A stretch of 59,194 bases of DNA, from the NCBI GenBank assembly GCA_002269645.1, contig NIVC01003558.1, positions 1 to 59,194 on the forward strand, written 5' to 3'. The notes beneath the pieces are model-generated. The model searched no databases. It was not told the origin of the DNA and was given only the letters and a program-made list of their open reading frames with translations. Below, in pieces: positions 1 to 59,194 of the stretch (position 1 is the stretch's first letter; each line of letters opens with the position of its first letter). Origin of the DNA: Macrostomum lignano. Taxonomy: Eukaryota. Made by a program: the position numbers and the translations under genes.

Positions 1-1249
1 GTCTGAGGGGTTGAATAAGGTTGCGAATCAGAGCTCCCAGACAGGGGGGCGGTGGGAGAAGATCGGGCAAATAGGGGAAGAGGGGTCTGGGGAGGGGCTC
101 TCTTTGTCTGGTTGTGGGGGATATGGGAAAAAACTGACAAGGGCTGCGTGTGGTGGAAGTGTGTGGTATGCGAGCGGGGAGCCACCACCGCAGAACACGT
201 GGAAAGGCTAAGGCAGCCAGGGGGTAAAGGGTTATAAAAGTTCGCGGTCTGCCTGCGTCCCCCCCCCCGCAGCGGGCTCTCCAGCTGAATCCAGTAAAAA
301 ACGATGGGGGCATAGGAGAGATCGTGAGGAGGTGGGGGGCATGGGGGTGCAGGCAGCCAATGGGGGCTGTCTGTCTGGGGTGGTGGGTGGTAGAGGGCGG
401 CTGGTCAAGCTAAGGGGTCAAAATTTAAGCCAAAAAAATAAAGCGAGCCCCCCAGGCTAAGGGAGGCTGCAGGAGTGGAGTGGAGGTCAGCGCTGTTTAG
501 TTTGTTTTTGTGATAGCTAATAGCAATTACAGAAGACGGTAAAGTGGCACAGTTAGAGAAGAGAAAGGGGGTGTCAGATGAAGAGTTCGTCCCAAATTAT
601 ATCCATACTGTCGTAGTTAAAGCCAAACAGCCTTCCCCAGTCTGGCAGAGAAGTCCGTCTGAAGTATTGCATATGGCTTCGTACGCAGTGGCTATGGCTA
701 GTGGCTAGAGCCATGCGTTTTTCACCCGCTTATGCCTGGCACATTTTCTCTTTGAGCCCGCATTAGGTTGACTCTCCCCCCCCCCCTAAGACTTACAGTG
801 CCTGCAGCTGCGACCCAATTCCAGGCAGCTATAATAGCCTGAGGCCATAGAACAAGTCCGCTTAAACTTTTCCCGACCTGTCTGTCGTACAGGAGGAGCT
901 GGCCGGGTGGACAGGCACGCCATTATTGCTGTGTTCGTTCTACTGAGGACTATTGTTGCTCCACCATTATTGGTCAAGGGCTTGAAGGCTGTTAGACTGG
1001 GGCGTTCTTTCTGTTCTAACTTTCTAAGAAAGACTTCAACTATGAGTCTATTTACCTGATTATCATTAGGTACGGAGCAAGGACACTTACTTACAGCACA
1101 CGATAACTTAATTGCATGCAAAGTCAAGATTTAACATCAAACAGACTTGCTCACTGGGTGTTGAATATATAGACTAAGTACATGGAGGAGTTGCCTGCTC
1201 CACCTACTAAGTTACTCCCTTCCACTACACTCCTTTTCACGCTTTTATT

Positions 1250-2112
1250 TTCCAATTCATTCCATCATTCCATTCATTTCCACTGCATTCCATTCCACTC
1301 CATTCCATTCACCTCAATTCCATTCCACTCCCTTTCATTCCACTCCACTGCATTCCATTCCACTCCATTCCATTCACCTCAATTCCATTCCACTCCCTTT
1401 CATTCCACTCCACTGCATTCCATTCCACTCCATTCCATTCACCTCAATTCCATTCCACTCCCTTTCATTCCACTCCACTGCATTCCATTCCATTCCACTG
1501 CATTCCATTCCATTCCACTGCATTCCATTCCATTCCACTACATTCCATTCCATTCCACTGCATTCCATTCCATTCCACTGCATTCCATTCCACTCCATTC
1601 CATTCACCTCAATTCCATTCCACTCCACTGCATTTCATTCCACTCCCTTCCATTCCATTCCACTCCATTCCATTCCATTCCACTCCATTCCATTCCATTC
1701 CACTCCATTCCATTCCACTCCCTTCCATTCCACACCATTCCACTCCCCTTCCATTCCACTCCGTTCCATTCCATTGCATTCCATTCCACTCCATTCCACT
1801 CCATTCCATTCCACTCCATTCCACTGCATTCCATTCCACTCCATTCCATTCCACTCCATTCCATTCCACTCCATTCCACTCCATTCCATTCCACTCCATT
1901 CCACTGCATTCCATTCCACTCCATTCCATTCCACTGCATTCCATTCCACTCCCTCCCATTCCATTCCATTCCGCTCCATTGTATTTCATTCCACCCCATT
2001 CCTTTCCATGTTTCATTCCTTTCCATTCCATTCCACCCCATTCCACTTCATTCCATTTCACTCTATTCCGTTCCATGTCTGTTCCATTTTACTCGTAATT
2101 AATCCCATTCAA
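1250..2112. repeat. (CATTC)n / (GGAAT)n pentamer-based simple satellite
   Basis: About 860 bp of degenerate CATTC/CACTC/CACTG pentamers. It explains the spurious HSIPF and MEWNG ORFs. Confidence 0.95.
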
Positions 2113-4087
2113 TTGCAATAGTTTCAATATACTAAAAACGCCGATTAATGATCTAATAACGACCTGCAGTCAGTCCAAAAGACTCCAGGGTCTCGGGCCA
2201 ACCCTCGCTTCATACAGGCTAAGAGCATAGCAGCTCACAGAAGAGCAATAGGAGAGGCAGAAGCACGGATCAGTAGGCCGGCGGCAAAGAGATGATTTAT
2301 ATCAGACTGGCTGCTTCTGAAAATTATTGTTTTTGTGAGCAAACCTCAGCTATAGCCATGCGGGCACAGACAGACAGACAATAATAGCCATATCTGTATA
2401 TGATGCAGTGTGTGACCTCCACAGTTGGCAGAGGCCGCCCAGCCATCATCAGCTCAACCTCTCCCTGCATTGTATTCCGCTTGCTGCCCACCCAGAACCC
2501 GAAGGCCGGTAGAGACAGCGAGTGACCTGCAGCTTGACTGGCCAGACAGAGACAGACAGCAAAAGAGTTTTAGGCCTTGCCTCCTGACCTGGGTAGCCAT
2601 TTTTAGACCAAGCTCAAACTTTTGCTATCTGCTGCTGCCGCGCCTGCGGTGCAGTGCGATTCTCAAGGCGTGGCTTGGGCTTTAAGCTAGTATTCATGGT
2701 GACCCGCGGGCGTTTTGGCTGCACTGCACTGCATTATGCAGTGCGCGGCACTGTGTGCGCCCAGATCGGACAAGGTTAGCAGACAGACAAACAAACGTTT
2801 GGCAGACATAACAGCTCGAGAAGCAGTGGCTGCCTTTGCACTCCAAAGCCTTGCCAATTTTTTCTGGAATTTGCACTGACTGGAGTCATGGATGCAGATG
2901 CATTAACGTCCGATGAGGAAACTAACGCGAGCTTCGAAACAGCTAGCCCCCCCCCCCCCCCCCGACGAAGACCCTGATAGACAAGGCAACGGTCCATAAG
3001 TGCGCGCGTGTACTCCAGGATCAGTGACGAGAAGCACAGCCAATTGTCCTGGATGCACTGGACAGAAGCGAACGTCCGATCGATGTCGCACAATGAATGA
3101 ATGAGGAGTGGCCGAGGAGGTGACAGCAAAGGTCACAACTGTAAAGTGTAGTGGCGGCTGGTACCGCCGTGAGACTAATACAAATAAAGAAATTCTTCAT
3201 CTGGAAACCGAAAGTCCAGGTGAGAGTTTTCATTGTTTGAGAGACTCAGGATTCAATCAACCAATCTTAATAGAACACACCATACCTAATTGCCACTGTC
3301 ATCTCGTAGAAAATGCAAATGCAAATTAAAATAAGATACGAGTAACATAGCGACTCACACTGGCTCTGGCTCGTTTCTAGTTTGGTTCCCGCAGCCTAAA
3401 TTCCAAAGTTCACTCGCAGCGAAATCTTACACTTAAGCAGCAGTCAATATGTCAGAAAACAGTACTTGCTACAGCCTGAATGCTTGCTGCAGATAAGATG
3501 CCCTTGTTGCAGTAGTCCAAGGCTGCCAAGTCTTCCCCCCCCCCCAAAAGAACACGCAACACACACACGGCCAGAAAACATTGAGGCCTCGCTTCACTTT
3601 CAGCTGATGCCCCCATTGTAGGCCATAGGTCAACCGGGGTCACAGCAGTCAGAAAACAGAGTGCAAGATAAGCCACCCTGGCACTCACTCTCTCGCCCTG
3701 TCAAAGTTTATCTCCAGTTTGCCCAGCCAAGACCGACTTACACGGACGGGTGGAGAGAAGAGGGCGTGACCTCCTACTGAACTATTTTTCGATCAGCAAC
3801 TGCTACCAGCACCGCTAGTCAGCTGAGCAATGTTGCGGCCGAGCAAAATAGAGGCAGAAAACTGCTGTGAAATATGAAGATGAAGCAAGGTTAATTAATG
3901 CTGGAAAAGAGCGAGAGTTCGCATGGGTTCTTGACCCACTGAAGAATTGAAATAAATATTGCAAAGGTAAAAGGCCCTATTTTACCTATGTGGCGTAAGA
4001 AAAAAGTTTAATATATCTTTCTGAACTGCACATAGTAGTAAGCATAGGACACACTTATGAATTATTGTTGTATTTTATAACGGTCAA

Positions 4088-5078
4088 AATGATCGAACTG
4101 TCTCTCGTTCCGGTCATGAGGATCGAACTGTCTCTCGAACCGGTCATGAGGATCGAACTGTCTCTCGAACCGGTCATGAGGATCGAACTGTCTCTCGAAC
4201 CGGTCATAAGGATCGAACTGTCTCTCGAACCGGTCATGAGGATCGAGAGACAGTTCGAATCTCGAATATCTCGAATATATCTCGAATATCTCGAATATCT
4301 CGATACCTCGAACCGGTCATAAGGATCGGACTGTCTCAGGAACTGGTCATAAGGATCCGACTGTCTCTTGAACCAGTCATAAGGATCCGACTGTCTCTTG
4401 AACCAGTCATAAGGATCGAACTGTCTCTCGAATTGGTCATAAGGATCGGACTGTCACTCAAACCGGTCATAAGGATTAGACTGTCTCGAATTGGTCATAA
4501 GGATCCGACTGTCTCTCGAACCGGTCATGAGGATCGAGAGACAGTTCGAATCTCGAATATATCTCGAATATCTCGATACCTCGAACCGGTCATAAGGATC
4601 CGACTGTCTCTTGAACCAGTCATAAGGATCGAACTGTCTCTCGAACCGGTCATAAGGATCCGAATGTCTCTCAAACCGGTCATAAGGATCGGACTGTCTC
4701 TCAAACCGGTCATAAGGATTAGACTGTCTCTCGAACCGGTCATAAGGATCCGAATGTCTCTCAAACCGGTCATAAGGATCGGACTGTCTCTCGAACCGGT
4801 CATAAGGATTAGACTGTCTCTCGAACCAGTCATAAGGATCGAACTGTCTCTCGAACCGGTCATAAGGATCCGAATGTCTCTCGAACCGGTCATAAGGATC
4901 CGAATGTCTCTCAAACCGGTCATAAGGATCGGACTGTCTCTCGAACCGGTCATAAGGATCGACCTGTCTCTCGAACCAGTCATAAGGATCGAACTGTCTC
5001 TCGAACCGGTCATAAGGATCGGACTGTCTCTTGAACCGGTCATGAGGATCGGACTGTCTCTTGAACCGGTCATAAGTA
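4088..5078. repeat. 30-bp minisatellite (GAACCGGTCATAAGGATCGAACTGTCTCTC) with two internal inverted segments
   Basis: About 30 units. At 4243-4258 and 4534-4549 the TCGAACTGTCTCTCGA part appears as its reverse complement, followed by TCTCGAATA micro-repeats. Confidence 0.93.
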
Positions 5079-5456
5079 CCGGACAGTCCCGCATGGTCCA
5101 CATATCCAGTAAATAAACTAAACAAAAGCGTACTTTAACCAATGTTAGGCATTCAATGTTGCACTAGACAACAACAACAGGATGTCGCGTAAATTAAGTG
5201 AAGCAAAACTCACGCGATAGCCAGCTGGTTAATCATTCTATTTTGATGTCGGTATTCGAGACAGCAAGGGCGATGGGAGACGGGGAGAAAACCTGACGCC
5301 GCGGCTAGGGAAACAGTTATTACAAGACTTGACGACAAATCAGCCGCATTAACTGCGTGTTACACAAAAGATCGTCAGCAAAAAATGAGACATTGTTAAT
5401 AGCTGAATGGCGAACGAACAAAGAACTCAGTAGTTGCAGATCCCACAGCTGCTGCG

Positions 5457-7372
5457 CTACCAGTAGTTACCGTAGCCGCCCTGGTCGCCGCCCCGACCTC
5501 CGTAACCGCGACCGCCGCCTCCGCCGCCCGTGGCACCGCCGCCGCCTGTTGCCATGCTTGTCACCTGGGCCAGGGCGGCCGCCAGAACCTGCGGATTCGA
5601 GGCCAGGACGTTCACCACATCCTGATAGACCCCGGAGCCGCCAGGCGCGCCGCCCGAACCGATCTGGCCGCCGCCGGGGCCACCGCCGCCGCCGCCGCCG
5701 CCGCCGCCCATTGGCTGCCAGCCACGGCCTCGCGGTGGTCCCATCTGGTGGCCGCCACCCCGGCCGCCTCGCATCTGGCCCAGGCCGCCACCCGAAAAGC
5801 CGAGGCTCCCGCCGTGCTTCGGAATCGCGGTGCCAACGTGGACCGTAGTGCCCTCGATGTCGAAGTCCTGCCCGACCAGGCGATCGACGGTGGTTGAGTC
5901 GGCAAAGGTGACGAAGGCGAAGTTGCGGAACGGCTTGGGGATGTACACTTCCTCCACCGTGCCGTGCTGGTTAAAGAAGTCCTTCAACACCTGGCTGGTC
6001 ATCTCCTCCGTGATGCCGCCGACGAAAACGCGGCGAGGCACGCTGGCCGGGGCGGCCGGCTCGCCCTGGCTGATCGGCACCTTCACCTCGCACCAGCGGT
6101 TCTGGGCGGCAGAGCGGGGAGCAATTTGAGACAAAAAATTGGGGGCGATTCTCAATGGTAGCTGGGTGGAGGGGCAATTCTCAATGGTAGCTGGGGGGGG
6201 GCAATTCTCAATGGTAGCTGGGGGGGGCAATTCTCAATGGTAGCTGGGTGGAGGGGCAATTCTCAATGGTAGCTGGGGGGGGGGCAATTCTCAATGGTAG
6301 CTGGGGGGGGGGCAATTCTCAATGGTAGCTGGGGGGGAATTCTCAATGGTAGCTGGAGGGGGGGCAATTCTCAATGGTAGCTCAGTAGCTGGGGGGGGCA
6401 ATTCTCAATGGTAGCTGGGGGGAATTCTCAATGGTAGCTGGAGGGGGGGCAATTCTCAATGGTAGCTCAGTAGCTGGGGGGGGGCAATTCTCAATGGTAG
6501 CTGGTGGGAGGGGAAATTCTTAATGGTAGCTCAGTAGCTGGGGGGGGGCACTTCTCAATGGTAGCTGGGGGGGGGCAATTCTCAATGGTAGCTGGGGGGC
6601 GCAATTCTCAATGGTAGCTGGGGGGGGGGCAATTCTCAATGGTAGCTGGTGGAGAGGGGCAATTCTCAATGGTAGCTGGGGGGGGCAATTCTCAATGGTA
6701 GCTGGGGGGGGGCAATTCTCAATGGTAGCTGGGGGGGGCAATTCTCATTGGTAGCTGGGGGGGGGCATTCTTAATGGTTGGGGGCGATTTTTCAGCAGGC
6801 CAGGGGCCCAGAAAAAGCAGCAAAGTCCCGCGCAGTCGCACCATTATCTGATGTCTAGGGCAGGTCAGACAGTCGATCTGGGACTCGAACTCGGCAAACC
6901 GAATGAACCCGTAGCCCCGACTGCCGCCCTGCGAGTCCCGCTTGATCTGCGACATGACCAGCTCGCCGAACTTGGAGAAATAGCTCTTCAAATCCTCTTC
7001 GTTGGCTTTGTAAGGCAGGCCGAGCACAATCAGGTCTGTGCACTTTTTCCTGTCCGGCTTCTTCGGCCGGAAGTCGGGCGCGTCGCCGAGTTCCTCGTCC
7101 ACTTTGCGTTTGTTGTCCTTGGGAAAGGTGCACAAGTAGACCACGTTGCCGTTGTGACTCCAGGAGTTGAACTCCGGCGGCGGGTACAGTACACCGTCCG
7201 TGAGGCGCACTGCCCGCATGGCGCTGGTGTCCGGGTTGCGGTAGCGCAGGCCGGTGAGGCCGGGGAACTGCGCGGCCAGGGTGGACAGCAGCAGGACTCC
7301 GCCGGCCTCGGTGGGCACCTCTATCGGGTCGTCGCCCTCGTCCTCAGCAACTGGCACGTATTCGACAGCCAT
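5457..7372 (-). CDS. TARDBP: TAR DNA-binding protein 43 homolog, paralog a (2 coding exons: 7372-6842 and 6101-5457; 391 aa)
   Basis: N-terminal domain MAVEYVPVAEDEGDDPIEVPTEAGGVLLLSTLAAQFPGLTGLRYRNP matches human [55 protein letters not shown]. RRM1 DLIVLGLPYK...RGYGFIRF; RRM2 RVFVG...PKPFRNFAFVTF; Gly-rich tail. A phase-0 GT-AG intron (ATG|GTGCGA ... GCCCAG|AAC) joins HQIM to NRWCEVK, matching human HMIDGRWCDCK. Confidence 0.95.
6140..6790. repeat. Intronic minisatellite (G7-9 CAATTCTCAATGGTAGCT) in the TDP-43a intron
   Basis: About 23-25 units of 25-30 bp with variable G-run length. It fills most of the 740-bp intron. Confidence 0.93.
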
Positions 7373-7502
7373 GGCTGGTGCGATTCACTGCAAAATTGGA
7401 CAATTTCGATGGGGGAATTGCTGCCTGATTACCGCTAGTAACTAAGTGCACCTACATGCCGATACTACATATTTGTCTACTATCTATCTACCAATCGATC
7501 TA

Positions 7503-7860
7503 TGGGGGGCGTAGCTTAGTAGTCAAATGGCGCTCTGATGTGCCAGCGGCCCAGGCTCGATTCTCCAAGTGCAGTCACATTAATTTGGGCTAAGTTGGAA
7601 TCTCGGCTTGGCTCTGCTCGTGCAATCACGCCCTTGAGGACCAACCCCCAAGACACAGTGTACATGGCTAGCCATAAATATAGCCAGGGCCGCTGTACAC
7701 TCCCCTGTGTGAGCCTGTGCGTATGACTGCGTACGCGCGCTTGTGTGCCTGCTCAGGGGAGTCGGCGGAATGGGCAGTAATGCCTCTCGCCGGTTGTGTG
7801 ACAATGTCGCTTAAAGTGCGCCAGGGTGCACACAACCCCCCTGCCTCTAATAATAAAAAT
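7503..7860 (+). mobile_element. Degenerate tRNA-derived SINE
   Basis: tRNA-like head with A-box-like TAGCTTAGTAG and B-box-like GGCTCGATTC, then CACATTAATTTGG (shared with 16641-16730 and 48545-48665). Ends in an A-rich TAATAATAAAAAT tail. Confidence 0.5.
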
Positions 7861-8409
7861 ACCAATATATATACTATCTTATCTGCCTATTATTATATTA
7901 TCTGCCAATTTATCTGCTAACAATGCACCGCCCATCTGCCAATTAATTAACCATGTTTATCTAACCTAACAAGAACCACCAAACACGACAGGCTGTTAAG
8001 CTGAAAATAATAATCATAACTAGTGAAAACAATACAATTATAACTGTTCGCTCGCCATCAGAAATGAAATCACACGGAACTCGCGACTCCCAGCTACAGT
8101 TACCGGAGTAGCCGATGCTCAAATCAGGCAAAACCGCAGTTAACTTACTGAAAACACTGCCGAGCTCTTCAACTCAGAGGTCATCTCAGGTCAAGCGAGA
8201 GATAAACAGCCCTAAAGTTCATCACGACTGGCGTATAAACAAGCACTGGAAACAAATCGATTGAAAATAGCAGAAATATCAACGATAACAACAGCAAGTT
8301 CAGCGCACAAACTGCGGCAAATGTCTACATTGAATGCAAATTGACAAACAATATGAAATGCATGATTAACAAGGCAGTACAGCGTAAATTCTTTCACATC
8401 TTCACTTTT

Positions 8410-8995
8410 AAATCCTCAACCTTCATATTCACCACCCATATCCTCATCTTTCTATCCCCAACCATCAAACCTCAACCTTCATATGCCACACCATCATACC
8501 ACCCATCTTCATATCCCCAAACTTCATATCCCCAACCATCATACCCCCCATCTTTATATCCCCAACCCTTATATCCCCAACCTTCATATCCCCAACCTTC
8601 ATATCCCCCATCTTTATATCCTCAACCTTCATATCCCCAAACTTCATATCCCCAACCATCATACCCCCCATCTTTATATCCCCAACCCTTATATCCCCAA
8701 CCTTCATATCCCCCATCTTTATATCCTCAACCTTCATATCCCCAAACTTTATATCCCCAACCTTCATATCCCCCATCTTTATATCCTCAACCTTCATATC
8801 CCTATATTTATATCCCCAACCTTCATATCCCCATAATAATATCCCCAACCTTCATATCCCCATAATCATATCCCAAACTTTATATCCCCAACCTTCATAT
8901 CCCCATAATCATATCCCTAAACTTTATATGCCCAACCTTCATATCCCCATATTTATATCCCCAACCTTCATATCCCCATATTTATATCCCCAACC
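8410..8995. repeat. 15-bp minisatellite (CCCCAACCTTCATAT)
   Basis: About 38 units. Only 1-2 units remain at the paralogous site (about 17040-17062). It explains the YPQPS and MKVGD ORFs. Confidence 0.93.
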
Positions 8996-9118
8996 TTATT
9001 GTGAAAATTGTCTCATCGGTCAAACAGTGACCCCTCTCAGTTGCTACCCTACCTTCATCATAGCTGCATCGCAGACTCTCAACAATTCCACATAAATCCC
9101 AAACACTAAACACGTACA

Positions 9119-9600
9119 GAAAAGAAACAAATGTTTAACACGCAACGAAAAGTCATTGGCTCACACACAAGCACTAATAAAGTCAAGACAAAGGTCAAAG
9201 GTCAAAAGCTGTCTGCACCCGACGCATCAATCCAAGGCCAGGCTCAACTCAGCTCAAAGTCAGTCCCTGGCGCAGCCGGAGCAACACAGACTGACTGATA
9301 GACACAGATCGGCGCACAGGACTGCGAATTTAATTAAATCAATCTAATCAATCAGCTCATTCCAATGGGATACCTCCAGCAGGCTGGGTGCTCGGGCAGA
9401 TCTTCCTGAGCACCTGGCATCGGGTACAGGGACATCACGTGACCTGGCTCTCGGCCGCCGCTGAGCTGAAATTATGAGCTAATTTGTTTAAGTAAGAATT
9501 CACGTCATTAAAGAATAAAGATTGCTCTTGGTAGACATCTCCTAGCACTGGGACTCTGGTGCATAAAATGGGGATTCGGGTGCTTGAAGTGGGGATTCGG
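9119..9600. other. About 480-bp unique block nearly identical to 17168-17650 (part of the TDP-43 tandem duplication)
   Basis: Only about 4-5 differences by eye. Contains a 14-bp hairpin at 9383-9418. Confidence 0.85.
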
Positions 9601-11872
9601 GTGCTTGAAGTGGGGATTCGGGTGTTTGAAGTGGGGATTCGGGTGCTTGAAGTGGGGATTCGGGTGTTTGAAGTGGGGATTCGGGTGTTTGAAATGGGGA
9701 TTTGGGGTGTTTGAAATGGGGATTTGGGTGTTTGAAATGGGGATTTGAATGTTTGAAATGGGGATTCGGGTGCTTGAAATGGGGATTTGGGGTGTTTGAA
9801 GTGGGGATTTGGGTGTTTAAAATGGGGATTTGGGTGTTTGAAATGGGGATTTGGGTGTTTGAAATGGGGATTGAGATGGTTGAAATGGGGATTTGGGGTG
9901 TTTGAAATGGGGATTGAGATGATTGAAATGGGGATTAGGGTGTTTGAAATGGGGATTTGGGGTGTTTGAAATGGGGATTGAGATGGTTGAAATGGGGATT
10001 TGGGGTGTTTGAAATGGGGATTGAGATGGTTGAAATGGGGATTTGGGTATTTGAAGTGGGGATTGAGATGGTTGAAATGGGGATTTGGGTATTTGAAGTG
10101 GGGATTGAGATGGTTGAAATGGGGATTTGGGGTGTTTGAAATGGGGATTGAGATGGTTGAAATGGGGATTTGGGGTGTTTGAAATGGGGATTGAGATGGT
10201 TGAAATGGGGATTTGGGGTGTTTGAAATGGGGATTTGGGGTGTTTGAAATGGGGATTTGGGTGTTTGAAATGGGGATTAGGGTGTTTGAAATGGGGATTT
10301 GGGGTGTTTGAAATGGGGATTGAGATGGTTGAAATGGGGATTTGGGGTGTTTGAAATGGGGATTGAGATGGTTGAAATGGGGATTTGGGTGTTTGAAATG
10401 GGGATTTGGGGTGTTTGAAATGGGGATTGAGATGGTTGAAATGGGGATTTGGGGTGTTTGAAATGGGGATTGAGATGGTTGAAATGGGGATTTGGGTATT
10501 TGAAGTGGGGATTGAGATGGTTGAAATGGGGATTTGGGTATTTGAAGTGGGGATTGAGATGGTTGAAATGGGGATTTGGGGTGTTTGAAATGGGGATTGA
10601 GATGGTTGAAATGGGGATTTGGGGTGTTTGAAATGGGGATTGAGATGGTTGAAATGGGGATTTGGGGTGTTTGAAATGGGGATTGAGATGGTTGAAATGG
10701 GGATTTGGGGTGTTTGAAATGGGGATTGAGATGGTTGAAATGGGGATTAGGGTGTTTGAAATGGGGATTTGGGGTGTTTGAAATGGGGATTGAGATGGTT
10801 GAAATGGGGATTTGGGGTGTTTGAAATGGGGATTGAGATGGTTGAAATGGGGATTTGGGTATTTGAAGTGGGGATTGAGATGGTTGAAATGGGGATTTGG
10901 GTATTTGAAGTGGGGATTGAGATGGTTGAAATGGGGATTTGGGGTGTTTGAAATGGGGATTGAGATGGTTGAAATGGGGATTTGGGGTGTTTGAAATGGG
11001 GATTGAGATGGTTGAAATGGGGATTTGGGGTGTTTGAAATGGGGATTGAGATGGTTGAAATGGGGATTTGGGGTGTTTGAAATGGGGATTGAGATGGTTG
11101 AAATGGGGATTTGGGGTGTTTGAAATGGGGATTGAGATGGTTGAAATGGGGATTTGGGGTGTTTGAAATGGGGATTGAGATGGTTGAAATGGGGATTTGG
11201 GGTGTTTGAAATGGGGATTTGGGGTGTTTGAAATGGGGATTCGGGTGTTTGAAATGGGGATTTGGGTGTTTGAAATGGGGATTTGGGGTGTTTGAAATGG
11301 GGATTTGGGGTGTTTGAAATGGGGATTTGGGTGTTTGAAATGGGGATTTGGGTGTTTGAAATGGGGATTTGGGGTGTTTGAAATGGGGATTGAGATGGTT
11401 GAAATGGGGATTTGGGTATTTGAAGTGGGGGTTGAGATGGTTGAAATGGGGATTTGGGGTGTTTGAAATGGGGATTGAGATGGTTGAAATGGGGATTTGG
11501 GTATTTGAAGTGGGGGTTGAGATGGTTGAAATGGGGATTTGGGGTGTTTGAAATGGGGATTGAGATGGTTGAAATGGGGATTTGGGTATTTGAAGTGGGG
11601 GTTGAGATGGTTGAAATGGGGATTTGGGGTGTTTGAAATGGGGATTGAGATGGTTGAAATGGGGATTTGGGTATTTGAAGTGGGGGTTGAGATGGTTGAA
11701 ATGGGGATTTGGGGTGTTTGAAATGGGGATTGAGATGGTTGAAATGGGGATTTGGGGTGTTTGAAATGGGGATTGAGATGGTTGAAATGGGGATTGAGAT
11801 GGTTGAAATGGGGATTGAGATGGTTGAAATGGGGATTGAGATGGTTGAAATGGGGATTGAGATGGTTGAAAT
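9570..11872. repeat. G-rich 21/22-bp satellite (GGGATTTGGGGTGTTTGAAATG and GGGATTGAGATGGTTGAAATG) with higher-order units
   Basis: About 2.3 kb. Two monomer types alternate as ~43-bp units, with recurrent ~85-bp variants containing GGGTATTTGAAGTGGGG. Confidence 0.95.
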
Positions 11873-12198
11873 GTACTACACAACAACAACAGGATATCGC
11901 GTAAATTAATTGAAGCAAAACTCACGCGATAGCCAGCTGGTTAATCATTCTATTTGATGTCAGCATTCGGGACAGCAAGGGCGATGGGAGTCGGGGGGGG
12001 GGCACTGTCGCCAGCTTGGACTACAGATTTATTACAAGACTTGACAACAAATCAGTCGCATTGGCTTGGGTAACCAGTTCGACAATTTTGACTGCGTGCT
12101 ACACAAACATCGACAGAGAATTTTGTAATAAAATTGTTAATAGATGGATGACGAACGAACAAAGATTTTCAGTTGTTGCAGATTCCACAGCAGCTGCG

Positions 12199-15100
12199 CT
12201 ACCAGTAGTTACCGTAGCCGCCCTGGTCGCCGCCCATGGCCCCGCCGCCGCCTGTTGCCATGCTGGTCACCTGGGTCAGGGCGGCCGCCAGAACCTGCGG
12301 GTTCGAGGCCAGGACGTTCACCACATCCTGGGAGACCCCGGAGCCGCCAGGCGCGCCGCCCGAACCGATCTGGCCGCCGCCGGGGCCACCGCCGCCGCCA
12401 CCGCCGCCCATTGGCTGCCACCCACGGCCTCGCGGAGGCCCCATCTGGGCGCTGCCACCCCGGCCGCCGCGCATCTGGCGGCCACCAGGGACGCCGATGC
12501 CGCCGCCGTACTTCGGAATGACGGTGGCAACGTGGATCGTTTTGCCCTCGATGTCGAAGTCCCGCTCGACCAGGCGTTCGACGGTGCTTGAGTCGGCAAA
12601 GGTGACGAAGGCGAAGTTGCGGAACGGCTTGGGGATGTACACCTCCTCCACCGTGCCGTGTTGGCTAAAGAAGTCCTTCAACACCTCGCTGGTCATCTCC
12701 TCCGTGACGCTGCCGACGAAAACGCGGCGAGACTCGCCGACCGGGGCGGCCTGGCTGATCGGCACCTTCACCTCGCACCAGCGGTTCTGGGCGGCAGAGC
12801 GGGGGGGTGATTTGATGAGACAACAAATTGAGGGCGATTCTGAATGGTAGCTGGGGGGGGGGAGATTCTTAATGGTAGGGGCCGATTACGAATGGTGTTC
12901 TGACTCGTAAGAGTGCATTTGAATTTTTTCAATTATCCGAGGTCGGGCTCGTGGCCGACTGCCTCTTAGGATCGAATTGCATATATTTCTCACAGCGAAT
13001 AGAAGGGAAAATAGTTTAGTTTATTTAGGGCGTTATTCAATATTACTGAGGGTGACCATAGTTAAAATATAGCGCTGGCAGCCCGAACTACGGCATACCC
13101 CCCTTTTAGGAAAATAACGGTTAACAACTATCAATGAACAATAAATTGCGATGCTTTTGCAAGTGTCTGTTGCTATCGAAATTGAGTTGTCAGTTTTTTT
13201 GCAAATTTTTCCTATGGCTGATTTCGGCCAGGCATTCGTCGGACCCTTGTGCCCCTTTTTGGGGTCTCTTCGTTGGACTGGGCCACATAAGGCTCAACGG
13301 CTTGAGGTGGGCCGTTGGTGACCTAAGTTGTTGGCTCAACACGATGATCAACTTCTTCATCGGACGTACTAGTAGTAGATGATTGCTGCAGGCCCAGTTG
13401 ATTGTTGCTGGCCAGCTTGAGGGTGTCGCCCGCCAGCAGTCATGATGTGTTCCGTTCTCGGGTCATTAGGAACTTTGCCTCGGAGCACGGAGTGTCGGCA
13501 TTTGGCTTTTAGGCTACTAAGATCACCTTGCTGGAAGGTTGACACGATACGAACGCGTAATAGACGTAAAAATGATTTCAACAGGCGTCTTTCCATGCGA
13601 GGTTGACGAATATTTGTGGCGCAGCAGAACTTTCTGCAAAAAGGCAATAAATTTGGAGTGAGTCATGCGTTGGGTCCAGGCCCGAAGTGCCTTTTTCACG
13701 GTTTGCACGGTCCGTTCAGCAAGACGGTTGGACTGCAGTGAGTACGGAAGGGTCTCCATCTTCGGCGCTCCATTGGCTTCCAACCAGGACACCAAAGAGG
13801 CCGAGGTGAATTCTGCTCCGTTGTCAGACACAATCACTTGTGGGACACCGAATCGAGTAAAAACAGTACGCAAGCAGTTGATGACCTTGTTCGTGGACCG
13901 ATCTTTTGTTGGGAAAGCCTCAATATAGCCGGGAGTATGCGTCCACAACGATGAGAATGTTGCCTACCTCAGGTATGAATACCTAGTCCTTGTGAAGCCG
14001 TTGTAACGGAAAGCTCGTAGGTGGCCAAACGTCTCTTATCTTCTGTAGACGAGGTCGCAGCCGAATATAACTGGGACATTGATGCACGAACTGCTCGACA
14101 TCGCGCTGCATTCCAGGCCACTAGCAGATCTGAGCCAGTAGGTTGTAGGAACCATCTTTCTTTTTGACCCAACGACAGGCGATGAATTACTCACGCGGCC
14201 TTCAATTCTCCCAATAACGATCAGTTGCTCGAGTCTGTCCAGCTCAGCGTTGATCTGGCACTCCAGTGCAATGGGCACAGGGCGGGCTCGGCAGAATTGC
14301 GGTCTGGCTCCATCGACCAACTCCATTCGAGCCGTGACGCCCTTATTAGTGGCAGGGGTTCGACCGTAGGAGCCACGGATGTCTGGAAAATTGAGTCGGA
14401 ATCCAGCAAGTCGCGTCCCAACAAATGTAATTGTTTTGTTGAAGCGACACCCATGAGCTCGGTCGGATGGAGACGGCCTTGCATCTCGACGGTGGTGAGG
14501 AGCTTTCCTAACGTTTTGAGAGTGTGGCCATCATAGGCTTCAAGGCGCCGGTGGCACTTTGTAGCGCTGGTCGATGCAGTGACTCCCAGAGATTACTTGA
14601 TATCACGAACACAGATGTGCCTGTGTCCACTTGCATTGGAATCGCAATTTACCATCAATGAGAATATATTCAGTTGCCATGGATAGATTATGGACGAGAT
14701 CAACGTCGGTAAGATAAAGGACTTCAGAGATGTCAGAGTCGGAAGCGTCAGTCGTCGTCTTTGCATGATGAATACCTGCTGATGATCGGCACACCGATCC
14801 GAAATGATTGAGTTTGTTGCATTTGGAGCATGTCTTGCCAAAGGCAAAGGCAGGACATTTCCCAGTGGGGTGGGATTTGCCGCAGAATTTGCAATTGTCA
14901 ACACGACGTCGGTCTCTACCGAGTTTGGAAGGGCCGCCATTGTGCACTTGCTTTTATAATTTGCAAAGTGAATTTCTCCGTCTTCGAGTTGAACCGCAAT
15001 GGGCTTTTGGACTCCCGACGTTTCACGATCTCTCACAAAGGTCTTCACTTGTTCCAAATTTTGGATTTCATCAACGATCTCTGCCACATTAAGTTCCTTT

Positions 15101-16476
15101 TTTGGAGGATTACCAAAATGTGGCGCTGATGTTCGGCGTTGCACAGGCCTACGATGAGAGACAGAAGCACCATTTCTTCTTCTGTACTGATACATGTTTT
15201 GAGAGAGTCAAACTTGCAGTATGCCGCAGCCTGGCGAACACAGGAGAGAAACTTGGTGATCGACTCATTTGCGGCTTGACGTTGTGAGGAAAATTTTGTT
15301 CGTTTTGCTACCACGACGCGCTCTTTGGGTTGTAGGAAACGGAAAGTGTTGATCGCTGCCTCGATATTGCTAAGGCGCAGTCTCAATATCCTTTGGGCTT
15401 TGGAGCGAAAAGATAGGTGATTATCTCTAGAGCTGATAATCCACAGACTGCCAAGAAATTGTCTGCGATTTGTCGGGAGTCTGCTGTATCATCCCACTTC
15501 TTTGCTCGTCCCAGGGCCTCAAAGGCCTTCAACTAGGTAATTGCGCGATCCAGATCGGCCAGTTCCAAACTATCGAGTCGCAACGCCATTGTGACTCGTA
15601 AGTGTATTTGAATTTCTTGATAAACTTCAATTATCTGAGGTCGGGCTCGTGGCTGAGTGCAGCGTAGCCAGAATTGCATTCCTACGTGTATATTTCTTAC
15701 AACGAAGAGAAGGGAAAATAATTAAGGGCTTTATTCAATATTACTGCGTGACCATAGATAGTTAAAAATACCGATTCTCAATGGTAGGGAGCGATTCTCA
15801 ATGGTTGGGACCACTCTCAATGGATTGGGGCGATTCTCAACTGTTGGGTGGGAGACATTCTAAATGATTAATTGTTCAGGGGGGGGGGCGTTTTCTTAGC
15901 AGGCCAGGGGCCCAGAAAAAGCAGCAAAGTCCCGCGCAGTCGCACCATTATATGATGCTTCGGGCAGGTCAGACAGTCGATCTGGGACTCGAACTCGGCA
16001 AACCGAATGAACCCGTAGCCCCGACTGCCGCCTTCCGAGTTCCGCTTGATCTGAGACATGACCACTTCGCCGAACTTGGAGAAATAGCTCTTCAAATCCT
16101 CTTCGCTAGCTTTGAAGTGCAGGCCGAGCACAATCAGGTCTGTGCACTTTTTCCTGTCCGGCTTCTTCGGCCGGAAGTCGGGCGCGTCGCCGGATTGCTC
16201 GTCCACTTTGCGCTTGTTGTCCTTGGGAAAGGTGCACAAGTAGACCACGTTGCCGTTGTGACTCCAGGAGTTGAACTCCGGCGGCGGGTACAGTACACCG
16301 TCCGTGAGGCGCACTGCCCGCATGGCGCTGGTGTCCGGGTTGCGGTAGCGCAGGCCGGTGAGGCCGGGGAACTGCGCGGCCAGGGTGGACAGCAGCAGGA
16401 CTCCGCCGGCCTCGGTGGGCACCTCTATCGGGTCGTCGCCCTCGTCCTCAGCAACTGGCACGTATTCGACTGACAT
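12199..16476 (-). CDS. TARDBP: TDP-43 homolog, paralog b (2 coding exons: 16476-15946 and 12786-12199; 372 aa)
   Basis: Same exon structure and splice sites as paralog a (HHIM|NRWCEVK). The frame is open in both exons. RRM1 DLIVLGLHFK, RRM2 RVFVGSVTEEM, shorter Gly-rich tail ending GGYGNYW. The 3159-bp intron carries an LTR element. Confidence 0.92.
12896..15772 (-). mobile_element. Old, internally deleted Ty3/Gypsy LTR retrotransposon inside the TDP-43b intron
   Basis: Diverged direct repeats (LTRs) at about 12896-13097 and 15590-15772. PBS-like TGGCGTTGCG next to the right LTR; PPT AAAAGGGGG next to the left LTR. Fragments of gag (CKFCGKSH, CSKCNKLNHFGSVC knuckles), the RT start (IPIALECQINAELDRLE) and integrase (RFGVPQVIVSDNGAEFTS...SNRLAERTVQTVK), with stops and frameshifts. 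Confidence 0.88.
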
Positions 16477-16640
16477 GGCTGGCGCGATTCACTGCAACAT
16501 TTTGCGACGGGGGACAATTTTGAGTGGATAATTTCTGCATCTACATGCTAATTTGTCGCATGTCTAACCTACCAATTCTGCCATCTACCAATTTGTCCAT
16601 TATCTGCAACTTTGTCTAATATCTATCTGCCAATCTGCCT

Positions 16641-16730
16641 GGGGGCCGTACGCCGTAGCCTAGTGGTCTGATGCGCCAGCGGCCTGGGCTCGATTCCAAG
16701 CGCAGGCACATTAATTTGGAATTATGGCTT
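16641..16730 (+). mobile_element. Truncated SINE remnant paralogous to 7503-7860
   Basis: CGTAGCCTAGTGGTCTGATGCGCCAGCGGCCTGGGCTCGATTCC...CACATTAATTTGG; A/B-box-like motifs. Confidence 0.45.
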
Positions 16731-17167
16731 AGGTCTGCTGTTGCCAATTAACGCCTTTGAGGGCAAACACCACAAAGGCACAGTGAAGTGCACATGTACA
16801 TTTAAAACTGTTCGGTGGCCATCAAATGAAGTCACACGGAAGTCAAGCGAGAGAGAAACAGCAATAAAGTTCATCATGTCTGTCGTGTAAACAAGCACCG
16901 GAAACAAGTCGATTAAAAAAACAGAAATATCAACGATAACAACAGCAAGCGCAACGCACAAAACTAGGCAAATACGAGAAATGAAAAGCAATTTTAGCGA
17001 GGTATAGTACAGTGTAAATTCTTTTATGATTCCCCACTTCTTTATCCCCAACCTTCATATCCCAATTTATATCATCAACATTATTTTGAAAGTTCGTCTC
17101 ATCGGTCAAACAGTGACCCGTCTCAGTTGCTACCCGTCATCCTGGGTGCATCATCATGGCTGCATGT

Positions 17168-17650
17168 ACAGAAAAGAAACAAATGTTTAACACGCAACGA
17201 AAAGTCATTGGCTCACACACAAGCACTAATAAAGTCAAGACAAAGGTCAAAGGTCAAAAGCTGTCTGCACCCGACGCATCAATCCAAGGCCAGGCTCAAC
17301 TCAGCTCAAAGTCAGTCCCTGGCGCAGCCGGAGCAACACAGACTGACTGATAGACACAGATCGGCGCACAGGACTGCGAATTTAATTAAATCAATCTAAT
17401 CAATCAGCTCATTCCAATGGGATACCTCCAGCAGGCTGGGTGCTCGGGCAGATCTTCCTGAGCACCTGGCATCGGGTACAGGGACATCACGTGACCTGGC
17501 TCTCGGCCGCCGCTGAGCATAAATTATGAGCTAATTTGTTTAAGTAAGAATTCACGTCATTAAAGAATAAAGATTGCTCTTGGTGGACATCTCCTAACAC
17601 TGGGACTCTGGTGCATAAAATGGGGATTCGGGTGCTTGAAGTGGGGACTC
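17168..17650. other. Second copy of the near-identical ~480-bp block
   Basis: Matches 9119-9600 almost base for base. Confidence 0.85.
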
Positions 17651-18225
17651 GGGTGTTTGAAATGGGGATTTGGGGTGTTTGAAATGGGGATTTGGGGGTG
17701 TTTGAAATGGGGACTCGGGTGTTTGAAATGGGGATTTGGGGTGTTTGAAATGGGGATTCGGGTGCTTGAAGTGGGGACTCGGGTGCTTGAAATGGGGATT
17801 TGGGGTGTTTGAAATGGGGATTTGAATGTTTGAAATGGGGATTCGGGTGCTTGAAATGGGGATTTGGGTGTTTGAAATGGAGATTTGGGTGTTTGAAATG
17901 GGGACTCGGGTGTTTGAAATGGGGATTTGGGGTGTTTGAAATGGGGATTCGGGGTGTTTGAAATGGGGATTTGGGGGTGTTTGAAATGGGGACTCGGGTG
18001 TTTGAAATGGGGATTCGGGGTGTTTGAAATGGGGATTTGGGGTGTTTGAAATGGGGATTTGGGTGTTTGAAATTGGGATTTGGGTGTTTGAAATGGGGAT
18101 TCGGGTGTTTGAAATGGGGATGTGAAGTGTTTGAAATGGGGATTTGGGGTGTTCGAAATGGTGACTGGGGTGTTTGAACTGGGTCTTGGGTATTTGAACT
18201 GGGGACTGAGGTGTTTAAAAATGGG
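17620..18225. repeat. G-rich 21/22-bp satellite (GGGATTTGGGGTGTTTGAAATG), shorter paralogous array
   Basis: Same monomer as the start of 9570-11872, but lacks the GAGATGGTT monomer type. Confidence 0.92.
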
Positions 18226-18420
18226 AACTTAATTGGGAGGATAAGCTACATATTTAGTCATCAAATAAAAAACAAAATGCTATTAACAGGTAAGAATTAG
18301 CACGTGCAACTTCGTATGTATATATTATTCAGTTATTAAGGAAAGTTAAATCGGGCCTCGCATACGTTAGCATAATTTACAATAAAGACACGACAGGAAT
18401 AACGTGGAATAACCACAGGG

Positions 18421-18642
18421 TCACTGGTAGTACAATTCCAAATTCATGCCGTCATGGATCTCGTAGTCCTCCAAACTGATGTGATCCTTGAATATAGTGT
18501 ACCACTTCTTCAGCACGATCTTATCCCACCTGGTGCCAGTCTGGGCGGCGATCAGCTTCTTTAGATCGCCAATGGTGTCGCTGGGATTGCATTTGATGCG
18601 CACCTTCTTGCCAAGCCGATCGTTCACCGTGATTTCAATCAT
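18421..18642 (-). CDS. UBL5: Ubiquitin-like protein 5 (Hub1), 73 aa, coding region intronless
   Basis: [73 protein letters not shown] is near-identical to human UBL5, including the C-terminal YYQ. Confidence 0.98.
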
Positions 18643-18834
18643 TGCCGGCTGGGGCTGGGCTGCAATGCAACAAGTAATAATAATTGATTACACCTGCCCC
18701 AACTGAGCCAGATGTGCAACCGACAGCTCAGCCGCAGCGATTGTGCGGGCGCATCTGAAGGTCTGAAGACTGCGTACGGCTGTTCAGTCCAAATACTGGG
18801 GGGGGGGGGTTGCCACGAACACCCCAACTACTCC

Positions 18835-18975
18835 AGCTAATGCTGGCACCCATTTTACATGCAGACTCAGAGTTAAGTGTCTTGCTCAAGGACACAAATT
18901 GTTTCAGTGCGATCGCGAATCGAACCCGCGACCTTTCAGTTGTGAGTCCGATGCTCTCACCACAAAGCTACAACC
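18835..18975 (-). mobile_element. tRNA-derived SINE (SINE2) fragment
   Basis: Minus strand TAGCTTTGTGGTGAGAGCATCGGACTCACAACTGAAAGGTCGCGGGTTCGATTCG (A and B boxes), followed by GTGTCCTTGAGCAAGACACTTAAC and GTAAAATGGGTGCCAGC, motifs typical of metazoan SINE2 central domains. Confidence 0.65.
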
Positions 18976-19436
18976 CCCATATCAAATATAATATATCATG
19001 CGCTTAACTGCCTACTCAGCGGGAATTTTTTAAGTAGAACAGTAAGATTTTGAAAAAAAAGCTAAAGTACCATAGAAACGATTTTAAAATGTTTAAAATG
19101 TAGAAAACTTATTATTAAATATACAAAACTACACGGTAAACTTTCAATAGATAAACAGCACCAAAAATGGTAAAAATGTTTTTTAAAAAGCAAAAAAATC
19201 AATGCTGGACAGAATTGATTCAGTAATAATGTTCATTTATACTGCAGCAAATCAAGAAGTCTAAAGGCTTCATTAATACAACAAACATTGTGTAACGCGA
19301 CACCAAAAGAAAGTCCAATTGCGATTTCATGATTGAAAATCTGGTGCACTAAAAATCTAAATGATTGACAGAACAGACACAGAGACACAGACAGACACAA
19401 CAAAAAAGTAGTGATAAATAAAAAGTTTTAGAAGGA

Positions 19437-20162
19437 CGCCCAGCAACTGATGATCTGGGAGGCTGGCAGTGGCCCAGCAACTGAGGATCTGGGAGGCTGG
19501 CGGTGGCCCAGCAACTGAGGATCTGGGAGGCTGGCGGTGGCCCAGCAACTGAGGATCTGGGAGGCTGGCGGTGGCCCAGCAACTGAGGATCTGGGAGGCT
19601 GGCGGTGGCCCAGAAACTGAGGATCTGGGAAGCTGGCAACGGCCCAGCAACTGAGGATCTGGGAGGCTGGAGGTGGCCCAGCAACTGAGGATCTGGGAGG
19701 CTGGCAGTGACCCCCAGCATTTGAGGATCTGGGAGGCTGGCTCAGCAACTGAGGATCTGGGACGCTGGCCCAGCAACTGAGGATCTGGGAGGCTGACCCA
19801 GCATTTGAGAATCTGGGAGGCTGGCCCAGCAACTGAGGATCTGGGACGCTGGCCCAGCAACTGAGGATCTGGGACGCTGGCCCAGCAACTGAGGATCTGG
19901 GAGGCTGGCCCAGCAACTGAGGATCTGGGAAGCTGGCCCAGCAACTGAGGATCTGGGAAGCTGGCCCAGCAACTGAAGATCTGGGAAGCTGGCCCAGTAA
20001 TTGAGGGTCTGGGAGGCTGTGGCCCAGCAACAGAGGATCTGGGAGGCTGGCCCAGCAACAGAGGATCTGGAAGGCTGACCCAGCAACTGAGGATCTGGGA
20101 TGCTGGCCCAGCAACTGAGGATCTGGGAGGCTGGCCCAGCAACTGAGGATCTGGGAGGCTGA
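19437..20162. repeat. 28/34-bp minisatellite (GGCCCAGCAACTGAGGATCTGGGAGGCT[GGCGGT])
   Basis: About 24 units downstream of the SHPK stop; 34-bp units on the left, 28-bp units on the right. Confidence 0.93.
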
Positions 20163-20225
20163 CGGCGCCCAGTAAGGCAGTAAATTCAATCACAGCTCGC
20201 AAGCGACCTATGAATCAGCTAGCTT

Positions 20226-21781
20226 CTAGGACTCCCCGCGCCCAGCAGCCACCCAGTCCAGGAACTGTGCCGCCAGTCCTGCCGCGCCGTCGGCCACCGC
20301 AGGCTGCTGCCGAGCTCCTCCGTCCTCCAGCACAATGGACTGGAATTGACATTCGTCAAAGCGAAGAGCAGCGGCCCGCCGCAGGACGGCATTCCTACGC
20401 AGGGCGCTGCCGGCCAGAATTATCCGATCGATGCCGGCCTGTCTGAGCGCCGCAGGCGGGCACAAACTGAGCAGGTTGTTAATCAGGCCGAGGCACACGG
20501 ATCGGTACAGCCGGCCGAGACTGCGGCAGCTGGACATGCGCAGGCCGAGCACAGAGCCGCCTTGGGTCCCGCCGCCGCATCGCTCGTCTAGCAGGGTCGG
20601 CGAGATCAAAGGATCCGGGTCGGAGGCGGACGCGGGTTCGGCTGCAAAATAGAAATGGTCATAGGAATAGCTTAGGCGCAATGGTAAATCAAGATTCGAG
20701 TGGGCTTCATGCTCACATCTTTCCAGTTCAGTTCTGTTTAAGTATTGATAATTGGCACTCGAATATCCAATTTGAGCACCCTTTGGTCACTCCTATCTCG
20801 AAGTTGGTCACTCCTATCTCGAATTTGGTCACTCCTATCTCGAATTCGGACACTCCTATCTCGAAGTTGGTCACTCCTATTTAAAATTTTGTCACTCCTG
20901 TCTTGAATTCGGACACCCACACATAACTCGACAATTTCCCCACCTGCTGATATCCCCACCTTTGAATTAATAAAACATTATTGTCACCTTCATCCGCCAG
21001 AACTTGCAACCGCTGCCAGACAGTCTCGGACGGACACCGCTGTCCGGTTAGCTGCTCTTGCCAGTCGGCCAGAGTTTGGACAAACTCGGCCAGCACGTTG
21101 CCGCCATTCAGACTGGCAGCCAGCAGGACATATCTATCTGGCGAAAAGAAGGGGAAGCAGTCGATGCCTGCGTGGTCCCTCACAGACGGCTGCTGGGGCG
21201 GCTCGCTAGTGAGGAAGCCGAGCTGCGCACTGGTGCCAAAGTTCAGAAAGGCGCGCCCGTCAAAGTCTGCCGGACCCGTTGATGTTGACGACAGCGTCGA
21301 GGGCTGCAGAGGCGCGTACACCGAATAAACAACGCACTGCAGGTCGCCAAGAGGCACCCGGACTCGACAACTGGACGGCAGCCGACCCGCCCAGGCGTGT
21401 CCGCTGGCTAGCGACGTCAGCAAAGTCGGGGACAGACAGCCGACAACGTGGCCAACCGGCGCGATGTCGGGCAGCCGCGGGCGCGGCGGCAGGCCAGCAG
21501 CCGCAAGGCTGTCGGCATCCCAGCGCTGGCCGGCCAGGTCGAAGTAGCCCCAGCTGGCGGCCAGCTGGCCGGACATGCGCACCGACCCGCTGCCGCCGAT
21601 CAGCAAGGCGGCCAGCCAGTCCATGGCGCTGCCGCAGGCGTCGAATTCGGCTAGACGGTCGGGCTGATGACGCTGCCACCAGAGCAGAGTGGCCAGACCG
21701 AACCCACTCTGGAACACGGCAGCGAGAAGGTTCTCTGTCTTTCTTTTTGTTTGCCTGTCTGTCTGTCTGTTTGTCTGTTTG

Positions 21782-21814
<33 letters not shown>

Positions 21815-21861
21815 GCATGTCTGTCTGTTTGTTTGTGTGTCTGTCTGTCTGTCTGTTTGTG

Positions 21862-21920
<59 letters not shown>

Positions 21921-21929
21921 ATGTCTGCA

Positions 21930-22002
<73 letters not shown>

Positions 22003-22073
22003 GCATGTCTGTCTGTTTGTTTGTGTGTCTGTCTGTCTGTCTGTTTGTGTGTCTGTCTGTCTGTCTGTCTGCA

Positions 22074-22108
<35 letters not shown>

Positions 22109-22109
22109 G

Positions 22110-22154
<45 letters not shown>

Positions 22155-22659
22155 GCCTCCCCCTCTTAATGTCAGTTTATGTTAGCATTTATTTGTATGT
22201 CTAAGACACCATCTATCATACCTTCGGCGCCACAACCTCTGGTCTGGACGGTGCCGGCAATGACTGGAGGAACTCGAGTGAGCACCGGCCATCCTGCCAG
22301 GTCACCAGCTCCGAGCAGGAGGCCAGCGGCTGTTCCGAGCGCCACATCGCGATGCCGTGCATCTGGCCGCACAGCAGAATGTCGGACACCCGGCCTAGCA
22401 TGTTGTCATCGCCGTCGATATGGGAGTCAATCTTGGACGCCAGATTGGAGAATGCGGCGAGAATGGAGTGCAGCGACATCACTGACTGGCGCGGGGCAGT
22501 GGACACTGGGGACGCTTCGATATTGTTGCTGCCAGAGTACAGGATGCGCCGAGTGGCTGACTCCACTAGCAACAGCTTCACTGCGGTGGTGCCAATGTCA
22601 ATGCACAGCAGCAGTGCGTCTGCACTTTTGTTAGCGGTTTGCTCAAGCCCGGCTGACAT
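20226..22659 (-). CDS. SHPK: Sedoheptulokinase (FGGY family); exons 22659-22222, 21708-20988, 20641-20226; 524 aa
   Basis: Motifs match human SHPK: [96 protein letters not shown] introns give consistent phases (0 and 1); total 1575 nt. Confidence 0.9.
20783..20915. repeat. 21-bp minisatellite (TTGGTCACTCCTATCTCGAAG) in SHPK intron 2
   Basis: About 6 units. Confidence 0.85.
21753..22155. repeat. (TCTG)n / (GACA)n tetranucleotide microsatellite in SHPK intron 1
   Basis: About 400 bp. It explains the QTDR and SVCL ORFs. Confidence 0.95.
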
Positions 22660-24109
22660 GCCAGAATTTGGGCAGCTTACAAGCGCTGAATGTTTGACAG
22701 TTGAAATATACATGTACTTGTCTATTTGTTGAAGCAACAATATGGATACATACATTTGTAATAGTATAAATGACAATATTTGAACAGTAGCAAAATATAT
22801 ATGATATGATTTTATCTTCAAAAAATCAATTAAGCTTGTTATATTGATAATTGCTAAAGGCCAATTTTTACTCAGTAATTTTTATTACTTAATATGAATA
22901 TTTCAAATTGCTTTGTACATGTAATATTGAAAGAGATTAGATTTTATAATACTTTTTAAATAATAGATACAAATTTCAAAAAGTATACAAACAGTAGCAG
23001 AGGGTCTTTAACAAATAAGCTAATAATATATTTGTTATATAATCATGGTACAAAAAGGGCCTTAGCATAATTACTTAGTAAATATAATATGGTGTTAATC
23101 ACTTTGTCAACTGCTAGCAATATCTGCTATTGACAATGACCAAGTCTAGTGGTCTTACTAATTGGTCAGTTGACAAAGTGACCAAGATCAATGGCTCCCT
23201 AGTTAATAAAATGAAACAAAATTTGAGTTAATTACTTTATGGCAAAGAAGCCTCTATGGTTGCTGTGCTCCCTAGGAAGGGACACTTGTTTAGGCAGCAT
23301 ACAAGTTTCGGGTTAAAGCCCAATTGGAAAGCAGTGAATGAATAGGAAAATGCAACATTTTTTCATTTCTATGACTGATAAATTTTTAACTAAAAGTTAT
23401 AGAAAGATACAGTTTGCATTATTCAATGCCAAACATTCAGAATCATAGGTCTCCAAGGTTAAGTTGTATTCTTTAAAAAAACTTTTTATTTTGTTAGTGT
23501 AAAAATCAATTTTTTATAACCCATTGGACAATGCAAACATAATGAAACAAATAATGAAATGATACCGACAGAAAGATTGGTTGAAGACTTTGAAAGAGAA
23601 AAGTTAATTAAAATATTTTATCATTGCAAGGAAACCCTTAAGTGATACCTTAGCAAAAGAGAGTGGAATTAACTTATCTATAGAGCAGAAAAGTGCTAGG
23701 GCATGCTATATAGAAATAGCAATTATGACTCTATAAAACAAAAGCTAAGTCTACTATGAGTATATATCAGAGCTACATTTCTTAGTTTTGACTTTTTGCA
23801 CTTCAGTGCTTCATTGCTCTTTCAGCTGTCATTCTTCACATTGACTAGATTCTTCATATACATTGTTGGAGCTAGAACTTGGCATAGTAGAATAGATCTA
23901 GACAAGCTTTGCCATATGCACATTGCTGATTAAAATGATTCACACAAGATTGTAGAATTGGCAATATAGTCTTGGCAAAGCTCAACAATATTCTCTACAG
24001 CCTTTACAGCTTATCTAGAGTACAGAGGTGTTGTTCACATGCTCAAAATTTCATAACCTTGAAAAGCACTTCCTTTTACAAACCCAAAACTTTATAAGGT
24101 TGAAATTTC

Positions 24110-24325
24110 ACAACCTCAAAAATTTTAGCAGTCAACTTCATAAGCTCAAAATTTCATAAGCTTGAAATTTCACAACCTTGAAAACCATTTTAGCAGCCAA
24201 CTTCACAAGCTGCTACAAGAAGTTGCCTGCTAAAATTTTTGAGGATAAAATTTCAAGCTTGTGAAATTTTGAGCTTATGAAAGTAACTGGTTTCAAGGTT
24301 GTGAAATTTTAAGCTTATGAAACAT
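24110..24325. repeat. Foldback / MITE-like imperfect inverted repeat
   Basis: TTTCATAAGCTTGAAATTTCACAACCTTGAAAACC on the left pairs with GGTTTCAAGGTTGTGAAATTTTAAGCTTATGAAA on the right; the arms are built from short subrepeats. Confidence 0.7.
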
Positions 24326-25544
24326 ACATGGTTGGTTGTGCAACTTAGTTTTAACAAAAATCCAATGTAGTTTTTGGCCAAAAATGCAACTTACATGTAA
24401 AAAAACCCTAAAGCAAAATTAATGCAACTTTGGATAAATGGCAAGAGTAACTATGACTGTCTTATTAAGCCAAAATTCCTCATCCGCTACTTAGTACTAC
24501 TATTTGGATGTTTTTTGGGTGGGCATTTTTGCGACTTCCTTGGTTGGCTGCCAAATTGGTCAGCCAGATTGGCCGACTCAGCTGACTTTTATGCATGTGT
24601 GTTATGAAAGCAACCCAGTATAGAGTTTCAGAAGTTAGAAAGCTTAATCTATAATCTGAATCATCAATCTATCAATATTGACCTCAAAGTCAAAAGTTTC
24701 ATCTATTGAAATTGATTTTTTATCTCTATCCTATTAGCAGAGGACACACAGGTAATGAAGAATGTGATTTGAGACTCAGATGCATGCTCAAACAAAATAA
24801 TACAAATGATTAAATAGCTTGAATGCCAATAGATTAGGCTCCAATGACATTGCTTTTGAGGAATGTTTCTGCCTCATCCTTGCAGTGATGTATAGCAATC
24901 TTTTGCCAATTCTAAGCAGGTGTCATTATAGTAAATTGGTTTTCAGGAACAGTTTTGCTCAAGTAGGATAGCACTTTTGGAAAGATATTTAAAATAACCT
25001 TTCCAAAAAATGTAGCAAGCAGATCCAGCATCCAGTAGTTGTGCTTTGGATTGCTAAGCAACTGCTGCAACAAAAATAGTATTATTGTTATTATATTCTT
25101 TTTCTAGTTAGCAAGCTATGAAATATGAGGTATTACAAAAGTTTGCGTACAAACTGCTCTAGCAAGAAATCAATAAGCAGCAGCATAATACAATAATATA
25201 TATAATATATAATACAAGTTTTGGTAATTTTGTTATAAAATACATAATTCATTATTAATTTAGCTACTATTTGCAAACATTTTTATGTGATTTTCTATGA
25301 GCTATGAGCTATAAGTTATAAATGATTATGAGATTTCTATTAAACAAACCTTAAGTCAATGATCTTTTTTTATGGCCAACACAAAGGTAATAATAATATT
25401 TTAAATAAAATAACCTAATAAAATAAAATAAATGATTAAAACACTAATAAAAATGTTTAAATATTGTGAAAAGTTAAGAAAAAGGCCAAAAGACTATAGA
25501 TCTTCTACCTGACTAAAATTTTAAAAAGAAAAAAAAGTTTTCAA

Positions 25545-28112
25545 AAAGGAAGTGCTTATCCCTATAGTCCCATGTTGATAATTCCAATTTTATTCACATG
25601 GATCTATCTGTGTCAATAATTTCTAGCTTATCCCTATGGCAGCTTATTGGAATAAAAAACCTTAAAATGAATCTGTTCAAAACCATCCCTTTTTTATCGT
25701 TTTACAAATCTTCCAAGTAAACAACTGAATAATGAATAGTATTGAGTACTTTGTTAAAACTTTTTTGTCATTAAAAGGGTTAATTTAAAATATTAGCTGC
25801 TTAGCTGCCGGCTTTGCTTAGAATGACCAAACGGACCCTAAGATCAAGGCAAATGTAGGGACTCCAGTGAGGTTACCGTAAAGCTGATAATTACACGAAA
25901 AATCGTAAAATAATGTTTTTTAAAAATGAAATTGCCATGCATAGAAAATGTTTATAGTAAAAACAAAATATACATGTTAAAGAAGAGTTTCTATTCTTTT
26001 TAATGAGATAAAGAAACAAAAAATATATACATTGTATGCCGAGTAATGTCCCACTGAACTTCGTCTTTTTTTTACTACACTCGTTTTGTTGCCAAAAAAA
26101 GTGACTTTCGAAAGTTCGTTTTTTTGTTGGAAAGCAATTATTTTAACAAAATATAACTATTTATTGATACAAACAACTATATTTACAAACATTTTTTGAC
26201 ATTTTGAGCAGAATTTTTTTTTCTTTTCTCCCTATTTAGACAGTATAAAAAAATTAAAGTTGAATAAAAATCGTACCCGTATTTCCGAAGCTTAGTAAAA
26301 CCCGGAAATGAATGCTACTCCGTAATATGATTACATTAAAAAAAACCGCACATGTCTATCTACATCCGCCAAAAAGTTATTGAAGCCTGTTTTTTGCCTA
26401 TCTCTTCAGTGTAAAATAGACGGATAAAACAGAAAATTTAAATTTTTTTTCTAGCAGTAATTTCCGAAGACTATTCTTCTACTGCATTTAATAGAGGAAC
26501 TTATAGGAATTCTTCACAGCACTTTTATATCTTTCCACATACATCCGCCGAGGAGCAGCAGCAATGTTTGCTTTTTAGTAGCGATACTACTTACATACTA
26601 CTTATATAAAAAGTGGCTTATTATGGCTTTTCTTAACCAAAAAGAAGACGTTTTACCATTGCAAATTAGTTTTGAAGGCAAAATAATACAAATAAATGTA
26701 TGCTTTAGCTTATTGAGCTATAGCAATTGCAATCCCAATAAATGACCCTTGAATGCACGTAACCTTGGTCTGCAATTCAAACTCCCATAAAAATGAACTG
26801 AATTTCATAAGAAATTGTGTTTTTTCCATTTGTAAGTTTAATATTAATAAGCAACTTCACAATATACAATTTTAAGTACAATATATTTTTAAATACTTCT
26901 TTACACTTGTTTACAGAAATGTTCATCGGTAACTTTATTCACAATATACAATTTTACAATAAGGATAGGCTCAATCAAAAAATATACAAGACAATAGTAT
27001 CAACAATTATTTACCTATATGTTTTACAGTTAAAAAGCAAAGCAGACAATATACATTATGTGTGTAAAGACAATAAGCATTAAATATATGCTAACTTCAG
27101 TCTTTAGTTGCAGCTACTCAACAAGCAATAATATTGGAAAAAAAAGAACAAGAGCTTTTAAATAAACCAAAGTACACAAAAAAAACATTTTCATATGTTT
27201 TTCATTAAAAAAACAAATCAAACTTTATATATATTCATTAGTCTAAAAAATATAATCATTCAAAGTTGAAAAATGTGCAATTTTAAGATATGCTATCAAG
27301 TTCCAGTAGCAAAAAAGTCACAAAATTGGTGAATTTTTTAACCTTTGTCAATATATAGGAAAAATTGGTATAAAAATATATACTTTTATATGTTGTGGAG
27401 TAAACAAATAAAAAAGATTTCAGAAAAAGCAATTAACTTTTAAATAATAGTCATTTGAAATTTTAATTTTGCTCTATTTTTGATATGCATTTTTCACTTT
27501 TTAAAAATTCAAATGCAAACCCCAAGAAAGATACATTAGAAAGAATAAAAACAATTTGTTAATCTTATGTAGAACTGCTTGGTCTTTAAAATGATACCAG
27601 ACTCAATATTGTATGTTGAATAGCAAAAAAGATATGACAACAAAAAGTGAAAAATTTTGTTTTCGTACATCTAATGGCAACAATCTATAATGTATTTTTC
27701 CTATCTAAAAAACGTAATTTTTTGGGCACAAAAATGCTATAACTTTTTTATTACTCAACTAAATTTAATAAGTGAAGCCATTTTGTGATGCTGTTATTGT
27801 CCTCTATCAGATACATATCTGAAAATATATAAATTTTAAAGTTTCAAAATCTCACTGGAGTCCCTAGCAAATGAGACTTGCAAAATTTAAAATTCAAAAT
27901 GTAATAATAATGAGTAATCTAAAAATATATTAAATCTCTAATATATAATACTAATAATAATGACAATATCAATTTAACGTCAGTACACAAAAATAAATAC
28001 AATCAACTGCACAATCTTAGCTGAGGGGATAAGCTGAAAATTATTGACACAGATCCATGTGGATAAAATTAGAATTATTGACATGGGACCGTGGGGATAA
28101 ACACTTCCTTTC
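25545..28112. mobile_element. Putative non-autonomous DNA transposon bounded by ~90-bp imperfect inverted repeats
   Basis: 25545-25640 (AAAGGAAGTGCTTATCCCTATAGTCCCATG...CACATGGATCT..GTGTCAATAATT..AGCTTATCCC) is the reverse complement of 28020-28112. The interior is AT-rich and non-coding. Confidence 0.5.
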
Positions 28113-30175
28113 ACTTCAGAAATAGTGTCAATAAAAGTCAAAGAGAGGCAATTCAGTGGGATGAACAATTTTTCCTTTGTTTTTTGCTAATTAGGTAATT
28201 ACTAGCAGACATTATATTTAAGTAGGATTAGGAATGAGCACCAGATTCAGAGCATGATTGCATTTTGTAACAATGTGATATGATAACTGATAAGTGATAG
28301 AGATAACCCATCTAAATATGATGAAATGATGAAAGATGAAACAATTAACTAAACTAAAATTGTATATTACCATTACTACCAGCATTCAGTTTTGATGATA
28401 ATATAATGCATGGCCAATGTCTGACTATTTAAATTTTGTGTGTAACAAAGAAAAATCGAAAAATTAATGCATAAATAAAGGAATTTAAACACGGTTTTAA
28501 AAATCCAGTTCTGTATTAGGTTGAAATTAATACATTTATCGTGCTTTCAAGTTATTTATATGCCTTGCGCCTTACTGCTAGTTATTTTGAACAATCAAAA
28601 TGTGGTCCAAATTTTGTTTTTCTGCGACAAAAATTTATAATTTTTGTAAATATTTTATAAATTTAAAAGTGCTTAAAATGAAAACTTCGCCAATTCTTAA
28701 TTCTCTGAAACGTAGTTTCCGTTACTTCTGACGTATGCACACTTTCAGCTTCACGTATTTTAGAGCAAACTTTAAGGTTTAGGCATTGAATTTTAAAACG
28801 ATGTTAACAGATAAAATTTTTTAAATCTCGCTTAATTAACGACTATGCGAACTACGAGTCCAAAATTCGGGAAGGTTTAAAGTCTGGAAACTAATCTCAT
28901 TTTAGTAAATGCCGGAACTTTTAAACTCGTAACCTAACTTGCCTATCGCCTTATGCACAAATCTTTTAACAAGACTTATGCACGTTTAACCACATGCAAA
29001 AAATAACGATTCAGTGAGCTTTTACATTTATCAAACATACTTGATAGTGTTTCTTCAGCAGCCGGCAATACAAAATATATCAAACATAGCACGTACATAC
29101 AAATACATGATTCGAGCAATTCTACTACGAGCATATAGTGTATTCTGTAATATAAAGTTTGAATCCCGTAAAGTTATCGGTCACGACAGTCAGTGGTTAT
29201 TGTATGGTAATTATTTCTCGTCATTATTTTTGCGTTTTGTTAACACAAATAGCAATTCTTAGGTGAGTGAATAACAAGCAAAAATAATATTATTAATTTA
29301 ATTTCGGGAATACGCAAAACTATTGCTTCATCGTGGCATTTCATAACACATTTGAATTTCAGAATTTTAATTTTATTTTATTAGTACATTTATGCCATAT
29401 TTTTTGCTGTACGAGTATCTAAACAGCATCAACATTCAAATCTAGTAGTACGCTGCAGTGCAAAACAATTGGGAAAGGGGGAGATAAGTTGTAAACTTAT
29501 ACAGTGATTACATTTATACTCGTTAAATTGCTCATGCATTGACCGGTTGGGAGGCTCTAATATATTGACAATATATTACTTGTAGTATGATATATAGGGC
29601 ATTCGGAAAGATCAGGCCAGCAATTGGACAGGATAAACATCACTGGGAATCTCTCACAGAAGCAAACCGGTGCATAGAATAATACCAAAGAAATACAGAC
29701 AACGGACAAACAAACAAACAATCATGAACTCGTAAATGAATAGTTCAAGACGAAATTAACTACACATGCTTTTAGAAGTTCGGGGGCAACAAAAAATGCA
29801 AACAAAACCACAAGTTTGGGGAGCGCCACGTGTTCGCAATTTCAGGCCAGGCACGGCAGAACAGTAGTCTGAACGCAATAACTTGTCGTGGGCTGTATAG
29901 GAAACCGAAAATAAGATTAAATAAGATTATGAACAGAAAGATGCGCATTGCACCGACTTCGGCGAATACAACGCAGGCAGTCCTCCTGGCACCAATAGCG
30001 GATTGCCGACGAAAATAATCAGAATTTAGTAAAATGAAACTTTTACTAACGAATAGGGCCCGCTGTTGTCACATACCAAATGCACAAAAGCTCACAGACT
30101 AGCTAACAGTAGCACAGCAAACTTCTAATCAGTGCCTTAAATTCCAACAACAGCCACGAGTCTCCCAACTGGGAG

Positions 30176-32370
30176 TTACAGCTGACCGGACTCGCGCAGG
30201 AACTGCTCATAATCGGCGTACATATCGTCAGTCATGCTCTGCGAGGCGTTCGACACACTGCCAGCGGCAGCGAATCCGGCCGGCGGGCGGCCCCAGCCAG
30301 AGGCGCGCAGCTCCAGCAGCCTGATGATGTCGGTGGCCAGGGCCACGTCGCCAATACGGCAGTGGGCGACGGCCTGGCGCAGCTGGTCGTAGAGATTCTC
30401 CAACTGGCCGGCTGGAGACGCGCTGTCTTCGCCGCCACCGTTGACCGCGCCGGCAGCGGAGTTGGCGCAGTCGATGTCGAGAATTTCCCCCACGGACAGC
30501 AGAGCAGATTGGATAGCACGGAAACCGGCCGGGCAGTCGGACAGGCCGGCCAGAAGGTTAAGAATCTGCAGCGACGACTGAAAATAGAATCCAAGATTGC
30601 TCTAGTTCATTGCGTGAAACTGTCGTTTTTATTAATCTGTCGTTTCTTTGAAACCTGGTCGTTTCTATGAAACCTGGTCGTTTCTATGAAACCTGGTCGT
30701 TTCTATGAAACCTGGTCGTTTCTATGAAACCTGGTCGTTTCTATGAAACCTGGTCGTTTCTATGAAACCTGGTCGTTTCTATGAAACCTGGTCGTTTCTA
30801 TGAAACCTGGTCGTTTCTATGAAACCTGGTCGTTTCTATGAAACCTGGTAGTTTCTACGAAACCTGGTAGTTTCTATGAAACCTGGTCGTTTCTATGAAA
30901 CTTGGTAGTTTCTATGTAACTGTCATAGCAAAAAATTCTTCTAAAATGCTTGAAATTTTCATAGCACCCTCACCCTTGCAATGGCTTGCTGTCGATCGGT
31001 TGGCGCGGTCGGGCTCGGCAAGCAAGCGTAGAGCAGACAGAAAAACAAAGCGTAGCCGGCCTTTTCTTCAGTGGCTGTCTTCTGCGCCACCAGATGGCGA
31101 CAGAGGGCGTCATTCTCAACTGAGCAGTGGCGCATCAGGGCAAGGTAGAATGGCAGGTTGGATAGCGGACTTGAGCGGTCGAAAAGCTGGGGACTGTCCT
31201 AGTAGCGAAGGATGAAAAAACACAACGGGTTATACGTCATATACGACAATTTTACATGAAAAGTAGTTCTGCGAAACAAATATTTCTACGAAACAGGCGT
31301 TTCTACGAAACAGGCGTTTCTACGAAACAGGCGTTTCTACGAAACAGGCGTTTCTACGAAACAGGCGTTTCTACGAAACAGGCGTTTCTACGAAACAGGC
31401 GTTTCTACGAAACAGGCGTTTCTACGAAACAGGCGTTTCTACGAAACAGGCGTTTCTACGAAACAGGCGTTTCTACGAAACAGGCGTTTCTACGAAACAG
31501 GCGTTTCTACGAAACAGGCGTTTCTACGAAACAGGCGTTTCTACGAAACAGGCGTTTCTACGAAACAGGCGTTTCTACGAAACAGGCGTTTCTACGAAAC
31601 AGGCGTTTCTACGAAACAGGCGTTTCTACGAAACAGGCGTTTCTACGAAACAGGCGTTTCTACGAAACAGGCGTTTCTACGAAACAGGCTTTTGTACGAA
31701 ACGGGAGTATCTACGAAGCAGGCATTTATACATGTAAGGGCTTGCTACAGTTAAAAAGAGACTTGAACGAAAGGATTGGTTGAAACATTCTCCAGGACAG
31801 GAAGTTAGTAGCTCTTACACGCACCTTTTCAGTTACAGTAAAGTTGAGCGCCAGGTAAGCCAGCAGCTCGGCAGCCAGATCGCAGAGGCCCCGGTCAGAG
31901 CTGGCCAGCCGCACAACAGACCTCACCAACTGTTCGCAATCGCTTCGAGTTTTTGCCCACCTGCGCAGTTGAGTCAGACTGGCGCCCATCTTAACCTCCA
32001 TCTGCTGCCGGTCCCCAGCTGAACGCAGGCTGCTAATGAGGCCGGCCGCCAGCTGGGCTGCCGCATCGTCGCCGGATGGCGCAGCAGCCGACGCTGACGC
32101 AGTTGTCGACGGGCCGCCAACGCCGGCAGCCGATGGCGCGGGCACAAAGTCGGCTACGTTGACATTCCATTCGTGAGCGGCAACATCGGGGACAACGCTG
32201 CTGCCCCCGCCGCCGCCACCGCTGCCAAGGATCGGGCGGCCAACAGCTGCGTTGGAGGCGGCTGCGTTGGCATCAGCGAGGAAATGCCTGCCATGCTGCT
32301 GCTGCTGTTCCTGACTGCCAGCCTCCTGCGATTGGCTGGGCGACTTCCTCTGCTGCTGCTGTTCGCTCAT
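30176..32370 (-). CDS. PAIP1: Polyadenylate-binding protein-interacting protein 1-like (PAM2 + MIF4G + acidic C-terminus); exons 32370-31825, 31198-30974, 30577-30176; 390 aa
   Basis: PAM2-like EWNVNVADFVP. MIF4G-type segments ALFFCLLYACL (human VLFLGELYLNL) and IIRLLELRASGWGR (human LLKLVELRSSNWGR). C-terminus SMTDDMYADYEQFLRES (human EMDPEIEEAYEKFCLES). Two phase-0 GT-AG introns; the middle exon is an open 75-codon frame. Confidence 0.85.
30650..30915. repeat. 19-bp minisatellite (GAAACCTGGTCGTTTCTAT) in PAIP1 intron 2
   Basis: About 14 near-perfect units. Confidence 0.95.
31285..31690. repeat. 17-bp minisatellite (GAAACAGGCGTTTCTAC) in PAIP1 intron 1
   Basis: About 23-24 perfect units. 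Confidence 0.95.
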
Positions 32371-34824
32371 GTCCAAGTTGCTGACTGGTACTAAACTTTT
32401 ATATTAATAATTTCACTGCCAAAAATATGGGCCTCGAAAGATGCAACGAAACTGGAAAGAATTCAGTGGGCTAAACTTGAAGGTGAATAATTGTTGAAAG
32501 CACATATTAGTGTCGACAATGAAAGAATTTAGGTTCATGCTACTTGAAATAAAGCCATTAAACTGGTATTCTCACTCATTAAAATAATGGGATATTTTTT
32601 AAATAAAGTCAAACGTGTGGGTTTCCAATAGCAACAAACATTCAGATTCAGACAGACATTGAAAAAATGCCTATAAATTTGGAATAATTTAGATCCAATT
32701 TACAGAGAATCATATTGAAATTGTTAAGAACCCCCCCCCCCTACATCAGAGTCAAAGTAGTTTAATTGATGGCTAGAAAGGCTTACAAAAAAATAAGTTT
32801 AATTATCTTTTTAATAAAATACTGGCTTTTATTCCTGGTACTAACGAAATAATTATAATTATTACTAACAAAGTTGTATGTTTTTAATTAATTTTGCATA
32901 ATACTACACGTTATTTAGATTTAGGCAAAGACTAAAGGCTGCAAAAAAGCCTAAATCTAATTTGATAGATAATTTAATTTTCCAAGATATAATGGGTGTC
33001 ATTAACATCAAGCTCATTGTGAAAATATGGATGAATTGTCTCTGTTGACTTCAATCTGTCTCTTAAGTTAATTGGCAAGAGTACAATAATTATTTAGGTC
33101 CTCATCTGATAGCTTATTTCTAGCATGAGGCTGTCAATATGCAATTTGACTTAGTTCCTGATGACCATCTCAACAAGTTTTCCTTCCAAAGAAGAAGTAA
33201 GCATTTATTTTTTTTGCTTTTTGAGACCAATGTCTGCATATGGCTATATAGATTAGAATATAATTTGAGCTAAATTATGGCTTTAGCCACTCCATTCATT
33301 CCCAAAGACTACCAAAATGGAGATTTTTTTCTAATTTCTATGCTTGCAGCTGGGAAAAGAAATAACTTTAAAAATTGTATGACTATGTGGAATTGGCTTT
33401 GGTGGGCCACATATAGCATCCAGGCTTTGCCCAGGCAACCACTTCATGAAGGTGAGCCTCATTTTTAGCAGAACAAATCATTTGAACCAACACATAGCTC
33501 CAATGAATACCAGCAAATCAATGGGAATGCTGAAGCCCAGCTAGCCAAGTGACCAATGATGAGAGAGCCAGCTGTCAGAACAGTTACCCTGCTGCTTCTA
33601 CTGGGACTCCTAAAGATCAACTTGTTATGGACTGCTCCTCAGTGAATGAAGTGACAGCAACAGTGACAGTATCAATTGACATTATAAGGAAGATTAATTT
33701 AGGAATTAATAATTCCAAGTATGTTTTTAGGAGCCAGCACCAAATGAGGCTCTCTGCAAATCATTGAGATCTGTATTGTCTTGTTGCCTACGCATGAGGG
33801 GGTACTATCATATTAGTATGGTAGAATCTAGAAAAAATTCACAAATTTCTAGATGGTAAGGGCTGAGTGCAAAATGCAAAGGTGCAAGGGAGAACTTACT
33901 TTTGTAATGAAGGAAGAATTCCAATTGCAAGAATGCTGGGAGTGGTACATTATTGGATGAGGTCTCTTTGACCACTCAAAAGACAGATAATCTGTTTACA
34001 AGAATAAGATGAGGAAGAACATTTGACAAAATTTGTCACAGAGCATAGGGCATCAAGAGTGCATCAAAAGCTATCTAATGAAGATTGACACATGCATAAC
34101 ATGGCAGTTTTCAGTTCACACTGCGCTAGCCTATCATGCTGGCATGAGTGGTTATTACAGCACTGGAGCAAACAGTTACAGTAGCAGTGTAGTGTATACT
34201 ACTTGAGCAAAAACTTTGATTCATGCAAATTGACATCTGTTATGGAAAGGATTGCCAAAAAGGTAAATGAGGAAAAATTACTATATAAGGACATAAATAT
34301 AGAATTACTAATTATGCAGACTGCTCTGCAAGAGAAATACCCATGAGTATTGTGTACATTAAACAAGTAATAGTTTACATAAATTTGTTTTTAATTGAGA
34401 TATTGAATCCTTAGATTTAGGTAATTTAAAAGGAAAGTTTTTATTCTGTTTTTGTTGAGTCCTAGTTTTCACTGATCAAAGTGTCAATTGAAGTTTAAAG
34501 TTTGTTTTTTAGTGAGCTGGCAATCTTTGTTCTCAGTGAAAGCTCAGTGCAGTAATATAATTGTTATTAATTGCATTGGTTACTTAGTCATTTTACTCCT
34601 TTATATTCTCAAGGAAATAGTTTATATATATATTTTTTTCTACTTATTCTATTTAATATTATTGATATAAGTTGCAAGTATATTATATATTTTTGTATTT
34701 TGTGCATACTTGGTCAGTCTCAGTTCAGTACTTTTTACTTTGCAATAAATTATTTATTAAGAAAGCAATTGATAGGCTTAGCTAGCTACACCTAGCTAGG
34801 CATTAGTATATAAAACTGGGCCTA

Positions 34825-36200
34825 ATGATGCTGCTAATACTTATAAGGGATAATAATTTAGGACTGAGGGGATTTAGATGTACTGCATGTGCTTTTTCTA
34901 ATAAGTGTTTATTTCAGTTTATTAGTCATATTAAGCTTCATCATTCTGTTGGTTGTATATGTTTTTTATGTCCAGTTGAGGGATGTTTCTATAGTAGTAC
35001 TACTATTGAAGGACTTCAAGCTCATGCATATCATATACATAAGAAAAACAATACCTTTCTTAGTCAGTAGTGACAATGTGTTATTAAAAAATTTAGAACT
35101 ATATTGCTCTCTCTAGAGCGTTATGGACAAGCATTCAAGCAAGCATACAAACCTTAGAGATTTAGTATATTTAGATTAGAAGAAGTAATAGTACTAATGA
35201 CAATGAGAATTTTGAAGAATTTGAAAATAATCTGGATACTAGCAATATTTAAACTATTACTATTGCCAGTATTGGCATTAATAATCCTAGTTTTGTAGCT
35301 TTAGGTCAAGGGCAAGAAAATAAGCATACTATGATAAATGAGCAAGAATGTAAATATTCTATTGAAGATATCCATAATAATATCAGAATTAATCTTGCAG
35401 AAAGTTTTGTTCAATTTTATTTAAAGTCTAATTATTTTTTTGAATCCCAAAGCAAATATCTGGCTAGTTCTGTAAGTTATTTAAAGAAATAATATTAAAA
35501 TTTGCTGAAGACTATCTTTCACTATTTGAAAAATTCCTAATAAAGGAATTTCCCTGTTTTGTTAGTAGTTTTAATAGTCAAAGGTATTTTAGATCTTGAA
35601 GAAATGATAGATTTATCATTAGAACATCTGCTTTCTAATCAAAAGATATTAGATATTTTATATACAAGTTTTAATTTAGTTTAACCTATGCAAGTTCCTA
35701 ATAATATTGTAAAATATTCAAAAAGTAAAGTTAAATAAAATGCTAAATAAAATGCTTGGCTCAATTATTAATGAAATATTATTGCAATATATGATTTCTA
35801 ATCCAAATCTATGCCTTGATAATGGCAGTGACTTTTTCAGTCTTTTTATTATAAAGAACATATTGGCAATTATATACCAAATAAAAAAGGTTTATTTTTT
35901 TAATTTTATTCAGATGAGATTGAAGTTTGCAACCCAATTGGTTCTACCAGTCTGCCAGAAACTGCCAGGATGCTGTCTTAAGATGGGCAATCATGGCATA
36001 GAGTATTTGTAAATGGGACAAACTTAGTTTTTGAGAACAAAACTGATTTCATTGTTGCTTTTATCATTGTATACATTGCTTTTAACCTCCAGCACATTCT
36101 CACCCTCAAGGCTTTCCTGGAAGTAGTGGAGGTTCTGGCTGGACTTTGAAAAAGAGCTTCCAGGAGGCCTGCTGCACTTCTGCTTGACACTCTTCAGTAG
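34825..36200 (+). pseudogene. Decayed animal EnSpm/CACTA-like transposon coding relic
   Basis: Two C2H2 fingers (FRCTACAFSNKCLFQFISHIKLHH; FLCPVEGCFYSSTTIEGLQAHAYHIH), then LCLDNGSDFF and SDEIEVCNPIGS (about 35910-35945), which resembles the LYxDxFEVxNPLG motif of animal EnSpm transposases. Many stops. Confidence 0.5.
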
Positions 36201-37584
36201 ATTTGTATTTTAAAATTTGTTCTTTAAAGACTCATTGCATTGCTTGCAGATTTGTATATTAAATTATCCAATTAACTTGTTTTGGGCCTTGGGGTCACAT
36301 AGGACTGCATGGATGATTTAAGGGGTTTAAAAATGTAATTTAATTTAATTTAATCGAATTTTAGTAAGCTCTTTGCTTTTTTATCTCCTACTTTTTCCCT
36401 GAGCAATTGGAGCATCTAAAGGGAAGCAAGTTTAGAACTGTAGCAAGAATATGCATCTAGCAAAAAGACACATTTTCATGTGACATGCTGACATGTTTAT
36501 TTGGCTGCAATTTATTGCTTGATAAGTGCACTATATTGATTACATTTTTGCAAAGAAATTGAATGCTGTATACCAACATATTAAGAATATGACCAATTTC
36601 ATAGAAACCAAGCAACCCCTTTGCAAGTTTTGCAAGTTCTGTGGCTTGGAAAAGCTTGCTATCCAAAGGAAGCAAATTGAATAGGTAACTTAATGCTTGA
36701 TATATGCATTTTATATATAGAAAAGGATTCAACCAGCTTGCAAGTCATTTTTGCAAAATTTTAGATTGAATGCCTTTCTTACCTTTTTGGTTTCACAAAA
36801 TATATTAGAATAGCTAGAAAAGCATGGCAAATGTTTGCTTCAATTGTGTCAGACTTGATGCATAAAATGTTAACTATGCTACATAAGGAAAGAGACAATG
36901 CAATTATTTTGAATGAGGTTTGACATGATATTTATATTATAAGGTGCTTTATGTTTTGTTGCACAAATGTTTCAATGCTTATATTCTGGAATTGATTCTT
37001 AGTTGCTGAAAAGATTGTTCCTATATCTAAATTGATGGCACTAATTTTGTTTGACTTTATTGATATAGACAGCTATTTAGCAAAATTATTCTTAGCTATA
37101 AATTGTGATAGTGAATCACTTTGAAACTGATTTGATTGTGTGGTAGGCAGATTGGTTTCTTAGGCAGATTAGGCACTCAATTAAACTGTGGGGAAGTCTA
37201 AAAATCATAATATTTCTTCTTGGATGACTCAGCAGATTTGCAAAAATTTTTGCCATTTTGAAAGTTAGCTTAGGTTTTTATTTCTTCTAGTAGTTGCTTG
37301 ACAACTTTGCTGTCTTAATGACTTGTGACAATCCAATTACATAGTTGGCACTCTAGACAGTGGGTGCAGAATCTTAAAAAGTTGCATTTACTTGCAATTT
37401 CTTATAAGGCTACCTTTGTTGTTTCCTTTGCTTCCTTGTGTTGCTTTTTGCTAACCTTAAATGCTGGCTGGCACTTTTTGTTTTTTAATATTCTTCCCAA
37501 TAATAATAAAAGTAATACTATTATTAATATTAATAAAAATAAAGTTCAATATATTTAAAACATCCCTAAAAATTGTTGCTACAA

Positions 37585-37995
37585 GATATATCTTTAATTA
37601 TGAAGAATCTTATTGTTTAAGGTATCTTTTAAAGCAAAGACATGTTTAAAGCAGCTGTGCAATTTTTATATAGAAAGAGCAAAGTATGACAATGCATAAG
37701 CTTTTTAAAAAATTATTTGGTACATTTTAAAACATTGTAACAATCATTGCTAGGGAATATTTTAGCTTGTGAAGCATCTTTGTTGGTGTTTGATATGTAT
37801 TTTAAAGCAGAGACATATGTAAAGCAACTGTGCAATTTTCATGCAGAAAAAAACTAAGTGTGACAATGCAATAGCTTTTCAAAAATGATTATATACATTT
37901 TTGATATCTTTAAAAATGTTATACCAATAGTTGCTAGGGAATATCTCAGCTTAAGAAGCATCTTTGCTGGTGTTTGAGGTGTCCTTTTAAAACAG
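37585..37995. repeat. Diverged ~175-bp tandem repeat (about 2.3 units)
   Basis: TTTAAAGCA..GACAT..TAAAGCA.CTGTGCAATTTT...TGCTAGGGAATAT...GAAGCATCTTTG recurs at about 37628, 37801 and 37985. Confidence 0.6.
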
Positions 37996-40699
37996 AAATG
38001 AATATAAAAATGTCTAAAAATTTATATTGTCTTATATAAATTTATTAATATAAGAAATTAATATATCAAATAGACAATAGACAATATATTAAATAAACAA
38101 TTAAATTAAATATATTAAATAGAAAATTTTGTTAAACATTGTGATTAAACAATATCTAAACGTTTTTTTCATAAAACTAATATATGTAAAAAAGCTTAAT
38201 TAAAATATTAATTAAAAACATGCTTTCAAACAAAAATGATCATATTGTCTAATACTAACAGGTCAAATAAGTAATTCCTTAGTTTGCCACATTAAATTAT
38301 CTTTATCTATTTTCTTTGTTGTCAATATAAATCATGGCTAGACAACCTAAGTACCTATAACTATAATACTTCTTATCAATTTATAGCTATTAGCTGATCT
38401 CTATGACTTTGATATTACTCACAGATATCTATATAAGCTAGTGCTATTGTGGTAGGCCAGTCTACCACTAGGAGAACGATGGTAGACCTTCAACACGGAC
38501 AAGGCGCACTGTTATTATTTTCCAGCCACTGACAGCTGACGTCACTTAATTTCAATGTATGTCCCCTTGACTATTCCCCCTTTTGTCCCCGCCTTTGCTC
38601 CTTTGCCTGCTTCCTTTGCTGCTTCTTCCTGTGCTCTTTTGTTATTATACCGCTTCCAACAGCCAGGTTTTTCCTTTTTCCTTTAGGTGTCTCTTCCCTT
38701 GTCCCTTCCGTTGTCTTACCCTCTAGGTTTAGCTGTGTCATTTAATATTTAAGTGTTGCATGAAACCAATCTTGCTCTCATGTGTCTCCTTTACTCTGTC
38801 TTACTCTGTTTAGCTTGTTTTGCCCTAGCTCTTAGCGTCTAATTGTTTTATTAATTTGTTGCTCACTTTCGGCATTGCTGATTTGCCTCACTCGTATGTC
38901 AACCAACAATAGTAATAATAATCCTTTAGTACTTGAATTGTAACTACTCATTATCCAGTGCATAATACTATAAATAATAACAAGCCAAAAGTTACATCAA
39001 ATATTTATTCATTCATTCCTAATTGAAGCCTCTAGTCTATATTGAGTCATTTGCCCATGGGGCATAAAATAACCAATCAGTCTCAACTCAAAGAAAGCTC
39101 TGAGACCCTCAACATTCTGTAATACGAAATTATGGTGGTGGTAACACTACTTTGTTACTGAGAGTAACAAACCGAATGTATTGACAGATTACGGAATTTA
39201 TGGTATTTGAGGACCCAATTTGAATGACCATGCTGTTAAAAGACTACTTGACTGCGATTACAACTAGGCCTACCCTCGCTCCCGGAATTGAGGACCCCGG
39301 CAGATGGAACATCCAAGGAGAAGGATCAGCGCTTCAGTTTATAAAAATTTTTGGCTTTACAAGTGCTGAAACAATATCGATGGAAGTCAAAGTTCAAAAC
39401 CACTCATTTTCCAGTGTTAGCTAATGACAGCAACTGACGATGTTCAAATTCAAACCCAACTCCCAAGTTTATTTCTTTTTCTATCCCACCTCACTATTAG
39501 CAATGGGTACTAAGTTAATTATACAATGGCTAGCTAATTATCATTTGATAGCCAACTTATAGGACTATAGCCACTATTTTGAAACTATAGGTATATAGCT
39601 TTAATATTGGAGCAGAGCTTGCTATATTGATAGATATACATATAATTAGTCTTATCTTACCTATCAAACCTAGTCTTTTATTATCCACATCCAGAAGGTT
39701 AGCTTCTTTGAAAAAATATTCTAATACTAGGTTACCTAATAGTATTACTACTATATCATAGTCTAGATCATGGCAAATACATGTTAGAATATCCCAAACC
39801 AAAATTTACAAATGCATACCAATCTTAAGCAAATATATATCAAAGCCAAACAAATCCATAGCATATGTGTTAATGGACTAGGAAGGAGAATATTATAAAA
39901 TATTTTAAACTATACAAAAGGCCAATGAATGGAGATCTAATATAATTCATTCAAAACTTAATTTTAAACTTGTGCCATTGCCCATTGTGGTTGTACTTAG
40001 CAACATTGAAAAGTCACCACTCTAGGCCTATATACTAATGAGCAATTTCTGTTAGACTATTTAGAAATAAAAGATATGAAATAAATTTATTTTATAGGCA
40101 TAGGCTATAAATTTAGCTTCATAGCAACATAGCTTCATTGCAGTCAAATCACAAAAAAACATTTTTTCTAAGTACTTGCCCTCAATTTTTGGATTTTGCC
40201 ATAGAGTTAGGCCCTAAATGGATAGCCTAGGCTATATAGCAAAGCATTCTGCTATCCATATGAAGGCTAAGATTAAGAAGCCCTAATTTACTTAATAGAC
40301 TCATTTTAGACTGTATCATGTATGTTATTATGGCACTGAACTGAGGCAAGAATCAAAACACATTTATTATACATATATATATATTTTAGTACTTACTTAT
40401 CAATTTTATTTTAGCCTAGCCTTGCTAGCCTATACCTATCTAGGTATGCCCCAGGTTGCGGATGGTATGCATGTACGCCGGAACTTTTCCTAGACTATGA
40501 TGTCACTAGCCTAACAGTAATTAATTTGAGTAATTAATAGTTTTATTCCTGTGCTTTCGGGGAAATCTCGCATATCTGTTTTTAAATCGTTGCCATCAGA
40601 CCGCGCCGATACGTGAAGTGACCAAGGAGACCACTCAACTTTTTTAAACTTGAGTACAAGTAGGTCCTTGGACGTGACATTCAGTATGCACAGGACGTC

Positions 40700-40970
40700 A
40701 GTGGGCCTTTTCATATTGCTTGCTCTGGTTCCAGAACCAGAACTAATTTGTGAAGTATAACTTTTTGTCTCCATAACTAGAGGGAGATACGTGCTATAAA
40801 GTTTTTATTATTGAATGACAATCGCCAAGAAGAAAGTGAAAAATTGTGCTAAGTTATGTTGTTAAGGCAGTCAAATATTAACAGAGTTTAATAGTTATAC
40901 TGCTGTTTTTCTTGGAATTCCGAACCGATTCTGGTTCTGGAATTGGTAATATGAAAAGGCCCAGTGATAA
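40700..40970. repeat. Short inverted-repeat (MITE-like) element
   Basis: TGGGCCTTTTCATATT...TTCCAGAACCAGAA (about 40702-40745) pairs with TTCTGGTTCTGGAA...AATATGAAAAGGCCCA (about 40928-40963). Confidence 0.5.
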
Positions 40971-41339
40971 TAGTTTTCTTGACTATAGAAATGAAGAGTA
41001 AAATTACGTATTCTATCCCACGTACATATATACATGTTTCCTATACATACGGAGTTCAAAGTAGATCTCTTTCAGCTTCTTAGCATATCAGGACTCTGCG
41101 TCACGCGTCAGTCGGAGGTTTGATGAAATTTTAACTGTATTGTTATTTAAAATTTTCAACCTAAAAGCACCGAACGACTCTTTCTCTGAAGTATAACATG
41201 CAGTAGTATGATGGTTCAATAATGCGGTGTTTTTATTGATACCGGCAAACTCGTGTCTGGCTGGCGTTGCTCCAAAACTAAGGGGAACGCTGCATGCCAT
41301 TTACGCATTGCTGGCAGATCACAAAATTTATGAACTGGT

Positions 41340-43760
41340 TTGTGCTGCCAGCACTAATTAAACTGGCGTTTGTGTACACCGCCAACCCCCCGGCTTGCGC
41401 CCATCCCCTCCCTCGGGAGGGTTTTTATGCCTGCGGGCTAGCTGAGTCTGTGTCTCGCTGCGCGCTTAAAATTTTTGGAAAAAATTTTTGGACTGCTGAG
41501 TCATGTCACAAACCAGCTATAGGAGCTGCGCACCGCACCGCCTTGCGTGCAAGAGGCCTGCATACTGCAAGAGAGACTCCGACAGGCGGAGGCACGAGAC
41601 TCAGCAGGAGCGCAATCGATCTCTGGACTCATCGAAGATCGTGACAGCAGAGATCATCCAAGGAGGCAGGAGCTCAGCAAGATGTCTTAAGACGACAGGA
41701 GGGCGACAGCCGGCGACAGGAGGGCGGCAGAAGAGACCCACGGGATGGCAACCTGGACCGGGAGCTGCTGGAGGCGGAGAAGCAGCTGCGCCTGCTGACG
41801 ATTCGCCGGGATCAAGCGCGCATGGAGACTGAGATCCGGCAGCTGGGTGGCTAGGTTGATGAGCCGCCGCAACGAACACCGAATGTCGCGGTACCCGGTG
41901 AGTACTCAATGCCTTGAGGACTTGGTGTTCGGACCCACAGCTGGAGGGGCAAATGAGGTGCAGCAGCCAGGACAACAGCATCCGAGCACGTATCGGGTGC
42001 CAGACTTCATCAGCACTCGGAAGCAGCTGTCGCTGAACAAATCGAGCCAGGCGGGGAAGCAGTTAACTCTGGACAGTCTGTCTGTTGGTGACTGGATTAC
42101 CGGGAATTCGAATGCGCTGATGTAGATGCTGAAGGACGGCAGGCTTCTGGTTCTCAGAGACGGCGCCATCGACATGTCGGAGTTGCTTGAGTACCTGAAG
42201 CACACAGCCAAGATCGGCGACCTCCTTGACCTCGGTTTCGACCGCGGTCGCGTGTTGCGCTACGACGACCAGTTCAGGGTGCAGCAGGCGGGTGCCGGCG
42301 CCGGGGACAGCTCGGTGACCGACCTCGGATTGGTAGCGGCGCACCTGATGGCACCGGGTACGCAATGGCAGGCTGGTGCTGCGGCTAGGCCAGCACCGAA
42401 GCGAACGGTCTGCTTCGACTACAACAGACTGTCCGGCTGCCACCGCAATCCGTGCCGGTTCACGCACTGTTGTTTGCGCTGTGGCCAGGCGCACTCGGAG
42501 GCCACCTTCCACGGATCGGAGGGTGGCCCGACGGCAAAAAACTGATGGGCGGGGTTCGGCGGCAGGGGTCTCTTAACATCGATTCGCCTGCCCCTGCTGC
42601 TGCTTTCGATGAACCCCGTGACAAGGGCGACTCTGGCGGAGCTCGCGCAGTTCGTTCTCTCCGGTGTGAAGGAGGGTTTCCGCATTAGGAATGTCAGTTG
42701 CATCGTCGACACTGTTGAGCAGGATAACTACGGATCCATCAGTCAGCACCGTGTCAGTGTTCAGGCTCAAGTTCGTGAGGAGCTGCAGACGGGCAGATAT
42801 CGCGTTTGTGCAAAGCCGGCGATTGTGAGCGCCCTGGGCGCCATTGCCAAGTCGGGTGGAGGCATCCGGCTCATCCATGACTGCAGCCAGCCTGACCGCC
42901 GCCTTTCTCCTTTTGCAGGTCGCCTCCCTGGGTCTCTCGTGCACATCAGCGCTCTCTCCGCCAAATTCCAACTTCCGGAAGTCCGCCAACTTCCGCCAAC
43001 TCCGGCAGCGGAGCCGAGCCGCAAGCTGCCTGTGTCTCCCGAGATTTTAACAAGGCTGGGTCGCCAAGCTGACTGCTCGAACCCAGCACAAGCTGCCTGC
43101 TGAGCTTCAGTCATGTGCGCCTGGTGGGGCATGTTTAGGAAGTCTAGCCTGTTGCCTGTTGGGCGCGCTGATCCGCCAGTGCTGCGGCTCAGTTCTCTGT
43201 CAGAGTGCAAGGACGGTCTGCTTCTGCTTGTCCAGCTGTGGGAAAAGCAACCAGTTCGGGATGAGCCACAGGGTAATGCTGCCGCAGTTGACGCCCGGTC
43301 ACCCGCTCTGTCCCGTCGCGGCGCTGCAAGATCATCTTCGCTGCAATCGTTTGAGGCTTCTCTGACATCCCGGATGTTGGACGTGCAGTTCAAGTGCTGG
43401 CTCGATAAGGCGGGCATCAGCGCGGCAGGCTACTCCGTGCACAGCTTGCGGAGGGGTGCAGCCACCTGGGCGGCGCGTTTCGGTCTGTCAGTCAGGGAGA
43501 TCCAGAGCGTGGGCGACTGGCGCAGCGACGCAGTGAACTGTTATTTGTCGCCTGGCGATGCAGCTTTCGGCGCTGCTCGGAAGCTGGCCGTTGCTTTGCT
43601 TTCTAGGGGCTGGTCGCCTCTTTGCCCCTTTTCCTTTTGCGCCTGCTTTTGTTTGGTGTTGGGGGCTCCGTTGCCAGGCTCCCTCACTTCGTCTGCTCGC
43701 CAGCTATGTGTCTTGTGTGTCCTTTGTTGAGGTGGCGGTGTGCACTAAAGTAAATTAAGT
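41340..43760 (+). mobile_element. Decayed tyrosine-recombinase retrotransposon (DIRS order, Ngaro-like) with most of RT/RNase H deleted
   Basis: Gag-like ORF1 ends in CFDYNRLSGCHRNPCRFTHCCLRCGQAH. RT N-terminus VSALGAIAKSGGGIRLIHDCSQP. Tyrosine recombinase motifs GMFRKSSLLP, KSNQFG...LCPVAAL (shifted frame), YSVHSLRRGAAT and GDWRSDAVNCY. Several in-frame stops and frameshifts. Confidence 0.85.
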
Positions 43761-45280
43761 TTTGTGCCGGATTGGCAGCTTACCGCCTGGTGCCTCAATA
43801 GGCAACACTTTCGAAGCATATTCTTGATTAATTCCCTATCAGTTCGCCTTTGGTGCCTCAAAATGCCTCGTCAATGTGCGTGAGGCGCGGGCGTATCGCC
43901 AAATGCAATCAGCAGCAAATAGTACCGATCCTGCACCATTTTGGGCAGTACATGCATCACTCAGTAAGGAAAAGAGCTAGGCCTACAAACAAAGGCCACA
44001 CTGATCATGAACGGTGCAACAGGTCGCTTGGATGAACAAGCCAGTGTGGCTTTATAAGACGCTCGTCACATCTTAAAGGTGTGTGCTATTCAGTTGCGAC
44101 AGCTAATTTCGGGGAAGCTCATGGCGACTTTTAAACCATGCAGCTGACCGCAGAGCTGTAGACGAACTGCTGACACTACTGACCGACGATAGTTCCGTCG
44201 TCTGCTCATTAGAGAATATCACGGCCTCGATGTCAAACCAAAAGGCAAAAAGGAAATTATAAAGATATGTACTGTGTCAAACTAAGGTTGATTTTTAAGG
44301 GTCAAATTGGAGCTAGCTGGCTTATGACTTTCAGTCCAGTCGTAAAATACTGTTATCATACTGTATGCACATGGACAATACAGCTAAGTTAATGCTGGTT
44401 GGTTTATATCAATCAATTAGTTGATCATGCACGTATGAGTATCAAGCCCAACGTGCACTCGTAATATTGATGACCTATGACACTTGTTACACTCACTCTG
44501 ATCTAGAAAAGCCTGAAAAGGTAAGGTTGAAGTTTTCAAAAATAATATATTCGGGTGTGTCATAAGTAATGTCACTGCATGCCTCTGTCTGAAGTATATA
44601 AGCATATGCACTTGTGGGTAGTGCAGCTTCAAAGTATACTTAATGAAGCAATACCAGCGCGTTCCAGATGTGCATAGGATACTTATGGCCCAGCTTATCG
44701 CAAGAATTCGTTATGCAGATTAAGCAAGTGCAACGCGATGAAATTTCATCTATACAGCGAACAGCATCACCATGAATCACGACAAGACAGACGCCTGCTA
44801 GGTGTTCAGCAACCGGGGGTTTGAATGACATTCTAAACTGCCTGGTTGTTGAGGATGAGACCTGGCTCAACCTGATGGCAAGGGCAGCAAGGCAGACAAT
44901 CGCTGCTGGCTGGGAGCTGGGGACTCCAGGGCGACCACGACCAAAACGTCCATCTTGGACAAGAAGACCATGCTACTGGTGCCTTCACGCCAAACAAACG
45001 AGTCTATATCCGTAGATTTTATGTACATGTTGAATAAATATATAGAAAGTATGATTATAGCTTTCTCTAGTCAAGGACATTTTATTTTTGTGGTTTTTAA
45101 CGTGGTAAAATAAAAAAGCTTAATTTGCCTACTTACTAATGCAGTCTACTTGAATTCTCATTTAGTATGACAAATTACAGAGCAGAAGCAAATACATTTT
45201 ATAGAGGCAGCAATAAATCCCACATTTACGCATTTGCTCAAACTAACAGTAGCTGCTAAATTTGAGAGCAGCTGCCGAGC

Positions 45281-47040
45281 CTACTTCTTGGCCAGTTTGA
45301 GGCTGTCCGAAGTCACAGTGCTGACAGCCGGGGACGCGGCGCTCACATGGACAACATTGCCGGACTTCCTCTGTCTCCGAGTTCTGACAATCAGGTTGTA
45401 AAGCAGCTCGATGAGCTCGCACAGGCTAAGCAGGCTGCAGCCGAGGTAGATGCCAGCAGTGCCGCCCATATCGGCAATGTAAGTCTGCAGAGAATAGCCG
45501 GGCGACAGAATGATCTGCGAGCTCCTCGACTCCTCGCTACGCAGCGTCACCTTCAGGCCTGAGCGCGAGAAGAACTTTGCCGCCATACTTTCCGCGCTTG
45601 AACGATCATTTATTGGCGGGGTCGTGAAGTATTCCAAGAACTTGTAAATAGCCACCCACGCAGGTCTGGAGACAGTGCGAGAAACATCAAAGACGGCCTT
45701 CATGGTGTTCATAATTAGACGAACCTGTCCATTCTCATTTGGCCAATTTGCGCTGGAAATGCTGGTCTCGTACGTCCGGGTCAGGCACAGCTGCCTGTTC
45801 TGGCACAGCCGCTGGAAGTCTTTCAGCGTAGCCGTGTCAGCCGTGAAGGCATGCATGAGATTCGACTGGATCTCTGACTCATTTAGGCCGCTCGTGTTCA
45901 GGCATAATCTCACATTTCTGTACTCCCATGGCAGCGGGTTCACATATGGACTGCAACCGTTCTGAGACAGCTGCCGGGCAAACTCTGAGAAGTAGCAGAA
46001 GCTGTTGCTGTAGCTGAAATTGTACGCCGAGCCATTGTACGGATTGACAAACTGCACCTCGGGAGCCTCGGTCAGGCACTGTCCATCGTATGCTTTCGGA
46101 TCCTTCTTGATGTTCTGCATGGTGAGTCCAATGCTGTAAGATCTGCCTGGAGCAAGCAGAAAGTTTGTTACAAACCTGCTCGGATATTCTCCCCTCGGTG
46201 CCAGGTACAGCCTCATTCCCATGGGTCTGTCGATCTCATATGGAGTATCAAGGTCCCAATCATACACGTATGCGGTTAGGTTGTTGTACAATGGCACAGT
46301 TACGCTCTGCACCTGGTCATAATCAGTGTATTTAAGCGTAGAACTGAAGTCGGTGAAGTACGGATCGAGGATGAATTGGAAGCTGATCTCCGAATTGACC
46401 TTGCTCAGCTGAGCCCGTCTCTGTTTGGTCATTTTGACTTTGAGGCACTTCAGGTGGTTCGGATGATAGAAGGGCTTGAGGGAGATGCCCGACTTGCTTT
46501 CGTTCTTCAGCACCGTCTGCTGCTCCTTGTGAGCGAGATTGTCCACGAGCAGATTGTAAGGCATCGACTGGATGGCGGACTTCAGCCTGAACAGCTTCAT
46601 GTGATCGATTTGAGACGCGGTGGCGCTCGAGAGCGACGAGTTGAGCAGCCGCTGCGTCGCGGAATCAAAGGCGGCAAAAGTGGCGCTCATCCGGCTGTTG
46701 ATGTCGGCGACAACTGCACCGGGAAGCGTGACAGAGTAGGTGCCAGATATCTGGACGTTGTTGCAGAAGTACACGTCAGGAAACTCAAAGTCCACAGCCT
46801 CAGCCTCGTAAGATGTGCTGACTTCGCCTTTGAGCAGCTTGGTGGTGAATCCGTGCATGCTGTACGTGAACACCCCAGCAGGGCCAGGAAGGCCAGCAGC
46901 CAGCAGAGCTTGATGTAGAGCGGCCTCTGGCCCGCCAGCTTGCTGAGCCCGTGGGCTGTGGTCTCGCTGGCCGCTTCCAGCAGGACCTGCTTCACCAGCG
47001 CTCCGCTGGTCGAACTCGAGCTCTTTGCATCAGTAGTCAT
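45281..47040 (-). CDS. DEG/ENaC (ASIC/FaNaC-superfamily) sodium channel, single exon, about 586 aa, with a 1-nt frameshift at 46873-46876
   Basis: Pre-TM1 TTAHG; TM1 KLCWLLAFLALLG|VFTYSM; FPDVYFCN; GMRLYL; Cys-containing thumb; TM2 YIADMGGTAGIYLGCSLLSLCELIELL with a GxS filter. ATG-to-stop span is 1760 nt, one short of 587 codons; adding one G to the GGGG run joins the two ORFs. Confidence 0.88.
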
Positions 47041-48544
47041 GGTAACGCTGTGAAAGTAGGAGGTGCGGCTGAAGATTGACTTTTGCTTGCAGGGTCTCCA
47101 CAGCTTTGCTTCTGAGCTTCGGCGTTTCCCGTGTAGATTTATAGAGTAAGCTGGGCAAAAGCAAATTGAGTTATGAGCAAGCGGTTCATGAGCATATCTG
47201 CTAGTGAACAGAGATCTGGTGGCAAAAATGTTCTGAAGTGGCTCGTGAAGCACCAAACCTTATGATTTAGTTGGGCAGTTGGACAGTGCCCTGCTAGCAA
47301 CTGCATCTGAATCGACTGCATTTTGATTGGTTGCCTGAAGCAGTGACGGGACTTTGCTTGTACTAATAGGCCACATCGATTGATCACCTGCTCCACGAGG
47401 CAGGTGCATGGTTCTGTGTTCTCAGCACAAATTACCTCTGCCAACACCCTTTTTTAAATATTTGCTTAATTGGGCGCAGAGGATTGAAATTTTATACTCT
47501 GTTCACTTTCTACAAAGATTGAAGAAACTAAAACGCTGATCAACTCCATGATTACAAATGTACTTCAATTTATACTATGCTCATTCTATTTTACATGAAA
47601 TTGCTGCAGATCCAAGTACGAGTGTGATTTGATGTCTCATTTGGTGGCGATTGCGAATGAGTATCAATTCATGCTCAGAATTCAGTGATTAGCAAGTGCT
47701 TCGGTGAGTGTAGCCGATCAAGACGACAGTCAACCGTCAGCCAACCGGGAGGCAGGCAGTCATGTCAATTCTGCTGACCGCTGAGCACACACAGCGGGCC
47801 CGCGACCCTGACTTTCTCATTGCCAGGCATGTCTACTCTCTACATAAGCCTATCTGCACACTGGCCTTCGTTCTCGCGACCTGGCCAGAAGTTGCTTTCG
47901 TTGCCATCTTCTAAAGGACTCTAACAGAGACAAAACGATTCCCACTTCAACCCGTATATTTAACCAGTGTTTTCCCAGTCAACTGGGAGAAGAAACTGCA
48001 TGATCATTAATTTTAGCCACTTGAATAACATTATTGGATTCTCGGGTTTTGGGAATTTCCGTATGCTAGCCGATGCGGAGAAGCAGTTTCGCGTTTATTT
48101 GCTTACTTTGCAGTCTCCTAGAAACCATCTGTGGTATTTGTTCTATAAGCTTTTTCCTTCACATTGTGATTTTAAGGATTGGGGGCTCAGCGCAATCGTT
48201 CAGTTCTGTGTTCGTCAGTCGTTTCTAGCGATTGGCTTTTTGTAAAAACCGGTCCAACTTTGTGAAACTTTTCACAGAAATCAATAAATTATAAACTAAG
48301 TTCTTCCAATTGGTTTAGCGCAGCTTTTGGAAGCAGAGCAATAATAAAATCTCTTACTGTGTATACAAAATTTTGAATAGAAATTTTAATGTCTGTCAAC
48401 GGGTGAAGACCTGACTCAGTGTCTACGACCTATTGACAACCAGTAGGAACTTTTTGCAGAATCTCAAGTTTAGAAACGCATGTAAAACTTCGGCGTCATC
48501 GTCCCACAAACAGCGCTGAGGCAACTCAGAATGGGAATCGCAAG

Positions 48545-48665
48545 ACAAACACGGCCTCTTTTCGTGCACAAAGCTCCAAATTAATGTGAACGCCCACGGA
48601 ATCGAACTACGTGCTGCAGTGGCACACGACAGTCAGACACGTTTACCGCTGAGCTGCTTTGCCCC
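48545..48665 (-). mobile_element. tRNA-derived SINE head, same family as 7503-7860
   Basis: Minus strand CAGCTCAGCGGTAAACG...AGTTCGATTCCGTGGGCGTTCACATTAATTTGG. Confidence 0.5.
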
Positions 48666-48846
48666 CTCCCTATTTCTATTTTTAGAACTCGGAAATGTCG
48701 CTATTGGTGCCCTAGACAATCAAGCGTACAGTTAGCGATAGATTCCCAAGATGAGTCAAAGAGCTAGATTATTGATAGCAAGAGATTTTAATGTCCGTAA
48801 GTATCAACACCTACGATTGCAACCGCTGATTCAATCCAAATAAAGC

Positions 48847-49722
48847 ATGACCGATGCAACAAGCAGTAGCAGCAAGAACTGCAGCAGCAGCAGCGGCACC
48901 AGTCTCAGCAGAGACGGCGGAGTCGGTGTGATCATTGACAGCAGCGGCAGCCACACTGGCAGCACATGCAGCAGTCCCGAGGACAGCAGGACCACAGCGG
49001 CTGTGAGCTCCAGTTGCACCCGGCATGGGAAAACCGGCAGGCGAGCGTGAGTCTAAAATTTTATGTGTATTAATATTAAATTCGCCCGCTTCATCAGAAC
49101 TCATCTATGCGATGCTAAACCTAACCAGAAGCTGATTATAATTGAACAGACTGGCTTTGCGGTCAAACGCTGCCCACTGGCGAAAGTACTGGTCTAATGT
49201 GCACCGGGTGAGTTGAAAACTTTGCTAAGCTTTCAATGTCGCTAGAATTTGATTCAATTTGATCAACCAACCAATGGCCCCCACGCCGACAGAAGATCAA
49301 CCGGCGACACGAGAGCGGCACCTGGAGTGAATCGCCAGCCGCCTGCGGCACCGCTAGCCGAAGCAACAGCCAGTTGATGGCAGCCTCCGACTCGTCACTG
49401 ACGCCCGACGCTCGACTACAGGATGATCTTATGTCGCAAAACAGCAATGGTGAGGGCGCTCAGTTTTATGTTTTCTATTTTAGTTTGCGGGACAACTTAA
49501 AATAGGTTTTCTATCCTTCGTTCTAGCGTAGGTCGAGTTAGAACTTCGAAAGGTTGAACGAAGCAAAAATCGTCCCACTCAATCAATAAAATCTAAAACC
49601 AACAATGCAAAAAAAACTTTTAAGCCTGAATTGATTAAAGCCTGAGAAATGCCATTCCATTATCCCGAAAGACCAGCAGCAGGTAATCAACCAGATCGAC
49701 GAGTCTACAGGCGAGTCGGGGG
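48847..49722 (+). CDS. Predicted upstream exons (48847-49046, 49150-49207, 49293-49449, 49672-49722) of the unrecognised gene interrupted by the Gypsy element
   Basis: GTGAG donors at 49047, 49208 and 49450. Phases 2/0/1 chain into one open frame that continues across the reconstructed empty site into 54357-54433. Acceptor choices were made by eye. Confidence 0.4.
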
Positions 49723-49910
49723 TGTAGTGACTCAGACAAAATCGGAGGGTTTGCGAGTGCACGAAGAATCTTAGAAATGGGCCGACTTGCCCTGCAAGTA
49801 TATTTATATATGTGAAGAGTAAGTGCGCGTGAGTCTTACGTAATACATTGCAACACGTGACTAATAATATTTGCGCGCCAATATTGTACATCGCACTGAA
49901 CTACACTACA
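49723..49910 (-). repeat. 3' LTR of the young Gypsy element
   Basis: Identical by eye to 54164-54351; TG...CA termini. Confidence 0.95.
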
Positions 49911-52900
49911 TCTCTCCTCAAATACGGCTTAAAAGCAAAATTTTAAAGTTGGGTTTAAAAAATCTGTTTTTGTTAAATTTCATTCTGTTACAATTTTAGC
50001 AAAAGTCCAGCAAAAAATACAAAAAATCAGATGCTACCGTTTAACAAAAACCTTTTTCAAGCCTTGTAGTTCACGTTCACCTTCGCCGCCCGGGGATGTG
50101 GCCGCAACGCAATGGGCGAGGCCGCTCGCTCGCCTGCGGCTGGCTGCGGCGGAGGCGCATTCACTTCCGGTTGCGGCATCGCTGGCAGCTCGCCCGGATT
50201 GTCAGGCTCGGACTCCGGTGCCACTCGCTTTAGGTCGGTGCAGTGCCGCCTGCAAACTCTGGCACCCTGTCGTATCGTCGCCGAGTCCGCCTTGATCTCC
50301 TCGATGAGCCAGGGGTCCCACTCGAACGGCGTGTCTCCCTTGAGCGGATTCAGTCGCCGCCGCAGCACTGTGTCGCCAACCTTGAGCTTGTGCGGTCTCG
50401 CCAGTCGCTTCCGGTCTGTGTAGAGCTTGCCTTGCGCCTTTCGAAGTGCGTCGCGCTGCCGAAGCTGCCGGTCCGCGATGGCCACCGGTCTCGACGGTCT
50501 GACCGACGGGATGGAGTCGTTCAGCACGCGACCCATGAGGAGCTCGGCAGGCGCCCGTCCAGTTGTTCGCTGAGGCGTGCACCGATAGGCCAGCAGCCAC
50601 TCGTCAAGGGCCGCTCTCCAGTCGCGCTTCTGTGCGATCGCAGCGCGCACCACCTTGTTGATGGAACGATTCAAACGCTCGGTGGCGCCGTTGGCCTGTG
50701 GATGTAACGGTGTGATGAGGCGCTGCCGAATTCCGTAGCTGTCCAGGAAGCTCTTGAACTGGGCTGAAGAGAACGGTGGGCCGTTGTCAGTAACTAATGT
50801 TTGAGGGATTCCAAACCGGACGAATGAACTCCTCAGTCGAGGGATTAGCGCCTCAGCAGTCGTGGTCTGGACAACCTCCACCTCGGGAAATCGGGAGTAT
50901 TGATCGACGCAGACTAGCAGCATGCTGCCTTGAATGGGTCCTAGCAGATCCGCCCGAGCGTCAGCCAGGCCGCCTTCGGGATGGGCGTCGGCTTTAGCGG
51001 TGATGCAGTCACGTCAGCGGCATGCGAGGTCGCCAGGCAGGCCCGGCACGTGGCTATGAAGCGCTCCGTCTCCAGTTGCATCCTTGGCCACCAGACCTTG
51101 GTGTTCAGCCGGTCCAGCGTCTTACGTGTGCACTGGTGCCCCCGGTGCGCTAGATCCAGTACAAGCCGTCGGAGCGCCACCGGGACGATGATCCGCTGGC
51201 CCCGTAGGAGCACCCCGTCCACTGCCGACAGTTCGTGACGCAGCGCATGCAGCGACCGCAGTTCTGCTGACTCCAGGCTCCACCGCCCTGTCTCTAAGGC
51301 GCGAATCGCCGCTTGAATTGTTGCGTCCTTTTGCGAGCTCTTCTGTACGCTGGTCAGTGACAGCGCATTTGGTACGGCCGCCTGTACAACAGCGGCGATG
51401 GAAAGTGCATCCAGCTCTTCGCCCACATTCGGTGCGGGTGTCGGCAGTGGCTGTCGGCTGAGCACGTCTGCCGGGTTGAGCGGGCCCGGCTGGTACTCGA
51501 CTGTGAATTTCATATGCTGAATGCGCAATGCCATCCTTTCGATTCTCGGAGGGGGTCTCGAACTGCTGCCGAACAGAGCAACCAGTGGCTTGTGGTCGGT
51601 TTGCACCGTGAACATCGGCGCGCCGTGGAGGTAGAATTGAAACTTTAAACAGCCGAACTTCACGGCCAACGCCTCTTTCTCTGTTTGGGAATAGCGTTGC
51701 TCAACGTCCGACAGTGTCCGGCTAGCGTATGCGATGGGCCGCCTGGTTCCGTCCGATTGTGTCTGTGACAGGATTGCACCCAGCCCCGCTGGCCCAGCGT
51801 CGACAATGAGTTGCGTCGGAAGACGATGGTTGAAAAAGGCAAGAGAGCCACTTGACGCGATTTGAGACTTGATGTCGCTGAAGGCTTGTCTTTCCAGATC
51901 GGCCCATGCCCAGGGCTGGCCCTTCCTTGTCAGGTTGCGCAGCGGCTTTGCCAGGTCCGCCAGCCTCGGGGTGAATGCGGCCAGGTAGTTGACAAGTCCC
52001 AAGAACGAGCGCACCTCCGTGACATTCGTTGGCTCTGCAAATGCATTAACTGCCTCCAGCTTTGACTCGGTTGGCCTGACTCCGTCCTTCGACAATCGCA
52101 TCCCCATGAAGGTGACTTGCGTTCGTGCCAGCTTGCACTTGGCCGGGTTGAGCGTCAGTCCGTGCTGCGCCAGCCGCTGGAGGCACTCCCGCAGATTGTT
52201 GTGATGCTCCGCCACGCTGTGGCCATAGACAATAATGTCATCGTGGATCCATTTTACTTTTGAAAGTCCAGCCAGCACGGATGACATAACAGCTTGAAGA
52301 ATTTCCTGCGCCGTTGATAGCCCCATGCAGAGTCTCGTCAGCCGCCGAAGACCTCGAGGCGTTGAAAAAGTTAGAAGATGCCGGCACTCCTCTGACACAG
52401 GGATTTGATAGAATGCTTTTGCGACGTCCAACTCTGAGAACAGCGTCGCTCCTGCCATGTCGCCTGTTACCTCCTCAAAGGTCGGTATTGGGTGTCGCTC
52501 CCTGACGACAGACTTGTTTAGCTCCCTCAGATCCTGAGTGATCCTGATCTCGCCAGGAGCTTCTTTGGGGACGACGACGATACGAGAAACCCACGGGCAG
52601 GGTCCCTCCACTGGCTCAATGATGCCTTGTTCTTCTAGGTACTGGAGCTCGGCGTCCACTGCTGGGGCGAGGTGAATTGGCACTCTTGATGGTGGATGGC
52701 ACACTGGTCTTGCGCCCTCTTCCAGGAAGATGCGGGCTGCGTAGTTCTTAAGACAGCCGATTCCGTCGAAGGCCTGTGCATTTTCCTTGAGGATTTCGTC
52801 TAAAGATGGAGCACCTGGGGACTGCCGAAGGTCTTTTGGAACGCCGGCTAGCAGCCTGTCAGTCGGACACTCCGAGCGTAGCTCACACGCTGCCTTGTCT

Positions 52901-54163
52901 TCCGGGCCGACTCGCAGAACTCCTAGGTCTTCCGCGCTCCTGCGGCCTATTATGCAAGCACCCTTTCCGTCCAGCACCAGGAACGGAAGCGTCTCCTGGC
53001 AACCGAAAACGCTGACCTGTAGGTCGGTCTTGCCGAGCAGCTTCAGTGGCTGTTGGCTTCCATAGGGATAGACCCGATCACTGGCTGCTTGGAGCCTGGC
53101 CTTCTGTGGCATCCTTTCGAAGGCCTCTCTGTCGATGATGTTGCAGGCCGCTCCACTGTCGATAAGCAGGGTTGTCTTGAATCCGTTGACGGTGGCTTGA
53201 GTCCATGCTGATCCGCTATTTCGGAGGCTGAAAAGCTCGTGCTCAGTGGAGTTGTCCTGCAGATATTCGAATTGCCCGTAGGAGCGATCGTCCGGTTCGT
53301 TGACAGCTCTCACGGGTATTCTGGACGTTCCCCGACATGCCCGGGCGAAATGGCCAATCTTACCGCAGCGTCGACATGCCTTGTCTCTAGCAGCCTCGCA
53401 CGTTCGATGACCCGGCCGTCCGCAGCGCTCGCAGCTGATGCCACCGTCCTTCATTGCAGGATCCCTTCTGAATGGCTGCGACGGTCGTGCTCGGGGTGGG
53501 CCTAGCGCTGCCACGTTCGCGGTCGTCATGGCGCCGGCGCCACCTGAGCTGTTTTCTTCCATGGCCTGTGCCTGTTGCTCCGCAGCTTCCCTTGCTCGGA
53601 TTCGCTTCAGTACGTCAGCTAGACAGATATCGTTCAGCTGAAGGAGCTCCCTTCTGATCTTCTCCGATCGGTAGTGGGCGACCACCTTGTCCCTGATGAG
53701 AGAGTCCCGTAGTTCTCCGAATTCGCATTGATCCGCGGCCTTGCGCAGCCGATGGTACCACGCATCGATGGACTCCCCCTCCTCCTGTCTGCAGGTCTCG
53801 AATTGGTACCGGAGGAAGACGACGCTGTTTTTCTGGTCGAAGATCTCTTGTAGCTTTTGGATGAGCTCGTTTGTAGATTTTCCTTTTTGAACACTGTTGT
53901 CTTCCATAAAGTCTTCCAACTTCTCTCCCGCTGTGTAGACCAGCAACTCCAGCTGTTGTGTCGCATCTGTGATGCCAGCAGCGCGAATGTAGCTATTGAA
54001 CCTCCGTGCCCAAGTCTTCCATCTCTGGGCTCGTGTGAGTGGATCGCTATCGATATCAAATGCATCTGGTGCAGTGAGTTGCAAAGCTTGGGCCATGTTT
54101 GTGTGGCTGGAACCGCGCTGGGTTAGAGAGTGATGATCAGTCAATAGTTTGCTTGCGACGCCA

Positions 54164-54351
54164 TGTAGTGACTCAGACAAAATCGGAGGGTTTGCGAGTG
54201 CACGAAGAATCTTAGAAATGGGCCGACTTGCCCTGCAAGTATATTTATATATGTGAAGAGTAAGTGCGCGTGAGTCTTACGTAATACATTGCAACACGTG
54301 ACTAATAATATTTGCGCGCCAATATTGTACATCGCACTGAACTACACTACA
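54164..54351 (-). repeat. 5' LTR of the young Gypsy element
   Basis: Followed on the minus strand by the PBS TGGCG; identical by eye to 49723-49910. Confidence 0.95.
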
Positions 54352-54356
54352 GGGGG

Positions 54357-55485
54357 AAGGCAACGCGATGGAGCCTCAATCCATCTTAACGCAAGAATCT
54401 CCCGATGACGCCCCTAATGACGCGAGCGCCTTGGTGAGTCGGCGAGTTTATCTTTGTTCGTTCTTGCTTTTATTCACCTCCACACAATCTACTCTAGGTT
54501 TTTCTCTTCAACCGTTTTCAAGTTTAATAACTTAGACACCGACGTCGGCAGCCAGTCACAGCAAGCCCCACCGGAGCAGGAGCGAAATACTGCCAAATCA
54601 GTGCTGGCCAACGTGATCGAGAAGGCCATCCTGGACTTCTGCTCGTCGCGCACCGTGGAAACAATGCGCCGAATGTTTGCCGGCGTCACCAGCGAGCTGG
54701 AGGCACTTCAGGGCGACGCGGGTCGGTCCGGGGACAAGTCGGCGCTCGTTCCGCACCCGGTCACGGGCGAACTCGTGAAGGAGGGCATCGTCATCGGCAG
54801 CATGGACGTGTTCGCGCCCCGGGTGCATAAGGAGTACCGCCTGGAGATGAAGGACAGCCTGGTCGAAGGCTTCCTCAAAGACGTCGGCGTCTTCCGCGCC
54901 ATTTGCTACCGGACCAAGTGCCAGCTGGAGGTGACTCGGCGGCTGCTCAATAAGAAGCTGTGCACAGGCGGTCGCTGGGTGAAGTACCTCATCGTGCGCA
55001 TTGTGGGTCCCAGCCTCCGCGCCATCAACAGCTGCGACTGTCTGCTGCAGAACGCGGTACCAGCCTTCAAGAGCCGCATTGAGTACCGGAAGCCCGCCTT
55101 CTGCCGCATGTTCTTCCGCGAGGACATTCCTGACAACGCCAACCTGTATTACAATATGCAGCGGACCGGGGGCTCCTCCAACCGCTACGGGTCTCTGAAG
55201 CTCGAGGCGCCCTACAGAATCACCTCGGACAGAACCATCGGCAGCTGCCCGTGGAAGAGCGGCGCGCTGAAGATCGGCAAGCTGTCGTTTAGTGGAGATG
55301 GTGGTCACCTGTGCATGCGGCAGGTGTATCCGGGATACGGCTACACCGAAACAACTCCCGTTAATCCAATGAGCAAAGGCGTGGATGCTTTGAAGCGAAT
55401 AGAAAAAATGCACGGCGAGTTTCTCAACAAGCGGCAGCAAAATGTGTTTGATCGCCGGGCGATGACCATCCCGGTGTGCCGATGA
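54357..55485 (+). CDS. 3' part of an unrecognised protein-coding gene (exon remainder 54357-54433, last exon about 54523-55485), possibly with a divergent KH-like fold
   Basis: 321-codon open frame with host-like GC3-rich codon use. Strong donor TTG|GTGAGT at 54434 and an in-frame acceptor TTTTCAAG at 54522. No family recognised with confidence. Confidence 0.65.
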
Positions 55486-56882
55486 AATTCCAGTATTTAA
55501 CTGGCCCGTATCAGGTGAATTTCGCCCCATATTTCTTCACGGTGCCCTAATTTTTTTTCCAATTATCCGATAACGCATCATTTCTTTCGCGTCAGCACTG
55601 GCACTGCGTTGAGCACAAGTTCTCAGCACTTTGCCAGCTTTCAGTTTTCAAATCATAACCGTGTATCTGCGTTCAAAGTCGTCTTTTTTTCTTTTAAGTA
55701 CAAAGAAAATCAGCGGGCAATTGGAATTGAAAGGCAATGCTCTTTTTTTATCATTTTATCCCTTAGGAAAAGCATTGAAATGCAAGGTTCATCTGCACAA
55801 TGTTAAGGAATCCGCCAAGATGCTTGGAATGAATTCAGCTTGCAGCTGATAGATTCGTCTTACCACTGAAAGTAATGCTGGTCCAACTGAGGTGCGCTTG
55901 TGTAGTTAAGTGGTTTTGGATGCTTTTTTACAATGGTGTGCCGCCCTGAGCTCAGTATATTCATGCATTCAACAGCAAAGATGCCAAAGTTTGGTTAAAT
56001 CTGTAGATCTCTAAGCTGCAAAAACGTCCATATCAATGACGCAATGATTTGGATGACATCATGGCTGAGGCGACTCGTGGTCTATTTGGTAGCCAACTAA
56101 TTAGCCAAGACGTCCGTGAAAGCATCTTTCGTCCATGCACACAACACCACAATAGTTTCCTGTACATTTTATTGGGGGAGTTCGAATATACTCATTGACT
56201 TGAAGCCAAGAAAGCATTGAATCAGTCGGTTTCAATACACAGGTAATGCTACAACTTCACCGCTCGATCACGTTTGACGGATTCAAAGATAGCGTTTTTT
56301 TGTTTTTCATGTACTATGCTTGTACCCTTCAGACATGGAGGAATTATGCTTCAGTTTAAAAATGAATCCGGTGAATTTCATTTAATATACTTAGGTATTT
56401 ACACATAAAATAGTGTCAGTAAATATCGGCTTGGGCGGTTGATGCTACTAACGACAAATATATAGTCAGTAGTATATCTAGTGCAAACAGGCTGCAGTTA
56501 GCTGTGTGCCTAAAATATGTTTTCTAACGACTGGAAAAATATTCCGGGGTAGCTAAAGCAGAACCAAGTTAGGTAGGGCTCTGCTGAAGCAAAGTTTTGG
56601 ACTCAGAACCGTCTGCGTACACCGCACGTATTACCCGACCGAGTTCGCAGGGCTCTAATGTTGCTTAGATTGCTGTCGCTCACTCTCTCTAAACTCTTCC
56701 CTTCGTGTTCGCAGTTTTTTAGCTGAGCAGATAGCTGTTCGCTGCTGGGAAGATAATTAGGTGATAAATTTTCCCTCCCTCCGCTCATCGCTCACGCAGT
56801 GCGTCAGTATGCAGTCATACATAGCGCTGCTATGGATGGGTTCACGGTCCAGTGCCCAATATGCGCTGACTCTGTGTCTGGG

Positions 56883-56884
<2 letters not shown>

Positions 56885-56944
<60 letters not shown>
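56885..56944. repeat. (CT)n microsatellite
   Basis: About 30 CT units. Confidence 0.97.
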
Positions 56945-56948
<4 letters not shown>

Positions 56949-57659
56949 CTCCCCAGATGGCAGGTGCTTTCTACAAGATCGAATGCGTTTTAATGCAAAG
57001 TTTAGCTTTACAGGTGCACAAAAGTTTGTGTAGAATTACTTACTGCTCACTGCAGCTTATAAAATCGTGTCCCTATAATGAAATTTAGTCTCACACAAGT
57101 TTTTGTGCTCATGCGGTACGAAATTCAACGCCTTGATATTTGGGGCGCATTTCTGACTGTCTGGTCCCGCAGAGGCTGAGTGCTGCCTCCAGTGCCTCTT
57201 CATCGACTTGTTTTAGTCGGGCCAGACTCAGAGGAGCCCCCCCTAGACCTGTTTTGTCCCTTTGTGTTTCATCCTGCCTCACATCCTCAACAACGGGCCT
57301 ACATAGTATTGAAGTGCAGGGTGGGAGCATTTGAGATCATCTTTCCTTGAAACGTCAATCTATTCGCATCGGTCCCATTACTCCGCGCCTCACCTACATC
57401 CTTGCTTTTTCTAGACTCAGCGCCTCATGGATCAGTGCGTCAACAGTCTTGAATTATAAGAGATAGAGGGAGCCACGGGCTAAATTTGAGACGCCTGTTG
57501 TATTCTCACGAGCCGAAATCTAAAGTATTTGTTGATGTTTAAAATTCCTGCGGGGCTTGTGGCTAGACAGAGTTGTGAGACACATCAGACGATCCAGACC
57601 CGTGGCGTCTTTCACATGTGGACACCATCTCCCTTCTTGATTTGTTTATGGCTTGAGTC

Positions 57660-59194
57660 TACCTCTCCTTCCCTCGCCTCTCCTCTCCTCCTCTCCTCTC
57701 CTCTCCTCCCTTTTCCTCTCCTCTCCTCTCCTCCTCTCCTCTCCACTCATCACTTCTCCTCTCCTCTCCTCTCTTCTCCTCTCCTCTCCTCTCCTCTCAT
57801 CACTTCTCCTCTCCTTCCCTCTCATCCCTTCTCCTCTCCTTCCCTTTTCTCTCCTCTCCTCTCCTCCCTTTTCCTCTCCTCTCCTCTCCTCTCATCACTT
57901 CTCCTCTCCTCCTCTCTCTTCTCCTCTCCTCTCCTTTCCTCCTCTCCTCTCCTTTCCTCCTCTCCTCTCCTCTCATCTCCTCCCTTTTCCTCTCCTCTCC
58001 TCTCCTCCTCTCCTCCTCTCCTCTCCTCCTCTCTCTTCTCCTCTCCTCTCCTTTCCTCACCTCTCCTCTCCTCTTCTTTCCTCCTCTCCTCTCCTCTCCT
58101 CTCCTCTCCTCTCCTCTCCTCTCCTCTCCTCTCCTCTCCTCTCCTCTCCTCTCTCTCCTCTCCTCTCCTCTCCTCTCCTCTCCTCTCTCTCCTCTCGCTC
58201 TCCTCTCCTCTCCTTCCTCTCCTCTCCTCTCCCTCTCCTCTCTCTCCTTCCTCTGCCTCTCCTCTCCTCTCCTCTCCTCTCCCTCCTCTCCTCTCCTCTC
58301 CTCTCTCTCCTCTCCTCTCCTCTCCTCTCTGCTTCCTCTCCTCTCCTCTTCCTCTCCTCCCTCTCCTCTCCTCTCCTCTCCTGCTCTCTCTCCTCTCCTC
58401 TCGCTCTCCTCTCCTCTCCTCTCTCCTCTCCTCTTCCTCTCCTCTCCTTCTCCTCTCCTCTCCTCTCCTCTCCTCTCCTCTCCTCTCCTCTCCTCTCCTC
58501 TCCTCTCCTCTCCTCTCCTCTCCTCCTCCCTCTCCTCTCCTCTCCTCTCTCTTCCTCTCCCCCTCTCCTCTCCTCTCCTCTCCTCTCCTCTCCTCTCCTC
58601 TCCTCTCCTCCTTCGCTCTCTCCTCTCCCTCTCCTCTCCTCTCCTCTCCTCTCCTCTCCTCTCCTCTCCTCTCCTCTCCTCTCTCTCTCCTCTCCTTCTC
58701 TCCTCTCTCTCCTCTCCTCTCCTCTCTCCTCCTCCTCTCTCTCTCTTCTCCTCTCCTCTCTCTCCTCTCCTCTCCTCTCCTCTCCTCTCCTCTCCTCTCC
58801 TCTCCTCTCCTCTCCTCTCCTCTCCTCTCCTCTCCTCTCCTCTCCTTCCTCTCCTCTCCTCTCCTCTCCTCTCCTCTCCTCTCCTCTCCTCTCCTCTCCT
58901 CTCCTCTCCTCTCCTCTCCTCTCCTCTCCTCTCCTCTCCTCTCCTCTCCTCTCCTCTCCACCCTCTCTCCTCCTCTCCTCTCCTCTCTCTTCCTCTCCTC
59001 TCCTCTCTCTCCTCTCCTCTCCTCTCCTCTCCTCTCCTCTCCTCCCTCTCCTCTCCTCTCCTCTCCTCTCCTCTCCTCTTCCTCTCCTCTCCTCTCCTCT
59101 CTCTCCTCTCCTCTCCTCTCCTCGTCCTCTCCTCTCCTCCTCCTCTCCTCTCCTCTCCTCTCCTTCTCCTCTCCTCTCCTCTCCTCTCCTCTCC
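57660..59194. repeat. (CTCCT)n polypyrimidine/polypurine satellite running to the window end
   Basis: About 1.5 kb, almost purely C/T on the plus strand. It explains the ERRG ORF. Confidence 0.97.

What the first reader, a model, noticed from the sequence alone, without database searches (positions are those of the whole stretch)
16110..16140. TDP-43 paralog b encodes His at the position equivalent to human P112
Seen: RRM1 RNP2 reads DLIVLGLHFK in paralog b (His codon CAC at 16119-16117) and DLIVLGLPYK in paralog a. Human is D105-LIVLGL-P112-W113-K. Pro (CCT) to His (CAC) needs two base changes and the next codon also changed (TAC to TTC), so a single base-call error is unlikely. Established (from memory, verify): P112H is a human TARDBP variant reported in frontotemporal dementia and reported to impair RRM1 RNA binding; W113 contacts nucleic acid. 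Inference: a duplicate TDP-43 has acquired a disease-like RRM1 and may have weakened or redirected UG-binding, acting as a neofunctionalised or modulating paralog.
Basis: partly seen in the sequence, partly recalled or inferred. Interest (0 to 1): 0.75.

Follow-up and report, generated by a model that had tools for sequence, protein, structure and literature searches.

The report
Flatworm TDP-43 duplicate carrying His112
One of two side-by-side copies of the TDP-43 gene in the flatworm Macrostomum lignano really has histidine where human TDP-43 has proline 112, but this looks like ordinary drift in a fast-evolving spare copy, at a site that varies naturally across animals.

Summary
The window is Macrostomum lignano scaffold NIVC01003558.1. 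It carries two head-to-tail TDP-43 genes on the minus strand. Copy b (16476..12199) reads DLIVLGLHFK and copy a (7372..5457) reads DLIVLGLPYK. Alignment to full-length human TDP-43 (PDB 7py2) places His120 of b on P112 and Phe121 on W113. Copy a and two more distant Macrostomum TDP-43 genes share the codons CCT TAC, so CAC TTC is derived in b. The literature recall is also right: human P112H lowers (UG)6 affinity 3- to 8-fold.

Copy b is the fast-evolving duplicate, with 14-16 derived residues against 3-5 in a, and omega about 0.8 against 0.2. It deviates at 15 of 82 near-invariant family sites, and P112H is one of these. The genome is a recent polyploid with at least four TDP-43 loci. Among 107 diverse family representatives, position 112 is Pro in only 68%. 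Salmon-louse TDP-43 naturally has His-Trp. Caenorhabditis TDP-1 has Asp-Phe and, per the literature, binds (UG)n well. Copy b is still intact, correctly spliced and supported by an RNA-seq-based annotation.

Most likely this is a tolerated change in a redundant, expressed duplicate. Interest is low.

The parts
16117..16119 (-). His codon CAC of copy b (residue 120), equivalent to human TDP-43 P112
   Evidence: Aligned to P112. Out-paralogue and copy-a codon is CCT.
16114..16116 (-). Phe codon TTC of copy b (residue 121), equivalent to human W113. The ancestral Macrostomum state is Tyr (TAC).
15946..16476 (-). Copy b coding exon 1: ATG at 16476, N-terminal domain and most of RRM1, ending ...HHIM followed by donor GTGCGA
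   Evidence: Identical to GenBank PAA50811.1 (P0121).
12787..15945 (-). Copy b intron (GT..AG, phase 0, 3.1 kb), containing a retroelement integrase fragment at 13523..13948
12199..12786 (-). Copy b coding exon 2: end of RRM1, RRM2, Gly-rich tail and stop codon. An internal donor G|GTAACT at 12212/12211 is used in the annotated transcript.
6842..7372 (-). Copy a coding exon 1, with Pro-Tyr codons CCT TAC at 7015..7010. No gene is called here in the GenBank annotation.
6102..6841 (-). Copy a intron at the same position and phase as in b, almost entirely a 28-bp tandem repeat
5457..6101 (-). Copy a coding exon 2 including the stop codon
9374..9468 (-). Short exon between b and a. In the GenBank model it is spliced between b's internal donor and the acceptor at 7388/7387 in front of a's ATG. 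It is probably part of a's 5' untranslated first exon.
9113..9498 (-). Block upstream of copy a that is essentially identical to 17165..17550 upstream of copy b (shared promoter and 5'UTR-exon region; gene-conversion-like tract)
17165..17550 (-). Counterpart of the identical upstream block, in front of copy b
9566..11873 (.). 21-bp satellite (AAATGGGGATTGGGGTGTTTG, about 108 copies) between b and a. The junction of the tandem duplication lies at about 11872/11873.
17618..18225 (.). The same 21-bp satellite (about 28 copies) upstream of copy b, marking the other end of the duplicated unit

Best explanation
The window holds a tandem duplication (unit about 6.5 kb, bounded by a 21-bp satellite) of a divergent TDP-43 gene in the recently polyploid flatworm Macrostomum lignano. 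Copy a stays closer to the ancestral sequence. Copy b is a transcribed, intact but fast-evolving duplicate under relaxed constraint. The Pro-Tyr to His-Phe change in loop 1 of RRM1 is one of several replacements that b accumulated at normally conserved positions. It is tolerated for two reasons: the genome carries at least three other TDP-43 loci, and this loop position is naturally variable in the family as long as the next residue stays aromatic, which it does. Shown: the sequence, the alignment, the polarity of the change, the rate asymmetry, ORF and splice-site integrity, and annotation from RNA-seq. Inferred: b still makes an RNA-binding TDP-43-like protein, because all RNP1/RNP2 aromatic positions are kept. 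Its UG affinity may be somewhat altered, and it has no demonstrated new function.
For: The scaffold and gene are identified as NIVC01003558.1 / PAA50811.1. Both copies have TDP-43_N plus two RRMs, and b matches human TDP-43 at E = 4e-84. Out-paralogue codons show that b is derived. A relative-rate test gives 14-16 b-derived against 3-5 a-derived residues, p = 0.004-0.04. Omega is about 0.81 [0.47-1.36] for b and about 0.25 [0.05-0.59] for a, against 0.08 between the canonical Macrostomum genes. At 82 sites that are at least 95% conserved, b deviates at 15 and a at 10; other species have a median of 0 and a maximum of 8. The b-specific deviations are P112H, Y113F, D138N, R165K, G245E and A260V. 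P0001, a b-like UniProt model annotated for M. lignano that I take to come from the earlier ML2 assembly, shares D138N, R165K, G245E and A260V. Constraint is not absent. There are no stops or frameshifts, all four coding indels are in frame, and GT-AG is kept; under neutrality the chance of staying intact is roughly 1e-2 to 3e-5. The annotation pipeline is RNA-seq based (PMC5730564). The site is naturally variable: Pro in 73 of 107 representatives, His-Trp in L. salmonis, Asp-Phe in Caenorhabditis TDP-1, and an aromatic residue at 113 in 100 of 107. TDP-1 binds (UG)n with high affinity. M. lignano is a hidden polyploid with excess paralogues (PMC10468722).
Against: Among the 121 closest homologues, mostly vertebrates and arthropods, position 112 is P 118, A 3 and H 1, so His is rare in that sample. 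In human TDP-43 the same change measurably weakens RNA binding. The N-terminal domain and the promoter/5'UTR block are kept nearly identical between a and b, and the ORF is maintained. These facts would also fit a selected, co-expressed partner protein rather than a merely tolerated spare. Omega about 0.8 cannot separate relaxation from a mix of purifying and positive selection. Expression of the His codon itself was not seen in reads.
Confidence: 0.6

Rival explanations
1. This is the first reader's idea: a neofunctionalised or modulating paralog. Copy b would be kept by selection as a TDP-43 subunit with weakened or redirected RNA binding. It would be co-expressed with copy a from a near-identical promoter and would co-assemble with it through an identical N-terminal oligomerisation domain, tuning TDP-43 activity.
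For: The ORF is maintained despite neutral divergence of 0.1-0.19. CDS nt 7-263 (N-terminal domain) are 100% identical between a and b, and about 385 bp of upstream sequence are identical. b-specific changes fall in or near RNA-binding parts of both RRMs; dN/dS in RRM2 is 1.19. Human P112H lowers (UG)6 affinity 3- to 8-fold.
Against: Nothing tested shows altered binding. All RNP aromatic positions are unchanged and the aromatic at 113 is kept. Natural His-Trp and Asp-Phe variants exist in TDP-43 proteins of other animals, and Caenorhabditis TDP-1 binds UG well. The identical tracts are explained as simply by gene conversion, or even by short-read polishing across paralogues (Pilon). Omega is not significantly above 1 in any region.
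Confidence: 0.2
2. Early pseudogenisation. Copy b is no longer needed at the protein level and is drifting. It is still intact only because little time has passed, or because gene conversion from copy a keeps repairing it.
For: The confidence interval for omega on the b lineage includes 1. Multiple hits fall at sites invariant elsewhere, such as A260V and G245E. b has lost a 12-residue Gly/Arg-rich segment and carries a transposon fragment in an enlarged intron. The annotated b transcript reads through into copy a with an altered C-terminus.
Against: There is no stop or frameshift, only in-frame indels, and the splice sites are intact. The rough probability of this under neutrality is 1e-2 to 3e-5. 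A canonical AATAAA lies 165 nt after the stop. The gene model is transcript-supported.
Confidence: 0.15
3. Assembly or polishing artefact. CACTTC in place of CCTTAC would be an error of the PacBio/Pilon assembly, for example an inserted A plus a deleted A four bases apart.
For: CCTTAC converts to CACTTC by one +A and one -A indel, the error type typical of long-read consensus (inference). The other public b-like model (P0001) skips exactly this segment. Its sequence is reproduced if the source assembly has a 1-nt indel nearby that the gene predictor avoided with an artificial intron (inference).
Against: The assembly was polished with Illumina DNA and RNA-seq reads. A frame-preserving pair of errors would be a coincidence. 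The surrounding exon carries many other b-specific substitutions, and six of b's deviations at conserved sites recur in P0001, a separately predicted b-like protein.
Confidence: 0.03

Closest known systems
Human TARDBP p.P112H (FTD-linked RRM1 variant)
   Same: His sits at the aligned loop-1 position directly after the RNP2 strand LIVLGL. Both arose by a two-base change in the codon: CCA to CAT in the family, CCT to CAC here.
   Different: The human variant is a rare heterozygous allele next to Trp113. Here the change is fixed in the assembly in one of at least four gene copies, next to Phe (ancestrally Tyr), and accompanied by other lineage-specific changes such as K145R, R197S, D138N and R165K. 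No binding or disease-like behaviour has been measured.
Lepeophtheirus salmonis TDP-43 (XP_040583315.1, P0183)
   Same: It is a natural animal TDP-43 with His at the P112 position (DLIVLGLHWQT), with the N-terminal domain and both RRMs present.
   Different: It keeps Trp113. It is annotated simply as the species' TDP-43, and it is not known here to be a recent tandem duplicate.
Caenorhabditis TDP-1 (C. nigoni representative P0249)
   Same: It has a non-proline residue followed by Phe at the two positions (DLIVLGVDFKT), so the 113-equivalent is Phe as in copy b.
   Different: It has Asp rather than His and is a single-copy orthologue. [quoted passage not shown]
Zebrafish tardbp / tardbpl duplicates (from memory, not checked here)
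   Same: Two TDP-43 genes in one genome with partial redundancy.
   Different: Those arose by the teleost genome duplication and differ mainly in the C-terminal domain and its splicing. They are not tandem copies and do not differ in RRM1 loop 1.

Membership tests
TDP-43 / TARDBP family | N-terminal TDP-43_N (ubiquitin-like oligomerisation) domain | tested here: met
   PF18694 at E = 2e-23 in both a and b. Residues 4-96 align to human N-terminal domain structures.
TDP-43 / TARDBP family | Two tandem RRMs with conserved RNP2/RNP1 aromatic residues | tested here: met
   RRM_1 matches twice. LIVLGL, (K/R)G(F/Y)GF(V/I)RF, VFVG and R(A/N)FAFVTF align to human 106-111, 145-152, 193-196 and 227-234.
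TDP-43 / TARDBP family | Gly-rich C-terminal region with the short conserved helical segment | tested here: met
   The tail is Gly-rich. NPQVLAAAL aligns with human NPAMMAAAQ, though with modest posterior support. b lacks 12 Gly/Arg-rich residues present in a.
TDP-43 / TARDBP family | Loop-1 Pro-Trp after RNP2 | tested here: not met
   b has His-Phe and a has Pro-Tyr. This is not truly defining: Pro occurs in only 73 of 107 diverse representatives and Trp in 50 of 107, while an aromatic residue occurs in 100 of 107.
TDP-43 / TARDBP family | Preferential binding of (UG)n RNA | not testable with these tools
   Needs recombinant protein.
Human P112H-type hypomorphic RRM1 | His at position 112 | tested here: met
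Human P112H-type hypomorphic RRM1 | Neighbouring Trp113, whose base stacking the His disrupts | tested here: not met
   The residue is Phe in b and was Tyr in the ancestor.
Human P112H-type hypomorphic RRM1 | Reduced (UG)6 affinity relative to the Pro form | not testable with these tools
   Only the human measurements are available.
Decaying duplicate / pseudogene | Premature stops, frameshifts or broken splice sites | tested here: not met
   The ORF of 372 codons is intact, GT-AG is kept and all indels are in frame.
Decaying duplicate / pseudogene | Omega indistinguishable from 1 on its lineage | tested here: inconclusive
   omega_b is about 0.81, bootstrap interval 0.47-1.36.

The most novel reading that the evidence does not exclude
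Copy b is a selected 'attenuator' subunit: a TDP-43 with weakened loop-1 base stacking. It would be co-expressed with copy a from a promoter kept identical by gene conversion, and would co-polymerise with it through an identical N-terminal domain. The flatworm would then tune TDP-43 activity by mixing strong and weak RNA-binding subunits, a natural counterpart of the human P112H heterozygous state without disease.
Probability: 0.1. Interest if true: 0.45.

Novelty: new member of a known kind. Interest (0 to 1): 0.17.

Why it matters
If the His-Phe loop did weaken UG binding, copy b would be a natural, tolerated version of a human dementia-linked change. It could then serve as a comparative system for asking what context makes P112H harmless. 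As the evidence stands, the finding mainly illustrates a familiar point. A residue that is pathogenic in humans can be the normal state elsewhere; here that includes salmon-louse TDP-43 and this flatworm duplicate. Recent duplicates in a polyploid genome accumulate such changes. The finding does not open a new question.

Tried and rejected
- Look-ups of the exon-1 read-through ORFs of b and a found no other contig. No independent read-level or transcript copy of the His codon could therefore be obtained.
- Neither spliced protein is in the 15-billion-protein collection as such. Only the GenBank model of b (with an alternative C-terminus) and a UniProt b-like model lacking the RNP2 segment are present.
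It would not have resolved binding strength in any case.
- Polarising synonymous differences with the out-paralogues was uninformative (2 against 2, 12 ambiguous) because dS to them exceeds 1.
- The idea that three changes within 4 nt signal a special event was rejected: P = 0.19.
- Rfam and tRNA scans of the window found nothing.
- A bacterial-type promoter scan of the shared upstream block is not meaningful for a eukaryote.
- No paper in the library links Macrostomum and TDP-43 in substance.

Full report
**What the window is.** A protein search with the spliced product of the locus returned Macrostomum lignano proteins as the only close hits. An exact look-up showed that GenBank PAA50811.1 (BOX15_Mlig007227g3, 'hypothetical protein') lies on a contig of 59,194 bp, the length of this window. 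The record is NIVC01003558.1 of assembly GCA_002269645.1, Mlig_3_7. The window is therefore a scaffold of a free-living flatworm. That species is described as a hidden polyploid with a recent whole-genome duplication and an excess of paralogues (PMC10468722).

**Anatomy.** tblastn with human TDP-43 finds two colinear sets of matches on the minus strand.
- Each copy has two coding exons joined by a phase-0 GT-AG intron at the same codon...I-M | N-R-W-C..., inside RRM1.
- Copy a is 7372..6842 plus 6101..5457, 391 aa.
- Copy b is 16476..15946 plus 12786..12199, 372 aa.
- Both score as TDP-43_N plus two RRMs in Pfam.
- Copy b matches full-length human TDP-43 (PDB 7py2_A) at E = 4e-84 across the N-terminal domain, both RRMs and the short conserved C-terminal segment.
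- Self-comparison shows a head-to-tail duplication of about 6.5 kb. Each unit starts with a 21-bp satellite (17618..18225 for b, 9566..11873 for a). The duplication junction is at about 11872/11873, directly after b's 3' UTR.

**The observation.**
- The minus strand at 16125..16109 is GGCCTGCACTTCAAAGC, and copy a at 7021..7005 is GGCCTGCCTTACAAAGC.
- In the HMMER alignment to the PDB human chain, b residues 106-122 pair without gaps with human 98-114.
- Two more distant Macrostomum TDP-43 genes both have CCT TAC at these codons, as copy a does. One is P0003 on NIVC01001280.1, the other is P0002 from a Logan transcript. His-Phe is therefore derived in b.
P112H (CCA to CAT) was found in one FTD pedigree (PMC4382926). 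It lowers (UG)6 affinity from 57 to 149 nM for RRM1 and from 9.5 to 72 nM for RRM1-RRM2. It removes the Trp113 fluorescence response to DNA and raises thermal stability. W113 stacks between two bases in 4IUF, and W113A weakens ssDNA binding from 21 to 115 nM (PMC7784771).

**Is b a live gene?**
- The GenBank protein is identical to my model of b through residue 368, including the His-Phe and the RRM1 intron junction.
- The Mlig_3_7 annotation was built from RNA-seq with StringTie/TACO, cut at experimentally found trans-splice and poly(A) sites, and ORFs were called with TransDecoder (PMC5730564). The model is therefore transcript-supported, although short reads can cross-map between a and b.
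- Copy b has no stop or frameshift. Its four coding indels relative to a are all multiples of three.
- Pairwise divergence is K = 0.05-0.37 in non-coding flanks (pooled 0.15, 0.017 indel events per site) and dS = 0.10-0.16. At these rates a neutrally drifting copy would be expected to carry one to two stops and several frameshifts. The rough probability of staying intact is 1e-2 to 3e-5.
- A canonical AATAAA lies 165 nt after b's stop.
- Copy b has therefore been under at least some selection for an open reading frame.

**How b evolves.**
- Using the out-paralogues to polarise amino-acid differences, 14-16 changes are on the b lineage and 3-5 on the a lineage, p = 0.004-0.04.
- Splitting synonymous changes equally gives omega of about 0.81 (bootstrap 0.47-1.36) for b and about 0.25 (0.05-0.59) for a. 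The canonical Macrostomum pair P0002/P0003 has 0.08.
- At 82 alignment columns that are at least 95% conserved among 118 non-Macrostomum TDP-43 proteins, P0003 deviates at 5, P0002 at 7, a at 10 and b at 15. All other species have a median of 0 and a maximum of 8.
- The deviations private to b are P112H, Y113F, D138N, R165K, G245E and A260V. a and b also differ from each other at R197 (G/S) and E246 (Q/R), and they share K145R.
- The b-like UniProt entry A0A1I8H624 (P0001), annotated for M. lignano and which I take to come from the earlier ML2 assembly, shares D138N, R165K, R197S, G245E, E246R and A260V. These are therefore not errors of one assembly.
- P0001 lacks the RNP2 segment. Its odd 'KNSAKLVMSQ' is reproduced exactly if the gene predictor placed an intron (AAAAA|GT...CCAAG|) to skip a 1-nt indel. 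This is my inference, so P0001 says nothing about the His codon.

**Gene conversion.**
- CDS nt 7-263 (the N-terminal domain) have no difference between a and b. Differences then rise to about 8% from nt 343 on, and the His codon lies in the first cluster after this boundary.
- About 385 bp upstream (a 9498..9113, b 17550..17165) are also essentially identical, whereas neighbouring non-coding sequence differs by 16-29%. This block holds the short exon 9468..9374 and its donor.
- The simplest reading is recent gene conversion. A caveat is that short-read polishing with Pilon can homogenise paralogues.
- Either way, the two copies probably share a promoter/5'UTR exon and an identical oligomerisation domain. 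This is the main fact that keeps the 'modulating partner' idea alive.

**How special is His at this site?**
- Among the 121 closest homologues, mostly vertebrates and arthropods, position 112 is P 118, A 3 and H 1 (only b). Position 113 is W 115, Y 4, F 2 and C 1. That sample is taxonomically narrow.
- An exhaustive HMMER search of 1.84 billion cluster representatives with b's exon 1 gave 107 representatives in which the N-terminal domain and RRM1 align across the site. There position 112 is P 73, S 14, A 9, N 5, D 3, H 1, T 1 and G 1. Position 113 is W 50, Y 34, F 16 and other 7.
- The other His is RefSeq 'TAR DNA-binding protein 43' of the salmon louse Lepeophtheirus salmonis (DLIVLGLHWQT), a complete TDP-43.
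- Caenorhabditis TDP-1 (C. nigoni representative) has Asp-Phe, sea-urchin paralogues have Asp-Phe and Asp-Tyr, and Artemia has Ser-Phe.
- C. elegans TDP-1 is reported to bind (UG)n with high affinity and to replace human TDP-43 in splicing assays (PMC4282642).
- The conserved requirement therefore appears to be an aromatic residue at 113, which b keeps. Proline at 112 does not appear to be required.

**Verdict on mechanism.**
- The best-supported account is an expressed, intact but relaxed tandem duplicate in a genome with at least four TDP-43 loci: a, b and two P0003-type copies. A naturally variable loop-1 position has changed along with several other conserved positions.
- By analogy with the human variant, b's RRM1 may bind UG RNA somewhat differently, but this is inference only. 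The analogy is weakened because the neighbouring residue is Phe/Tyr rather than Trp, and by the natural variants listed above.
- The rivals cannot be excluded without reads, orthologues and binding assays. I rank them clearly lower: a selected attenuator or neofunctionalised copy, early pseudogenisation, and an assembly artefact.

**Comparison with the known, and novelty.** Copy b is a member of the TDP-43 family by domain architecture and sequence. The gene is already in GenBank as a hypothetical protein, and nothing in the searchable literature discusses Macrostomum TDP-43. The His-Phe state is a new small observation about a known kind of protein, comparable to the many human-pathogenic residues that are wild type in other species. 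Interest is low.

Noticed in passing
window 12211-12212, 9374-9468, 7385-7388 (minus strand): The GenBank CDS of copy b does not end at the native stop (GNYW*). It uses a donor G|GTAACT four codons earlier, splices to a 95-nt exon at 9468..9374, and then splices to the acceptor directly in front of copy a's ATG. There a TGA (7387..7385) ends the ORF. This is a b-to-a read-through transcript giving b a 31-residue alternative tail. The same G|GTAACT donor exists at the end of copy a (about 5470).
   Followed up: partly
window 5457-7372: Copy a, the more conservative TDP-43 copy with Pro-Tyr, has no called gene in the public annotation of this scaffold, and its protein is absent from the protein collection. 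Only copy b is annotated.
   Followed up: partly
window 9113-9498 versus 17165-17550; CDS nt 7-263 of both copies: These tracts are essentially 100% identical between the two copies, while the non-coding sequence next to them differs by 16-29%. This suggests recent gene conversion, or possibly homogenisation by short-read polishing. One difference turns the acceptor CAG upstream of a (9471..9469) into ATG upstream of b.
   Followed up: partly
window 9566-11873 and 17618-18225: A 21-bp G-rich satellite (AAATGGGGATTGGGGTGTTTG; about 108 and about 28 copies) lies at the head of each duplicated unit. It may have mediated the tandem duplication by unequal exchange. It also accounts for the extreme GC skew at 10-12 kb.
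   Followed up: partly
window 6141-6778 and 13523-13948: Copy a's intron is almost entirely a 28-bp tandem repeat (GGGGGCAATTCTCAATGGTAGCTGGGGG). Copy b's intron is four times longer and contains a fragment of a retroelement integrase core domain.
   Followed up: no
L002 10001-11471 (NIVC01001280.1): The more canonical M. lignano TDP-43 gene (P0003 type, 60% identical to a/b) has its single coding intron after RRM2. Copies a and b have theirs inside RRM1. The two lineages therefore differ in gene structure as well as sequence. dS between them is saturated (above 1.2).
   Followed up: partly
copies a and b, residues equivalent to human K145, D169/G170 and R197: Both copies have Arg at the K145 acetylation site and Met-Asn in place of D169-G170. 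They have also lost Arg197 of the RRM2 RNP2 motif (Gly in a, Ser in b). The whole a/b lineage is thus an unusually divergent TDP-43.
   Followed up: partly
P0001 (UniProt A0A1I8H624): The b-like model that I take to come from the older M. lignano ML2 assembly replaces the RNP2 segment with 'NSAK'. This is reproduced by an artificial intron that skips a 1-nt indel (GAAGCTGGTC against GAAGTGGTC in b). It is likely an assembly error propagated into a UniProt sequence.
   Followed up: partly
window 50057-54180 (minus), 45281-46873 (minus), 20226-22683 (minus), 18421-18642 (minus): Other content of the scaffold: a Ty3/gypsy-type pol ORF (RT, RNase H, integrase), an amiloride-sensitive sodium channel (ASC/DEG-ENaC) ORF, an FGGY-family carbohydrate kinase gene, and a small ubiquitin-like call just upstream of copy b.
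   Followed up: no
window 1250-2088, 4081-5088, 8437-8997, 19438-19993: Several further tandem-repeat arrays with periods of 5-30 bp (for example TTCCA-type and a 30-mer) flank the TDP-43 pair. AT-rich stretches (26-31% GC) lie at 24-30 kb and 34-40 kb.
   Followed up: no
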